This document shows, piece by piece, positions 1 through 64,000 of a DNA stretch of 64,000 nucleotides. How positions within the stretch are numbered: position 1 is the stretch's first letter; each line of letters starts with the position of its first letter. Both the position numbers and the translations under genes were made by a program. This DNA is from Dehalococcoidia bacterium (lineage in GTDB: Bacteria; Chloroflexota; Dehalococcoidia; Bin125): the NCBI GenBank assembly GCA_963663895.2, contig CAXXRD010000003.1, positions 128,001 through 192,000 on the forward strand. Reading direction: 5' to 3'. The notes under the pieces are model-generated. The model saw only the letters and a list, made by a program, of their open reading frames with translations. It searched no databases and was not told the DNA's origin.

Positions 1-1510
1 GCCGCTCCGTTGGCTGCTGCTCCTCGCCGTCCGAACTCAGATCCAGCGGCGCGAGCGTGAGGAGTGTCTCCTCCGCGACCGCGCCCAACCGCTCTTGCAT
101 CGCCGTGTCCCACCCCCGGCGCTGCGCGAACCGAGTGAGGAACGCGTTGAGCTCCGGCAGGGCCGCGACGTCGAGCGGTGCCTGGAAGCGCAGACGCCGA
201 GGATTCGTGAACTCCAAATACAGGATCATCACGATGGCGGCCAGCCCGCCCGTGGTGATGCCGCTCTTCAGCAGCGCCCCCCCAACCGGGCCCACGTCGG
301 GCAGGGCGAACAGCTCGAACTGGAACGCCGCCGCGATCCAGAAGCACACCCCCGCCACCACGATCTTCTCATGGCGCTGCTCATGCTGGATGACCGTGCG
401 CGCGCCATCGACGAACAGGGCACCCGTCACCATGATCAGGTACCCTGTCATCACGGGCCCCGGGATGCTGCTCAGCACCGCCGACACCTTGGGCAGGAAC
501 GCCACTCCCAGCAGGAGAAGCCCAATGCTGTACCCCATCCGGCGGGCAGCGATGCCGGTGATCTGCGTGAACGGAATGATGGCCGGGTTGATGGCGTTGG
601 GCACCGTGCCCGCCAGCCCGGCGAATAGGTTACTGGCCCCCGCCCCCGCCACGGCGCCCTGCACCTGCCGGAAGTCGGCGGCGCGGTCGTCTCGCCAGGC
701 GACTCGCTGCATGGCGATCGCCGCGCCGTTCGCCTGGATGGCGATGATCACGCCGAGGAAGAGAAAGGCCGGCACCAGTGTCCAGAAGTCGACGCTGAAG
801 TCCAGCGCCAGCCCGGGCGCCTCGCTCGGCAGCCCGACCCACGCGGCCTCGGTGATCCGCGCCGTGTCGTAGATGCCCAGCCCTCCGGCCACGAGGCAGC
901 CCCCCACGATACCCGCCAGCGGTCCCCAGAACCGCAGGATCGCCGATCCGCGTAGCATGAGCGCCGCCGCCACCCCCAGCGTCGCGAGGGCGGTCAACGC
1001 CGCCGCATTCGGCTCCGCCCGTGTGGCCGTGTCGAGCAGGTCGAACACGACCGAGGCCAGAGTGATGGACAGGATCATCATCACCGTGCCGCCCACCGTC
1101 GGCGTGACGAAACGTCGCAGGAGGAACAACCAGCGGGAGGCGACCAGCTGGACCCCCGCCGCGACGAGGAGCAGCGTCGTGAGCGTGGCGGGGCCACCAT
1201 CCACCAGTGCGGTGATGCAGAAGGGGATGGAGAAGGCGGCGGTGAACATCGGCAGCACCGCACCCGCGCCCACGCTGCCTAGCCGCCGTACCTGAATGAT
1301 CGTCGAGAGCCCCACCACCACTAGAGAGGCGAAGACCATCCAGGTCACATAGGTGCCGCCTCGGTCCGCGGCGTTCGCGACGATCACGGGGGTCACCAGG
1401 AGCGTGGCGGCGGCGATCAGGCTGAACTGCAGGCCGTAGCCGAGCGTAGGCAGCAGGGGCGGCTGCTCGTCCGCCTCGTACCGCGGGCTCCCCGAAGCCG
1501 GCAGTGTCAT
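1..1510 (-). CDS. NCS2 (xanthine/uracil permease family) transporter with soluble C-terminal extension; runs off the left edge
   Basis: Not in the ORF track (no stop inside the window). Manual translation from ATG 1510: MTLPASGSPRYEADEQPPLLPTLGYGLQFSL..., many TM segments, ...FLPKVSAVLSSIPGPVMTG..., then soluble RRLRFQAPLDVAALPELNAFLTRFAQRRGWDTAMQERLGAVAEETLLTL. Confidence 0.85.
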   Translation of the reverse strand, partial: MTLPASGSPRYEADEQPPLLPTLGYGLQFSLIAAATLLVTPVIVANAADRGGTYVTWMVFASLVVVGLSTIIQVRRLGSVGAGAVLPMFTAAFSIPFCITALVDGGPATLTTLLLVAAGVQLVASRWLFLLRRFVTPTVGGTVMMILSITLASVVFDLLDTATRAEPNAAALTALATLGVAAALMLRGSAILRFWGPLAGIVGGCLVAGGLGIYDTARITEAAWVGLPSEAPGLALDFSVDFWTLVPAFLFLGVIIAIQANGAAIAMQRVAWRDDRAADFRQVQGAVAGAGASNLFAGLAGTVPNAINPAIIPFTQITGIAARRMGYSIGLLLLGVAFLPKVSAVLSSIPGPVMTGYLIMVTGALFVDGARTVIQHEQRHEKIVVAGVCFWIAAAFQFELFALPDVGPVGGALLKSGITTGGLAAIVMILYLEFTNPRRLRFQAPLDVAALPELNAFLTRFAQRRGWDTAMQERLGAVAEETLLTLAPLDLSSDGEEQQPTER

Positions 1511-1800
1511 CGCAACGCTCTCTCGTCCGGTCGCCCATCGCGGGCTGCGGGCCAGTACGACCCCGCGCGCTCTGGCGCCCCATTCTAGGGGCGGCGGCGG
1601 GATGCGGCAGTGCCAGGGCGCGGTTCACCGGGCGGGCGCAGTGCGCGGCAGCGTTGACCGCTTGCCGCAGGGAGGATTGTTGCAGCGTGGGGAAGCGGCG
1701 CCTCGCGGTACGCTGCGTTGACAGGGCAGTGCGCGGTCGCGATATTGACCGCTGGTGAGGCTTTTCTATCACCCTTCTATCATGCTGAGGAGGTCGCTGG

Positions 1801-2121
1801 ATGGGTAAGTATTTGCTGCAGGCGAGCTACACGCAGGAAGGTCTCGCTGGTTTGAGCAAGGAGGGGGGAACGAGCCGAAGGGCGGCTCTGACGGAGACCA
1901 TTGGGGGCGTGGGTGGCAGCTTGGAGTCGTTCTACTACGCCTTCGGCAAGGACGATCTCTTCATCATCGCCGATCTGCCCGACGACGCAGCGGCGACGGC
2001 CGTATCCCTCGCCCTCGGTGCCGCCGGCGCCCTCACGGTCAGTGTCACGGTGCTGATCACCGCGGAGACCGTGGACGAGGCCATCGCCAAGAGCGTGCCC
2101 TACCGTCCTCCCGGATCCTGA
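1801..2121 (+). CDS. GYD domain-containing protein
   Basis: MGKYLLQASYTQEG...GGSLESFYYAFGKDD pattern; GGAGG RBS upstream. Confidence 0.85.
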   Translation: MGKYLLQASYTQEGLAGLSKEGGTSRRAALTETIGGVGGSLESFYYAFGKDDLFIIADLPDDAAATAVSLALGAAGALTVSVTVLITAETVDEAIAKSVPYRPPGS

Positions 2122-2311
2122 GCATCCTCTTCGCCGGAGCGAGAAGCGCCGCATCACCGCGCGGCCCAGATGCGACGCGGGCGGTCGCTTCAGTTCAGAC
2201 GCGTGATGGAGAGAGAGCCCGGCCTCCGGCGGCAATGCCTATGTGTGGGCGGCGGACAACGCGGGGGCGGTGAACAATCAGGCGCTCTCCTGAGATGGGG
2301 ATAGCGTGTGG

Positions 2312-3025
2312 CTAACGCTCTCGTCGGTCCGCGGCAACCTCTGAGGCCGGCGGGAGATCGAGGGCAGCGGCAAGGGCGTCCAGGCCGGGCACGGTGAGGG
2401 CGGCGCCGGCGGCAAGCGACCAAGGGACGCCCCGCCGGTTCACCCAGACACAGGGGATTCCGAGTCGGGTAGCAGGTTCAACGTCGTGATAGGGAGATGC
2501 GGCGATATGCAACAGCTCGGTCGGTCGTAGACCGAGTCGCGCCAGCGCCTCGGTCCAGTGGGCGGCGGCCGGCTTGTAGCTGCGCACGTCCTCGGCCGTG
2601 ACCAAAGCGTCGAAAGGGACTTCGAGCTTGTGGATACTTTGATGGAGAACGGCGTTCGTAATGTTGGAGAGGATCAGGAGCGGTTTGCCGAGAGCACGGA
2701 GGCGGCGCAAAAAGGGTGACGCGTCCGGGAAGGCAGGCCAGTCCGGAATGGAGGCGGCGAATCCACGGGCCTCGCAATCGCTCACACGGCCACCGAAGGC
2801 CTCTGCGGTTTGCTGCAGCGAACGAGCCAGGACCGTCTCATAGGGAAGGTAGGCGCCCGCTTCGATCTCCATCTCGATTCGCTCGCGTCTGAGGACGAAA
2901 GCGTCGAGATCGAGGCCATTGAGAGCTGGGATCGCCTGGAGCGCAGCATGGATCCCTGCATCCCAGTCGATGAGGGTGCCGTAGCAGTCGAACGTGAACG
3001 CACGGGCCGGGCGGGAGAGAGTCAT
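2312..3025 (-). CDS. HAD-superfamily hydrolase (haloacid dehalogenase type II-like)
   Basis: FDCYGTLIDW motif I, LSN, YKP, HIAAS.YHDV motifs; ATG overlaps corrected dinB stop (ATGA). Confidence 0.9.
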   Translation of the reverse strand: MTLSRPARAFTFDCYGTLIDWDAGIHAALQAIPALNGLDLDAFVLRRERIEMEIEAGAYLPYETVLARSLQQTAEAFGGRVSDCEARGFAASIPDWPAFPDASPFLRRLRALGKPLLILSNITNAVLHQSIHKLEVPFDALVTAEDVRSYKPAAAHWTEALARLGLRPTELLHIAASPYHDVEPATRLGIPCVWVNRRGVPWSLAAGAALTVPGLDALAAALDLPPASEVAADRRER

Positions 3026-4205
3026 GGCTCCCTCTCGCCCCAGCCAATGGCGGCGTCGCCGTAGCGCTGTTTGATGCGGGCAACGGCGGTATCGAGCGCT
3101 GCCGTGTGCTGAAACTCCTCACCCGCCGTCGCCTCGACCTGATCGAAGAGGCCAAGCTGACCTGCGGGCTCGGGCTCGCTGAGATTGGAAACCCCAACTC
3201 CCACCAGCGGAACTGGCGCCCGGGCGTGAGTTCCCGCCTCAAGAGGCCCAAGGCTTCCGTCGCGATCACCGCTTCCTCATCAATAGGGAGGGGCAGGGTG
3301 TGGCGACGGGTGAACGTGGTGAAGTCCGCCAGCCGCAGCTTGACCTGAACGGTGCGAGCACGCAGCTTGCCGCTTTTGAGCTGCCGCGCGACGGACGCCG
3401 CCTGCTCGCGGACTATCTCCTCTAGGTGACCGCGATCGCGCGAGTCCTCTGCGAAGGTGGCCTCGGAAGAGATCGACTTGCGCTCTCGCCTGGGGTTGAC
3501 GGCAGAGTCGTCCGCCCCGATCGCCAGCTGATGGAACCACTCGCCACGGACACCGAAGCGATCGATCAGCCAGGGCAGGGGCCGCTCGGCCAGCTGGCCA
3601 ACAGTGGTGACGCCCGCCCGCTCCAGACGCGCGGCGGTCTTGAGGCCCACGCCCCAAAGATCACGTACGGGAAGCGGCGCCAGCACGGCACGCTCTTTGC
3701 CCGGTGGCACGACCGTGAGACCATCCGGCTTGTCCATGCCCGAGGCGATCTTGGCGAGCGATTTCGAGGTAGCGACGCCGCAGGAGACGGTGAGCCGCGT
3801 CTCGGATCGGACGGTACCCTTGATCCAGCGGGCGAGATCCTCCGGCGTTCGCCCGCTCTCCACACGCTGGCTGACATCAAGGAAGGCCTCGTCAAGGGAG
3901 AGCGGTTCGACGAGAGGAGTGAGCCGACGGAAGACCGCCATGACCTGGTCACTCACCTCGCGGTAGCGGCTGAAGCGAGGCGGAATACGCTGCGCCTGCG
4001 GACAGAGACGCATCGCTGTTTTCATGGGCATCGCAGAACGACAGCCGAAGTCGCGAGCCTCGTAAGAGGCAGCAGCGACTACGCCGCGCGCCTCGGGCGA
4101 GCCGCCCACTAAGATGGGCTTGCCGCGCAGTTCGGAGTGATCGCGCTGTTCAATGGAGGCATAGAAAGCATCCATATCCGCGTGGATGATGTGTCGGAGG
4201 GGCAT
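3022..4205 (-). CDS. dinB: DNA polymerase IV, 1-nt frameshift near 3207
   Basis: HADMDAFYASIEQ, SYEAR, SLDEAFLD motifs; restoring one base gives RQFRLVGVGVSNL...QLGLF...IKQRYG (track ORF 3022..3204), including the beta-clamp motif QLGLF. Confidence 0.92.
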
Positions 4206-4298
4206 GCCTGCACGGTAGCAGCCGCGCGAACCGCCGCGACGGCGGTCGATCGCGTCGCTGACGGGACATTCGCGGTACTAGTAACGACATAACGTATC

Positions 4299-4927
4299 AT
4301 GGGATTGTTGAGTTGGTGGAGCAGGCGGGCGGCGGGCGCTGATGCGTTTCAGCAGGCGGAATGGCTGCTCGAAGCGGCAAGACGGCTGAGCGAGCAAGGC
4401 GAGCGGGAAGCAGCCCGACGAGGAGGAAGCCGAGCAGCGAAGATGCTCGCGGCCGCCGAGCGGGCCGGATTCGGCGACCAAGCCCACTTGGACCTGCGCA
4501 TGGGAGAAGCCTTGCTGCTGTCGGGCAGACCCGAAGAAGCACGCGCACCTGCGCACCGGGCGGCGAGTGCGCGCCCATACGATGTCGATAGCCGGATCGT
4601 GCACGGACACGTGCGGCTGGCTCTGGGAGAGCTGCACGAGGCGGCACACGAGTTCGAGAGCGTGCTGGAGGAGTTCGGCGGCGACCCGGATGCCAAAGCG
4701 GGGCTGCTGGCTGTCGCGCTGGCGCGGGAAAGTGGATCGTCGAGGGAACGGAAACCGCGGCAGACTACGCGAAGGCGGGAGACGTCCTAATTAAGGCCTG
4801 GGACGCCGCCGATAGCGTCAAGGACCGTGTCCAGGCTCTGAAAGTGCTGCCCCCAGCGGGCGGCGACCCGCGGGTAGTCGAGGTAGTGGAGATGGCCGCA
4901 AAGCGACGGCACCAGCGGCGGCGCTAG
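4299..4927 (+). CDS. TPR-repeat protein, probable frameshift at 4726-4728
   Basis: TPR-like helices (GEALLLSGRPEEA, GHVRLALGELHEA); shifted frame continues GKWIVEGTETAADYAKAGDVLIKAWDAAD... to TAG 4927. Confidence 0.65.
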
Positions 4928-5044
4928 ATGTGGGTGACTTGACCGACCGCGGACCGCACACCAAGCAGAACGCTTTTCTCCGACAGCTGGCGTGAGAAAC
5001 GCCCCGCGCCCGGGCCGCTACATTGGAGGGGAGGAGGGTACGGC

Positions 5045-5350
5045 ATGGGGCTGATCGAGCGGCTGCGGCGGGCGACGCGCGGGCCGACGATCGGCCCCAC
5101 ACCCGCGGAGGTCGCGCGGGTGCGGCGAGCGCTCCGCATGGAGGCGCGGCGGCGGGGACAGCCCACGGGACTCTCCATGACGCAGCTGTTGGAGCACAGT
5201 ACGGAGCCGCTGCGGCAGGTCGACATCTACGCGGTGATCGCGCACCTCGCAGCCGAGGGGGAGGTGACCAACCTGCAGCAGCCCTCCGACGGCAACATGC
5301 GGTTCGACCTCACCGAGAAACTCACCAAGAAGAGCGATCACGCTCCCTAA
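5045..5350 (+). CDS. Small hypothetical protein, possible winged-helix C-terminus
   Basis: GGAGG RBS, GC3-rich codons; LSMTQLLE...DIYAVIAHLAAEGEV...RFDLT resembles wHTH. Confidence 0.6.
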   Translation: MGLIERLRRATRGPTIGPTPAEVARVRRALRMEARRRGQPTGLSMTQLLEHSTEPLRQVDIYAVIAHLAAEGEVTNLQQPSDGNMRFDLTEKLTKKSDHAP

Positions 5351-5451
5351 CGGCCCGCCCGTTGTTAGTTGATAGTGCGATCATAGGAAGGCGGCCCGAA
5401 CAGGCCCGCACGTCAAGGACGTCCGGCCAGTCAGGTATCTCTCTGTTCACG

Positions 5452-6216
5452 CTACGTGCGGGGAAGGCGCGCGGCGAAGCGCAGGCGAACGTAGTCGGCG
5501 GTCCAGCGGCCCGTCTGATCGCAGAGGCTCGGCCGAAGCCGCTCGATCACTTCCGCTAGAGCGCCGTCGCGGTCGCGGGGGTGGAGCTGCGAGAAGAAGC
5601 TCTCGCCGAAGGTGTCGAGCCAGCCCGCCATGTCCGTGGGGAGCGGAGTGGGGCGCGGGAATAGTGCGATGTTCTCGACGAGAAAGCCGCCAGTCTGGAG
5701 CTTGGCCGCGTAGGTCTCGGGCTTGGGAAAGTACCACGGCATCGGACCGCCGTCCTCGACGCCGCGCCGCGCCAAGACGGCCCGCAAGGCTTCAACGATC
5801 GTGGCGACGTTGTCGTGACCGCCAAACTCGGCCACGAAGCGGCCGCCGGGTTTCAGCGCGCGACGGACGCCCGCGATGACCGCGTCGGGGTCGGGCATCC
5901 AGTGCAGCGCGGCGTTGGAGAAGACGGCGTCGAACTCGGCCGAGAACGCGAGCCGTTGACCGTCCATCAGCCGCGCGTCCAAGCCCCGGCGCCGGGCCGC
6001 CTCCACCATGGCCGCCGCGCCGTCCACGCCGACGACCGTGCAGCCGACCTCCACGAGCTTCTCGGTCAGCGCGCCTTCGCCGCAGCCCAGGTCGAGGATG
6101 CGTTCGCCGGGTTGGGGGTCTAGCAGGGCAAGCGCGGCCAAGCCGAAGCCGGACACGAAACCGGCATGCTCGGTGTAGCGATCGGCTTGCCAAGATTGAT
6201 GTGGGTGAGCGGGCGT
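5452..6216 (-). CDS. Class I SAM-dependent methyltransferase
   Basis: ILDLGCGEG, FDAVFSNAALHW, DYVRLRF; in-frame QSWQADRY lies upstream of track start 6156; start uncertain (ACG 6216 follows GGAGGT). Confidence 0.88.
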   Translation of the reverse strand, partial: TPAHPHQSWQADRYTEHAGFVSGFGLAALALLDPQPGERILDLGCGEGALTEKLVEVGCTVVGVDGAAAMVEAARRRGLDARLMDGQRLAFSAEFDAVFSNAALHWMPDPDAVIAGVRRALKPGGRFVAEFGGHDNVATIVEALRAVLARRGVEDGGPMPWYFPKPETYAAKLQTGGFLVENIALFPRPTPLPTDMAGWLDTFGESFFSQLHPRDRDGALAEVIERLRPSLCDQTGRWTADYVRLRFAARLPRT

Positions 6217-6749
6217 AAGCCACCTCCGGTCCTGCGGGCTCGGCCACGAGCCCGGATCAACGGCCTCGCTTATACGATCGCCCTATAGATGTTATGTATG
6301 ACTCCAGAGTGATATCGAGACGCTCCGGGCAACGTGGCGAGGCACGACGAGCGGCGCTTTTGCGGCTGCCACGGGTCGGAGATGGTCGCAGCCCGCGACG
6401 CGGAGCATGCGGCGCGCCAGGTACGAGGACACGAGGAAGAGCCAGGCACCGCCGAGCAGCCGCGTGCTTCACGCGCTCCATCTGCTTCGCCGTCCATTCT
6501 CCACGCCCGGCCCGCAGCTTCGCGCTCGCCGCCGGCGAGCGGGCCGCCATACGGCAAGGCTGGCGTCGTTGCAGTACCACCGAAGATCGCACTATAAATC
6601 GAACCCCTGCCTTACCGGCCGTCGGTGCCATCCACCGGAGCGCGCCGGGCATGGCCGGCAGCTATGGATACGCGCGCGGGCGCTGCAACGCTCGGGAGAG
6701 CTTGTTCGGTTGAACTTCGCACTACAGTCTTCCCTTGCGGCGCCCTACC

Positions 6750-7688
6750 CTACCCTACCGGCCTGGCTCTGGCATCGGCGACCGGTTGATTGAGACGAAC
6801 GATATCGAGCGGCTCTTCCACCGTGAGCGCGAAACGGCGGAGCAAACCGGCCAGCGCATTGCCGGGCCCGGTGACAGCGACGGTCCGCACGCCCTGATCG
6901 TAGGCGGTCTGCAGGGCGTCGACCCAGCGGACGGAGCGGCTGTACTGGCCGCGCAGCTCGGCGCGGAGGGCGGCCGGGGTTTCGATCAGCTGCCCGCAGG
7001 CGTTGCCGATCATCGGCCTGAACGACTCGCGCAGGGAGAGCGCTTCGATTAGCGGCTCCGCGGCGGCGTCGGATTCGCGAAAGTAGTCGGTGTGGAAGGC
7101 GCCGGCGACGCGCAGCGCCACGGCCTTCACGCCGCGCGCCACGGCCAGCCGCTGCGCCTCCCCGACGGCGCCCACGCCGCCGCCCACGACGAACTGATCG
7201 GCGGCGTTGCAGTTGGCGAGTGTGCATCCGGCGGCGGCGGCGATCTCCTCGGCGACGCGATGGCCCACGCCCGCCAGGGCGAGCAACGTGTTGGGCGCGG
7301 CCTCGCAGTCGCGGTCCATGAGACGGCCGCGCTCGTAGGCGAAGCGGACGCCGTCTGCAAAGGAAAGGGCGCCGCAGAGGACGGCGGCCGAATTCTGGCC
7401 GGACGAGTGCCCCAGGTAGAGATGAAAGGCGAGCAGGGCGCGCCCCTCTCGCTCGGCCCGCTCACGGTCGGCCTGGGCCCAGGCGACGAGCAGCGGCTGC
7501 ACCACGGAGGGCTTGGCGAGCTCCGCGGCCGGGGCGCTGAGGCCAAGCTCCCAAAGATCGACGCCGATGGCGGCGGAGGCGCGATCGAACACGGCCCGGT
7601 CATCGCGGTCAAGCGAGGCGACCGCGCCGGGCCTCTGCGATCCTTGCCCCGGACACAGCAGCGCGGCGCGGGGAGGAAGCGAGGACAT
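6750..7688 (-). CDS. fabD: ACP S-malonyltransferase (FabD-like)
   Basis: PGQGSQ, GHSSG nucleophile elbow, AFHT, GPG motifs. Confidence 0.8.
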   Translation of the reverse strand: MSSLPPRAALLCPGQGSQRPGAVASLDRDDRAVFDRASAAIGVDLWELGLSAPAAELAKPSVVQPLLVAWAQADRERAEREGRALLAFHLYLGHSSGQNSAAVLCGALSFADGVRFAYERGRLMDRDCEAAPNTLLALAGVGHRVAEEIAAAAGCTLANCNAADQFVVGGGVGAVGEAQRLAVARGVKAVALRVAGAFHTDYFRESDAAAEPLIEALSLRESFRPMIGNACGQLIETPAALRAELRGQYSRSVRWVDALQTAYDQGVRTVAVTGPGNALAGLLRRFALTVEEPLDIVRLNQPVADARARPVG

Positions 7689-7836
7689 CGGCGCTCCTGC
7701 TCTTGATGCGGCTGCGATCAGCGGACCAGCGGACGGGCGGCGACCACTGCAGGACCCGGCAACGGCCGCTCCCGCGATCGCTGGCGGGAATCCATCGCCC
7801 TACACTGAACCGTACAGGGATTTTGAGGGAGGGTGA

Positions 7837-9169
7837 ATGTCGAATCCGCGCAACCGCTGGCGGCTGTTGCTCCTGGCTCCGATCACGCTGCTCGCTATCG
7901 CCGGCTTCGCGCTGGGGATCGGCGTCAAGGGGCTGCTGGACGGCGACGCCTCGGCGACGGGCTCGGTGCGCGCTTTGCGAGGCGGCGGCTCCGGCCCGGC
8001 GGTGATCGACTTCCAAGCGAACGAAGAGCGCGAATCGCGCTTCGGGTTGCTGGACGAGGTCTACGACATCCTCAGCCGTGAGTTCGTGGAGCCGGACCGG
8101 GTCGAGCTGGGAGGGCTGCGGACGGCGGCGATCAACGGCGCCGTCGGCGCGCTCAACGACCCGCACTCGGTCTACATCGACCGCGAGACCTTCCACCTCA
8201 GCAGCGAGAGCATCAGCGGGCAGTTCGAGGGGATCGGCGCGACCGTCGATCAGCAAAGCGAGGGGATCTTCATCACGGGGACCTTCCGCGGCTCGCCGGC
8301 CGAGGCGGCCGGCATCCGCAGCGGCGACGTGATCCTGGCGGTGGACGGAGAATCGACCGCGGGCTGGTCGGTGCAGTTCGCGGTGGCGCGCATCCGCGGC
8401 CACGCCGGCACGGACGTGGTGCTGACGGTGCGGCACCGCACGGGCCAAGTGGAGGATATTACGGTCACGCGCGGCGTGATCGTGATCCCGAGCGTGCAAG
8501 CGATTCAGGTGCAGGACGCCGCCGGCCTCGCCGTCGAGGACCTCGCCTATATCGCCATCTCGCAGTTCACGGAGAACACCCGCGAGGAGTTGGTGGCGGT
8601 GCTGGAGGGCGCGCGGGCGGCCCAGGTGGAGGGGCTCATCATCGACTTGCGCGGCAACCCGGGCGGGCTGCTCACGGCGACGGTGGAGGTGACGGGCGAG
8701 TTCCTGGACGGCGGCGTGGTGCTGACGGAGGTCAACCGCCAACGGCGATGAGCAGGCCTTCAACGACCAGCCCGGGGGCGCCGCCCTCGATATCCCCCTC
8801 GTAGTTCTCGTGAACGGCGGCTCGGCCTCCGGCTCGGAGGTGTTCGCGGCGGCCCTGCGGGACTACGGGCGAGCCGTTGTCCTGGGCGAGCAGACGCTGG
8901 GCAAGGGGACGGTCAGCATCCCCCGTCACCTCTCCGACGGCAGCGTGCTCTACGTGAGCACGGCGCGCTGGCTCACGCCCGACGGCGAACTGATCGAGGG
9001 GGTCGGCTTGATCCCGGACTTCATCATCGAGCCTTCAGACATCGACTTCGAGCAGCGGCGCGACGTGCAGCTCTTCGCGGCGATCAACTACCTGCGCGGC
9101 CTGCCGATCGAGACGTCACTGACCGCGCCCCAAGGGGTGGCCCAGGATCCGGAGCGCACGGATCCCTAA
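7837..9169 (+). CDS. S41 family carboxyl-terminal processing protease with PDZ domain, frameshift at ~8740
   Basis: N-terminal TM, FEGIG PDZ, IIDLRGNPGG, then (shifted) LVNGGSASGSE, GEQTLGKG, ARWLTPDG, G..PD. Confidence 0.9.
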
Positions 9170-9310
9170 ACCGGCGTGCCCCCGGCGGCCCGTGACGCGC
9201 GCCGGCGGCGCCAACGCCTGCGAGAGGCGGGGCGGACGCGCCCGCTGTAACCGGCAGGAGACTTGAGCGCATCCTGTCCAGGGCGCTCTGCCGGTCGTAG
9301 ACTGACGCCG

Positions 9311-9841
9311 ATGGCGAGGAGCAAGTCGAAGCGGAAGGGGCGGGCGCGGGACGGCGCCGGGGGCGGGGAGGCGGACGCCGCCGCCAAAGCGGCGGCGAAC
9401 TTCCGAACGATCGCGCGCAACAAGCGCGCCACCTTCAACTACGCCATCCTGGAGCGCTTCGAGACGGGGCTGGCGCTGACCGGGACCGAGATCAAGGCGA
9501 TCCGTGAAGGCAAGGCGAGCATCGCGGAGGCCTACGTGCGTCCACGCGCCCGCGAGCTCTGGTTGGTGGGGGCGACGATCGCCCGCTACGAGGCGGCCAG
9601 CCACGGCAACCACGACCCCACCCGGGACCGCAAGCTGCTGCTGCATCGCCGGGAGATCCGGGCGCTCACGGAGGGGGCGGAGCAGAAGGGACTGACGATC
9701 GTTCCGATCCACCTTTACCTCAAGCGTGGGCTGGCAAAGCTGGAGATCGGGCTGGGGCGGGGCAAGCGGCAGTACGACAAGCGGCAGGCGATCGCCAAAC
9801 GGGAGGCGGAGCGACGGATGCGGCAGAGCGTGCGCCAGTAG
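9311..9841 (+). CDS. smpB: SsrA-binding protein
   Basis: NKRA, GLALTGTEIKAIR, RKLLLHRREI, GKRQYDKR; adjacent to tmRNA. Confidence 0.97.
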   Translation: MARSKSKRKGRARDGAGGGEADAAAKAAANFRTIARNKRATFNYAILERFETGLALTGTEIKAIREGKASIAEAYVRPRARELWLVGATIARYEAASHGNHDPTRDRKLLLHRREIRALTEGAEQKGLTIVPIHLYLKRGLAKLEIGLGRGKRQYDKRQAIAKREAERRMRQSVRQ

Positions 9842-9864
9842 CCGCGGCTGGCGAGAGGCGGCCC

Positions 9865-9870
9865 TATACT
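9865..9870 (+). promoter_or_regulatory. -10 element of ssrA
   Basis: TATACT 12 nt before the mature tmRNA 5' end. Confidence 0.55.
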
Positions 9871-9882
9871 GGGACGGTGAAA

Positions 9883-10240
9883 GGGGACGAAAGGACTCGA
9901 CAGCGATCGGTTGATCGGTTTTGCGTGCCGAGGTGCCGTGCCCTCGTAAAACTGCGGCAGTTAAAATAACTGGCGAGAAAGAACTCGCTCTCGCTGCCTA
10001 ACTAGGCGGTGAGCGTTCCCCACCGCGCTCGGCCGGACGGCCGGTGGCGGGGCGTCAATCAGTCCGGCTGCTCGGTCTCTGATGCCGGGAAGAGACCGCT
10101 AAGACAAACTCCGGCTGGTCCAGGGGCCAGCCCGTCGGGCGACGGGCCTCGGGGCGAGACACCAAGCCCGACTACGCGCGTAGCAGATACCGGCGGCTCA
10201 TCGTCTGGACGGGGAGTTCGATTCTCCCCCGTCTCCACCA
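9883..10240 (+). ncRNA. ssrA: tmRNA; tag (A)GEKELALAA at 9972..10001
   Basis: 5' GGGGACG pairs with 3' CGTCTCC-ACCA (G3.U alanine determinant), T-arm GGAGTTCGATTCTCC, ATAACT upstream of resume codon, tag ends LAA-TAA. Confidence 0.97.
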
Positions 10241-10324
10241 CTTCCCTTCCGGATCGCCCACAGCGCCACTGCCGCACATCCCCCAGACCGCACCAAGCGG
10301 GGAGCCAGCAACACGGGCAGGTTT

Positions 10325-10711
10325 CTAGCGGTAGATCTTGCCGACGAGGGAACGGTTGCGGGCGACCACCGCATAGGCAAGCTCGCGCAGCAGCGACGGC
10401 CCGGGCAGGTCGACGGGGGCGAGGAGCCGGCCGCCGGGGAGGAGCCGCAGGAGGCGGGTCACGCTCTCGCCGCCGTGGTACTCGCGACCGTCCGGGGTGA
10501 TGCAGTGGGAGCTGGCGCGGATCTGCTCGGGAGTGAGCGCGCCCAGGATCTCGCCCGCCGGAACCTCGGCAAAGGGGATAAGCCGGATCTCGCGCCGGGC
10601 GCGGGCGGCGAGGGCGCGGGCCGTACGCGTGCAGAAGCCGCAGTCGCCGTCGAAGACGAACACGTAGCAGCCGGGAGGGCGAGCGGCCCGCGTCGGCCGG
10701 TGATAGCGCAT
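10325..10711 (-). CDS. DCC1-like/DUF393 thiol-disulfide oxidoreductase
   Basis: FDGDCGFC motif and C-terminal Y..VARNR. Confidence 0.88.
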   Translation of the reverse strand: MRYHRPTRAARPPGCYVFVFDGDCGFCTRTARALAARARREIRLIPFAEVPAGEILGALTPEQIRASSHCITPDGREYHGGESVTRLLRLLPGGRLLAPVDLPGPSLLRELAYAVVARNRSLVGKIYR

Positions 10712-10754
10712 GGACAGCCTCGCAGTTGTGCTCCGCCCCGCCGTGGACGGCGGA

Positions 10755-12185
10755 TCAGATGGCCAGTATGGCGACTCCCGCCACCGCGACGCAGACGCCC
10801 AGCACGCCCCAAATAGTGACCCGCTCCTTGAGGAAGATCACCCCCAAGGGCAAGGCGAAGATGGTGGACATGGCGAACAGGACCGCAGTGGGGCCGGCGC
10901 CGATGTCCTTCACCGCGATGATGACCAGCATGGTGCCGAGACCGGTGGTGAGCGCCCCCGTCCCGCCGATCAGCGAGGCCGTGCCCTTGGGCGGGATCCC
11001 CGCCAGCGGCCTCCCGCGGCGCGCGATCGTAAACCAGACGATGAAGACGAGCATGGCGGGCCAGAGCTGCGCCAGGGCGACGGGGGCGACGTGGATGCCG
11101 GGAGCGACCACCCGCAGGATCGTCGCGTCGCCGGCCCAGCCCAGGGCGGTGATGCCGGCGATGGTGAGCCCGACGGCGAGGCGCGGCAGCGTGATCCCGA
11201 TCCCGGGAATCCGGACGCTCCCCGACACCGAGCGTCCTGCTTGCGCGTCGGCGGTCGAGCGCACAGCCGGGGACGCTGGTTTCCGGGACGCGGCGTTGGG
11301 CCACTGCAGACGGCGCGGCGGCGAGGCAGCCTGCACGATCCGCGCGCCGGCGCGCCCATGGAAAACGAAACGGTAGACGCCGCTGATGATGAGCAGAGCG
11401 AAGGCAAGCCGCAGGCCGCGGCGCGCGGGTCGCCCGGCCTGCCCAGTCCCTGCGGGGCGCCCGTGGAAAGCGCAATGGTAGACGCCGCTGAGGATGACGG
11501 CGGCGACGGTGAGCCCGACGGCGCGTCGCGGCAGCGTGATCCCGGTCCCCGGGATCCGGATCCCAGGCGCCGCCGGGCGCTCTGCTCGCGCGGCGGCGGC
11601 CGAGCGCACAATCGGGAATGGACGGCGTTGAGGCACAGCAACGGGCGGCTCTAGAGGACGCAGGGGGCGGGAGAGCGCGGTGGGGGGCTGGAGCGTAGCG
11701 GGGCGAAGCCACGGCGACCGCTGCGGCGGTGGCGGCGCTTGCCTGGCCTCCACGACGGCGCGGCCGTAGAAGGCAACGAGGTAGACACCGCTGAGGATGA
11801 CCGCCCCTCCTACAGCGTCACGCCAGCCGATCGCCTCGCCGAGGAAGATCGCGGGCAGGATGAAGGAGGCCACGCTGTAGAGGCCGATCACGGCGGTGTA
11901 GCCGCGGGTAAGCCCCAGGACCGCGAGCGTGAGGGTGTAAGCCGGCTCCGCCAGCACGTAGGCGGCCAGGCCCGCCAGCGCCAGCTGCCAGACGATATTC
12001 GGGTCCATGTGCCAAAAGTCGTCCTGCGCGCCCAGCGCGAACGTGGCGGCGATGATGAAGGTGACGGCGAAGATCGAGCGGAAGGTGACGATCGTGAGGA
12101 AGTCGATCTTGGCCAGCTTGGCCGTGAGGAAGGTGCCAGTCGCGGCCCAGATGACGGCATCGGAGAGGATGGCGACGACGCCCAT
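10755..12185 (-). CDS. DMT/EamA transporter with internally duplicated linker
   Basis: Two EamA halves (IFLGEAIG; IFLKERVT); tandem paralogue of the next gene with ~120 extra aa. Confidence 0.85.
   Translation of the reverse strand: MGVVAILSDAVIWAATGTFLTAKLAKIDFLTIVTFRSIFAVTFIIAATFALGAQDDFWHMDPNIVWQLALAGLAAYVLAEPAYTLTLAVLGLTRGYTAVIGLYSVASFILPAIFLGEAIGWRDAVGGAVILSGVYLVAFYGRAVVEARQAPPPPQRSPWLRPATLQPPTALSRPLRPLEPPVAVPQRRPFPIVRSAAAARAERPAAPGIRIPGTGITLPRRAVGLTVAAVILSGVYHCAFHGRPAGTGQAGRPARRGLRLAFALLIISGVYRFVFHGRAGARIVQAASPPRRLQWPNAASRKPASPAVRSTADAQAGRSVSGSVRIPGIGITLPRLAVGLTIAGITALGWAGDATILRVVAPGIHVAPVALAQLWPAMLVFIVWFTIARRGRPLAGIPPKGTASLIGGTGALTTGLGTMLVIIAVKDIGAGPTAVLFAMSTIFALPLGVIFLKERVTIWGVLGVCVAVAGVAILAI
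11157..11802 (-). repeat. Intragenic repeats in the DMT gene
   Basis: I(L/I)SGVY...F(Y/H)GR three times (~11353-11394, ~11458-11499, ~11761-11802); RIPG(T/I)GITLPR(R/L)AVGLT(V/I)A twice (~11157-11215, ~11505-11560), also conserved at DNA level. Confidence 0.85.
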
Positions 12186-12221
12186 GCTGTGCGCTCCGAT
12201 CCGTCTTCGGCCCGAGCGCCG

Positions 12222-13295
12222 CTAGAGGGCCAGCAGGGCGACGCCGCCGACCGCGACGGCGGCGCCGAGGACGCCCCAGATCGTGACGCGCTCCTTGAGG
12301 ACGATCGCGCTCAGCGGCATGGCGAAGATCGTCGACATGGCGAAGAGCACGGCGACCGGGCCGGGGCCGATCTCGCCGATCGCGAATACCAGCAGGATAG
12401 TACCGAGTCCCGTCGTGGCCGCCCCGGTGAGGCCGAGCACGAGTCCTGCCCGCGGCGTGAAGGCGCCTTGGAAGACGCGGCCGCGGCGGATCACGAGGAG
12501 CGCCAGCGCGATCACCAAAGCGCCGGGGGCGATCTGGATCACGGCCACCGCGGAGGCGTCGAAGGGATCGGCGATGGCGCGCAGCAAGGTCGTGTCGCCC
12601 GCCCAGGCAATGGCGGTGAGCAGCGCCACGAGCAAGCCGAGGAGAAAGCGCGGCAGGCGGATCGACGTGCCGGGGATGCGGACGGACGAGGACGGGCCGC
12701 CGGCGGCCGCGTCGGCGAGGCCGCTGCCGCCGCTGATGGGACGCAGCCCGCCGTCCGTCCGCCGCCGGGAACGCGAGAGCCAGCGCCGCCAGCGGGGCCC
12801 GCGATGCTCGGAGCGCGGCAGCGGCGGCTCCAGCCGCTCCTCCCCCACGCGCGGGGGTCGGCGGCGGCCGTAGAGGGCGACGATGTAGACGCCCGTGATG
12901 ATCACCACACCGCCCAGGGCCTCCTGCAGGCCGATCGGCTCGCCGAGGAAGACGGCGGGGAAGATGTAGGAGAACAGGCTGAAGAGGCCGATGACCACGG
13001 TGTAGCCGCGCGTGAGGCCAAGCAACCCCAGGCTGAGCACATAACCCGGCTCCGCCAGCACGTAGGCGACTAGGCCGCCAACGACGAGCTGCCACATCGT
13101 GTGGAAGCTCATCCCCCAGAGATCGGCCTGCGCGCCCAAGACGAACATAGCGGGAAAGACGAAGAGGAAACCGAATACGCTGCGAGAGGTGGCGACGGAG
13201 AGGAAGTCGATCCGTGCCAGCTTGGCGGTGATGATCGTGCCCGCGACCGCCCAAGAGCAGGCGTCGAGGAGCATGACGACCGCGCCCATGGCCAT
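12222..13295 (-). CDS. DMT/EamA transporter
   Basis: Two EamA halves (VFLGEPIG; IVLKERVT). Confidence 0.88.
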   Translation of the reverse strand: MAMGAVVMLLDACSWAVAGTIITAKLARIDFLSVATSRSVFGFLFVFPAMFVLGAQADLWGMSFHTMWQLVVGGLVAYVLAEPGYVLSLGLLGLTRGYTVVIGLFSLFSYIFPAVFLGEPIGLQEALGGVVIITGVYIVALYGRRRPPRVGEERLEPPLPRSEHRGPRWRRWLSRSRRRTDGGLRPISGGSGLADAAAGGPSSSVRIPGTSIRLPRFLLGLLVALLTAIAWAGDTTLLRAIADPFDASAVAVIQIAPGALVIALALLVIRRGRVFQGAFTPRAGLVLGLTGAATTGLGTILLVFAIGEIGPGPVAVLFAMSTIFAMPLSAIVLKERVTIWGVLGAAVAVGGVALLAL

Positions 13296-13451
13296 AGATC
13301 ACACCCTCAGGGCGCCTCTCGCCGCCTGCAAGCCGTCGCAATCAGCGTCGAAGGTATCACCAGACGGCGGCCGGTAGTGGCTCGAAGCGCCGGGAGTTGG
13401 CATCGTGGGCGAGCAGCGCCTCGAGGCAGCTTCCGATAGGAGGAACAAAAA

Positions 13452-14220
13452 GTGGATCTCAAACAGCGAGTCGCGTTGATCACGGGCGGAGCGTCCGGGC
13501 TGGGAGCAGCCGCGGCGCGGATGTTGGCGGAAGAGCAGGCGCGCTTGGTGTTGGTGGATCTCGACGACGCCAAGGGCGAGGCGCTGGCGAGCGAGCTGGG
13601 CGAGCAAGGGCACTACCTGCGGGGGTGATGTGACGTCGCCGGAGGCAATGGAGGCCGCCGTGAAAGAGGCGGTCGACAGATTCGGGCGGCTGGAGATCGC
13701 GATCAACTGCGCCGGCATCGGAGGGTCGCAGCGGGTCACGGGCAAGCGCGGGCCCGCACCCCTGGACTGGTTCCGTCAAATCGTGGAGGTCAACCTGATC
13801 GGGACCTTTAACACGACCCGGCTGGCAGCGACGGCGATGTTGGAGAACCAGCCGGGCGCCGACGGGGAGCGGGGCGTGATCATCAACACGGCTTCGATCG
13901 CCGCCTTCGACGGCCAGATCGGTCAGGCCGCCTATGCCGCGTCGAAGGGCGGGATCGCGGGAATGACGCTGCCGATCGCGCGAGACCTGGCGCGCCACGG
14001 GATCCGCAACGTGACGATCGCGCCCGGGCTATTCGACACGCCCCTGCTCGCGCGGGTACCGGACGAGGTGCGGCAGGCGCTGGGAGAATCGGTGCCGTAT
14101 CCATCGCGACTGGGCGACGCGCCGGAATACGCCCTGCTGGTGCGCCAGATCATCGAGAACCGCTACCTCAACGGCGAGGTGATCCGGCTCGACGCGGCGC
14201 TGCGCATGGCGCCGCAGTAG
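13452..14220 (+). CDS. SDR oxidoreductase (3-hydroxyacyl-CoA dehydrogenase type-2-like), frameshift in G5 run 13621-13625
   Basis: GTG after AGGAGG; [36 protein letters not shown]. Confidence 0.9.
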
Positions 14221-14285
14221 CCTTCCCGTCAGTGCTACGGTTGCCACAGGCGCAGGAGCCGGATGGATATCCGAGTTCCTTGAGC

Positions 14286-14329
14286 GTTAACTGTTCGTTG
14301 ATGGGCCGTTAATCCTTCCCTAACCCCCT
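14286..14329 (+). promoter_or_regulatory. Putative PHO box (four 11-bp units)
   Basis: GTTAACTGTTC / GTTGATGGGCC / GTTAATCCTTC / CCTAACCCCCT at exact 11-nt period, just upstream of TATAGC and pstS. Confidence 0.7.
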
Positions 14330-14370
14330 CTAGGAAGAGGGTTTATAGCCTTCTGGCCAAAGGAGGCTTC

Positions 14371-15530
14371 ATGAAACGAGCGATTGGCTATCGAAGGCCG
14401 GCCCGCCAGGCGGGCTCCATCCAGCAGATGCGACGGCACCCGTGGCTGCTATGGGTCGCAGCCATAGCGATCCTCTCGATTCGCGCTCGTCGCCCTGTGG
14501 CGGCGACGATGAAGAGGCTGCGCCCAGTTCAGCCCCAGCCGAGAGCACCACAGCGGCCGCCCAAGAAGCGACCCAGCCCGCCGACGAACCCGAGACGATG
14601 GCCGAGATGGATCTCTCGGAGCTCAGCGGGACCGTTGAGATCGACGGCTCCAGCACCGTCTTCCCCATCACCGAGGGGATCGCCGAGGAGTTCGGCCTCC
14701 TCAGCGACGTGCGGGTGACCGTGGGCGTCTCCGGCAGCGGCGGCGGCTTCCAGCGCTTCTGCGCCGGCGAGACCGATATCTCCAACGCCTCCCGCCCCAT
14801 CAAGGAGAGCGAGATCGAAGCGTGTGCCGCGAACGGCATCGATTTCATCGAGGTCCCCGTCGCCTTCGACGGCCTCACCGTCGTCGTCAACCCCGAGAAC
14901 GATTGGGCCGACCACTTCACCGTGGCCGAACTCCATCACATCTTCCGGCCCGACGACTACGCCGAGAGCTGGGCCGACGTGCGCGCCGGCTTCCCCGACG
15001 AGGAGATCGTCATCTTCTCCCCCGGCGTCGACTCCGGCACCTTCGACTACTTCACCGAAACCATCAACGACGACAGCGGCGTCCAGCGCCAGGACAACAC
15101 CACCTTCTCCGAAGATGACAACGTCCTCGTCATCGGCGTCGCCAACGAGTTCGGCGCGATCGGCTACTTCGGCTTCTCCTACTACATCAACAACCAGGAG
15201 AATCTCCAAGCCGTCCCCATCGACGGCGGCGCCGGCCCCGTCTCCCCCACCACCGCCACTGTCAACGACGGCTCCTACGCGCCCCTCTCGCGGCCGCTCC
15301 TCATCTACGTGAAGACCAGCAGCCTCGACCGGCCGGAGGTCGCCGCCCTCGTGGACTACTACCTCTCCGACGGCCGTCCCATCATCGACTCGCCCGAGGT
15401 GGGCTACATCCAGCTGCCCGATAACTTCTACGCCGCCATCCGTCACCGGGTCGCCAACCGCGTCACCGGCTCCGTCTTCCCCGGCGCCCCCGAGGGCGCC
15501 ACCATCGAGAGCCTCTACGGCGTGCAGTAG
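14371..15530 (+). CDS. pstS: Phosphate-binding lipoprotein PstS; indels near 14479-14496 disrupt the signal peptide
   Basis: [43 protein letters not shown]; restored lipobox ALVAC-GG; AAGGAGG RBS. Confidence 0.9.
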
Positions 15531-15545
15531 GACAATTCGCCGCCT

Positions 15546-15626
15546 GTCCGGCCGGGATGCAATCCCGGCTGGACGACGGCACGCCCCCGGCGCCATCCTG
15601 CTCCAAGGCGCCGGGGCGGCGGCGTT
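15546..15626 (+). terminator. Two GC-rich hairpins after pstS
   Basis: GTCCGGCCGGGAT-GCA-ATCCCGGCTGGAC and CCCCGGCGCC...GGCGCCGGGG; only a short T run follows. Confidence 0.5.
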
Positions 15627-15748
15627 TAACTCCGCGAATCACGATTCGAATCGCGCTCCGGTTTCCGAGCCAGTGAGAGAACGCGACAGAATCCGCCGTT
15701 GAGTCGCCGCCTGGCATGCTTGAATCGCGGGAGTGTACGCTTCTAAAC

Positions 15749-16156
15749 ATGGCAGCCACGCTCGCGATCCAGGCCTTTCCTCGTGCCCAGTCCCGTCTGC
15801 TGAGACGGCCTGTCTGGATCGCGACGATCCTCCTGTTTGCCTGGCTACCGGCGCTCTCCTATCTGGACCACCTGCCGGCTCCCGCCGTCTTCGACTCGGG
15901 AACGCCTTTCAATAAACACATACACCCCAGCTCCAAGGCCAACGGGCTGAATCCCGTACACGGTCCCACCAGCGCCAGCCACAGCGCGCACGGCCACGGC
16001 GACAGCGGCGGGTTGGGATCCGGTGCAGTGCCTCTGATGATCGCTGCGGCCACGCCGACCCCCGAGCTGCCGGCGCCGGTGCTGGCAGCAATCACCACGG
16101 CAACACACTGGGCTGGGCGGCCAGCGGTCCGGCCTCCGACGCCTCCGCCGCGATAG
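15749..16156 (+). CDS. His-rich leader/uORF protein with C-terminal RPPTPPPR (DUF2946/CutF-like architecture)
   Basis: Signal/TM segment VWIATILLFAWLPAL, KHIH...SHSAHGH, Pro-rich end; ATG 7 nt after TACGCT. Confidence 0.65.
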   Translation: MAATLAIQAFPRAQSRLLRRPVWIATILLFAWLPALSYLDHLPAPAVFDSGTPFNKHIHPSSKANGLNPVHGPTSASHSAHGHGDSGGLGSGAVPLMIAAATPTPELPAPVLAAITTATHWAGRPAVRPPTPPPR

Positions 16157-16252
16157 CTCCCTCACCCGCTTCGCGGAGCGGCCGTCCCGGCTGCACCTCA
16201 ACCCTGTGCATCCGCAAGGGTCCTGCCATTGCGACGAAAGAGTTGTTTGCTC

Positions 16253-16832
16253 ATGGAAGCGTTTCTGTTTGGATCGAAGTTGCGGAAGCGGCTGATGTTG
16301 CCGGCTTGCGGAATGCTGGCCGCGGCGGTGGCACTGGCTGCAGCCTGCGGCGGCGAGGTGAGCGAATCGGAGTTCGAGACGCTCCAGCAGGAGGTGACGG
16401 AGCTGCGCGGCCTGCTGGAGCATGCCGGCGAGAGGGCGGACCGAGCGCTGCTGGTGGCGTCGCTGCCGGCGCTCCAAGTGGCGCAGTTTCACTCCATGGA
16501 CGAAGTGATCAACAACGAGCGCCTGATCCACGCCACCCATCCCGGGATCGTGATCCGCGCCATCAATACCCTGCAGGCGCCGATCTGGCCGACCGATCTG
16601 GATGCGCACGTACGCGGGGTTTCTCGCCGCGCTGCAGACCCTGGAAGGACCGATCCTGGACGATGACGCGCAAGCCGCCGGGCGCCCAGCGCGGGTCGTG
16701 CACGCCCATGCCCACGCCTTCGAGGAATCGGTGAACGCCTTCCTGGCGGGAGAAGCGGTCCCGCCGCCGCCCGCGATCAGCGATTCCACGGAGCCCAGGC
16801 ACGATCATCAAGCCTCCCAAGGCCACGAGTAG
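16253..16832 (+). CDS. His-rich lipoprotein, frameshift at 16616-16619
   Basis: Lipobox AAAC-GG, coiled coil, QFHSMDE, HATHP, shifted frame VHAHAHAF...HDHQ..GHE. Confidence 0.7.
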
Positions 16833-16959
16833 GTCAGCGAGGAGCACGATAGGGAGGGCGAAGGGATGGCGGACGCAGAGGGCGCGGAACCCGGCCATCC
16901 CGACTCCGGGGACGGGAAAGACGAAGACGGCTAGGAAGGCGCGCACGACGGCTACGAAG

Positions 16960-17681
16960 ATGAGGACAAGCACGAAGAGACGGCCAGATCCGGCTGGGGC
17001 CGGATCGAGGGCGACGCCAGCCCCGGTCTGGCTCCTTCTCGGCATCGCCGCGATGGCAGTCGTGATCGGCGGCCTCCTGTGGCCCAGCCGGGCCGAGGGC
17101 GCACGCTCGCTACGTCCGCTCCGAGCCCGCGTTCGCCGCCGAGCTCGTGAAGGCGCCGGATCGCATCGACCTCTGGTTCAGCCAGCAGCTGTTCCGCCGC
17201 CAGGGCGCAAACACGATCCGCCTGCTGGACTCCACCGGGACGGAAAGACCCCTTGAGCGAAGCGCTGATCGACAGCGCCGACCGCCAGCACCTCTTCGCC
17301 AGAATCGTGGAACCGCTCCCGCCGGGTCGCTACATCGTCGAGTGGACCAACCTCTCCGCCGAGGACGGCGACACGGATTCTGGCCACTATCCTTTTTATG
17401 TCGCATATCTTCCCACGGCTGTCGACACAGCGAACGACCGTGCCCTCGCCGAAGATCTCTTGATTCCGTACCCCGGTAACGAGTCCGATCAAGGGCAAAT
17501 CGAAGCAGTTGAAGGGACGGAAGCGGATGCCCTCGGTCCCGTCACCCTGCCGCTGGCTGTGGAGCCGGACGAGGGCGGGATCGGTGCGGGGCCGATCGTG
17601 CTGGCGATCGTGAGCGCGTTGGCGGTGGCAGGGCTCGTTGGGAGCCGCTTGGTCAAGGCGAGGAGGGATCGGAGGCCGTGA
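16960..17681 (+). CDS. CopC-family protein with C-terminal membrane anchor; two frameshifts (17097-99, 17249-52)
   Basis: Restored: signal-AEA|HARYVRSEP...PDRIDLWFSQ...LPPGRYIVEW.NLSAEDGDTDSG...TM. Confidence 0.8.
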
Positions 17682-18728
17682 AGACCCTCCTCGCAGCGGC
17701 GGCGCTGCTCGTAGCGGGAGTGACAACAGTCGCTTGCGGAAGCGAGGCACCTCCAATCGGGCAGAGCGCTCCATCTCCCCCGCCGACGCCGGCCGCCGAC
17801 GCAGGCAAGGCGCTCGGCGTACCCGGGCTCAGCGTCTACTCGGTCGGAGGGGACCTTCAGCTGGAACGGAACGGCGATCTGCGGAAACTGGTAGTCGCGC
17901 CCAGCTTGAACGTCTCATACCTATCGCCGCGGATCTCGCCCGACGGCCAAGCGGTGGCCTATGTGCGCTTGGCGATTTTCAGTGGAAGCGAGGCGGCCAC
18001 GGTGCTCAGCGACATTCGGGTAGCCGACCTCGAAGGCGGAGGGCGCGTCGTCGTCACGCCGAGAGGCGAGGGGGCGTTCGTGTGGGCGCCGCAGTGGTCA
18101 GCCGATCAGGGATCACTCGTTTACGCACACCAACTGAACCAACCGGACGCCGCAGGTCGCGCTTTCCAGGTCAACGTCGAGCGGGTCGACCTAACAACGG
18201 GCGAGAGCGAGATCTTGGTGACGAACGCGCGAGACCCAGCGCTCTCGCCCGACGGGCGGCTGCTGGTATTCGTCGACGACCCCGCGCTCGCACACAAGCT
18301 CTCGGTACTGAACCTAGAGACGGGCGAGCGGACGCCGCTCCTTGCGCTCAGCGACGGTCTGGCCGTGTTCCGCCTGCCCCAGTTCTCGCCCGACGGGGAA
18401 TGGATCGCGGTAGCGGCCTCAGGAGAGGGCCGGTTGGTGTCCAGCCGGCCGGTGCCCGCCGTGCTCAACCGCAGCAACGGCGTTCAGGACGTCTGGCTGA
18501 TCCGCCCCGGACGGCAGTGGACTGCACCGACTCACGGCCGTGCAGGAGGATCAGCCCGACTTCGCTTGGTCCCAAGACGGGCGGCACATTCTCCTGCGCG
18601 GAACATTCGGCATATATCTCGCCGAGGTGAGCACGCGCAGGACGCGTACGATCCTCGTGCCGGGCGAACTCCACGGGACGCACGACTGGCACGGATCGCT
18701 TCCGGTAGATCCGGCCGAGGCGCCGTGA
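17678..18728 (+). CDS. TolB-like (PD40) beta-propeller lipoprotein, frameshift at 18505-18508
   Basis: TVAC lipobox; repeats ISPDG, WSADQ, LSPDG, FSPDG, WSQDG (last in track ORF 18540..18728). Confidence 0.8.
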
Positions 18729-21038
18729 CCACTCGTGCGCCCCGCGCGCTCTTCGCACTGGTCGCGCTCGGCGGCCTCATCGCCTGGCTCTGGCTCTCCA
18801 CCGAGCCGGTCGCCGGGCACGCGTTGCTGGAGCGCTCGGATCCGCCGATCAACGCCACCCTGCGGGAGTCTCCGCGGCTCGTGAACCTGATCATGACGGA
18901 GCCCCTCCAGCAAGACTTCTCGGGGATGGAGGTGCTCGACAGCCTAGGGCGGCGCGTGGATCGCGGCGGCGTGCTCTTCAACCCCGAGGATGCCACGCAG
19001 ATGAGCACCCGGGTCGAGCCGCTCGATCCGGGGATCTACACCGTCGCTTGGCGAACGCTGTCCGAGGTAGACGGGCACACATGGACGGGGTCGTTCTCGT
19101 TCACGGTGCTGAATCCGGACGGGAGCACGCCAGCCGGGACGGTCTTCGCGCCCGACCTCTCACGGCCCGGACCGCCCGCGGGCGCGGACGCGGCCGTGCG
19201 ATGGTTCAGCTTCACGGCGCTCATCGGGCTGGTGGGCGGCGCGCTGTTCGCCTTGTGGGCGGCAGGCCCGGCCGCGCGCCTGGTTGGAGGAGCCGGGCCG
19301 CGCTTCGCGGAAGCGGCGCTGGGCTACGCCTGGGAGGGGGCGACCTTCGCGGTCGTGCTGCTGATCTGCACGACGGGTTACGACGCGGCCGCCGCCGCGC
19401 TGCGGCTCGGCGGGCTGGCATTCCTGGACGAGACGCTGTTCGACACCCGCAACGGGCTGTGGCTGCTGATCCGCTGGCTGCTCCTCCTGATGACGGCGGC
19501 GCTGCTACTGACGGTGCAATGGCGGCCACGGCTGCGGGCGTCACGAGAGGCGCTGCTCACGCTCCTGATCTTGGGCGCAGGGCTGATCGGAAGCTTCGCG
19601 AGCGTGAGCCACGGCGCGGCGCTGGACCAAGGCTGGATCTGGGCCACGTTGTTCGACGCGCTGCACCTGGCAGCGGCCGCCGTGTGGATCGGAATGCTCG
19701 CGGCGCTGGTATGGACGCTGTGGGCCACACGCCGAGCCGCGGAGCAACGGCAGCGGCGCACGTTCCAAATCGAAGCCGTGCGCCGCTTCTCCTGGGCAGC
19801 GGCGGGCTGCGTTCCGATCTTGATCACGGCGGGCCTCCTCAGCCTGCTGGCCGCAGTACCGGCCCTGCACGGCTTCATCGACACCTCCTGGGGCGTAGCG
19901 ATGCTGGTAAAGCTGGGGGTGCTGGCTCTCTTGTTCATGGTGGCGGCGACAAACGCGCTGGCGTTGCGCCCACGCTCACAGCGGGCGGGGACCGCAGGGA
20001 ACGAGACTTCGCGGCTAGAACGTCGCTTCCGAACGCTGATGCGGATAGAGCTGGGACTGGCGCTGGTCGTGCTCGCAGCAAGCGCCGCCCTGACGCAGCT
20101 ACCGTCGGCTCGGAGCGAGCTGCCGGCGGTCGCTGCGGTCCAGAAGGAGCGCGCGATCAGCGAGACGGTCGCGCTCAGCGACCTGACGGCGCGGCTGACG
20201 ATCGAGCCGAATCTTGTGGGCCTGAACCGCTACGCGGTGGAACTCGAAGGGGTAGGCGACGGACCGATCGATCCGGTGACGGAAGTCCGGCTCCACTTCC
20301 GCTACGAGGACCCGAGCGTGGGCCCCGTGATCATACCCGCGGAGCCGGAGGGCGGCCGCTACGTGATCGAGGGGGTGTTCTTCGGGCTGGCCGGCGCTTG
20401 GGATGTCGACATCGAGGTCCGGCGCGAACGCTCGGACGACGTCATCGGCGGGATCACGACCAACGTCGAGCAAGGATTCATCGAAGTGCTGCCCTTCGGG
20501 CAGGCGCAGCCAGGCGCCCTGAGCCTGCCGATCACGCAGTTCGACTGGAACGGGATCGGGGCCCTGTGGGCGGCGCTGGGAGCCGGTCTCCTGATCGCCT
20601 ACCGGGCGCCGCTGCGCAAGCGCGTATCGCCGCGCGCGGGCGATCTGTCGCTGGCGGCGGGGGCCCTGTGCATGGCGACGGCGGTGGTCCTCCTCTGGGG
20701 CTTGGAAGTGGAGCCGGGGCGGACGCAGGAGAACCCGGTGGAGCGGACCGCGGCATCGATCGCCAACGGCGCGGCGCTGTTCGCGACGAACTGCGCCCAG
20801 TGCCACGGCGAGGACGGGTTGGGGGACGGGCCGCTGGCAAGGACCTTGCCCGCGCCGCCGGCCAACTTCCGCGTGCACGTGCCCTTCCATCCCGACGGCG
20901 TGCTGTTCACCTGGATCAGCGACGGGATCCGCGGCACGGGGATGCCGGCCTGGAGCGACGCGTTGAGCGAGCAGGAGCGCTGGGACCTGGTGAACTTCCT
21001 ACGGGCGAACTTCGACCGGCCGCTGGACCCCCGGCTAG
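18725..21038 (+). CDS. CopC-CopD-YtkA-cytochrome c fusion
   Basis: GTGA overlap; HALLERSDP, Y.VAWRTLSEVDGH; CopD SHG, LHLAAAAVWIG, RRFS; Ig-like GRYVI...AGAWDV; CAQCH heme motif, GMPAW; end 21038 assumes an extra C in 21028-32 (else 21115). Confidence 0.88.
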
Positions 21039-21054
21039 CGACGCGCCTCTCAAG

Positions 21055-21630
21055 CTACAGATGCTTGGTAGCGACGAGAAGATCCCGAGTACGGCCCTCG
21101 GCATCGATCACGTAGTCGAACAGAACGGCCTCGCGCTGGAAGCCCAACCGCCGGAAGACCGCCTGTGCAGCAGCTTGGTCGAGAGTCATCCGCGCCGTGA
21201 GCATGCGCAAGCCGAGTGTCTGGGCGATCGCTTCGATCTCGCCGGCCAGCAGGCGGCCTAGCCCCTGACCCTGCCCCTCCGGCGTGATCAGCAGGCGGAT
21301 CTCGCCAAGGTGGCGGGTCCAAGTCGTGGCGTTGTGCAGCAACGTACCTTCGCCGACGAGTCGGTCGTCGACGAAGGCGAGCACAGTAGTCGTGCGCCCT
21401 GCCTCGATAGCGGCGATCCAGGCATCGACCGCTGCCGGCTCGGTGATGGTGGCGGGGAGAAAGAGGAGGTCATTCGGCGGGATGGCGCGGGCGAACGTGA
21501 GGACGGCCTCGCGATCGTCCGCGTCCATGAGCCGCAGCTCTACGGAACGGCCGTCGGCAAGCGCGCCGCGTTTCGGGTAACGCGACAGGATCGCCTCGGC
21601 GCCCAGGGAGAGGATTGACGGAGTGGTCAT
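21055..21630 (-). CDS. GNAT N-acetyltransferase
   Basis: QGQGLG acetyl-CoA motif, FRRLGF; AGGAG RBS before ATG 21630. Confidence 0.85.
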   Translation of the reverse strand: MTTPSILSLGAEAILSRYPKRGALADGRSVELRLMDADDREAVLTFARAIPPNDLLFLPATITEPAAVDAWIAAIEAGRTTTVLAFVDDRLVGEGTLLHNATTWTRHLGEIRLLITPEGQGQGLGRLLAGEIEAIAQTLGLRMLTARMTLDQAAAQAVFRRLGFQREAVLFDYVIDAEGRTRDLLVATKHL

Positions 21631-21718
21631 CGCCTGTCTCCTTGCACGGGACTGAACGTTGAGCGGTTCACCAAGACTCCGGTTCTCCAGCGTGACGCCA
21701 GCAACGGCCGGGGCCGGT

Positions 21719-23073
21719 CTAAGAGGTTTTCGCCGCCTTCGGTAGGGCCACGTCCTGGTCGATGGGATCACCCTTCACGGCGAACTGCTGCTGCTCCGTG
21801 GAGCCAGTAAGAGCTGTGGTGGAGCTCTGGCCCTTGGTCACCGCCTCAAGGATACGGTCGAAATAGCCGGTGCCGACTTCACGCTGATGGCGGGTGGCGC
21901 TGTAGCCGGCGGGCTCCGCCTCGAACTCCCGCTGCTGCAGATCGACATAGGCGCTCATACCGCGAGCGGTGTAGTCGTTCGCGAGTTCGAAGCTGTTGAG
22001 GTTGAGAACGTGCCAACCGGCCAGCGTGATGAACTGGAACTTGTAACCCAGCCCCCCCAGATCGCGCTGGAAGGCGTTGATGGCATCGCTATCGAGGTGG
22101 GCGTTCCAATTGAAGGAAGGGGAGCAGTTGTAGGCGAGCCATTTACCCGGATAGCGTTCGTGGATCGCGGTAGCGAAGTGCCGGGCCTGTTCGAGGTCGG
22201 GCGTAGAGGATTCGAACCAGAGGAGATCCGCGTAGGGAGCGTAGGCCAGCGAGCGGGCGATCGCGGACTCAATGCCCCCTTCGACCACGAAGTAGCCCTC
22301 GGGGGTACGGCTGCCGCCGATGAACGGGTGGTCGCGGGGATCGATGTCGGAGGTGAGAAGCGTCGCGCTGACGGCGTCAGTACGCGCCACGACCACCGTG
22401 GGAACGTCAAGCACGTCCGCGGCGAGGCGGGAGGCGATGAGCGTGCGGATGTGCTGGGCGGTGGGCACGAGCACTTTACCGCCGAGATGGCCACATTTCT
22501 TCTCGGCGGCGAGTTGGTCCTCGAAGTGCACGGCGGCGGCGGCCGCCTCGATCATCGCCTCCGTGAGTTCGAAGGCATGGAGGGGGCCACCGAAGCCCGC
22601 CTCTGCATCGGCGACGATCGGGGCGAACCAATCGCGCGAGTGGCGCCCCTCCGCCCGCTCGACCTGATCGGCGCGCTACAGGGCATTGTTAATACGCCGC
22701 ACTAAGGCGGGCGCACTGTTGACGGGATAAAGGCTCTGATCGGGGTAGGTCTGGCCAGCCAGGTTGGCGTCGGCGGCGACTTGCCAACCGCTGAGGTAGA
22801 TGGCGTCGAGGCCAGCGCGCACCATCTGCACTGCCTGGGCGCCGCTGAGCGCCCCGAAGGTGTGTAGATAGAGCCGCTCCTGGAAGAGCGCGCGCAGGCG
22901 CTCGGCGCCGTGGCGCGCGAGGGAGTGCTCAATAGGGATGGAAGGGCGCAGGCGCAGGACGTCGGCGGTCGTGTAGTCACGCCGCACCGCGAGCTCCTGC
23001 GCTTCCTCTGTCCAGCGGCGTTCGAGCGCGGCGATAGCATCCGTGCGATCGGTTTCGATTGTGGTAATGGAGG

Positions 23074-23077
<4 letters not shown>
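21719..23077 (-). CDS. aceA: Isocitrate lyase with one in-frame TAG at 22676-22678
   Basis: [53 protein letters not shown]; both halves in one frame. Confidence 0.93.
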
Positions 23078-24708
<1,631 letters not shown>

Positions 24709-24887
24709 GATCGAACTCGATTCACGGTTTAGGGCGTTGCTTGGGACATCTTGGCAATGCAGAAAGCCTAGCAACGCAGCGGTCGCGGTCTATACAAGCA
24801 GACACAAGTGGCAGGTAATGCCAGCGCAGCGTCTCTCCCAGCGGCCGCATCGGCGACCCGACGCAGGCAAAGCCGGGCGCAGACGCC

Positions 24888-26765
24888 CTAGCGCCGTAAG
24901 AATCGACGCAGGATCTCTTCGCGCGGAAGGCGCAGCAGCGTGGGGCGTCCGTGCGGACAGGTCTGCGAGCGCGCACAGTCCTCGAGTGCGCGCAGCAGCG
25001 CCCGTTGCTCCTCCGGTGCCAGCGGATCGCCGGCGCGCACGGCGCTGTGACAGGCGCTGGCCGCGGCGGCGGGGTCGAAGCGCTGTGGCTCCTCGGCGCT
25101 GAGCGAAGCGGGTGAGGCCTGCGCCAGCTCATCCAGCAACGCGGTGAGGCATCCGGCAGGGTCACGCGAGCGCGCGCGCTCGGAGTTCTCCCCGCCGAGC
25201 GCGCGCGCCAGCGCCGCCGGGAGGGCACGCAGGCGCAGCGCCCGCTCTCCAAAAGGCTCGACATCCCAACCCAGCGCCCGCAAGGCGGGAGCGAATTCGG
25301 TCAAGGCGCCGGCCTGGGCAGCGCTCAGCTCGATCGGGTCCAAATCCAGGAGCGCCTGCTGGGAAGCGGAGCGGGGGGCGGCCGCGGCCTCCAGCAACCG
25401 TTCGTAGAGCACGCGCTCGTGCGCCGCATGCTGGTCCACCAGATAGAGCCCGTCGGGTCCCTCCGCCACGAGAAAGGCAGCGTCGATCTGGCCGAGAACG
25501 CGCAACGGTGGCGAGGCGGCACCCGGCAACTCGGGCTGTCCCTCTGTAGCGATTGCCTCCGCGGGATCGGGCGCAGACCGCGGCCCGGGCCGCTCCAGGG
25601 TCGGCAGGCCGGCACGGTCCCAGGTAGAAAGCGGCCGAGCGGCGGATCGGGCCGCACTCGGCACCGCCGATGTCGCGGCGGCGATCGGCGTCAGCCCTGC
25701 GGAAGTCCGGCCTGTCAACAGCGCCTCACGCAGACTGCGCTGGATCAGTCCGAAGGCAACGTCTTCGTCGGACAGCTTGACCTGCGCCTTGGTCGGATGC
25801 ACGTTGACATCGACCCGCGCCGGGTCGACCTCAAGGAACAGGGCGACCAGCGGAAAGCGGCGCGCCGGCAGCAGCTCGCGATAGGCCTCCTGCAGGGCGT
25901 AGCTCAGGCGGCGCGATTGCACCGCGCGCCCGTTGACGAAGAGACGCAGCTCGCCGCGGTGGGCGCGCTGGTACTGCGGCGGTGCCGCCAACCCCTCCAC
26001 CCGCATTCCCGCCCGCGGCTGGGTTCCGGCAAAAGCGAGGGCCGCCTCCGCCGCGGGCGCACCCCAAAGCTCGGCGAGCACGGCCCGACGCTGGCCCTCG
26101 CCGCCGCTGCGCAACGCCCGCCGCCCCTCCATCGTCAGCTGCAGAGCCACGCGGGGAAGCGCCAGCGCCTGGTCGCCGCAGACGCGCGCGATCGCCGCTC
26201 GCTCCGCCCGATCGCCGCGCAGAAACTTCCGGCGGGCGGGCTGACGCGCGAACAGCTGCCGCACCTCCAGGGTCGTTCCGGGGGGCGCAGCTGCGGTTTC
26301 GAGTGCCTGGGCGCTGCCGCCACGCAAGCGGAGCCGGGCGCCAGCGCCCGAGTCGCTCCGTCCCGGACGGGGGTCGCGAGGCCGGCTAATACAGTCGACT
26401 TCCGCCACCGCAACGATGCTGGGCAACGCCTCCCCACGGAAGCCGTAGCTGCGCAGCGCCCAGAGGTCATCGGCCGCGGACAGCTTGGAAGTGGCATGTC
26501 GCTCGAAAGCGAGGGGCAGTTCGTCGGCGCCCATTCCGCGGCCATTGTCGGTCACGCGGATCCGCTCCAAGCCCGCCCCCTCGATCAGCACTTCGATCCG
26601 CGTGGCGCCCGCGTCGGCCGCATTCTCCAACAGCTCCTTGACGACCGACGCCGGGCGCTCAATCACCTCGCCCGCTGCGATCTGCGCGGCCACGGACGCC
26701 GGCAACCGCCGGATGGCGTTCCCGAACTCGGTTTCGGGCAGCGCAGCGGGCGCAGCTCTGCTCAC
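24888..26765 (-). CDS. mutL: Mismatch repair endonuclease MutL
   Basis: IAAGEVIERP, GFRGEAL, DQHAAHER, CPHGRP. Confidence 0.97.
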   Translation of the reverse strand: MSRAAPAALPETEFGNAIRRLPASVAAQIAAGEVIERPASVVKELLENAADAGATRIEVLIEGAGLERIRVTDNGRGMGADELPLAFERHATSKLSAADDLWALRSYGFRGEALPSIVAVAEVDCISRPRDPRPGRSDSGAGARLRLRGGSAQALETAAAPPGTTLEVRQLFARQPARRKFLRGDRAERAAIARVCGDQALALPRVALQLTMEGRRALRSGGEGQRRAVLAELWGAPAAEAALAFAGTQPRAGMRVEGLAAPPQYQRAHRGELRLFVNGRAVQSRRLSYALQEAYRELLPARRFPLVALFLEVDPARVDVNVHPTKAQVKLSDEDVAFGLIQRSLREALLTGRTSAGLTPIAAATSAVPSAARSAARPLSTWDRAGLPTLERPGPRSAPDPAEAIATEGQPELPGAASPPLRVLGQIDAAFLVAEGPDGLYLVDQHAAHERVLYERLLEAAAAPRSASQQALLDLDPIELSAAQAGALTEFAPALRALGWDVEPFGERALRLRALPAALARALGGENSERARSRDPAGCLTALLDELAQASPASLSAEEPQRFDPAAAASACHSAVRAGDPLAPEEQRALLRALEDCARSQTCPHGRPTLLRLPREEILRRFLRR

Positions 26766-29731
26766 GTGCCCGTCCTCGGCTCAAAGGGCAACGCTGCCTG
26801 CTCGGCAGGCGCATCACCCAGCGCCTGGCGGGCCTGATCGCGCAAGGCGTAGAGGGCGGCGATCGCCTCGAGCGGGGTAATCGCGTCGACATCGAGTTCG
26901 GCCAGCTCCTCAGCGAGCTCGGCCCCGGCGCTGGCCACCGGGGCCGAGGATGACTCAGCCCGCAGGAAAGCCGGGGGGCGCTCAGGCTCACGCGCGTCGG
27001 CCTCCAGCGTCCGCAGCAGCTGGCCCGCGCGCGCGAGCAACGGCGCCGGCAGCCCGGCCATCGCCGCGACCTGCAGCCCGTAGGAGCGATCGGCCGCGCC
27101 CGGCTGCACCTTGTAGAGAAAGCGCAGATCCGCCGTCGACGGCGTCTGCAAGGAGGCGCCGTCGCCGCGCCCGGACCCCAAGGAAGCCCCTCCCTCGTCG
27201 ACCGCAACGTGCGCGTTGGCGACGCGCGGATAATCGCCCGCGAGCGCGGTGAGCTCGTGGAAGTGGGTAGCGAAGAGCGTGCGGGGTCCGCCCCCGCTCC
27301 CCCGGCGCCGAAACTCGACCAAGTACTCGAGCAGCGCTTGCGCTACCGCCAGCCCGTCGTACGTGCTCGTGCCGCGGCCGATCTCGTCCAACACCAGCAA
27401 GGAGCGTTCGCTGGCTGCAGCCAGAATGGCGGCGCTCTCCAGCATCTCCACCATGAAGGTGCTCTGCCCAGCAGCGAGGCGGTCGTGCGCGCCCACGCGC
27501 GCAAAAACACGGTCCACCAGCCCGATGCGAGCGTCAGCGGCCGACACGAAGCTCCCGCACTGCGCCATCAGCACGATCAGCGCCGACTGACGCAGGTAGG
27601 TGCTCTTCCCCCCCATGTTGGGACCGGTCAGGACCAGTACCTGCGGCGGTCCCGGAGCGGAACCGGCCTGCAGCTCCATGTCGTTGGGAACGAAGAGGCC
27701 GGAGGATCCGAAAGCGCCGGCGGCGGCTTCCACGATCGGGTGACGGCCTGCACGGATCGTCAGCGCGCCCGAGTGGTCCAAGCGCGGGCGGGTATAGTCG
27801 CGCTCCGCCGCCGCCTCGGCCAGGGCACAGTCGACGTCGAGGCGCGCGACGCCCCGCGCCAACGCCCGCACGGCGGCAGCCTGCGCGCCCAGGTCGCGCC
27901 GCAGCTGTGCGAGCAGCTCGCGCTCCCGGGTCACCAAGGCCTCGCGCGCTTCGAGCGCTTCGGTCTCGAGTGCGCGCAGCCGCGGCGTGACGAAGCGTTC
28001 GCCTCCCGCCAAGGTCTGGCGCCGCTCGTAGTCGGGAGGGACGAGCGCCAGCCCGCTCTTGCTGACCTCGAAGTAGTAGCCAAAGGTCCGGTGATAGCCG
28101 ATCTTGAGGTTGGCGATGCCGCTGCGCTGGCGCTCTTCCGCCTCGAGTTCGGCGATGGCGGCGCGGGCGGTGCGCAGCTGCGCGCGGAACGTGTCGCACG
28201 CGCCGTCCGCGCCGGGACGCAGCACCCCTCCCTCTTCTGCACAGGAGCCGGGACGTTCTTCAAGCCGCGCCGTGATCGCTTCCTGCGCAGCGGCGGCAGG
28301 GCGCAACTCCTCCGCGAACACCTCCCGCAACTCGGCCACGCGCGCGCCGGGCAACGAATCGGCCAGAGCCGTCCCCTCGCCCTCCGGTCCGTCCGACCCG
28401 TCGCCGACCTCCCCCAACGCCTGATCAACGATCCGGCCCAGCCGGGCGGCGGCGGCCAATCCCGCCCCCAGCCGCACCATCTCCGGTGGCGGCCCCAGCC
28501 CGGCAACCGTCCGGGACAGCAGCCGTGCCAAATCCGGAACGGCACCGAGCTCCTCCCGAACGGCCGCCCGCAGCAGCGGCCGCTCGCGCAACAGCTGCAC
28601 CCGGTCTAACCGCGCCTCGATCGGCACCAGCTCCAGAAGCGGCCGCGCCAAGCGATCGCGCAAGAGCCGGCGCCCGGCGGCGGTGCGGGTGCGATCCAGC
28701 ACCCCCAGCAGGGTGGTGGGCGAGCCCTCCCCGCCCTGCCCGGCAGCGCCGCCCGACCGATCCTCGAAGAGGGAGAGCGCGTGCAGCGTGGGACCGTCCA
28801 GGCGCATATAGGCCCCGGGCTCGTGCAAGCGCGGCCGCTCCAACTGCGCCAGCGTCCCTGCTTGGCTCTCCTGCAAGTAAGCGAGCAGGGCTCCGGCAGC
28901 GGCGAGCGCGGCGGGGCGCTCGCTCAACCCCAACCCCTCGATCGCGGCCAGACGGTAGTGCGCGAGCAGAGCAGCCGCGGCCGATTCTGGCTGAAACTGC
29001 GCTGGCGGGCGCGGCGTATGCGCCGGATCCAGCTCCGCCAGCGCCCGCGCCAGCGGCGGCGGCGCAGCGCTTTCCTGCCGCGGCTTCGCTCGGGCCGTTG
29101 CCTCGACAGGGTGCGGCGGCTGCGGCTGCAGGAGCTCTGTGGGCGCCAGCAACTCCAACTCGGCGGCGCAGCGCGCGGCCGCGTCCGCTCCCTTGAACTC
29201 GCAGCAGCGAAACTCGCCGGTGCTCAGGTCAGCCGCCGCGAGTCCCCAGCACCCTCCGGCGGACTCTTGGCGACCCCCGGCTTCCTGCCGGCGCCGCGAC
29301 TCCGGCAGCGCGACGAGGGCGGCGCAGTAGTTGCTGCGACCGCCCGCCAGCAGCGCCGGCTCAAGCGCCGTGCCGGGCGAGACGATCCGCACGACTCCAC
29401 GTCGTACCAAGCGCTTCGCGGCGTGGTCCTTCTCCGGCACTTTGTCTTGGATCTCGCCGGCCGCATTCAGCTGCTCGCAGATGGCGACGCGGTGTCCGTT
29501 GGCAACCAGCCGCGCCAGGTGGCCCTCGACGCTGGCCACGGGCACGCCGGCGAGGGGAACACGGATCCCTTTCCCCAGCGGCTTGCTCGTGAGCGTCACG
29601 CCCAATTCACGGCTGACCAGCTTGGCGTCGTCGTCGAAGGTTTCGTAGAAGTCGCCCAGCCGAAAGAACAGGATCGCGTCCGGGTGGCGCGCCTTGATCT
29701 CCAAATACTGGCGACGGACCGGGGTACTCAG
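26762..29731 (-). CDS. mutS: Mismatch repair protein MutS (probable CTG start)
   Basis: STPVRRQY, GDFYE, TGPNMGGKSTY, STFMVEM, DEIGRGT, ATHFHEL; GGAGG then CTG at 29731. Confidence 0.97.
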   Translation of the reverse strand: MSTPVRRQYLEIKARHPDAILFFRLGDFYETFDDDAKLVSRELGVTLTSKPLGKGIRVPLAGVPVASVEGHLARLVANGHRVAICEQLNAAGEIQDKVPEKDHAAKRLVRRGVVRIVSPGTALEPALLAGGRSNYCAALVALPESRRRQEAGGRQESAGGCWGLAAADLSTGEFRCCEFKGADAAARCAAELELLAPTELLQPQPPHPVEATARAKPRQESAAPPPLARALAELDPAHTPRPPAQFQPESAAAALLAHYRLAAIEGLGLSERPAALAAAGALLAYLQESQAGTLAQLERPRLHEPGAYMRLDGPTLHALSLFEDRSGGAAGQGGEGSPTTLLGVLDRTRTAAGRRLLRDRLARPLLELVPIEARLDRVQLLRERPLLRAAVREELGAVPDLARLLSRTVAGLGPPPEMVRLGAGLAAAARLGRIVDQALGEVGDGSDGPEGEGTALADSLPGARVAELREVFAEELRPAAAAQEAITARLEERPGSCAEEGGVLRPGADGACDTFRAQLRTARAAIAELEAEERQRSGIANLKIGYHRTFGYYFEVSKSGLALVPPDYERRQTLAGGERFVTPRLRALETEALEAREALVTRERELLAQLRRDLGAQAAAVRALARGVARLDVDCALAEAAAERDYTRPRLDHSGALTIRAGRHPIVEAAAGAFGSSGLFVPNDMELQAGSAPGPPQVLVLTGPNMGGKSTYLRQSALIVLMAQCGSFVSAADARIGLVDRVFARVGAHDRLAAGQSTFMVEMLESAAILAAASERSLLVLDEIGRGTSTYDGLAVAQALLEYLVEFRRRGSGGGPRTLFATHFHELTALAGDYPRVANAHVAVDEGGASLGSGRGDGASLQTPSTADLRFLYKVQPGAADRSYGLQVAAMAGLPAPLLARAGQLLRTLEADAREPERPPAFLRAESSSAPVASAGAELAEELAELDVDAITPLEAIAALYALRDQARQALGDAPAEQAALPFEPRTGT

Positions 29732-29973
29732 AACGCCTCCCGCTCACACGTCCCGCTATGCGATCGCCTTACACGGTACCGCGTATACAGGGAAACGTGT
29801 ACCACGCGCCGACCCCGACTGACAAGGCGCCCGCCCGCGCTCCGCCGTGCGTGCGTCGATCCAGCCTACCAAGGCTCGCCTGTAATCGAACGCGCGCTCA
29901 CATAAAGGTGTGCGATGGACCCCATCGACCACGGCAAGCCGCCGCGGAACGGCGGCGTCCAGGAGTCAGCAGC

Positions 29974-31956
29974 CTAAACAGACGACGAAACCGGCTCGTG
30001 GACGGCGCGGGGGGAAGCCGCCGATGCAAAGCGATCCTCGACGACCACTGCTGCGGGCGCCAGCTCGCGGCAGAGACCGCACTGGATGCAGCGCGCGTCG
30101 TCGATCGCCCACCCCTTCCCCGAGGGCAGGCCGTCGATCGCATCAGTGGGGCAGAGATCCGCCGCCTCGGCCAGCGCGGGATGGTCCGGCCTGCTGATCC
30201 GGTGACGGATCAGGCCACGACAGCGGCGGGCCGGACAGCGGCGCTCACGCACGTGCGCCTCCAGCTCCTCGCGGAAGAAGCGCAGGACGCTGCGGACGGC
30301 ATAAGGAGTGAACTGTCCGTGCAAGCAGTTGGCGTTCTGCATCGTGCGGTCGATCGCGCCGATCCGATCGAGGTCGTCGTCACGACCACCGCCGGCAGCG
30401 ATGCGGGTCAGCAACTCCACCAGGCGCTGGCCGCCGCCGAAGCAGGTCGTGCAGCGACCGCAGGACTCGTCCTCGCAAAACTCGCTGAAGTAGAGGGCCA
30501 GGTCCAGCACGCAGGTACGATCGTCGAACAGGATGAGGCCGCCGGATCCCAGCAACAACGAACGCTCGCTGAAGGGGGCCCGCTCCAGCGGCAGATCAAG
30601 ATCGGCAGCGGGCAGAATGCCACCCAGGGGGCCGCCGGGCTGCACACCCTTCGCGGGACGGCCGTCCGGCGTGCCGCCGCCGGCCTCCACGAGCAACGCG
30701 GAGAGGGGCAGCCCGAAGGGCACCTCCAGCACGCCGGGGCGCGCGATGTGCCCGCTGATGCTGAACATCTTGGTACCAGCATCCGCTTGGACGCCGGCCT
30801 CGCGGTACCAGGCGGCGCCGTGACGCAGCACCAACGGCACGTTTGCGTAGGTCTCGACGTTGTTCACGTTGCTGGGCTGAGCGAAAACCCCGCGCTGGGC
30901 GGGGAAAGGCGGGCGGATCTTGGGCATGCCACGCAGCCCTTCGATCGAAGCGATTAGGCCGGTCTCCTCGCCGCAGACGTAGGAACCGGCTCCGCGCGTG
31001 ATCTCGAGGTCGAAGGCGAACCCGCTCCCCAGGATGTCGTCGCCCAGGAGGCCCCGCGCGCGCGCTTGGTCGATGGCGCGCTGCACGCGAGCGATGCTGA
31101 GTGGATACTCGTCGCGGATATAGACATAGCCGTAGCCGGCGCCGGTGGCACGGCCGGCGATGATCATGCCCTCAATCAGCGCGTGGGGGTCCGATTCCAT
31201 CTGCACGCGGTTGACGAAGGCGCCGGGGTCGCCCTCGTCGGCGTTGCAGACCATGTACTTGACGGGGCCGGGGGCGCCCTGCAGAAACTTCCATTTGCGG
31301 CCAGCGGGGAATCCGCCACCGCCGCGGCCACCGACGCCGGCCTCCTCGACAAGGTCGCAGATCGCGAGTGGCTCCATGGCCAAGGCGCGATCCAGCCCAG
31401 CGTAGGCACCGACCGCGAGTGCGTCATCGATCGATTCGGGGTCGACCACGCCCATCCACTGCATCAGGCGCCGCTGTTGACGCCGCCAGAAAGGATGATC
31501 GGCGAGCGCCGGCACGCCCTCGCTCTGATCCTCGGGACGAAGGGGAACGCCGGCATGCGTACCGGGCGGGGAGTCAGGGGAGAAGGGCACGGGCCAAGCC
31601 CGCCAGCCCAACGCCCAGCGGGAACGGGGGTCGCCCTCCGCAACGACGGCGGCCACGAACTCGCCCACCGCATCGGCCGGGACAGGGCCATAGAGCACTG
31701 GGGCCGCGCCCGGGCGCTGGACCTCGACCGTTGGCAGGGCGAAGGAAGCGCCCGTGGTGCCGGTCGCGACGATCGTGCAGTCCAACCGGCGAGCAGCGAC
31801 GGCAGTGCGCAGGGCGGCAAGGGTATGGTCGGCGCCGGCGGCGATGGAAGAGGTGCTGAGATCGACACGCAGCACCGTCCGCTCGGCATCGATCCCCTGG
31901 CGCTCGTCCCAACTGGCGCGGGCGGCGGCGCGCAAGGCAGCATAGCGCTCACTCAC
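29974..31956 (-). CDS. NuoF/HoxF/HydB-like NADH-binding flavoprotein subunit
   Basis: GRGGGGFPAGRKW, CNADEGDPG, YVCGEET, ESCGRCTTC, C-terminal ferredoxin; GTGA overlap with the nuoE-like gene. Confidence 0.9.
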   Translation of the reverse strand: MSERYAALRAAARASWDERQGIDAERTVLRVDLSTSSIAAGADHTLAALRTAVAARRLDCTIVATGTTGASFALPTVEVQRPGAAPVLYGPVPADAVGEFVAAVVAEGDPRSRWALGWRAWPVPFSPDSPPGTHAGVPLRPEDQSEGVPALADHPFWRRQQRRLMQWMGVVDPESIDDALAVGAYAGLDRALAMEPLAICDLVEEAGVGGRGGGGFPAGRKWKFLQGAPGPVKYMVCNADEGDPGAFVNRVQMESDPHALIEGMIIAGRATGAGYGYVYIRDEYPLSIARVQRAIDQARARGLLGDDILGSGFAFDLEITRGAGSYVCGEETGLIASIEGLRGMPKIRPPFPAQRGVFAQPSNVNNVETYANVPLVLRHGAAWYREAGVQADAGTKMFSISGHIARPGVLEVPFGLPLSALLVEAGGGTPDGRPAKGVQPGGPLGGILPAADLDLPLERAPFSERSLLLGSGGLILFDDRTCVLDLALYFSEFCEDESCGRCTTCFGGGQRLVELLTRIAAGGGRDDDLDRIGAIDRTMQNANCLHGQFTPYAVRSVLRFFREELEAHVRERRCPARRCRGLIRHRISRPDHPALAEAADLCPTDAIDGLPSGKGWAIDDARCIQCGLCRELAPAAVVVEDRFASAASPRAVHEPVSSSV

Positions 31957-32486
31957 GAGCGCTGCTCCGCGGCACCGCGCCAAGGCGCGATCGGCAGATC
32001 GGCATCGGAAGCGGCGGGGGGCGGCACAACTTGCGCGCCGGCTTTGACGCGGCGCGCCAACCGCACGGCCTCCGCAACGCTAAGCGGGCCGATCACGCGG
32101 CCGTTGACCCAGACTTGGGGCGCCCGCTCGCAGGTTCCGTTGCACTGCCCCAGCCAGAGACCGTAAGCATCGTCAGGACCGTTCTCGCCGAGGCGGCATC
32201 CGAGCTCGGCTTCGAGCACGGCCTTGATGGACCCGCCGCCCACGATGCGGCAGCTGGGACCGCTGCACCAGACGACGAGCGTGCTCGGGGGCGGGATCTC
32301 ACGAAACTCGGAGTAGAAGGTGACGGGCCCGTACACTTGCGCTTCGCTGAGGCGCAGATGCTTGGCGACGATCGTTATCGCCTCGCGTGGAATCCAGCCG
32401 AGTTCCTCTTGTACGAGATGCAGCGCGGGCAGCAACTGGCTGTGGGCACGTGGCAGCGCTTGGATCAGACCGGCGATGCGCTCGAT
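31953..32486 (-). CDS. NuoE/HydC-like 2Fe-2S subunit (possible ATC start)
   Basis: LLPALH.VQ..LGWIP, TFYSEF, CSGPSC, CNGTC..AP. Confidence 0.9.
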   Translation of the reverse strand: MERIAGLIQALPRAHSQLLPALHLVQEELGWIPREAITIVAKHLRLSEAQVYGPVTFYSEFREIPPPSTLVVWCSGPSCRIVGGGSIKAVLEAELGCRLGENGPDDAYGLWLGQCNGTCERAPQVWVNGRVIGPLSVAEAVRLARRVKAGAQVVPPPAASDADLPIAPWRGAAEQRS

Positions 32487-32582
32487 GGGAGATGCTCCTT
32501 AGGCTTGCGCCCCGACGGCTTCAAGGAAGCGCCTAGGCTAGTGTAACCGGCGCTCGTTTCCGTCTCGAATGGCAGTGGCGCA

Positions 32583-33638
32583 TTATGCACCGGCCGACTC
32601 GCCGCCCTCGGTGCCGGCAGAGGCGGGAACGAGGAGCGCGTCGACGAAGGCCGCCGGAGCGAAGGGGGCGAGGTCATCAAGACCTTCGCCGATACCGACG
32701 AAGCGCACCGGCAGTCCCAGTTCCCGCGTCACGGCGAAAACGGTGCCGCCCTTGCTGGAACCATCCAGCTTGGCGAGGCAGACGGCGGTCACCCCCACCG
32801 CCTCACGGAAGAGGCGCGCCTGGCTGAGACTGTTGCGGCCGGTGTTGGCGTCGAGCACGAGCAACACTTCGTGGGGGGCGCCCTGCACCCGCCCGGCGAT
32901 CACACGGCGCACCTTGGCCAACTCGGCCATGAGGTTTCTCTTGGTCTGGAGACGGCCGGCTGTGTCGATCAGGACGAGCGCCGCGTCGCGGGCCACGGCC
33001 GCATCAAGCGCATCATAGGTGACGGCGCCGGGATCGGCGCCGGGAGCATGCGCGATCACAGCAGCTCCGACGCGTTCGCCCCAGTGACGCAACTGCTCCA
33101 CCGCGGCGGCGCGGAACGTATCTGCGGCGGCGATGACGACGTCATGGCCCTCGCCGCTGTAGGCGTGAGCCAGCTTCGCAATGGTGGTGGTCTTGCCAGC
33201 GCCGTTCACTCCAACCACAAGCACCACGTGGGGAAAAGGCGGCTCGGGTCGATCTCCCCTCACGACTCCAGGATCCCAGAGGGCGCCGCCAGGGGCGGCC
33301 GGAGAATCGCCGCGGTCGGGCGACCCCAGTAAGGCGATCAGATCATCGCGCAGACGCGCGCGCAGGGCGGCGGCACCGGCAACGTCGGCGGCGCGCAGAC
33401 GCTCGATCAGGAAGGTGGCGGTCGGCACGCCGAGGTCGGCCTCAATGAGGATCTCCTCAAGCTCATCCCAAAGCTCTTCGTTGATCGGACGGCGGCGCAG
33501 CACCGCTCCGATCCGTCCGATGGCGGAGCGGCGGCTGGGAGCGGTCACGCGCTCCATACGGCGCGCCAGCTCGGCCGCCTCGTCCTGCTGCGCTCCCAGG
33601 TCGGACTGGGCGTTACGACCGATGCGGAGCAGCCTCAC
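32583..33638 (-). CDS. ftsY: SRP receptor FtsY
   Basis: GVNGAGKTTT, DTFRAAA, DTAGRL, KLDGSSKGG. Confidence 0.97.
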   Translation of the reverse strand: MRLLRIGRNAQSDLGAQQDEAAELARRMERVTAPSRRSAIGRIGAVLRRRPINEELWDELEEILIEADLGVPTATFLIERLRAADVAGAAALRARLRDDLIALLGSPDRGDSPAAPGGALWDPGVVRGDRPEPPFPHVVLVVGVNGAGKTTTIAKLAHAYSGEGHDVVIAAADTFRAAAVEQLRHWGERVGAAVIAHAPGADPGAVTYDALDAAVARDAALVLIDTAGRLQTKRNLMAELAKVRRVIAGRVQGAPHEVLLVLDANTGRNSLSQARLFREAVGVTAVCLAKLDGSSKGGTVFAVTRELGLPVRFVGIGEGLDDLAPFAPAAFVDALLVPASAGTEGGESAGA

Positions 33639-33664
33639 CGCAGAGCCTCGCCAGCGTCCGCGCG

Positions 33665-36600
33665 CTACTCAGCGAGGTCGAGCTCGGCCAGGCGCACGGA
33701 GAGGACACGGCTCACGGAGTCCTCCCCCATGGTGATGCCGTAGATGGCGTCGGCCTGTTCGATCGTGCGGCGATTATGCGTGATCACGACGAACTGAGTG
33801 CGCTTGGCCAGCTCCTTGAGGGCCGCTACGAAGCGATCGACGTTGGCTTCGTCCAAAGCGGCATCGACCTCGTCGAGGACGCAGAAGGGAGCGGGGTTGA
33901 CTTCCAGCACCGCGAAGAGCAGGGCGATGGCGGTGAGGGCGCGCTCCCCACCGGAGAGCATGGAGAGCGCCTCCACGCGCTTGCCGGGCGGCTGTGCCTC
34001 AAGCTCGACGCCCCCCTGATCCCAGTCGTCGTCCGTGATCGTGAGCTGCGCGTGTCCGCCGCGGAACATCGTCTTGAAGTAGCGCCGAAACTGCTCGTCG
34101 ACTTCCTCGAACGTCGCGCGGAAGGAGACACGGATCAGCCCAGTCAGTTCGGTCTCGATCTCCAGCATGCGGCGCTCAGCAGCTTCGAGGTCGGTGACTT
34201 GGCCACTGAGATAGGCATGCCGTTCGCTGATCTCCTTGTATTCGGCCGCCGCATCAACGTTGACGGTGCCAAGCCGGCGCAGGCGGGCGCGATTCTCTTC
34301 GACCAGCTCGCGCAGATCGTCGTCGGAGAGGCTGGCCATCTCGGGATCGTCGGCGACGGGAACGGGCAGTGATCCAAGGGAGCGCTCCACAGGCGCCTCG
34401 TCCACGGTCGCACCGTTCTCTTGATCTTCGCCCGCCCGCGAAGGAGCGGAAACGTCAGAGCCGCCCTCGACCACGGTGCGCGCGGCGGAGCGGTTCGCGT
34501 ATATCTGAGCGGCGGCGGGAGCGCGCTCCCCCATCCCCACGTCTCCTCGGCCGGGGGACCCCTCGGGAAGTGCGTCCAGCATGAGTATGCGGCCGCGGCC
34601 GTCGACATCGAACCCGTCGGTACGCATCGCTTCACGCAAGCGCTCGCGGGCCGCCTGGCTCTCCCCGAGCGCAGCCTTGGCGTTCAGCAGGGCGCGATCC
34701 GCAGCGAGCAACCCTTTCTGAGCGGCTTGCACGGTCTCGCGACGGGCGCTCTCTATGTCGGCGAGACGGGAAACGGCATCACGGTCCGGGCTAGCGGCGA
34801 GAGTGGCAGCGTGCTCCTCGCGCAGGTGAACGAGGTCGCGCTCGCGCCGGACGGTCTCCTCCGCGATCGCGGCGATCTCATGATCAACCTCTTGCAGCCG
34901 AGCGTTGCGCGCTTGGCGCTGCTCACGCATACGGACTTGGGCGGCGGCGCGGGCGCGCAAGGCCGCTTCGATCGTCTCGTGGCGGCCCGCGAGCGCGCTA
35001 TGGCGGGCCTCCGCCTCTCCGACGATCTGCGCATACTCACGACGGCGGCTGGCGAGCGCTGCGATCGCGGCAAGGGCCGGCCGTCGGCCTTCGATCGCGT
35101 CGATCTCGGCGTTGCGAGTCGCGGCCTCCTGACGGAGGCGCGCCTCTTCCTCCTCGATAGTGGCCAGGCGCGCGCGGGCGCGCGCGGCCTCCGCCTCCAT
35201 ACTCTCGAACTCGCCGCGCAAGCGAAGCGCTTCAGCGCGGCGGCCAGCGGCATCATCGATAGCGGCCGCGCGTTGCTCAGTCGTGTGCTCGGTTTCGGCC
35301 TCGGCGGCGCTGAGCTGGCGCTCGATATCGGCCAACTCGTCTTTCCGCTCTTCGTACTCGGCAGATTGCTGCAGGGATCGTTCGAGATCGGCGATCTCGC
35401 CGGGCAACGACTGCAGCTCACTCTCGCGGGCGAACGAGCTGCTCCTGGCCACCTCACCGCCGATGATGGCGCCGAGCGGACGCAACAGATGGCCTTCGCG
35501 AGTCACCACGCTACTCATCCCCCGCCCAAGGATCTGACGAGCGGCAGGAATGTCCTCCACAACGATGGTGCGACCGAGCACGCTGTCGATGAGGGGGCGA
35601 AAGCGATCGTCGCACTGAACGAGGGCGGATGCCGTGCCGATCACGCCGGACTCGCGCTGGAGCGCGAGCGGGCTTCGGTGCCGCAGCGTATCGAGCGGGA
35701 GCGTGACGATCCGTCCAGCGTGCTCACGCGAGAGCGCATCAATGACTTGGAGCGCTTGCTCGGCGTCATCGAAGACGACGGCATCCACGTAGTCCTCAAG
35801 GGCGGCCTCGATCGCGCGCTCAAGGCCACGGGGAACGCGCATCAAGTGGCGGAGCACGCCGAGCACGCCGGGAATGCCGGTGGGCTCGGCGCCACGGGGC
35901 ACGCCGCGACCGCCGAAGAGGGCGCGCAGCCCTTGGCGCATGCCCTCGCTTTCCGCCTGCATCGCGCGCAGGATCTCGAGTCGGTCACGCGCCGCCTGCA
36001 AGCGCCGCTCACGGGCGGCGCGTGCACTTTCCAAGTTGCGAATGTAGGCGGAAACGGCGTAGTAGCGCTGGACCAAGCCCTCGCGATTCTCGCGCGCTTG
36101 CTTGGCCGCGGCCGCGGCCGCGCTACTGGCCTCCTCGGCGCCCGTAGCGACAGCCTCGGCTTCCTCCAGCGCGGCTTGCATGGTTGATCGGCGCGCCTCC
36201 CCCGTATCGCCGCGAAGGCGCTCGCACTCGGCGGCGATATGATGCAAGCGCGCATCGTCCTCAGCATGAGCGCCACGGAGGCGAGCGAGATCTCCATCGA
36301 CCTCGATCAGCCGACCGCGGACCACTTCCTGCTCCGCATCGACCTGAGCGAGGCGGTCGCGGGCGGCGGTGAGCGCCTCTTCGGCTTCCCCGAGGGACCG
36401 TTCCAAGCTGGGGTCCAGCTCGATGGGGACATCGCGCGACGCTGCCGCGCCGTCGCGATCGAGCGCGCTCAGGTCCCGCCGCAGTTCGGCGGCGCGATCA
36501 GTAAGCAGGCGCCTGCGCTCCTCCGCCAGCGCCTGCTCCTGTTCGAGACGACGGACGTGATCGGCGCGGCGGCGCTGCTCGGCGGCAGCGCGCTCGCTCT

Positions 36601-37444
36601 CGAGGCGCGCAGCGCGTAGCTGGCTCTCGGCTTCCGTCGCCGCCTCTTCGGCATCACTCACGGCTTGCGCGGCGTCGCTCTGCTGGCGCTCGCGGAGTTC
36701 GAAGGTTTCGCGATCGCGCGCGCAACTATTGTCCGTATGCCGCCACTCGCGGCCATACCAGTCCGCGAGGGCACGACGGAGGTCGCGTTGGATCTCGGCA
36801 TGCTTGAGCGCGCGCTTGGCTTGGCGCTCGAGCGTGCGCATGCGCGGCTCGATCTCATCGAGCAGGAGGCGCACCTTGCCAAGATTCTCATGCGCCGCGC
36901 CCCGCTTGCGCTGCGCCTCTTCAATCCTGGCGCGGTGGCGGCGTACGTCGGCGACCTCTTCGATCAACGCACGGCGCTCCTCAGGACGGAGGCGGAGCAC
37001 CTTTTCGACCAGACCTTGGCCCAGGATCGCGTAAGAGCTCGGACCGAGTCCTCCGCGCAGGAAGAGCTCCTGGATGTCGCGCAGGCGCACCCGGCTGTTG
37101 TTGATGAAGAATTCGGAGTCGCCGTTGCGGTGCACACGGCGGGCGACGTTGACCTCGGTGAAGTCGAGCGGCAGCCAGCTGTCCTCGTTGTTGAGGGTAA
37201 TCCTGACCTCCGCCATGCCGGCCGGCGGCCGTTGATCAGAGCCGGCGAAGATCACTTCCTCCAGACGGCGCGTGCGCATCGCCTTGCCACTGTGCTCACC
37301 GAGCACCCAGCGCACGCCGTCCGTGATATTGGACTTGCCGGAGCCGTTGGGGCCAACGACGGCGGTGATCCCGGGATCGATCTCAACCACCGTCTTGCTC
37401 GCGAACGACTTGTACCCCTGGATCTCGATCTGCTTCAGGTGCAC
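33665..37444 (-). CDS. smc: Chromosome segregation protein SMC
   Basis: GTG 37444 HLKQIEIQGYKSFA, GPNGSGKSN, hinge, LSGGE, LDEVDAALD. Confidence 0.97.
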   Translation of the reverse strand: MHLKQIEIQGYKSFASKTVVEIDPGITAVVGPNGSGKSNITDGVRWVLGEHSGKAMRTRRLEEVIFAGSDQRPPAGMAEVRITLNNEDSWLPLDFTEVNVARRVHRNGDSEFFINNSRVRLRDIQELFLRGGLGPSSYAILGQGLVEKVLRLRPEERRALIEEVADVRRHRARIEEAQRKRGAAHENLGKVRLLLDEIEPRMRTLERQAKRALKHAEIQRDLRRALADWYGREWRHTDNSCARDRETFELRERQQSDAAQAVSDAEEAATEAESQLRAARLESERAAAEQRRRADHVRRLEQEQALAEERRRLLTDRAAELRRDLSALDRDGAAASRDVPIELDPSLERSLGEAEEALTAARDRLAQVDAEQEVVRGRLIEVDGDLARLRGAHAEDDARLHHIAAECERLRGDTGEARRSTMQAALEEAEAVATGAEEASSAAAAAAKQARENREGLVQRYYAVSAYIRNLESARAARERRLQAARDRLEILRAMQAESEGMRQGLRALFGGRGVPRGAEPTGIPGVLGVLRHLMRVPRGLERAIEAALEDYVDAVVFDDAEQALQVIDALSREHAGRIVTLPLDTLRHRSPLALQRESGVIGTASALVQCDDRFRPLIDSVLGRTIVVEDIPAARQILGRGMSSVVTREGHLLRPLGAIIGGEVARSSSFARESELQSLPGEIADLERSLQQSAEYEERKDELADIERQLSAAEAETEHTTEQRAAAIDDAAGRRAEALRLRGEFESMEAEAARARARLATIEEEEARLRQEAATRNAEIDAIEGRRPALAAIAALASRRREYAQIVGEAEARHSALAGRHETIEAALRARAAAQVRMREQRQARNARLQEVDHEIAAIAEETVRRERDLVHLREEHAATLAASPDRDAVSRLADIESARRETVQAAQKGLLAADRALLNAKAALGESQAARERLREAMRTDGFDVDGRGRILMLDALPEGSPGRGDVGMGERAPAAAQIYANRSAARTVVEGGSDVSAPSRAGEDQENGATVDEAPVERSLGSLPVPVADDPEMASLSDDDLRELVEENRARLRRLGTVNVDAAAEYKEISERHAYLSGQVTDLEAAERRMLEIETELTGLIRVSFRATFEEVDEQFRRYFKTMFRGGHAQLTITDDDWDQGGVELEAQPPGKRVEALSMLSGGERALTAIALLFAVLEVNPAPFCVLDEVDAALDEANVDRFVAALKELAKRTQFVVITHNRRTIEQADAIYGITMGEDSVSRVLSVRLAELDLAE

Positions 37445-37451
37445 GATCGCA

Positions 37452-38207
37452 TCACCCTTGTGCAGCGGCCGGCGCCAGCGAGCGTAGCGCCGCTTCCGCA
37501 GCCAATTTCTCGGCGGCCTGCTTGCTCTTGCCCTCGCCGGTGGCGAGATCGCGGTCCCGCAAGCGGACCAAGACGGTGAACTCGCGCGCGTGGGCGGGGC
37601 CACGCTCGTCGATCGTGTGATACGTGGGGGCCGCATGCCAGCGACTTTGGCATGCTTCTTGGAGAAGCGTCTTCGGATCACGCTCAAAACCAGCGATGGC
37701 GATGGCGTCAAGCTCGGCGGCGAGCGCGCGAAGGACGAAACGCTGTGCGGACCTGATCCCTCCGTCGATGTAGACGGCGCCGATCAGCGCCTCGAAGGTA
37801 CGACCCAAGATGGCCGGTTGCTCACGCCCGTTCTGCGCGTCGATGCCCTTGCCGAGCACGATGTAGGAACCAAGGCCGTATTGCTCGGCAAGAAGGGCAA
37901 GGGTTTCGTTCCGCACGAGAAGCGATCGCACTTCGGTCAGCCAACCCTCACCCGCCGCAGGATAATCATCATAGAGGCGGCGGGAGATGATCTGATCGAG
38001 AACGGCGTCGCCGAGGAACTCCAAGCGCTCATTCGATTCGAGCAACTCTTGGGGGTTCTCGTTGAGATAGGAACGGTGGAGGAGCGCTTGACGCAGCAAG
38101 GCAGCGTTTTCGAAGCGGTAACCAAGGCGGCGGGTGAGCACGTCGAGTCGCCGGCCACCATGGGCACGCGAGAGGGCTGCAGGGTCGAGAACCATCCCTG
38201 CGGTCAC
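37452..38207 (-). CDS. rnc: Ribonuclease III
   Basis: NERLEFLGDAVL; dsRBD DPKT.LQE, GPAH, SKQAAE. Confidence 0.97.
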   Translation of the reverse strand: MTAGMVLDPAALSRAHGGRRLDVLTRRLGYRFENAALLRQALLHRSYLNENPQELLESNERLEFLGDAVLDQIISRRLYDDYPAAGEGWLTEVRSLLVRNETLALLAEQYGLGSYIVLGKGIDAQNGREQPAILGRTFEALIGAVYIDGGIRSAQRFVLRALAAELDAIAIAGFERDPKTLLQEACQSRWHAAPTYHTIDERGPAHAREFTVLVRLRDRDLATGEGKSKQAAEKLAAEAALRSLAPAAAQG

Positions 38208-38308
38208 GGCCAGGACTCCGAAAGGTTAATCATCAGCCGCTCAGACACATGCGCAGTTTATCTTCCCGTATCGCGGCACTCGATAGCCCGTCATCGCGAG
38301 TCAACATT

Positions 38309-39598
38309 ATGACGCGCGTGCCTCGCGCTTCGAGATCGGATCTGATCGAGCAGATCGAACGCACCTTCACGCACGAAGCGGCGACGCTCACCGGCGCCTG
38401 TGTCGACCAGTCGCAGCGCCACGGGGTGGCGCTCTATCTCGTGGGGGGAGCGCTGCGCGATCTGTTGCGCGGCCAGCCAGGTCCGATGCGCGAGATCGAT
38501 CTGGTCGTGGAGGGCGAGGTTGAAGCCATCGCTCGCGCCGCCGCGCAAGCAAGCAAAGCGGATCTCACGCTCTTTCCCCGCTTCCTGACCGCCCGCCTGC
38601 GGCTCGGCAGCGCGACCGTCGATCTTGCCAGCGCCCGACGCGAGCGCTACCCCGAGCCGGCAGCGTCACCCGTGGTGCGGCCCGCAGCGATCGAGGCCGA
38701 CCTGCCGCGACGGGACTTCAGTGTCAACGCCGTGGCGCTGGCGCTGACAAGCGCGCGCCGGAGCGAACTGTTGGACCCCTGTAGCGGGCTGGGCGACTTA
38801 CGCGCGCGGCGGATCCGTGTGCTGCACACGCGCTCGTTCATCCACGATCCCGCACGCCTCTTGAGAGCCTGCCGCTACGCCGCTCGCTTGGAAGGACGCC
38901 TCTCCCGCGAGACGATGCGGCTGCTGCGGCGCGACGCCAGTGGATTGCAAGGCCTGAGCCAGGAACGCTTCGGAGCAGAGTGGCGCCGACTCTTAGAGGA
39001 CAAGGCCGCAGACGGCGCGCTGCGGCGGGCGGTGGAGTGGGGCTTAACGGAGGCAGCGGTGCCGGGCTGGCGACCGGCACCGCGCCTGCGGCATGCCTGG
39101 GCGCGACTGGGCGGCAAGGAAAGACGCCAGAGCGAGCACTTCTGGGCCCTGCATGGCCTGGTGGAGGAACCAGCCCTGACACAGCGCGCCGCCACGCACT
39201 GTGCGCTGCGACGCAAAGAGCGACAAGCGCTGGAACGCGGCCTGTCCTTGCGACAGCGTCACTCACGGATCGCGGCGCGCTCGCTCGTCCCCAGCGCAGC
39301 GGCGACGTTTCTACGGGGAGAGCCGGAGTCAGTGATCGAGGCTGCTGCGGCCCTATGGACGGGACGCGCGAGGGAGCGGGTGCGGCGGTATCTAGACGCC
39401 TGGCGCGATGTCGAATCGCCGCTGAGCGCCGCGGACCTCGCAGCGCTGGGTCTGTGCGATGCCGCGCTCGGTACTTGGCGCGCCGAGCTCCGCGACGCCG
39501 TGCTCGACGGGGAGCTTTCAGAGGACGCCAGCGGGCGGAGCAGGAAGCAAGCAGCACGAAAGTGGGTGCGCCAAAAAGTAAGGCAACGGGTCGGATAG
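38309..39598 (+). CDS. tRNA nucleotidyltransferase (class II, A-adding-like)
   Basis: LVGGALRD, EIDLVVEG, ARRERYPEP, RRDFSVNA, DPARLLRA. Confidence 0.82.
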   Translation: MTRVPRASRSDLIEQIERTFTHEAATLTGACVDQSQRHGVALYLVGGALRDLLRGQPGPMREIDLVVEGEVEAIARAAAQASKADLTLFPRFLTARLRLGSATVDLASARRERYPEPAASPVVRPAAIEADLPRRDFSVNAVALALTSARRSELLDPCSGLGDLRARRIRVLHTRSFIHDPARLLRACRYAARLEGRLSRETMRLLRRDASGLQGLSQERFGAEWRRLLEDKAADGALRRAVEWGLTEAAVPGWRPAPRLRHAWARLGGKERRQSEHFWALHGLVEEPALTQRAATHCALRRKERQALERGLSLRQRHSRIAARSLVPSAAATFLRGEPESVIEAAAALWTGRARERVRRYLDAWRDVESPLSAADLAALGLCDAALGTWRAELRDAVLDGELSEDASGRSRKQAARKWVRQKVRQRVG

Positions 39599-39626
39599 AA
39601 TCGGGATGCACGGGAAGGCGGGGACG

Positions 39627-39956
39627 ATGACCGGCACGAGCGAGCGCTGCCACGTCTGCGAGGAGGAGTCGGACGACTCCAACTCGGCGTATTGCTCGCA
39701 ATGCGGTCAGCGCTTTCATCTGGTGCTGACGAACACCTCCGACGGCGATGAGGGTGGTGCAACCGGCAAGGACTGTGGTGCCGTCTGGATCAACGACTCC
39801 ACGATGGCATTGGAGTTCAGCTGCCAGCGCTGCCTCGCCCAGATGGACGACAAATCTGCGTCAAGCCGTGAGGTTGCGAACGAGCCTCGCCGGCCGGGGC
39901 GCGCACGCAGGCAATCGGGGAGCGCGCGCGACATCGTGCGGCGCAAGATCGAATAG
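39627..39956 (+). CDS. Small Cys/His zinc-binding protein (C4HC3 pattern)
   Basis: CHVC-x11-CSQC-x4-H-x18-C-x15-CQRC. Confidence 0.75.
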   Translation: MTGTSERCHVCEEESDDSNSAYCSQCGQRFHLVLTNTSDGDEGGATGKDCGAVWINDSTMALEFSCQRCLAQMDDKSASSREVANEPRRPGRARRQSGSARDIVRRKIE

Positions 39957-39959
39957 CGC

Positions 39960-40328
39960 GTGCCGCGTCAGCGTCGCCGGCGTCGACACCGTCCAACGGC
40001 AGCGCGACAGCGCACCGCAGACCCCACCACCGATCCCATAGAGGAGCAGGCTGCGCGGCCGACGGCGGGGGGGAGGCAGCGCGCGTGGTGGCTCCCCACC
40101 GTTGGCGTGTTCACCGCCTTCTTCGCCGGGTTGTGGCTGGGCGGAACGCTCTCGCTCACGGAGACCGTGAGCGCCGGGGCGCTGATCGCGGGAGCGGTGG
40201 GAACGGGAGTCGGGCTCGCCCGGCTCGTGCGGCAGGATCTGATCCGGCGGCGCCAGCGGCAGGCAGCGCTGGACCGGCAACGCGCGCAGGAGGAGCGGGA
40301 CCGGCTGATGCGGGAGCGCGTTCGCTAG
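39960..40328 (+). CDS. Small two-TM membrane protein
   Basis: Two hydrophobic segments flanked by Arg-rich ends; 3 nt after previous stop. Confidence 0.6.
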   Translation: MPRQRRRRRHRPTAARQRTADPTTDPIEEQAARPTAGGRQRAWWLPTVGVFTAFFAGLWLGGTLSLTETVSAGALIAGAVGTGVGLARLVRQDLIRRRQRQAALDRQRAQEERDRLMRERVR

Positions 40329-40337
40329 CACCCTCGC

Positions 40338-40859
40338 TTACGAGAACTCGCGAAGCATCCACGTGCCTTCGCGATCGTCGCCATCGTGACCCAGGGCAAC
40401 GCTGGCGCGCGAGGGCGGAAGCGGACGATAGCCGAGACGCAACCAAAAGTAGAGCGCAACGCCGTTGGCGGCGGATACCCGCACGCGCGCGCGCCCGGCT
40501 CCCGCGCGGACGGCAGCCCGTTCGACCAGCGCGGCGGCGGCGGCGGCGAGGCCGCGCGCGCGCCACGCGGGTGCGACGGCGAGCCAACCCCATATGAGGT
40601 CACCTTGCGTGAGTCGCGCGCTGAGCGCGCCCACGGTACAGGGACCGTCGGACGAGCGGAGATCGATCCAGTAAGCGGCAGTGCCCTCTTGCATCTGGGC
40701 GCGGAGAGCCACGGGGCGCTCCTTGCCCAAGATCTCCTCCTCAGCCGCGGCAAGCCATTCCGGCGGCTCGTCGGTCAAGTCGGCGGGGACGATCGCACGC
40801 AGGCGCAGGCGCTTGGAGCGCAACTGGCGTGGCCATCGTCCCTCCCCTCCACCAGTCAT
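40338..40859 (-). CDS. GNAT N-acetyltransferase
   Basis: VAPAWRARGLA, N..ALYFWLRLGY; ATGA overlap with dinG. Confidence 0.78.
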   Translation of the reverse strand: MTGGGEGRWPRQLRSKRLRLRAIVPADLTDEPPEWLAAAEEEILGKERPVALRAQMQEGTAAYWIDLRSSDGPCTVGALSARLTQGDLIWGWLAVAPAWRARGLAAAAAALVERAAVRAGAGRARVRVSAANGVALYFWLRLGYRPLPPSRASVALGHDGDDREGTWMLREFS

Positions 40860-43765
40860 CGGCGCAGCCACTCCGCGGTGAGAGCACCAAATTCAGCGGC
40901 CCGGACGCGGCGCTGATCCGTGGGCGGAAGCGACCGCAGGAAGCGCTCGCCGTAGCGCCTGCTCGTAATGCGCCCATCCAGCACGGCGACGACGCCGCGG
41001 TCGCCACGGCGTCGGATCAAGCGGCCGAAGCCCTGGCGGAAGCGCACGATGGCCTGGGGAAGCGCGTACTCGTGGAAAGAGTCCTCGTAGAGTTCGGCCC
41101 GGGCTGCGAAGACCGGATCATGGGGAACGGCGAAGGGGAGACGGGCGATGGCGACGAGCGAGACCATGTCGCCGGGGAGGTCGACGCCTTCCCAGAGGGC
41201 CGCGCTGCCGAGCAGGAGTGCGCGGGGGTTGCGCAGCAATTCGGCGACGAGGCGCGCGGGGGAGCCATCAACACTCTGTGCGAGGGTGAGAATCCCCGCT
41301 TCGGCGAGCGGGCCGCGCACGTCCTTGGCGGTCCGGCGAAGGGTCCCGTGCGAAGTAAAAAGGGCCAGAGCGCGTCCCTCACTCGCGAGAACGAGGTCGA
41401 TCAGCGCCTCGCTGAATGCGTCCTGGAAGCCAGGCTCGTTCGGGGCAGGGAAGTCGGTGGGAAGCAAGAGCCGAACGGCGCGGCGGTAGTCGAACGGAGA
41501 GCCGAAGCAGGCCTCGTCGGCGTCGTCCAAGCCGACGAGGCCCCGGAGATAGTCAAAGCGGCCTTCGGTGCAGAGGGTCGCACCCGTGAGAACGACCGAG
41601 CGCTTGCGGCCGAAGAACTCCTCGGCAAGACGCTCGGCCACGCGCAGAGGGGCAGCAGCGAGCGAGACGGCACCGGTGCGCTCGGAAGCGGTCAGCCAGA
41701 CGATCATGGCATCGTCGGTTTGCGTGAGGAGGCGGCCGCCCACCTCCGCGCGATCGAGAAGAAGCGCGCGCAACTGCCCAACATCGGCCGCGAGCGCCTC
41801 GAATTCGGATGCGCCGAGAGCGGCTTGTGCAAGCGCCTCGTGCAGCGCCTCGAGACGCGCGTCGAGCGCACGGAGCGCCTCCCAGACGACCTCCCATTGG
41901 ATCTCGATCTCGCTCCAGGCTGGCTGGGCGCGGCGGCCGGAGGTGAGACGCAGGCGCCGCTCTTGCCCAAAAGCGTCGTCCGCTTGATCGGCGGCGAAGC
42001 GACGGAGGAGTGCGGCGAGCACGTCCAGGGCTTCGTCCACGCGCGCGGCGAGAGCGGGAAAGGAGGCTGCGACAGCAGCCGCGGCGGCAGGAGCGCCGGC
42101 CCCAGCCTCAGCCGCGCCGAGCCTGCGCACGATCAGGGATACGAGACCCACGGGGGCGCCGCGAGGGCCGGGGCGCTGGATCCGATCGAGCGGCTCTCTG
42201 AAGGACTCAGGACCAAAGCGCACACCCATGTGCTGGGTGGCGGCATCCTCCAAGTGGTGCGCTTCGTCGACCACGACGGTGTCGGCGGCGGGAAGGGCGC
42301 TGCCGCCCGCAGCGAGATCGCTGAGCAGCAAGGCGTGATTGACAACGACGACGTGCGCGGCTTCCGCGCGCTTGCGCGCCCGCTGCAGGAAGCAGGTGCC
42401 GTTGCGCACGAAAGTGCAACTGGGATCGGAGAGGCAATCCTCGCTCTCCGCGCTGAAGCGGTTCCAGATCGCATCCTCACCGGGGAGCAGACGCAGATCG
42501 GCGCGATCGCCCGTTTCGGTGCTGCGCAGCCAGACGCTGAGGCGAGCGAGGAGGCCCGCATCCGCCGTGGAATTGGCGTCGGCGAGACGTTCCGTCGCGA
42601 CGCGCCGGCGACAGAGGTAGTTGCGACGACCCTTGAGCTCGGTGACGCGCAGTTGAGCAGCAGCCTCGCCGCCGATCGCGTCGGCGATCAGGATTCGCAA
42701 GGCAGGAATGTCCTTGCGCAGCACTTGCTCTTGGAGGTTGATCGTGTTGGTGCTGACGATCACGCGTCGGCCGTCGCGCAGCGCCTGGAGCGCGGCAGGG
42801 ACGAGATAGGCGAGCGTCTTGCCCGTACCGGTGCCGGCCTCGACCACGAGATGGCGGTCCTGGGCGAGCGCGGTAGCGACGGCGCGAGTCATGCCGACCT
42901 GCTCCGGGCGCTGCTCGAAGCTGCCGAAGATCTCGGGGTGCGCAGTGCCGAAGGCGAGTGTGTCGAGCGCCAGTGTGATCTGCTCTTCCGAAGAGGGGGA
43001 GGCAGCAGCGTCTTCCCCCAGGCTGGGTGGTGGGCCCTCCCAACTCGGGGCAGGCGTCGCCCGTGCGGGTGACGCCGCTCCGTCCTCGCGGGGAACGGGG
43101 GTCGCCGGACGGCGCCTTGGCGGAGGCGACGGCCCGCCAGGGGAAGCCGCAGCGGAGAGGGAATGCAGAAGCTGCGCCAGCGGCCAGTCGGCGCCGGCGC
43201 CAAGCGCGATGAGATCGCTCAGCAGATCCGGGGGCAGCGCGCGAGCCTGCTGAACCAGCGCCAGGAAGACACGACGGCTCGTCTCGGCGTCGGCGAGGGC
43301 GCGATGGTAGGCGCTCGCTTCGACGCCGAGACGCGTTGCCACCGCTTCCAAGTTGTGTGCGCGCGCACTGGGGGCGAGAAGCGCCGAGAATTCGAAGGTG
43401 TCAAGCGCAAGACCCGGCGGCTCGACCCCGGCGCGAGCGAGGAACGCCAAGTCGAAAGCGATGTTGTGGCCGACGATGGCAGCATCGCCAAGAAAGTTCT
43501 CAATGTCGAGGCGGACCGTATTGAAGGAGGGGGCGCCACGGAGCAGCGCCGGAGCGATGCCGGTGATCCGGACCACGGCTGCCGGCAGGGGAACGCCCGG
43601 GTCGACGAGTGTCTCGTAGGTCTCGGCAACTCCCGCGAAGGTGAAGCGAACGGCCCCGATCTCAATGATGCGGTCGCGGCTCGGGTCGAGTCCGGTGGTC
43701 TCGACATCGAGTGCGACAAAGTCCACGAGCCTCGGTACCGCGGAAGCGGGAGCGCCGGCGGCCAC
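40856..43765 (-). CDS. dinG: DEDDh exonuclease-DinG helicase fusion
   Basis: DVETTG, HNIAFD, HRALADA; EAGTGTGKT, KGRRNYLC, DEAHH, WEGVD, RQGFGRLIR. Confidence 0.93.
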   Translation of the reverse strand: MAAGAPASAVPRLVDFVALDVETTGLDPSRDRIIEIGAVRFTFAGVAETYETLVDPGVPLPAAVVRITGIAPALLRGAPSFNTVRLDIENFLGDAAIVGHNIAFDLAFLARAGVEPPGLALDTFEFSALLAPSARAHNLEAVATRLGVEASAYHRALADAETSRRVFLALVQQARALPPDLLSDLIALGAGADWPLAQLLHSLSAAASPGGPSPPPRRRPATPVPREDGAASPARATPAPSWEGPPPSLGEDAAASPSSEEQITLALDTLAFGTAHPEIFGSFEQRPEQVGMTRAVATALAQDRHLVVEAGTGTGKTLAYLVPAALQALRDGRRVIVSTNTINLQEQVLRKDIPALRILIADAIGGEAAAQLRVTELKGRRNYLCRRRVATERLADANSTADAGLLARLSVWLRSTETGDRADLRLLPGEDAIWNRFSAESEDCLSDPSCTFVRNGTCFLQRARKRAEAAHVVVVNHALLLSDLAAGGSALPAADTVVVDEAHHLEDAATQHMGVRFGPESFREPLDRIQRPGPRGAPVGLVSLIVRRLGAAEAGAGAPAAAAAVAASFPALAARVDEALDVLAALLRRFAADQADDAFGQERRLRLTSGRRAQPAWSEIEIQWEVVWEALRALDARLEALHEALAQAALGASEFEALAADVGQLRALLLDRAEVGGRLLTQTDDAMIVWLTASERTGAVSLAAAPLRVAERLAEEFFGRKRSVVLTGATLCTEGRFDYLRGLVGLDDADEACFGSPFDYRRAVRLLLPTDFPAPNEPGFQDAFSEALIDLVLASEGRALALFTSHGTLRRTAKDVRGPLAEAGILTLAQSVDGSPARLVAELLRNPRALLLGSAALWEGVDLPGDMVSLVAIARLPFAVPHDPVFAARAELYEDSFHEYALPQAIVRFRQGFGRLIRRRGDRGVVAVLDGRITSRRYGERFLRSLPPTDQRRVRAAEFGALTAEWLRR

Positions 43766-43830
43766 ACCTTCCCCTGCCTAGACGCGAACGAATGGCGCGC
43801 GCGATCAGCGTAGCGCGCGCAGGCGCACAG

Positions 43831-44241
43831 TCACGCCTCTGCGAGATGGGGTAGCAGCCAGCCGACGATCGCGGCGAAGAAGATCGCGGAGACGAGGGCG
43901 CGGCGTGTCCAAGCAGGCTGCACAACCCAGGCCGCGACGGCGCCACCCGCCGCGAGCACGAGGACGGCGATGGTGAAAGCGAGACTGGGGCTGCCAAGGC
44001 CACCGCCAGTATCGCGCAGCGCCCAATAAACGGCGCCGAAGAGCAGACCCAGGATCCCCCAGCCCGTCTGCGCAACGAGCGCAACGCCAGCAAAGGCGGC
44101 GGGCAATGCGGCGTTATCCGGGAATTGAGCCTGCAACCGTCGGCTCCAGTCGATGAGCGTCCGCGGGCTCGCGGCAAGGAGAACGAGCGCCAGCAACCCG
44201 AGCGCGTAGCCTGCCACGAAGCCGGCTAACAACGACTCCAT
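43831..44241 (-). CDS. Four-TM hypothetical membrane protein
   Basis: Hydrophobic ORF in the ispE-dinG run. Confidence 0.7.
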   Translation of the reverse strand: MESLLAGFVAGYALGLLALVLLAASPRTLIDWSRRLQAQFPDNAALPAAFAGVALVAQTGWGILGLLFGAVYWALRDTGGGLGSPSLAFTIAVLVLAAGGAVAAWVVQPAWTRRALVSAIFFAAIVGWLLPHLAEA

Positions 44242-44268
44242 TAGACAGCGCGCAACGCCAGCCGGCGC

Positions 44269-45183
44269 TTAGGCATTGGCGGACACCGGCCTCACGGGTT
44301 CGACAGTGCAGGCCGCGCGCGGCAGCGGCCGCACGACGGTCGTGAAGGGAATGCCTCCGTGATCGGGAGGGTTGAGCAGGAAGAGCGACGGCCCAGCACC
44401 GGCCAGGTGGGGAAGTGATCGAGTCTCGGCAGCGAAGCGGCGGCGCGCGGCGCGCAGGCCGATGAAAACCTCATCGGCTACCCGTTCAAAGGTGTTGACG
44501 AGATCCTCAGAGCGCGGCGGGAGTCCTTGCTGAAGACGGGCAGCCAGTGCACGCGATCGATCGCCGCCGCCGAAATGCGACGGCCGCAGCGCGCGGAACA
44601 TGGCCGCAGTCTTGCCCTCGGGAGAGGGCAACTCAGGGGTCCAGAGAAGGCCGCGCCAGGCAGCAACCGGTTGATCCGGGAGTGGAGTGAGGCGCTCACC
44701 GCGTCCTTCCATCAGCACGGTGCCAGCCGCGTGAAAAAGCGGTGCATCGGAGCCGACCTGGGCAAGCAACTCGACGGCGGCGGCGTCGCTCAGGGGCAAC
44801 TTCCAAAAGGCGCGGGCGAGCCGGAGGAAGGCGGCGGCATCGGAGGAACCTCCACCAAGCCCAGCAGCGATCGGAACGCGCTTGACGACGTGCACGGCAG
44901 CACGGTCATCGATCGCGGCGGGGCCGTAGTGCTCGATCAACAGATCCCAGGTCCGGGTAATGAGCTCGCCCTCGACGGGCAGCGACAGGGACTGTTGCAG
45001 AGCGGCCGACATCTCGAACCGCAGGCTGCGTTCAGAGGCAGGCGCGATCGTGACCGTATCGCAAAGATCGATCGTCTGCACGACGGAGATGAGGTCGTGA
45101 AACCCGTCGTCACAGCGGCCGAGGACCTCAAGGGTGAGATTGAGCTTGGCCGGCGCAACGGTACGAAGCGCGGCGGCGGTCAC
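44269..45183 (-). CDS. ispE: 4-diphosphocytidyl-2-C-methyl-D-erythritol kinase
   Basis: APAKLNLTL, GFHDL, PIAAGLGGGSSDAA, GSDAP. Confidence 0.93.
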   Translation of the reverse strand: MTAAALRTVAPAKLNLTLEVLGRCDDGFHDLISVVQTIDLCDTVTIAPASERSLRFEMSAALQQSLSLPVEGELITRTWDLLIEHYGPAAIDDRAAVHVVKRVPIAAGLGGGSSDAAAFLRLARAFWKLPLSDAAAVELLAQVGSDAPLFHAAGTVLMEGRGERLTPLPDQPVAAWRGLLWTPELPSPEGKTAAMFRALRPSHFGGGDRSRALAARLQQGLPPRSEDLVNTFERVADEVFIGLRAARRRFAAETRSLPHLAGAGPSLFLLNPPDHGGIPFTTVVRPLPRAACTVEPVRPVSANA

Positions 45184-46106
45184 GACCGATCCAGGTCGGG
45201 ATCGAGAGGCGGCGGAGGCGGCGCCCCGGCGCGCTCGCGCGCCCAGGCGAGCGCGGCCCACTCGTCGAGCGTGAGCGTGCCCGCACGGCGACGAGGATCG
45301 ATGCCGCTCGCACGCAGCCACGCTTCGGATGCAGCGCTGGGGATGGAGAAGCCAAGAGCAAGCGCGTTGCGGAGCTGTTTGCGCGGGGCGCGGAAAGCGG
45401 CCCGTGCGACCTCGAAGAAGCGAGCCTCGGAAGGGAGCGTCACCGGCACGGCGTCGCGGAGAGGGATGACGAGCACGGCCGACCGCACTTGGGGCGGCGG
45501 CTCGAACGCGGCACGGTCCACGGAGAAGAGGAGGCGCGGATCGGCATAGAGTTGAACGGCCAGGCTGAGCAGGGAGCGCTTGCCGGGCGGCGCCACGACT
45601 TGCAGCGCCACCTCATGCTGGACCATGACCAACATCCAGCGCGGACGGTGTTCGGACTGCGCAAGGAAGCGGCGGAAAATAGGCGCGGTGATGGCGTAGG
45701 GCAAATTGCCGACGAGTCCGTAGGGCGGAGCAGCGCCCAATCTCCCGAGAAGGCGTGGAGGTGCCAAATCGAGGATATCTCCCTGTACGAGGCGGGCGTT
45801 GGGGTAGGCAGCCAGCGCACGGGCGGTGGAGCGCGCCAGCCGGAGGTCGAGTTCGACCGCGGCCAGGGGGCGGCCCAACTGGGCCAGCGGCACAGTGAGC
45901 GTGCCATCGCCGGCGCCGATCTCGATCAACGGCAAGCCATCGTCCGGGAGGGCGGCGAGGATGCGGTCGATGACGGCTACGTCACGCAGAAAGTGCTGAC
46001 CAAGAGGGGGCTTGCGAGACCTCTGCGCCGTGCGCTTGCGCTGCGCGGCGCGCCTGCGCCGCACCTTATTCCGCTGTCCCCGCTTGAACGGCGCAGTCGC
46101 TGGCAC
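45180..46106 (-). CDS. rsmA: 16S rRNA dimethyladenosine transferase
   Basis: GQHFL, EIGAGDG, GNLPYAIT, F.PPPQVRS, RKQLRNAL; GGAGGAG RBS before GTG 46106. Confidence 0.95.
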   Translation of the reverse strand: MPATAPFKRGQRNKVRRRRAAQRKRTAQRSRKPPLGQHFLRDVAVIDRILAALPDDGLPLIEIGAGDGTLTVPLAQLGRPLAAVELDLRLARSTARALAAYPNARLVQGDILDLAPPRLLGRLGAAPPYGLVGNLPYAITAPIFRRFLAQSEHRPRWMLVMVQHEVALQVVAPPGKRSLLSLAVQLYADPRLLFSVDRAAFEPPPQVRSAVLVIPLRDAVPVTLPSEARFFEVARAAFRAPRKQLRNALALGFSIPSAASEAWLRASGIDPRRRAGTLTLDEWAALAWARERAGAPPPPPLDPDLDRS

Positions 46107-46145
46107 AGCGGCTCCTCCATCGACCCGGCCCGGTTCGTGAAAAAT

Positions 46146-46412
46146 GGCCGTGCACCCGCCGTCGAACGCCGCCACGGGCTTGTCGCGACCAGCCAACTCG
46201 GCCCAGGCGCTCCCGTGGCACCCGAAAGCTGCTACTTACCGCTGCTTCCTCTCGGACCTGACGGGGTTCGTAGCGTCTCGCCGCACGGGACCCAAGCTTC
46301 AGCGCCGCTTAGCCGCGCTAGTTCCCACAGTGGACGCCCTCAGGCGGGAATTCGACCTCGCTAAAGCGGATTGCGAGTCCAGGGCACCGCTAGCTCCCCG
46401 CCTAGCACGACC
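46146..46412 (-). ncRNA. ffs: Large bacterial SRP RNA with Alu domain
   Basis: 5' GGTCGTGCTAGGCGGGGAGCTAGCGGTGCCCTG as in Bacillus-type scRNA; S-domain GTCAGGTCCGAGAGGAAGCAGC; 3' GCACGGCC pairs with the 5' end. Confidence 0.93.
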
Positions 46413-46663
46413 GTGATCAGCGTATCGGAAAAGGGACTGGATGATGCGAACGTCATAAAAGGTAGCCTACCCAAAGCATCTATATCAGCCGACACCTGGT
46501 AACTGCTTAGGCCACGAGCAAGCTGGCACCGGGGTGAAAGGGCGGAGGTCCTATAGACTTGTAAGCTCAGGAGACGGACGATAGATAGTCGCGAGATGGT
46601 CGCTTTCGGCCTGCGGCCTCGGGCGGACCACAGCGAGCGGATGGGAATGGGAACTTAACGGCA

Positions 46664-48169
46664 ATGCGAATCGTATCGCTCGGATTCTCCCTGCCCGATC
46701 CTCGAGTGGATAATCACTCAATCGCGAACGCGCCGGCGCTATTCGAATACGACGCCTGCGTGATCGATCCGGCCGCGGTCTCGCGGCAGATCGAGGAGCT
46801 GGCGGCGGGAGCCGGCGCGACCAGCGGCGGAACCTATCAGACGCCGAGCGGCACACCGGTGCTGCCCGGCGCCAGCGGCGCCTTCCACTTTGGCCTCGGC
46901 GAGCTGTTGGAGCAGCGCCGCCGGGAGTTGCTGCTGCTGCTGGAGGGGGGCGGGGTAGTAGCGGTATTCGGTTACCCCACGGTGCCGCATGCGGTGGTAT
47001 CGACCCTTCCCGGAGCCGATCGCTACACGATCCTGCCGGCCCCGTCCGGGGTCGTTTACCGTCCGCCGCAACTGCTGGCCGGCGCGGGTGGCGGAACGTT
47101 CGCACCACTCGATCGCGCGCACGCCTTCGCAGCCTACCTCGACGATCTCGCCGGGCGGCTGCGGTTCCAAGCCTGGTGGGACGTAAACGCGATCGGCGAC
47201 TTCAACAACGTGGGCACGGTGCTGGCGCGCAGCCAGGGCGGTGCAGCCGTGGCCGTGGAGTTTCGCGTGCTGGCGGGCCGGGTCGTTTTCCTCCCACCGC
47301 CCCACATTGAGCCGCGCGGCGCGGCGCGGCGAAATGTGACCGAGGCGCTGCTGGAAAGTCTGCTGCGCAGCCTCGAGAGCCCGGAAACGGAAAAGGCGCC
47401 GTCGTGGCTCAAGGAATACGACCTGCCGGACCTGCGGGAGCTGCGGGAGACGGTTGAACAGGCAGAGCAGTCCTTCGCGGAGGCGGAGAGCCGCTTGCAA
47501 GAGGTGCGAGCGACGCTGGCCGACGCTGCGCGCTACCAAGGATTGCTGTGGCGCGAAGGGCGATACGCCTTCGAGCCACTGGTGCGGGATGCGTTCCGGG
47601 CCCTGGGCTTCACGGTAACGCCCGAACTCACGGATCCAGCCGAGCTGGCCGACGGCGACGAGATCGCTCTGCTAGAGGTGGACGCATCGTCGCACACGGT
47701 CAAAGAGTCGAGCTACTTCCAACTCCAGCGCCGGATCGAAAAGGCGTTCATCAGCACTGGGGTGCTGCGCAAAGGCGTCATCGTCGTCAACGGAAAGCGG
47801 CTCCTGCATCCCAAGGATCGCGACGAGGCGCTGTCCCAGACCTTGATCAACGCCTGTGACAACTTCGGCTACGCGCTCCTCACGGGCGAGGCGCTGTTCC
47901 AACTGGTCAGACACGCGCTGGAGGGAGCCGATGCGGAGACCCTGGTGGCGATCCGCCGCACCATCCTGGATGCAGAGGGGCTCGTCGTGATCGAAGAGGA
48001 AGCGGAGGAAGAAGAGGAGCCGGAGAGCGCGGTCGAGACGGAGACCGCGGAGCCAACGCTGCCACTCCCGCAAGCGGTCAGCGCCGGCCGGTCCAACGAG
48101 GGCAACGGCTCCGACGGCGCGGCCGAGACGCCCCTGCCGGTCGCGGCGGAAGAGGGAGCGTCGAGCTAG
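46664..48169 (+). CDS. Hypothetical protein: N-terminal alpha/beta domain, coiled coil, restriction-endonuclease-like C-terminal domain
   Basis: [13 protein letters not shown]...D...LLEVD...QL...KGVIVVNG; acidic tail. Confidence 0.7.
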
Positions 48170-50016
48170 GTCCGCGCGTTGCGGGGCTTCGAGTCACCCA
48201 AGCGCAAGACGGACAGGAAGGCCTCCTGCGGGATCTCCACGTTGCCGACGCGCTTCATGCGCCGCTTGCCCTCGGCCTGCTTCGCCAACAGCTTGCGCTT
48301 GCGGGTGACGTCGCCGCCGTAGCACTTCGAGAGCACGTTCTTGCGAGCCGCCTTGACCGTCTCACGGGCGATAACGCGGCCGCCGATGGCGGCCTGCAGC
48401 GGCACATCGAACAGCTGCCGGGGGATGAGGGAGCGTAAGCGCTGGACCAAGGCCCGGCCGCTCGCATCAGCGCGCGCGCGGTGGACGATGCTGGAAAGCG
48501 CATCGACCGGCTCGCCGTTGACCAAGATCTCCAGCTTAACGAGCTTGGCGGCGCGGTAGTCGATCAGGGCGTAGTCGAGGCTGGCGTAGCCCTGCGTCCC
48601 CGACTTCAACTCATCGTAAAAGTCGACCAGGATCTCGGCCAGGGGCGCCTCGAACTCCAGAAGCACGCGCTGGCGGCCAGCATCCACGGCGGAGACGTCG
48701 CGATCGATATATTCCATCCTGTCGAAGCGGCCCCGGCGACCGATCACCAACTCCATCACCGCGCCGACGTAGCTGTTGGGCGTGATCACGCTGAGACGCA
48801 GCCAGGGCTCGCGCACCTCACGGATGCGGCTGGGGTCCGGCAGGTCGGCCGGATTATCGATCCGGTGGACGCCGCCGTCGCTGGCGAGGACTTCGTACTC
48901 AACGGAGGGGGCAGTGAAAACGAGCTCGATATCGTACTCGCGCTCGAGCCGCTCCTGCACGATCTCCATATGGAGGAGGCCGAGAAAACCCATGCGGAAG
49001 CCGAAGCCCAAGGCAACCGAGCTCTCCGGTTCATAGTGGAGGGCGGCATCGTTGAGACGAAGCTTCTCCAAGGCCGTCTTGAGCGCCGGATACTCGCTGG
49101 ATTGGGCAGGGTACAGGCCGGCGAAGACCATCGGCTTGGCCTCGGTGTAGCCGGGCAGGGGCCGGGCAGCAGGGCGCGCCACGCTGGTCAGGGTGTCCCC
49201 TACGCGCACCTCGGCGACATCCTTCAGGCCCGTGGCGACGTAGCCCACCTCGCCGGCGTTGAGGCGCGGGCCCGCCGCCAACTCGGGCGTGAACGTGCCG
49301 ATCTCGAGCGGCTCCAGTTTGCGCTGCCGCTGCATCAGACGCAGCGGCGCGCTGCCGGCGATCCCGCCATCCACCACGCGCACGTAGGCGAGCACGCCCT
49401 TGTAGACGTCGTATTCGGAGTCGAAGAGGAGAGCGCGGAGCGGGGCGGCGGGGTCGCCGGCGGGAGCCGGCAGGCGCCGGACGATCGCCTCGAGCAGCTC
49501 GGGCACGCCCGCTCCCGTCTTAGCGGAGAGAAAGAGGATCTCGTCCTCGCCGAAGCCGATCACGTCGACCAGCTCGCGCATCACCTGCTGGGGCTGGGCG
49601 ACGGGCAGGTCGATCTTGTTGACGACGGGGATGATCGTGAGATCTTGCTCCAAGGCCATGTAGGCGTTGGCAAGCGTCTGCGCCTGAATCCCCTCGCCGG
49701 CATCGACAACGAGCAGAGCGCCTTCCACCGCGGCCAGCGAGCGCGAGACCTCGTAGGTGAAATCCACGTGGCCCGGGGTATCGACCAGATTCAGCTGGTA
49801 GGCGTGGCCGTCGCGCGCGCTGTAGGCCATGCGCACGGCGCGGGCCTTGATCGTGATGCCCTTCTCGCGCTCGAGCTCCATGGAGTCGAGCAGTTGCGCC
49901 GCCATCGCCCGCTCGGCGACGGTCTCGGTGAGCTCGAGCAAGCGATCGGCCAGCGTCGACTTGCCATGATCGACATGGGCGATGATGCTGAAATTGCGGA
50001 TGCGATCGCGCTGCAT
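48166..50016 (-). CDS. lepA: Elongation factor 4
   Basis: [40 protein letters not shown]. Confidence 0.98.
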
Positions 50017-50550
50017 GACGCCTCAAGCCGGGCCGCCACGAGACAAAGGGCGGCCGGGAAACCGTGGTCAGTCCTGCCTCGGAGTTGCTTGCTGCGCCCT
50101 GCCCCGCAGCCTTCCCCTTGGCATTCTAGAAAATAGCCGCCCGGCGCGGCGCGGGAGTGAGAAAAGGAGATGCAAGAAGGCATTTCCCCTCCGACGGCTG
50201 GCTCCTCGCTGATTATCCCGGCCGTCGTGGTATCCATCCTGGTGTCAAAGATTACGTCAAGTCATGGGAGGGAGCGCGCCAAATTGAGGCGGTAAGTCCA
50301 AGCCGGTCGCGCACGCTCCCTCCGCCGCATCCGGATCGCATCCGGATCGCTGACAGGCGAAAGATCTCGTTCGCAGCCCTCGCTATCGGTTTGCACCGGC
50401 AGTCCTTGTTGAAACGGCCGGTCGCCTCCGTCATCCTGCGGGCCGCGCGCCATTTTTCCCGAACGGCAAGCCCGTTCGTACTCGTCCGCAGTCTTCCTGA
50501 AGGTAGCTTGCGCTAGGAATTCGGTCGCAATCCCTTTGCCCTTACCACTC

Positions 50551-52188
50551 ATGTTCAAACTGCGCGACTCCTATCAATTGCCAGATCTCTTCGGAGACCT
50601 CTTCGGCGGAGTGACGGCGGCCGTGGTGGCGTTGCCGGTGGCGCTGGCCTTTGGCGTCGCGTCGGGCCTCGGTCCCATCGCAGGCATCTACGGGGCGATC
50701 GCCGTCGGCTTCTTCGCGGCGGTCTTCGGCGGGACGCCCTCGCAGATCTCCGGCCCCACCGGGCCGATGACCATCGCCATGGCGGTGGTCGTCACCCAGC
50801 ACGCCGACAGCCTTCCCGAAGCCTTCACCATCGTCATGCTGGGCGGGCTGCTGCAGATCGCCTTGGGCGCGCTGCGCGTGGGCAGCTTCATCGCCTACAC
50901 GCCCTACTCCGTGATCTCCGGATTCATGTCGGGCATCGGCGTCATCATCATCGTGATCCAAACGCTGCCACTGCTCGGCGCCCTCACCGTCCCGGGCGGG
51001 CCGCTCAACTCCATCCGCGCCTGGCCCGAGGCGGTGGCCGATCTGAATCCGGACGCCCTCGCCCTCGGCGCCGTCGCGCTGGCCGTCGGCATCTTCTGGC
51101 CCCGCAAGCTCCGCAAATTCTTGCCCGGACCCCTGGCCGCGCTGATCGTCGGCACCCTGCTCGCGCTCGCCTGGCTCGGCGACGCCCCGGTCATCGGCGC
51201 GGTGCCGACGGGCCTGCCCGACCTGCAGCTGCCGGAGCTCTCGACCGGCCTCCTGGCGAACGCCCTGCAACCGGCTTTCATTCTCGCTCTTCTCGGCTCC
51301 ATCGACAGCCTGCTGACCTCGCTGGTGGCCGACTCCCTCACGCACACACGGCACAGGCCCAACCGCGAACTGATGGGGCAGGGGCTGGGCAACCTCATCG
51401 CGGGCCTGATCGGCGCCCTCCCCGGCGCCGGGGCCACCATGGGCACCGTGGTCAACATCCGCGCCGGAGGCCGCACCCCGGTCTCCGGCGTCCTGCGCTC
51501 GGGCCTCCTGCTGGCCCTGGTGCTGGGCATCGGAGAGGTGGCCGAGCCGATCCCGCACGCCGTCCTCGCCGGCATCCTCCTGAAAGTCGGCTGGGACATC
51601 ATTGACTGGCGTTTCCTCACCCGCATTCGCCACATCCGGCGCGACTACATCCTGGTGATGATCACCACCCTCGCCCTCACCGTGTTCGTCGATCTCGTCA
51701 CGGCCGTCGCCCTGGGGCTCGTCGCCGCGGGCATCGCGCACTCCAAGGAGTACGAACGGCTCGAGCTCGAGAGCGTGGTCTCCGTCCCCCTGCTAGACCA
51801 GACGTTCCTCCCCGGCCGGGAGGACGCGGCTGAGGCTGAAGCCGACCCTTACCTCGCTCGCGTGGGGCTGGTCGCCTTGCGGGGCCGCTTCTCCGTCGCC
51901 TCCGCCCATGAGCTGGCCCGGGTGGTCGGGGCGGACATCCGGGAGCACGAGGTCGTGATCATCGACTTCTCCAAGGCCACCAATATGGACGACAGCGCCG
52001 CCCTGGTGATCGAGCAGCTCGTCGAAACCGCCGCCGAAGAGGACACGGAATGCATCGTCATGAATCTCTCCGGCCCCGCCGCCAAAGCCCTCCACTCCCT
52101 CAAGGCGCTCAAGCGGGTTCCGGAGGAGCACTTCGTGGACACCCTGGACGAGGCGCGGCTGCTCGCGAAGCGCCTGCTGCGTGACTGA
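50551..52188 (+). CDS. SulP/SLC26 anion transporter (BicA-like) with STAS domain
   Basis: GDLFGGVTAAVVALP, ISGPTGPM, GSIDSLLT, GATMGT, C-terminal IIDFS...MDDSA. Confidence 0.92.
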   Translation: MFKLRDSYQLPDLFGDLFGGVTAAVVALPVALAFGVASGLGPIAGIYGAIAVGFFAAVFGGTPSQISGPTGPMTIAMAVVVTQHADSLPEAFTIVMLGGLLQIALGALRVGSFIAYTPYSVISGFMSGIGVIIIVIQTLPLLGALTVPGGPLNSIRAWPEAVADLNPDALALGAVALAVGIFWPRKLRKFLPGPLAALIVGTLLALAWLGDAPVIGAVPTGLPDLQLPELSTGLLANALQPAFILALLGSIDSLLTSLVADSLTHTRHRPNRELMGQGLGNLIAGLIGALPGAGATMGTVVNIRAGGRTPVSGVLRSGLLLALVLGIGEVAEPIPHAVLAGILLKVGWDIIDWRFLTRIRHIRRDYILVMITTLALTVFVDLVTAVALGLVAAGIAHSKEYERLELESVVSVPLLDQTFLPGREDAAEAEADPYLARVGLVALRGRFSVASAHELARVVGADIREHEVVIIDFSKATNMDDSAALVIEQLVETAAEEDTECIVMNLSGPAAKALHSLKALKRVPEEHFVDTLDEARLLAKRLLRD

Positions 52189-52251
52189 GATCCCCGCCCC
52201 GCGCACTCGATCAGCTCGAAACGGCTCCGTGTATCCCAGAGAAGCGGCGTC

Positions 52252-53145
52252 GTGAGCAGACAAACGCAAGCGTACCTCTACGCGGGCTGCGCGGTTCTCC
52301 TGTGGTCGACCGTCGCCTCGGCGTTCAAGGTGTCGCTGCGCTACGTCGAGGCGCCGCACATGCTGCTCTACGCCACGATCGTTTCGACGGCCGTGCTGCT
52401 CGCCGTCGCGGCCTGGCAGGGCAAGCTGGGAGAGGCGCTGGCCTGCTCGCCGAAGCAGTACCTGGGATCGGCGGCGCTCGGGCTCCTCAACCCCTTCCTC
52501 TACTACCTCGTCCTGTTCGAGGCCTACGACCGCCTGCCCGCCCAAGAGGCGCAGCCGCTCAACTACGCCTGGCCCATGATGGTGGTCATCCTCTCGGTGC
52601 CGCTGCTCAAGCAGCCTCTCGGCCGGATCTCCCTGGCCGCGATCGTGGTGAGCTTCTGCGGCGTTCTCGTGATCGGGACGCGCGGCGACCTGCTGGCCTT
52701 CCGCTTCAGCGACCCGATCGGCACGGCCCTGGCGGTCGGCAGCGCCTTCATCTGGGCCACGTTCTGGCTGACCAACCTCCGGGACGACCGCGACGCCGTC
52801 GTCAAGCTGCTGCTGAACTTCAGCTTCGGGCTGGCGTTCGTCGCGGTCGCTGCGGTGGCGCTGGCCGGTCCGCCTCCCCTGGACCTGCGCAGCATCGGGG
52901 GATCGGCCTACGCGGGCGTCTTCGAGATGGGCCTGACCTTCGTGCTCTGGATGCGGGCGCTGTCGCTCTCGCGGACGACGGCGCAGGTCAGCAACCTCGT
53001 CTACCTCTCGCCCTTCCTCTCCCTCGTCTTCATCAGCGTCATCGTGGGCGAGACGATCCGGCCCTCGTCGGTGGTCGGGCTGTTGCTCATCGTGGGGGGC
53101 ATCGTCATCCGCCGCTTCGAGCGGACGCCGTCCCGGCCGGCCTGA
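52252..53145 (+). CDS. DMT/EamA transporter
   Basis: About ten TM segments; GLLNPFLYY..LF.AY..LPAQEAQPLNY.WP. Confidence 0.9.
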   Translation: MSRQTQAYLYAGCAVLLWSTVASAFKVSLRYVEAPHMLLYATIVSTAVLLAVAAWQGKLGEALACSPKQYLGSAALGLLNPFLYYLVLFEAYDRLPAQEAQPLNYAWPMMVVILSVPLLKQPLGRISLAAIVVSFCGVLVIGTRGDLLAFRFSDPIGTALAVGSAFIWATFWLTNLRDDRDAVVKLLLNFSFGLAFVAVAAVALAGPPPLDLRSIGGSAYAGVFEMGLTFVLWMRALSLSRTTAQVSNLVYLSPFLSLVFISVIVGETIRPSSVVGLLLIVGGIVIRRFERTPSRPA

Positions 53146-53179
53146 TCAGCCCCGGGCGGCTTCGCCGAGAGCGCCCCGG

Positions 53180-53623
53180 CTAGCCTTGCTCCAGGGCGGC
53201 CAGGCGCTGCATGAGCTCGTCCGCGCCGACATCCTCGACGTGGCTGGCGATGGACCAGTGGTTGCCGAAGGGATCGGCGACGCGGGCGCAGCGATCGCCG
53301 TAGAACTGGTCGGCGGGCTCGGCCAGGGAGGTCGCGCCCGCCTCCACGGCGCGGGCATAGGCGCTATCGACATCCTCGACGTAGAGATGGATCTGCGTCT
53401 TGGTGGGCGGGAAATCGGGCGGCGCGGCGTCGGAGAGCATGACGGCGGCGCCCCCGATCTCGACCTCGGCGTGGCCGATGCCGCCCTGGGGCATGGGGAT
53501 GCGCAGGCGCTCGACGGCGCCGAAGGCGTTCGCGAGGAAGTCGAGGAATTCGGCGGCGTCCTCGACGACGAGGTAGGGGGTGATGGCGGTGTAGCCGTCG
53601 GGGACGGGCTTGACGTCGGACAT
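53180..53623 (-). CDS. VOC family (PhnB/glyoxalase-like) protein
   Basis: TPYLVV, HAEVEIG, LYVEDVD, DQFYGDR, DPFGNHW; AAGGAAGG RBS. Confidence 0.92.
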   Translation of the reverse strand: MSDVKPVPDGYTAITPYLVVEDAAEFLDFLANAFGAVERLRIPMPQGGIGHAEVEIGGAAVMLSDAAPPDFPPTKTQIHLYVEDVDSAYARAVEAGATSLAEPADQFYGDRCARVADPFGNHWSIASHVEDVGADELMQRLAALEQG

Positions 53624-53646
53624 GGGCCTTCCTTTGGACTGTTGGC

Positions 53647-53731
53647 TGGTGGGGAAGAGGAGACTCGAACTCCTACGCCTTGCGGCACACGATCCTAAAT
53701 CGTGCTCGTCTGCCAGTTCCGACACTTCCCC
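53647..53731 (-). tRNA. tRNA-Leu(TAG)
   Basis: GGGGAAG/CTTCCCC acceptor, CACGA-TTTAGGA-TCGTG anticodon arm, long variable arm, encoded CCA. Confidence 0.97.
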
Positions 53732-54129
53732 ATCCCGCGTGGACGCGAAACGACAACCGGCTGACTAAGCGTATTCCCTCCCTCGCCCTGGGAGCCCGAG
53801 CGCAGGAGGGATTTTACGTAAAGTAGCGCCGGTGGCCTTCCGTATCCAGGGCTTTCCGCGTCGGCAAAACAGGCCAACTGATTCGGGGTCGGCAAGCGCC
53901 GTCCGCAATTCGAAGGGCGTGGCATGGACGGGGACTAATGGACCGCCGCACGGCCTCGCGGCAGCTAGGCTGCGGTCCACGGGCAGGTAAGTAAAACCGC
54001 GAGGCGCGCACGTGAGAGTCACACTAGAGGAGGCCGAATGCGATGTCGTGAACACCCAATTCGGCTATGCGAACATTCACCTTGATGTATCCTTGGGTTT
54101 AGGCACTTCAACCCAAAGAAGGTATCGCA

Positions 54130-54822
54130 ATGGCCAGTACTGCGGCTCCTACGATCAATGGTTCGGTCTGGTGGACACTGCGGAGTAGATTTCAGCAATC
54201 CTTGCCCTCTGCAGTCACCCTCAATTACCTGGGCACCGTTCTTTCCGCGAAGGAAAATACCGCGAGGGGTGTCCTCGCCAACCTCAAGCTCCTCGGGCTC
54301 GTTAGCGAAGACGGCAAGCCTACGGAACTGGCGAACCTCTGGCGCGATGACGAACAATACGCCGCAGCCTGTGCTGAGATCGCTCGCCACGCGTACCCAG
54401 ATGAACTCTTATCGGCAGTACCGGGGCCTAATCCGGATGCCCGCGCTGCGACCCAGTGGTTTCAACTCAGTCGTCGCCTCGGATCGGGGGCGGCTCGCAA
54501 CGCTGCCAGGACATACGTGCTTGTCGTCTCAGGGAAGTTAGATCCAGACAAGGAAGCGAGTGCTGCAAAGAAGAAGTCCGCTGATGGCACGAACCGTCAA
54601 GCATCCTCCAAAACTAAGGGTGTGACAGAAAGCGGACACAAACGGTCTCAAGGTACGTCGACGCGAAACGGAAAAAGTAAGGCCACTGAGATCGGGTTCG
54701 AAATGCCTCGACCGCAGATCGCTGTGCAGGTAAACATTGCGCCCAACATGACTCCTGAGCAGATCGACCAAATCTTCTCAAGCATGGCGAAGTACTTCTA
54801 CAACGAAGCGGGCGTTGAGTAA
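54130..54822 (+). CDS. DUF5343-like protein
   Basis: LANLKLLGLVSEDGKPTE, AYPDEL, low-complexity linker, C-terminal QIAVQVNI...IDQIFSSMAKYFY; more AT-rich than flanks. Confidence 0.7.
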   Translation: MASTAAPTINGSVWWTLRSRFQQSLPSAVTLNYLGTVLSAKENTARGVLANLKLLGLVSEDGKPTELANLWRDDEQYAAACAEIARHAYPDELLSAVPGPNPDARAATQWFQLSRRLGSGAARNAARTYVLVVSGKLDPDKEASAAKKKSADGTNRQASSKTKGVTESGHKRSQGTSTRNGKSKATEIGFEMPRPQIAVQVNIAPNMTPEQIDQIFSSMAKYFYNEAGVE

Positions 54823-54825
54823 GTC

Positions 54826-55314
54826 GTGGATCTTGTGGCTCTGCTCAAGAGTGCCCGGGCACTTGAGCTCGCCGCTACGACCAATGGCGCACGCCGAGCA
54901 CCCGCTTTTGAGCCACTCAACCTTTTCGACGTGTTAGTAACCCACGGTGGGCTGTCCACAGCCTCACGCCAACTCTTCGCCGACGGTCACTACGCCCGTG
55001 CGGTTGAGCAGGGATTTAAAGCGGTAAACAGCGTCGTAAAGAAGCGTACCGGGTTTGCGAACGAGGGGCGGCCGCTGATGGAGCGGGCATTCTCGGAGAA
55101 GAACCCAAAACTCGCAGTGAACGAGTTGAAGGACCGCACCGATACCGACGAACAGGTTGGCACCATGATGCTGTTCGCGGGCGCGATGGCAGCAGTGCGC
55201 AACGTCCGGACACATGACCTCGATCGTGACGACGATGCACAGGTTGCATTGGAGTTGCTTGCCTTTGCGAACTATCTGATGCGAGTAGCTGAGGGAACAA
55301 CAGTCAGAAAGTAA
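54826..55314 (+). CDS. TIGR02391/Ymh family HEPN-like protein
   Basis: F.DGHYARAV..GFK.V...VK, LM..AFS, DEQ.G.M.LFAGAM.AVRNVRTH (RxxxxH). Confidence 0.85.
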   Translation: MDLVALLKSARALELAATTNGARRAPAFEPLNLFDVLVTHGGLSTASRQLFADGHYARAVEQGFKAVNSVVKKRTGFANEGRPLMERAFSEKNPKLAVNELKDRTDTDEQVGTMMLFAGAMAAVRNVRTHDLDRDDDAQVALELLAFANYLMRVAEGTTVRK

Positions 55315-55315
55315 C

Positions 55316-55621
55316 TAGAGTCGGCCCCGGTTCCCAGGCTATGGACGCGAGCTAGCAGCTGAGGATTACGATGCCGATCGGCATCAGTTGGCGACAGCAA
55401 CACCGCTCCACGGGAAGGCCGACGAGGCGGCTATTCGGCCCGCCTGGTGAGGTTGCGGTCGATCTGGTATCGCGCCCTCGATCGTCCGGTGCGGGTTGGC
55501 CTCGACGAACAGCGCAGTCGGGGCCGTTCTCGCAGGAGCCCGCGCGTCTCGCGGCAGGCGAGGCAACCACTGCGATGATCGCACCGGGCGGGGAAGTCGT
55601 CCTTGTGGTGGCAGCCCCCAC
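55316..55621 (+). repeat. Direct repeat copy A
   Basis: Core 55437-55510 matches 57524-57599 with 5 mismatches and a 2-nt gap; weaker similarity extends both ways. Confidence 0.85.
55431..55621 (-). pseudogene. Frameshifted copy of the small Myb/SANT-like gene
   Basis: AATTRTTSPPGA, GLL, FVEANPHRTIEGA, RYQIDRNLTRRAE spread over three frames. Confidence 0.7.
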
Positions 55622-55668
55622 GGCGGACCGCTAGCCTGACCAGAGGCTTCCCGCCCGAGGCAGGCAAA

Positions 55669-56646
55669 GTGGCGACGCAAACCGCTGGCGAACGAACCGA
55701 TGCCTTCCTGCACGCACTTCCAGACGAGCTTCGCACTGGTGACCTCGATCAGAGCGCGATCCCCCGGATAGCTCGTGACAAAGCCCTCCTCGCATCCATT
55801 GAGGAAGCCGTTCGCTCTATCCCTACGCAGCACGAGTTAGTGTTGGGCGACTCCCGCGATCTGTCGGCCATCGCCTCGGAAAGCGTTCATCTCGTTGTCA
55901 CCTCTCCCCCGTACTGGACGCTCAAGCAGTACGCGCCCTCGGAGAGCCAGCTCGGGTCTATCGAAGACTTCGATGAGTTCCTCGCGGCGCTCGACCAAGT
56001 TTGGCGAGAGTGCTTTCGCGTTCTGGTGCCGGGCGGCCGGGTGATCTGCGTGGTCGGAGACGTACTTCTCTCACGCCGGCAGAACAATGGGCGGCACACG
56101 GTCGTACCGCTCCATGCGGCGATCCAGCTGCACTGCCGTGAGATCGGCTACGACAACCTGGCGCCCATCATCTGGCAGAAGATCGGCAACGCGGATTACG
56201 AGGCCGGCGGCGGCGGCTTCTTGGGCAAACCCTATGAACCGAACGCGATCATCAAGAACGATGTCGAATACATCTTGTTTCAGCGGAAGCCCGGCGGGTA
56301 CCGAAGCCCGACTACCGAGATGCGGATCCTGTCGGTCATCTCTGCCTGGAACCACCAGCGTTGGTTTCGCCAAGTCTGGAGCGATATCGCCGGAGCCTCG
56401 ACGCGCTCGCACCCTGCGCCGTACCCGGAGGAGCTTGCCGAGCGCCTGGTCCGGATGTACAGCTTCGTGGGCGATCTCGTGCTTGATCCATTCTTGGGGA
56501 CGGGTACGACGTCAGTGGCCGCGGCCCGGTGGGGACGGAACAGCATTGGAGTCGAGATCGATCCCGGGTACATGGAACTGGCCGAAACCCGGCTTCGCCG
56601 GGAAGCGGCGGACCTGTGGCGCCAGTTGACCATCACGAGTCGGTAG
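55669..56646 (+). CDS. Site-specific DNA methyltransferase, beta class (N4-C/N6-A)
   Basis: VTSPPY motif IV before DPFLGTGTT motif I; HPAPYP. Confidence 0.93.
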   Translation: MATQTAGERTDAFLHALPDELRTGDLDQSAIPRIARDKALLASIEEAVRSIPTQHELVLGDSRDLSAIASESVHLVVTSPPYWTLKQYAPSESQLGSIEDFDEFLAALDQVWRECFRVLVPGGRVICVVGDVLLSRRQNNGRHTVVPLHAAIQLHCREIGYDNLAPIIWQKIGNADYEAGGGGFLGKPYEPNAIIKNDVEYILFQRKPGGYRSPTTEMRILSVISAWNHQRWFRQVWSDIAGASTRSHPAPYPEELAERLVRMYSFVGDLVLDPFLGTGTTSVAAARWGRNSIGVEIDPGYMELAETRLRREAADLWRQLTITSR

Positions 56647-56662
56647 ACGTTTGGAGCGCGGC

Positions 56663-57379
56663 GTGACCGCAACCTCTCCGATATTCCGGAATGCGGTAGC
56701 GCACTTCTGGGAGCGCAGGGGGCGGGCTACCGCCGCCGAGGACGTGGCTTATGCCGGGAGGCGCGCTGAGGTTGTCGGCGGCAAGCAACTCGACGGCTTC
56801 CTTTTCACGCTCCGCGAGCAACTTGTCGCCGGCGGCGTCTCCGAGAGCCACATCTACATGCGGCGCTCGCTGACGCACCTACCAGGGTTCTTCCGCGCGA
56901 CGAAGATGTGGGACCTGATCGTCACGACGGACAGCGAACTCTGCGCCGTCGTCGAACTCAAGGCTCACATCGGCCCGTCGTTCGGCAACAACACGAACAA
57001 TCGGGCAGAGGAGGCCATCGGCAACGCCACCGATTTGTGGCAGGCCTACCGTGAGGGAGCGTTTGCCGACTCCCCCGAGCCGTGGCTCGGATACCTCCTT
57101 CTCCTCGAGGACTGCGCCGAGGTCAGGAGCGATGTCGCCGTCAAGGAGCCTCACTTCGATGTCTTCCCGGAATTCAAGAACGCCTCCTACCAGCGGCGAT
57201 ACGAGATTTTGCTCCGTAAGCTCGTGCGAGAGCGTCTGTACTCGGGCGCCTGCCTGCTGTTGTCCGACTCAGACGACGCTGGAAAGCCAGCGAACTACCG
57301 CGAGCCCGCAACAGATTTGGGTGCCGACCGGTTCATTGGTGGACTTCTGCGTCGCTGCACGCCAGCGAAGGGCAGCTGA
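56663..57379 (+). CDS. XhoI/PaeR7I family type II restriction endonuclease
   Basis: LPGFFRATKMWDL, ELK...GPSFGNN.NNRAEEAIG.A.D. Confidence 0.9.
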   Translation: MTATSPIFRNAVAHFWERRGRATAAEDVAYAGRRAEVVGGKQLDGFLFTLREQLVAGGVSESHIYMRRSLTHLPGFFRATKMWDLIVTTDSELCAVVELKAHIGPSFGNNTNNRAEEAIGNATDLWQAYREGAFADSPEPWLGYLLLLEDCAEVRSDVAVKEPHFDVFPEFKNASYQRRYEILLRKLVRERLYSGACLLLSDSDDAGKPANYREPATDLGADRFIGGLLRRCTPAKGS

Positions 57380-57393
57380 TCTTGGGTTCCGGT

Positions 57394-57721
57394 TAGAGCC
57401 GGGCAGACTCGTGGATCATCCTATGGCCCGAGTTAAGAGCCGATGATTACGACGTGGCGCTGAGACCAGCAGCCACTGGCTCCAGCAGCATCGCTCCACG
57501 AGAGGCCGCCAAGGTAACGACTAGGCCCGCTTGGTGAGGTTGCGGTCGATCTGGTAGCGCGCGCCCTCGATCGTCCGGTGCGGGTGCGCCTCAACGAACT
57601 TCGCGGCAGCGTCGCGCCGCCCGTGCTCGTCGAGGAGCCCCTGTAGCTCCTCGCGCTCCGCGTCGGTCCAGCGAGAGCCGAACGTGGCGCCGGGCTCCTG
57701 GGTGCGTCTGGTGGCGGCCAA
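57394..57721 (+). repeat. Direct repeat copy B
   Basis: Homologous to 55316-55621. Confidence 0.85.
57521..57721 (-). CDS. 66-aa Myb/SANT-like helix-turn-helix protein
   Basis: RWTDAEREEL..LL.EHG...HPHRT; peptide conserved in copy A. Confidence 0.65.
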   Translation of the reverse strand: MAATRRTQEPGATFGSRWTDAEREELQGLLDEHGRRDAAAKFVEAHPHRTIEGARYQIDRNLTKRA

Positions 57722-58026
57722 CCACTTTGGGGTGGCACGGCTTTTACGAGCGCACTGGTCTGTCGCCTGCGTGTCGGAGCGTGCCCCTGCCGCGCCAGGT
57801 CGACGATCCCCGAGGATCCGACTGCCACGTCCTTACTGGTCCCATCGGCTCGGCAGCCGCATACTGAACAGCACAGGCGACGTAGCGTCCGTAGGCGAGC
57901 GCTGATCGACCGTTCCCAGCGCGCCCGCCACCGACCCGACCCGAGGCTGCGCAGCGCGATCGCCCTCGTGGACCGGTTGGAGCCGGTCGGGGTGTAGCGC
58001 GCCCGCTCCGCCTGGAAAGGACCCTT

Positions 58027-59460
58027 TTGGACTTCTCGACATTCGAACTGCACCCCCGTATCGAAGCGGGAGTGCGCGCCCAAGGCTACGACACGCCTAC
58101 CCCCATTCAAGCCGAAGCGATTCCCCCGGCGCTGGAAGGCGCGGACATCTTGGGCCTGGCCCAGACAGGAACGGGTAAGACCGCCGCCTTCGCACTCCCG
58201 ATCCTGGATTACCTCATAGACGGGCCGCGCACGCGGGTGCGCGCCTTGGTGATCGCGCCCACGCGTGAGCTGACCCACCAGATCCACACTGCCTTCAGCG
58301 CGCTGGGCGCGGAGACGGGCCTGCGGAGCGTCCCGATCTACGGCGGGGTCAACATCGACCCGCAGATCCGGCGGTTGCAGGGCGGCGCGGAGATCGTGGT
58401 TGCTTGCCCCGGCCGGCTGCTCGATCACATGCAGCAGGGCACGGCGGAGCTTGCGGATGTCGAAGTGCTCGTCCTCGACGAGGCGGATCGCCTGTTCGAT
58501 ATGGGCTTTTTGCCGGACATCCGCCGCATCATCAGACGCCTACCCGAAGACCGGCAGACGCTCTTGTTCTCCGCCACGATGCCGCCGGACATCCGCACGC
58601 TGGCGACGGAGATCCTGTCCGACCCGGTGACGGTCGAGGTCGATCGCGCCAGGCCGGCGGAGACGGTCGCGCACGCGATCTACCCGGTGACGGAGGGGGA
58701 GAAGGGCGAAGCACTCGTGCAGCTCCTCTATCGCTTCGAGACCGAGTCAGTGCTGGTGTTCACGCGCACCAAGCGGCGGGCGAAGCGCGTGGCGGCGGGG
58801 CTGGTTTCCGCTGGCTTCGACGCCACTTGCCTGCAGGGAAACCTGTCGCAGCATCGCCGCCAGGAGGCGCTCGACGGCTTTCGGAGCGGCAAGTATCCGA
58901 TCCTGGTCGCGACGGACATCGCGGCGCGGGGGATCGACGTCTCGTCGATCTCGCATGTCATCAACTACGACATGCCCGATACGGTCGACGCCTACACCCA
59001 CCGCATCGGCCGCACGGGCCGCGCAGCGCGAACCGGGGACGCCTTCACCTTGGTCACTCCCGACGACGCCAGCGCGGTCCGCGCGATCGAGCGGATGATG
59101 GGCTGCCACTTGGAGCGGCGCCCACTGGACGCGTCGCGATCGTCACCAGCGAACGACCGCGCGGCCGTGGAGCCGGCTCCGCGCCGGGCTCCCCGGTCGA
59201 GGCCCGCGCCCCGCAGAGAAGAGAACGGTGCTCCGGCGCCACGCCGTCGCCGTCGCCGTCGCCGCGGCGGGCAGAGTAAAGGGAACGGTCGCGCCGTCGG
59301 GGTCGCGAACTCGGCCGCATTCGCAGCGGTGGAATCACGCGGGCGGCGACGTGGGACGCCGACACCTCGGGTTACCGGGATACCAGCCGCGACCCATCGG
59401 CGGGGCGGTCGATCGCAAGGACGGCCGCGTGCCGGTGGCCACGCCCAGAGGGAGCGCTAG
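58027..59460 (+). CDS. DEAD-box RNA helicase (RhlE/CshA-like)
   Basis: PTPIQ, AQTGTGKT, PTREL, DEAD, SAT, ARGID, HRIGRTGR; basic tail. Confidence 0.96.
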   Translation: MDFSTFELHPRIEAGVRAQGYDTPTPIQAEAIPPALEGADILGLAQTGTGKTAAFALPILDYLIDGPRTRVRALVIAPTRELTHQIHTAFSALGAETGLRSVPIYGGVNIDPQIRRLQGGAEIVVACPGRLLDHMQQGTAELADVEVLVLDEADRLFDMGFLPDIRRIIRRLPEDRQTLLFSATMPPDIRTLATEILSDPVTVEVDRARPAETVAHAIYPVTEGEKGEALVQLLYRFETESVLVFTRTKRRAKRVAAGLVSAGFDATCLQGNLSQHRRQEALDGFRSGKYPILVATDIAARGIDVSSISHVINYDMPDTVDAYTHRIGRTGRAARTGDAFTLVTPDDASAVRAIERMMGCHLERRPLDASRSSPANDRAAVEPAPRRAPRSRPAPRREENGAPAPRRRRRRRRGGQSKGNGRAVGVANSAAFAAVESRGRRRGTPTPRVTGIPAATHRRGGRSQGRPRAGGHAQRER

Positions 59461-59663
59461 CGCGCCGCCTTCCTGCCCTGTGTGGTTGCTGCCTCTCCGT
59501 GATCACGGCTTCAGCTGCGTTTCGGTTCGACCTTTCCGCTGCTCCTCCTTCTGCTCGTCGGCGGGCGCTGTGAGAGAAACTTTGGCTTCCACGGCTCGGA
59601 TAGAAAATACCTAGCCGCTTCCGGTCTGCGGCAGACTGTAGCCACCTTCGTCGTGGCGTTCTA

Positions 59664-59922
59664 CTACTGCGCTGCGCCGTCCCGAACCCCGACCACCCTT
59701 TGCATGCGAATGATCTCTTCCTCGGTCATGCACTGGAGCATCAGCAACCCGTTCCGGCCGATCTCGCCGAACTCCTCCGGCGCCAGCATCGCCAGATCGA
59801 GCGTCGTGGAGACCTCGACGAAGTGCACGTGCTCTCGGGCGAAGTCCGGGAGGCAGGAGACCGTGTCGTCGCTAGCCAGAGTGCCGACGGTCCATCCCGG
59901 TAAGGCCGTGCATGCTCGTCAT
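59664..59922 (-). CDS. Possible small protein (needs one frameshift)
   Basis: GGAGG-ATG 59922; shifted frame PGWTVGTLASDD...EEEIIRMQRVVG with host-like codons, ends TAG TAG. Confidence 0.35.
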
Positions 59923-60146
59923 TCCAAACCTCCCGATTATCGGTGGCTGCCGGAGAGCGCTGCCGGCCGGCATTGGGCTCTCTGGCGGATACCATAGTGC
60001 TGACTTCACTGCCACACCCGGCGACGGTGGCGAACGAGCCGGCCGTCCTCGCAGAGGTTGCTGAACAATGCGGTCCTGAGCGGCGTCAGCGGCTCCGCTG
60101 CGGCTGCGATCATCATCTCCGAGCCCGTCTTTGCGGCGCCTCGTCG

Positions 60147-60821
60147 CTATCCCTTGCTCGGAAGCTGCGGCTTCAGCCAGTCGAGGAAGGCGTCCTCGCT
60201 CCGAGTCTGCATGTAGAAGCGTCCCGGCCCCGTCAGCTTCGCCACCAGCCCTTCCCCTCCGAACAACGTCGACTTCCACCCGCCCGACTTCCCCACGCTG
60301 TACTGCACCGTCTCGTCGAACGCCACCATGTGCCCCGTGTCCACCGTGTACCGCTCTCCCTCCCCCAGCTCCACCAGCCGAATCCCGCCGAAGCTCGACA
60401 GGAAGATCGTCCCGTATCCGGTCGCCCTCAAGAGGAAAAATCCCTCCCGCGAGAAGAACATCTTGCCCCCGCCCCACTTCGTGTCGATCTCCACCTCCGG
60501 GCTTGCCGCCAGGAACGACCCCGACTGGATCAGCAGAGGCGCGCCGGTCAGCTCCAACGCGATCACATCTCCCGGCAGCGCCGGCGCCACCGTCACCTCT
60601 CCAGCCATCTCCGTCGCCATGAACTCATTGACGAAGAAGCTCTCCCCGCCCAGGGCCTTGCGCTTCAAGCCGGACATGATCCCGCCCCGCGCCTCCGTCT
60701 TCATCGACACCGAATCCGACATGCTCACCATCGCCCCGGACTCCGCCTGGATGCTCTCCCCGGCGGCCAGGGAGATCACCCCCAGCGCGTAGGAGGGCGT
60801 GTGCGTGATCTCGTACTTCAT
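60147..60821 (-). CDS. TIGR00266/AIM24 family protein
   Basis: AESGAMVSM, GGESFFVN, VDTGHMVAF, GEGLV...GPG..YMQTR. Confidence 0.92.
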   Translation of the reverse strand: MKYEITHTPSYALGVISLAAGESIQAESGAMVSMSDSVSMKTEARGGIMSGLKRKALGGESFFVNEFMATEMAGEVTVAPALPGDVIALELTGAPLLIQSGSFLAASPEVEIDTKWGGGKMFFSREGFFLLRATGYGTIFLSSFGGIRLVELGEGERYTVDTGHMVAFDETVQYSVGKSGGWKSTLFGGEGLVAKLTGPGRFYMQTRSEDAFLDWLKPQLPSKG

Positions 60822-60926
60822 CTCGGCTCCATCACTCGTGGACGGCGTCTTGGCCGAGGACCCTACGTCCGGCCACCGCGCGGGTCAATGATACCTACTC
60901 AAGACAAAACAGCTTCGATCTGCGCG

Positions 60927-61262
60927 ATGAACGACCGCCACGCTTCCCTTGGGCGCAACCTCCAGGCGCTCGCAACGGAGTGGGCGCAGAAGCTTGTCGA
61001 GGAGGGCCAGCCCATGACCCCCAGCGACGTGGTGCGCTGGGCGGAGGCGGGCGTGCGCATCGAGCGGCTGGCCCTGGGTCAGGCCACGAGCCGGACCGAG
61101 GTCAACTACAACCGGATCGCCGCCCCCATCCTGGCCCTGTTCCAGCAGATCGTACAGCCCGCCCTCCCGGAGCCGGTCCGCGCCCAGGTGGTGCGGGACT
61201 TCGCGGACGGCGTGAACGAGATCCGAGACAACGTCAGCGGAGACGAAGGGAAACGCACATGA
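60927..61262 (+). CDS. Phage-like protein fragment (resembles small-terminase-like C-terminal region)
   Basis: MNDRHA...ERLALGQATSRTEV; probably 5' truncated; ATGA-coupled to next ORF. Confidence 0.45.
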   Translation: MNDRHASLGRNLQALATEWAQKLVEEGQPMTPSDVVRWAEAGVRIERLALGQATSRTEVNYNRIAAPILALFQQIVQPALPEPVRAQVVRDFADGVNEIRDNVSGDEGKRT

Positions 61263-61522
61263 CGACGCGAAAGCAGGACGTGACGACCGAACCCACGGCG
61301 ATCACCGGGCTCACCGACGACACGCGCTACCTCGTCGTGGTGAAGGGGCCACGCCGCGTATTCGTCGCATCGGCAGCCAGCGCCCCCGAGAAGGACACCC
61401 CCGCCTTCACGATCGGAGCGACCGGGCGGATCGTGGTGCAGCCCACGAGCGGCGTCGACGTGTACGTGTGGGCGGCGGAGGCCGGAGGTGCGGTCGTCTT
61501 CGACGAGGCGCTCCAGAACTAG
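61259..61522 (+). CDS. Small beta-rich hypothetical protein, phage-like
   Basis: MTTRKQDVTTEPTAITGL...YVWA; RBS and ATGA overlap. Confidence 0.6.
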   Translation: MTTRKQDVTTEPTAITGLTDDTRYLVVVKGPRRVFVASAASAPEKDTPAFTIGATGRIVVQPTSGVDVYVWAAEAGGAVVFDEALQN

Positions 61523-61555
61523 TGCTCGTCGCTCCAGGAAAGTCCCGCAGGTGGC

Positions 61556-61927
61556 CTACGCAGAGATTTGGGCCAGTTGTGCTTTGATCTCTGGGGGAAA
61601 TGCCCACGGCTTGACCTGCGAGCGTAGATTGCGCACTTCCTCCGCGGAGAACGGACCGTCGTCGTCGGTCCACTCTGCGAAGCAATTCCTCCGTATGTTG
61701 ACTCTCGACTGCAACGCTTCTTCCATTTTCTCCGCCTCTGTCTCGGTGAGTGCGAGGTACAGCATGCACAGAGCTTGGACTTCACAGTCTCTAGCCGTGA
61801 TCGATTCTCCCACGGGACTTTCGGCGTCGACGTTGTTCACATACTCGCTGATGTCGAACGGCGGTACGCCGTCCCAAAAGGTTTCAGAAAGCATCGTTTC
61901 CTCTCGTGGGCTGCTGCTGGTCGGCAT
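61556..61927 (-). CDS. Acidic hypothetical cargo protein
   Basis: AT-richer ORF; GAGG before internal ATG (MLSETFW). Confidence 0.45.
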   Translation of the reverse strand: MPTSSSPREETMLSETFWDGVPPFDISEYVNNVDAESPVGESITARDCEVQALCMLYLALTETEAEKMEEALQSRVNIRRNCFAEWTDDDGPFSAEEVRNLRSQVKPWAFPPEIKAQLAQISA

Positions 61928-62022
61928 GGCCCGCTCGCATCGTCGGACGTTCTCATCTCTAGGGAATTGCGGGGCGTGCCGTGATTGGCTTCGTCGAGAC
62001 TAGCGCCATGCAAGCAGCTGAT

Positions 62023-63143
62023 CTAGCTGAAGACCACGTCCGCGAGCTTGTCCATGGCCACGCGTCGCGCCTCCGGCAGCATGTGTGCGTAGATATCGGC
62101 CGTGGTGCTCATCTGCTGGTGACCTAGGAGGTCCGAGACTTCCTTCATCCCGACCCCCGCCCCCAGAAGATAGGTCGCCGCTCCGTGGCGCAGGTCGTGG
62201 AAGCGGATGCGCGGCAGCCCGGCCCGCTTGAGGTGACGCTGGAGGGTATGGGTGACATTCGTGCCATTCAGCGGCTGCCCGTTCCGCGTGACGAAGACCA
62301 GTCGCCAGGAGAAGCGCACGATCTGGGCGCGCCGATGCCTGCGTAGGGCCGCCACCAGGGGCGGAGCCAGGGCCAGCGTGCGGCGGGAGCGGTCCGTCTT
62401 GATGTCGTCGAGGTGGTAGGCCCCGTCGTAGCGCTTCAGGCTGCGCCGTACGGTCAGCGTCCCCGCCTCGAGGTCCACATCCGGCCAGGTGAGGCCCAAC
62501 AGCTCGCCCTGGCGCATGCCGGTGGCGATGGCCAGCTGGAAGAGCGCCTCCAGCCGATCGCCTGCGATCTCCTGGAGGAGGGTCTGCGTTTGCTCCGGCG
62601 TCAGCGGGCGGACCTCCTTGCGCGGGGGTGTTTGCAGCCGCACCAGGCGGGCGACGTTGCGGGAGACCAGCTCCTGGCGCTCCGCCTCGGCCAGGGCCGA
62701 ACGCAGCACCGCCCGGACGTAGCGCCGCCAGGCGGGGCGATCGGCCAGGGTGTGGAAGTAGGTTTGTAGGTCGGCCACGGAGAGCCGGGTGAGGCGGCGA
62801 TGCCCCAGGTTGGGAATCAGTTGCGTTTCGACGATGTTCCGGTAGCCGTACAGGGTCGCGGGCCGGATGCGCTCGGCGGCGACGTGGGCCAGCCAGTGGC
62901 GCAGCCACTGCTCGACGGTGAGGTGGGGGTCGGCGGCGAGGCCGCTAAGCCCGCGCGTGCGTTCGCGCTCGGCCAGCCGTGTGCGCAGGACCGCCTCCGC
63001 CTGGGTGCCGGGCACGACCTCGGATCGGTAGCGGCGGCGGGCACCGCTGCCGATCGACCAGCGGGCCTGAAAGAAGCCCGGTGCAGTTGCCGGACGGAGC
63101 CGGACCCGTGCGGTCGTTTGGAGCCTGAGCGGGAGCGCGGCAT
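62023..63143 (-). CDS. Tyrosine integrase, frameshift near 63084
   Basis: Restored N-terminus MPRSRSGSKRPHGSGSVRQLAPG; catalytic GMRQGE, KT, HDLRH, LLGH, DIYAH. Confidence 0.92.
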
Positions 63144-63287
63144 GCCCAAACACTACGGCTGGCGGCAGCCCGCGAGACACCCCCGAGAAGTGGCACGGGA
63201 GTGGCATGCCCAGCCGGGCGTCCCACTTCGAGCGGGGTGGGGGTGCGCAGATTCCCCTCGGATCGTAGGGAAATCGCGAGGGGTGGG

Positions 63288-63363
63288 TGGTGAGCCGCCT
63301 AGGACTCGAACCTAGAACCGGCTGATTAAGAGTCAGCTGCTCTTCCAATTGAGCTAGCGGCCC
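63288..63363 (-). tRNA. tRNA-Lys(CTT)
   Basis: GCTGA-CTCTTAA-TCAGC anticodon arm, GGTTCGAGTCC T-arm, encoded CCA. Confidence 0.97.
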
Positions 63364-63486
63364 ACGCTGATCTGCGCCCCTCCGAGCGGGCGAGTTGTGC
63401 CGACGATCTTAGCACCGACAGAGCCGAGCAGCGCCCCGGACCGCGGCGCGCCGGGACAGAGGGAAAGACCGTCCGCAGCGCCCAGA

Positions 63487-63516
63487 TTGACCGCCTCGCG
63501 CGGGCCTGAGTAGCAT
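63487..63516 (+). promoter_or_regulatory. Sigma70-type promoter of tRNA-Val
   Basis: TTGACC-18 nt-TAGCAT. Confidence 0.55.
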
Positions 63517-63550
63517 CGATCGAGCGGCTCCCCATACGGGCAGGAGCCGG

Positions 63551-63627
63551 GGGCGGTTAGCTCAGACGGCTAGAGCGCTGCGTTGACATCGCAGAGGTCA
63601 CTGGTTCAAGTCCAGTATCGCCCACCA
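63551..63627 (+). tRNA. tRNA-Val(GAC)
   Basis: GGGCGGT/ATCGCCC acceptor, CTGCG-TTGACAT-CGCAG anticodon arm, encoded CCA. Confidence 0.97.
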
Positions 63628-63773
63628 TCGCTTGCCTGCAGCGATCCTGACCTGTAGAAAGAGCCATGCTCGTGGGAGCGGTTCTCATCTTCAGCTTCTA
63701 AGGATCTCCCGATTCCCCTCGCACCAACTCCACGGCGGACCGCCGCCCGGCGCGGCTGATCGAGGCCTGACCC

Positions 63774-64000
63774 GTGGCCGCGACAGATGTCAACGACCAG
63801 GTCCGCTACGAACCGGACGAGCGTCCGCCCCCCGCCATAGCCGTCGGCGCGGGCGTGCAGGCCGCCATGATCATCGTGGCGCCGGTGGTCCTAACCGTGG
63901 TCATCGTGGCCCGGATCGCCGAGCAGCCCGAGAGCTACATCTCCTGGGGCGTCTTCGCGGCGCTCCTGATCAGCGGCGTCACCACCGTGCTCCAGGCCGT
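63774..64000 (+). CDS. NCS2-family permease paralogue, 5' part only
   Basis: MAATDVNDQVRYEPDERPP...GVQ...TVVIVAR...YISWGVFAALLISGVTTVLQA aligns with the N-terminus of 1..1510. Confidence 0.8.
   Translation, partial: MAATDVNDQVRYEPDERPPPAIAVGAGVQAAMIIVAPVVLTVVIVARIAEQPESYISWGVFAALLISGVTTVLQA

Follow-up and report, generated by a model that had tools for sequence, protein, structure and literature searches.

A candidate histidine-type counterpart of the CruR and CutF arrest peptides upstream of a CopC/CopD operon in Chloroflexota

Introduction

To our knowledge, the only metal-sensing arrest peptides that have been studied are CruR and CutF, both of which come from Pseudomonadota and use cysteines. 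Runs of three prolines slow peptide-bond formation in an EF-P-dependent manner.

According to published accounts, CruR (Bp2923) of Bordetella pertussis is a DUF2946 protein of 145 aa whose uORF heads a copper-related operon, with the gene for a TonB-dependent transporter downstream. Its metal motif (CXXC) and its arrest motif (RAPP, a few residues from the stop codon) are 45 residues apart, a spacing that is kept within 1–2 residues in >2000 DUF2946 proteins and that matters for regulation (PMC9426467). Predictions give it little structure, and a C>G bubble stretches out of the 3' part of the ORF into the long (162-nt) intergenic region. The same account describes CruR as independent of its signal peptide and of EF-P; copper relieves the arrest and so triggers Rho-dependent termination.

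CutF of Rhodobacter capsulatus, likewise a DUF2946 protein, is a small exported protein of 118 aa encoded in the cutFOG operon directly upstream of a copper gene, that of a multicopper oxidase. As published, it carries an N-terminal Sec signal, a CxxxC motif with two further Cys as ligands and, after ∼40 residues (our arithmetic from the published numbering), a PPPR motif by the stop codon (P109EPEGPPPRL118). Its stall site is PEPEGPPPRL-stop; changing PPP to PAP abolishes regulation, and loss of EF-P mimics copper (10.1101/2025.02.05.636593). CutF melts a stem-loop over the SD of cutO in a short intergenic region. Action in cis has been demonstrated for both CruR and CutF, and the proteins themselves are reported to be barely detectable (PMC9973294, PMC9426467).

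Other small exported proteins share parts of this layout. In Ozturk et al. 2023 (PMC9973294), SSN clusters 14 and 17 combine a signal peptide with a putative metal site made of His only and a PP motif at the C terminus, and the proteins encoded next to them downstream are HupE/UreJ (nickel, cobalt) rather than CopC/CopD; list D of that paper also contains “scarce” Chloroflexota entries. CzcI of Cupriavidus metallidurans (PF28244), encoded upstream of metal-efflux genes, is counted as CutF-like, but as described it lacks a C-terminal proline motif. SecM, MifM, and VemP pair an N-terminal export signal with a C-terminal arrest sequence, from which the ribosome is released when the chain is pulled at the membrane; in this way they report on the capacity for export, and the genes under their control are sec or yidC genes. 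Here we compare these systems with a uORF of a Dehalococcoidia bacterium, which an earlier note, made from the DNA letters, had proposed to be a His-ligand, polyproline counterpart of CruR and CutF ahead of copper genes.

Results

The analyzed DNA, referred to as the window, is a 64,000-nt stretch that was compared with a syntenic locus (L001) of a close relative. The uORF lies at 15749..16156 on the + strand and comprises 135 codons followed by TAG; its 135-aa product, P0001, contains 8 His and 0 Cys and has the C-terminal end RPAVRPPTPPPR-TAG (RPPTPPPR-stop), so the length, position, and lack of cysteine given in the earlier note hold for the window protein. The N terminus consists of an Arg-rich n-region followed by a hydrophobic helix, as expected of the signal/TM segment that had been proposed. 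AlphaFold2 places helices at residues 21–31 and 33–39 (block pLDDT 83–90), and the segment 21–39, a predicted signal-anchor or signal-peptide helix, is followed by an invariant DH that includes H41 (15809..15871, +). Outside this helix no globular fold is predicted (pTM 0.27, mean pLDDT 63); residues 82–99 have pLDDT <50, and residues 109–122 form a moderately confident helix.

Relative to L001, the uORF has 0 indels and a dN/dS of 0.34 over its whole length, with 0.10 for the N-terminal third. The His motif has a value of 0.31 and the linker one of 0.21, and residues 49–72, which include KHIH and VHG, are a fast-evolving stretch (0.97). These data, together with the protein family described below, establish 15749..16156 as a real ORF that is conserved beyond chance. 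In the second half of the uORF, G+C shows a weak dependence on codon position.

P0001 and 55 database proteins make up a family of 56 sequences, which has no Pfam name and whose source-named members all belong to Chloroflexota. When invariance was scored in a 41-sequence alignment, P34, H41, H78, H81, H83, P129, and the PPPR at 132–135 (together PxxPPPR) were found in 41/41. Residues 21–48, with the motif AWLPxLx[YF]x[DG]H at the helix end, have a mean pairwise identity of 0.52. The HSAHGH of P0001 (15980..15997, +) corresponds to a conserved HxxH[G/C]H, present in 41/41 aligned and 56/56 sequences, whose His residues H78, H81, and H83 are putative metal ligands. Of the His cluster that had been pointed out, SHSAHGH therefore carries the conserved residues, whereas KHIH and VHG are not conserved, and the invariant H41 had been overlooked. 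The absence of cysteine is likewise a property of the window protein rather than of the family: the sister subgroup has the motif HxxHCH-x4-5-C, and 30 of the 54 sequences with both motifs thus contain Cys.

The C-terminal end of the family is equally constant. Both HxxH[G/C]H and PPPR occur in 54/56 sequences, one of the remaining two ending in PPPK and the other having an aberrant C terminus, and the tail after PPPR is 0–5 aa in all 54 motif-bearing sequences. Lack of a conserved Pro-rich terminus in orthologous loci had been named beforehand as a finding that would refute the proposal; the terminus proved to be conserved, and the proposal was not refuted on this count. In P0001, PPPR and the stop codon (CCT CCG CCG CGA TAG; 16142..16156, +) form a putative arrest site, as judged from the alignment and the tail length. 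For the final Arg the gene uses CGA, a rare codon that accounts for 52 of the 1163 Arg codons in 23 ORFs of the window, and the CGA TAG codons are identical in L001.

Between HxxH[G/C]H and PPPR lie 45–52 intervening residues (n = 54, S.D. 2.5); in P0001 this spacer covers residues 84–131 (15998..16141, +). Its length is kept while its sequence varies, with a mean pairwise identity of 0.20. The two subgroups differ consistently: HGH-type proteins have a tail of 0 aa in 24/24 and a spacer of 45–48 residues, and HCH-type proteins have a tail of 1–5 aa in 30/30 and a spacer of 50–52. The N-side linker is far less regular (22–51 residues, n = 53, S.D. 6.7, versus 2.5 for the spacer). The conserved His-to-PPPR spacing agrees with the 45 residues of CruR. 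These lengths suggest that the spacer works as a ruler, constrained in length and free in sequence. Between the window and L001 the spacer has a dN/dS of 0.21–0.24, indicating purifying selection, which between two close relatives would also fit a stable functional protein.

We examined the relation of this family to DUF2946 (PF11162), for which the gathering score is 23.7 bits. P0001 itself gave no match even at E ≤10. When 13 members were scanned individually, 3/13 matched DUF2946 with E values of 0.056–0.43 and scores of 11.8–14.6 bits, below 23.7; among 41 members, 4/41 matched, with a best E of 0.021, all of them sub-threshold. DUF2946 was the sole Pfam family matched by more than one member, and the matches were colinear over nearly the whole profile. 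These results suggest a remote kinship of the P0001 family with DUF2946 that stays below the membership threshold. Of the features that define DUF2946, the CXXC/CxxxC motif is absent from the window protein, which has HSAHGH at the equivalent place; the Pro motif a few residues from the stop codon and the ∼45-residue spacing are present in the 54 sequences described above.

Other searches gave similar or weaker leads. Two iterated profile searches (40 and 21 proteins), in which the 8000 candidates sharing the most words were scored, returned no match with a precomputed Pfam domain; the second drifted into one subgroup. The nearest named Atlas clusters, CzcI (0.94) and “DUF2946 domain-containing protein” (0.93), serve as leads only. 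NCBIfam scans of the 41 members gave scattered low-complexity matches, such as the His-Xaa-Ser repeat in 2/41 (E 0.0044). An hmmsearch with the A4 profile over all stop-to-stop ORFs of at least 40 aa in the window and L001 found the two orthologues alone and no paralogues. In tblastn searches against 72,556 plasmids, P0001 gave 5 chance-level matches to unrelated genes (E 1–8) and P0040 gave no match. Leaving aside the homology step, P0001 has the features selected by the operational filter for CutF-like proteins, as that filter is described in PMC9973294: a length of 135 aa, a PPPR end, a helix at 21–39, and a lipoprotein gene 96 nt downstream on the same strand.

The uORF lies on the strand of the copper operon and 96–97 nt upstream of it in both loci for which DNA was available (window and L001); as these are ∼87% identical, they count as one independent observation of gene context. 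The earlier note had the operon begin with CopC/CopD, which proved incorrect: in the intact L001 operon a lipoprotein gene comes first, and the CopC and CopC-CopD-cytochrome c genes are second and fourth. The lipoprotein gene (16253..16832, +) has the lipobox LAAAC and is frameshifted in the window by a 1-nt insertion at 16613. Its product of 227–235 aa, which in L001 is His-rich with an acidic tail, belongs to no known family: no Pfam or NCBIfam family was matched, Atlas feature scores were ≤0.77, and its structural neighbours were generic helical bundles with TM <0.5 by query. It is followed by genes for CopC (16960..17681, +; 242 aa in L001, in three frames in the window with 1-nt insertions at 17097 and 17249), a TolB-like beta-propeller (17678..18728, +; 349 aa in L001, fused in silico with the next gene in the window by a 1-nt insertion at 18505), and a CopC-CopD-cytochrome c fusion (18725..21115, +, start approximate; 770 aa in L001, with the end altered in the window by a 1-nt insertion at 21028). 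A scan of 32 window ORFs revealed no metal-responsive regulator. A gene for FtsY lies at 32586–33668 (−), far from the uORF.

The intergenic region is 96 nt long (16157..16252, +) and extends to the next ATG at 16253, as had been noted. It is well conserved, with 84/97 alignment columns identical to L001, versus 69% at synonymous sites of the uORF. Folding of both loci revealed a hairpin at the stop codon (hairpin A; 16148..16176, +), in which CCGCGA-U-AGC, comprising the last two codons, the stop codon, and one base, pairs with GCU-UCGCGG across a C-rich loop of 10 nt. Its arms, 16148–16157 with 16168–16176, are paired in both loci, in the centroid fold as well as in that of minimum free energy. 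The segment 16142–16200 folds with −24.8 kcal/mol (z −2.68, 4/200 shuffles as good), and the same segment in L001 with −20.2 kcal/mol (z −4.22, 0/200 shuffles as good). The arms are identical in the two loci and thus show no covariation. The alternative hairpin that had been proposed just past the stop codon, CCGCTT-CGCG-GAGCGG, fared less well: it has a C.A mismatch in L001 (GAGCAG), and the minimum-free-energy folds choose hairpin A in both loci. A further predicted hairpin, C (GCGGCCG-UCC-CGGCUGC; 16178..16194, +), is followed by no U-tract; L001 has A-U in place of one G.U pair and lacks one of the inner C-G pairs, which leaves a 5-bp stem.

We found no conserved structure masking the SD or start codon of the lipoprotein gene; folds of this kind were no better than shuffles and differed between the loci, with z values of −1.0 and +0.6 for 16130–16275, −1.1 and +0.7 for 16157–16270, and −0.3 and +0.7 for 16200–16275. 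The conserved hairpins (16148–16194) lie at least 35 nt upstream of any SD candidate. A 6-bp complementarity of 16167–16172 with codons 2–3 of the lipoprotein gene is broken in L001. Between the uORF and the operon there is no terminator-like site, and the 2 such sites elsewhere are at chance level (0.9 ± 0.9 expected). A C>G bubble (16128..16219, +) extends over the 3' end of the uORF and the beginning of the intergenic region. Its C minus G count reaches +18 to +20 per 78 nt, which ranks at or above the 98.8th percentile among all 78-nt segments of the window, both strands included; the count in L001 is +24. This bubble is partly forced by the Pro codons and holds the two hairpins. Such a C-rich, G-poor 3' stretch would fit a Rho-type output. 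An Rfam scan of 15300–16600 gave nothing relevant, the one match being a chance miRNA (E 0.38).

Upstream of the uORF, a proximal block (15715..15748, +) has 28/34 columns identical to L001 and includes TGAATCGCGGGAGTGTACGCT, which has the same letters in both loci; farther upstream, at 15611–15714, only 51/137 columns match. TACGCT at 15736–15741 is a candidate −10 element, with 7 nt to the ATG at 15749, and an SD-like GGGAG at 15729–15733 stands 15 nt before the ATG, too distant for a normal SD. The leaderless geometry described earlier is thus present; however, it is not accompanied by a canonical promoter, since a promoter scan of 15400–17300 returned 0 sigma-70-like sites for lack of a −35 element at 16–18 nt. 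The ATG at 15716 was rejected as a start, as L001 has GCG CCT there and the M at 15749 is invariant. Pfam and NCBIfam scans of the ORF 15716–16153, in the correct frame, matched nothing.

Discussion

The layout of the locus closely follows that of the two known sensors. P0001 shares with CruR a uORF of similar size heading a copper-related operon, a length-conserved spacer from metal motif to Pro arrest motif (45 versus 45–52 residues), an arrest motif near the stop codon, poor predicted structure, and a C>G bubble, here partly forced by Pro codons, reaching into the intergenic region (162 nt versus 96 nt here). With CutF it shares small size, an export signal (predicted for P0001), and a position directly ahead of a copper gene or operon, and the tetrapeptide PPPR is common to CutF and the P0001 family. 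The differences lie in the ligands (CXXC in CruR, CxxxC and two further Cys in CutF; HxxHGH and H41, with no Cys, in P0001), in the arrest motif of CruR (RAPP rather than PPPR), and in the downstream genes (a TonB-dependent transporter and a multicopper oxidase; here a lipoprotein with CopC/CopCD). CutF opens a stem-loop over an SD, whereas the P0001 locus has no conserved masking structure. Moreover, CutF comes from Pseudomonadota, whereas the P0001 family is from Chloroflexota and falls below the Pfam threshold.

From this comparison we consider it reasonably likely that the 135-aa ORF belongs to the CruR/CutF type, as a uORF whose arrest peptide senses metal and acts in cis, and that it heads a lipoprotein/CopC/beta-propeller/CopC-CopD-cytochrome c operon. 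In sequence terms, it is probably a His-type form of a known regulatory kind, from a phylum in which few such sensors are on record. The proposal of a His-ligand polyproline counterpart in Chloroflexota is thereby upheld, at the level of sequence, for the architecture, the PPPR, and the spacing, but not for DUF2946 membership by threshold, the immediate adjacency of CopC/CopD, or the alternative RNA pairing. Its novelty is also reduced: His-only CutF-like clusters and a few Chloroflexota members are already in print (PMC9973294), so that P0001 is less unprecedented than the earlier note implied. The P0001 family may overlap with SSN clusters 14 and 17 or with the “scarce” Chloroflexota entries. 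No significant sequence match links CzcI with this family.

Such a sensor might work as follows. The N-terminal helix would target the nascent chain to the membrane or translocon and leave H41 at the outer membrane face. As the ribosome reached the stop-proximal PPPR, peptide-bond formation would slow. HxxHGH would then be ∼50 residues from the peptidyl-transferase center and thus just out of the tunnel or translocon. If H78, H81, and H83, with or without H41, then bound a metal, for which Cu(II) is the most plausible candidate, the pulling force on the chain or its folding might change, and with it the dwell time of the ribosome on the last codons. A dwelling ribosome would keep the stop-codon hairpin open and cover the start of the C-rich, G-poor stretch, and its dwell time would in this way set the expression of the downstream genes, with a response of either sign. 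The output could be Rho-dependent termination, as in CruR, which is weakly favored, or unmasking of a downstream start, as in CutF. The invariant positions coincide with the elements that this mechanism needs, namely the helix end with H41, HxxH[G/C]H, and PxxPPPR, and we count this in favor of an arrest peptide.

CopC/CopD systems use His-based Cu(II) sites, as established for CopC. P0001 might instead be a stable, His-rich protein, anchored in the membrane, that binds metal outside the cytoplasm and works in trans with CopC and CopC-CopD as a chaperone or buffer for copper; PPPR would then be a protein contact or structural cap. The four invariant His residues, the co-location with CopC/CopD genes, the purifying selection over most of the protein between close relatives (dN/dS 0.10, 0.31, and 0.21), and the moderately confident helix at 109–122 are what such a protein would show. 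However, it would leave unexplained why PPPR stands 0–5 residues from the stop codon in 54/54 sequences and why a spacer of 20% identity keeps its length, and the prediction shows no globular fold. CruR and CutF, which have this architecture, are reported to act in cis with barely detectable protein, and we regard a stable protein as rather unlikely.

A signal-anchor with a C-terminal arrest-like motif is, according to PMC9973294, also the general layout of force-sensing monitoring substrates, and P0001 could be an arrest or pausing peptide without metal sensing that reports secretion capacity or EF-P activity in the manner of SecM, MifM, and VemP, its His motif being incidental or structural. 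The window does contain an FtsY gene, though far away; the genes downstream of the uORF, however, handle copper and are not Sec or YidC components, and the best-conserved residues besides PPPR are four His (His and Cys in the sister group), which are classic metal ligands. SecM, MifM, and VemP lack a metal-ligand motif and do not resemble the P0001 family in sequence. We consider a peptide of this kind improbable. Still further from the data is the view that the ORF and its Pro-rich end are by-products of 68% G+C and that the conserved DNA is a long 5' UTR or RNA element. High-GC DNA does yield many spurious Pro/Arg-rich ORFs, and the codon-position signal is weak in the second half of this one; but across 55 database proteins the sequence is conserved down to ∼20–30% identity, keeps its invariant residues, and shows no disrupted frame, dN/dS is well below 1 (0.34 overall, 0.10 N-terminal), and Rfam gave nothing besides the chance miRNA. 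We consider this explanation extremely unlikely.

Returning to the arrest-peptide uORF, a more specific and decidedly tentative proposal is that the family consists of Chloroflexota-specific, Pfam-invisible nascent-chain sensors of extracytoplasmic Cu(II), which bind the metal at an all-His site formed by H41 at the membrane face and HxxHxH emerging from the translocon, use a fixed ruler of 45–52 residues, and arrest at PPPR by the stop codon. If this is true, the combination of a ligand motif, a ruler of ∼45 residues, and a Pro arrest site would amount to a general design that is portable across ligand chemistries from Cys to His, with the HCH...C proteins of the sister group as intermediates. 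The module would bridge different types of cell envelope and two phyla that are far apart, whether through very deep homology or through convergence. At the P0001 locus, hairpins at the stop codon and a C-rich, rut-like tract would carry its output in place of SD unmasking. An all-His site with the same layout would show that the principle is bound neither to thiol chemistry nor to the periplasm.

The family may also be of practical use. It would offer a natural series, from HGH proteins without a tail (spacer 45–48) to HCH...C proteins with a tail of 1–5 aa (spacer 50–52), in which to follow how ligand binding outside the ribosome might lead to arrest at PPP. It provides an annotation rule for a recurrent “hypothetical protein” in metagenome-assembled genomes of Chloroflexota, and it draws attention to a candidate cis-regulator of a copper operon near which no transcription factor is encoded. 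As to size, 135 aa is large for a mere leader, yet it lies between the 118 aa of CutF and the 145 aa of CruR.

A conserved gene ahead of the copper operon

The uORF, a candidate metal-sensing arrest peptide gene, occupies 15749..16156 on the forward strand, with 135 codons and a TAG stop. The sequence TACGCT (15736-15741) lies 7 nt 5' of its ATG, and the next start codon on this strand, ATG 16253, is found 96 nt past its stop. The encoded protein begins with MAATLAIQAFPRAQSRLLRRP, next to which comes a hydrophobic helix, VWIATILLFAWLPALSYL (AlphaFold2 helices 21-31 and 33-39; block pLDDT 83-90). This is followed by DH(41)LP, a variable part with KHIH and VHG, and SHSAHGH (H78, H81 and H83); the C-terminal part is rich in Ala, Pro and Thr and ends with RPAVRPPTPPPR directly before the stop. 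The protein contains no Cys.

Composition alone would not prove that the uORF is a gene: in this window of 68% G+C, the genome's coding pattern is weakly visible in the right frame (G+C at codon positions 1/2/3 of 0.63/0.51/0.76 in the first half of the uORF versus 0.64/0.46/0.90 in a neighboring gene). We compared it with L001, a syntenic Chloroflexota locus of a close relative, and found no indel and an overall dN/dS of 0.34. By segment, this ratio was 0.10 for residues 1-48, 0.97 for residues 49-72, 0.31 for residues 73-96 and 0.21 for residues 97-128, and residues 129-135 showed zero nonsynonymous changes. The uORF is a real, conserved gene. An in-frame ATG at 15716 was rejected as its start because it is missing in L001, whereas the Met at 15749 is invariant among close relatives.

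In L001, where the genes are intact, the order is SDR, PstS-like binding protein, uORF, a lipoprotein of no known family (227-235 aa; 8506-9189, corresponding to 16253-16832 (+) in the window), CopC (242 aa), a TolB-like propeller (349 aa) and a CopC-CopD fusion that ends in a cytochrome c domain (770 aa; 10932-13244, ∼18725-21115 in the window). Genes for GNAT, isocitrate lyase and malate synthase follow on the other strand. At both of these related loci the uORF precedes the copper operon, which opens with the lipoprotein gene. The operon is unusual in its composition, with a separate CopC and a TolB-like β-propeller ahead of CopC-CopD-cytochrome c. The lipoprotein, whose Atlas model resembles a helical bundle (pTM 0.56), carries HAHAH and a His/Asp/Glu-rich tail in L001 and could work alongside CopC as a metal binder; in the window the tail differs and there is a 48-nt insertion (16871-16918). 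A scan of 32 window ORFs revealed no metal-responsive transcription factor.

Relative to L001, the window has single-base insertions at 13621, 16613, 17097, 17249, 18505 and 21028, three of which fall within short runs of G or C. The genes split or fused by them are those for SDR, the lipoprotein, CopC, and the propeller with CopC-CopD-cytochrome c, and because of them CopC lies in three frames and a false 1145-aa propeller-CopC-CopD-cytochrome c ORF appears. An upstream S41 peptidase is also split, into two overlapping ORFs (8726-8748). These disruptions look like homopolymer assembly errors rather than biology, or else they may reflect decay into pseudogenes; the uORF is untouched by the insertions.

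A family with a fixed distance between a His motif and a terminal PPPR

A word-seeded search with the uORF protein identified, from 95 candidates, seven relatives (E ≤ 0.01; identity 47-92%), and a profile of the first relatives run against 1.84 billion cluster representatives returned 10 proteins at E ≤ 1e-3. Two later profile rounds, each scoring the 8000 candidates with the most shared words, yielded 40 (E ≤ 0.1) and 21 (E ≤ 10) proteins. The resulting set comprised 56 sequences, the window's included, none of which had a precomputed Pfam domain. Organism names were attached to three members, all Chloroflexota (a Chloroflexota bacterium, Thermoflexaceae and Dehalococcoidia), and L001, the sole genomic locus found for a relative, is a Chloroflexota MAG too. 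An alignment of 41 sequences was built leaving out the near-duplicates P0002, P0004 and P0006, the 77-aa fragment P0009, P0042 with its aberrant C terminus, and ten sequences from the last profile round.

The invariant columns of this alignment were P34, H41, H78, H81, H83, P129, P132, P133, P134 and R135. HxxH[G/C]H and PPPR occurred together in 54 of the 56 sequences; the exceptions to PPPR were P0051, with PPPK, and P0042, without the motif. The 24 sequences with HxxHGH all have their stop directly after PPPR (24/24), and the 30 with HxxHCH, which is followed by a second Cys, run 1-5 residues beyond it. From the last His to the first Pro of PPPR, the spacer measures 45-52 residues (S.D. 2.5); HGH-type proteins have 45-48 and HCH-type proteins 50-52. 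The linker from H41 to the His motif varies from 22 to 51 residues (S.D. 6.7, n = 53). Mean pairwise identity is equally low in both linkers (0.20-0.21) and reaches 0.52 in the helix region, 0.66 in the His motif and 0.78 in PxxPPPR. Because of its narrow length range and low identity, the C-side linker is conserved in length and not in sequence. In an AlphaFold2 model derived from the 41 aligned sequences there was no globular domain (pTM 0.27, mean pLDDT 63, pLDDT <50 across residues 82-99), and the protein has no predicted fold.

RNA-level features around the stop codon

Identity between the window and L001 was 51/137 columns far upstream (15611-15714), 28/34 over the last 34 nt 5' of the ATG, which hold an identical 21-mer with TACGCT, 337/408 in the uORF and 84/97 in the intergenic region. 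Given a synonymous difference (pS) of 0.31 for the uORF and of 0.16 for the PstS-like gene, conservation of the intergenic region is no lower than that of synonymous sites. A promoter scan of the uORF region found no canonical promoter, and a terminator scan found no terminator between uORF and operon. Within the helix-coding part of the uORF, a terminator-like hairpin at 15816-15830 (+), GGATCGCGACGATCC then a T-rich run, is at chance level (two such sites in the 1.9 kb scanned versus 0.9 ± 0.9 in shuffles).

Hairpins span the uORF stop codon. In hairpin A (16148-16176, +), CCGCGA-U-AGC (Pro134, Arg135, the stop and one base) pairs with GCU-UCGCGG; hairpin C (16178-16194, +) is adjacent. Both are well defined in the window and in L001. 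Segments of 59-60 nt containing them folded at -24.8 kcal/mol in the window (z -2.68; 4/200 shuffles as good) and -20.2 kcal/mol in L001 (z -4.22; 0/200), and the identical arms of hairpin A at the two loci carry no covariation information. The pairing proposed in the earlier note, CCGCTT with GAGCGG, is absent from the predicted folds, and in L001 a C.A mismatch interrupts it. At both loci the final sense codon of the uORF is CGA, which encodes 52 of the 1163 Arg residues in 23 window ORFs; it is also required for hairpin A.

Longer segments that include the SD and the start of the lipoprotein gene folded no better than shuffles (z -1.1 to +0.7) and did so differently in the window and in L001. 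CGCTTC (16167-16172) belongs to the 3' arm of the hairpin at the stop codon; over all 6 bp it is complementary to GAAGCG (16256-16261) in lipoprotein codons 2-3 and could occlude the start once the hairpin opens; as a conserved element this match was rejected, being broken in L001 (GAACCG) and probably due to chance. CutF-style SD masking is therefore not supported. Around 16128-16160 we found a C>G bubble, with C minus G peaking at +18 to +20 in 78 nt; this ranks at or above the 98.8th percentile for the window's two strands, and L001 reaches +24. The bubble resembles the CruR rut region, but Pro codons contribute to it, and both hairpins lie inside it.

Relation to CruR and CutF

In the published accounts, CruR of Bordetella pertussis (145 aa) has 45 residues between its two motifs, CXXC and RAPP, a spacing that matters for regulation and is kept to 1-2 residues in >2000 family members, and its output is Rho-dependent termination at a C>G bubble that stretches from the ORF's 3' part into the intergenic region (PMC9426467). 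CutF of Rhodobacter capsulatus is 118 aa long, with a mature part of 90 aa, and carries C41xxxC45 (mature numbering) and the C-terminal sequence P109EPEGPPPRL118; changing PPP to PAP abolishes copper control, EF-P loss mimics copper, and ribosomes stalled on CutF open a stem-loop that covers the cutO SD (PMC9973294; preprint 10.1101/2025.02.05.636593). Counting from this numbering, we place about 40 residues between C45 and the first Pro of PPP. The uORF family shares with both proteins the order of parts, the stop-proximal Pro motif and a ∼45-residue ruler, and with CutF the tetrapeptide PPPR itself; where it departs from them is in the putative ligands, exclusively His in the subgroup to which the window protein belongs.

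The window protein had no Pfam or NCBIfam match. DUF2946 (PF11162) alone among Pfam families was matched by two or more members, every time short of the 23.7-bit cutoff: in 3 of 13 members (E 0.056, 0.13 and 0.43; 14.6-11.8 bits; colinear over profile positions 6-112) and in 4 of 41 (best E 0.021). By language-model features, the nearest named Atlas clusters were CzcI (0.94) and "DUF2946 domain-containing protein" (0.93), which serve as leads only. Kinship to DUF2946 is a candidate rather than an established relationship, and the likeness may stem from deep homology or from convergence.

The best explanation, and in our judgment a probable one, is that the uORF acts in cis and senses metal through arrest, as CruR and CutF do. 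The main rival reading, a stable His-rich, membrane-anchored metal-binding protein, appears unlikely; it leaves unexplained both the proximity of PPPR to the stop and a spacer conserved in length only. An arrest peptide that responds to something other than metal is more doubtful still, and we give scarcely any credence to the uORF being a non-gene.

In an arrest uORF of the CruR/CutF kind, ribosomes would stall at PPP, H78, H81 and H83, with or without H41, would bind the metal, and arrest would be coupled to export. The output might run through SD unmasking or, as we weakly favor, through Rho. Both the direction in which the operon would respond and the metal that would be sensed are matters of inference; Cu(II) is a plausible candidate, given an all-His motif that would lie on the outer side and whose gene adjoins those for CopC.

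None of the titles listed by literature searches on DUF2946 and copper, on CutF-like proteins and, from 2023 on, on CutF stalling concerned Chloroflexota or a CopC/CopD-linked His-only family. According to PMC9973294, CutF-like sequence clusters 14 and 17 have His-rich motifs only, beside HupE/UreJ genes, and Chloroflexota entries exist but are scarce; some members of our family may already be within its CutF-like list.

Other genes in the window

Tandem EamA-family transporter genes (10755-12185 and 12222-13295, −) each carry a long Pro/Arg/Ala-rich insert between their two EamA halves, the first being much longer (476 versus 357 aa). A tyrosine-recombinase gene of the phage-integrase family (62026-63408, −) lies close to the window end. 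The remainder is housekeeping, with SmpB, MutS/MutL, SMC, FtsY, LepA, KsgA and glyoxylate-shunt genes.
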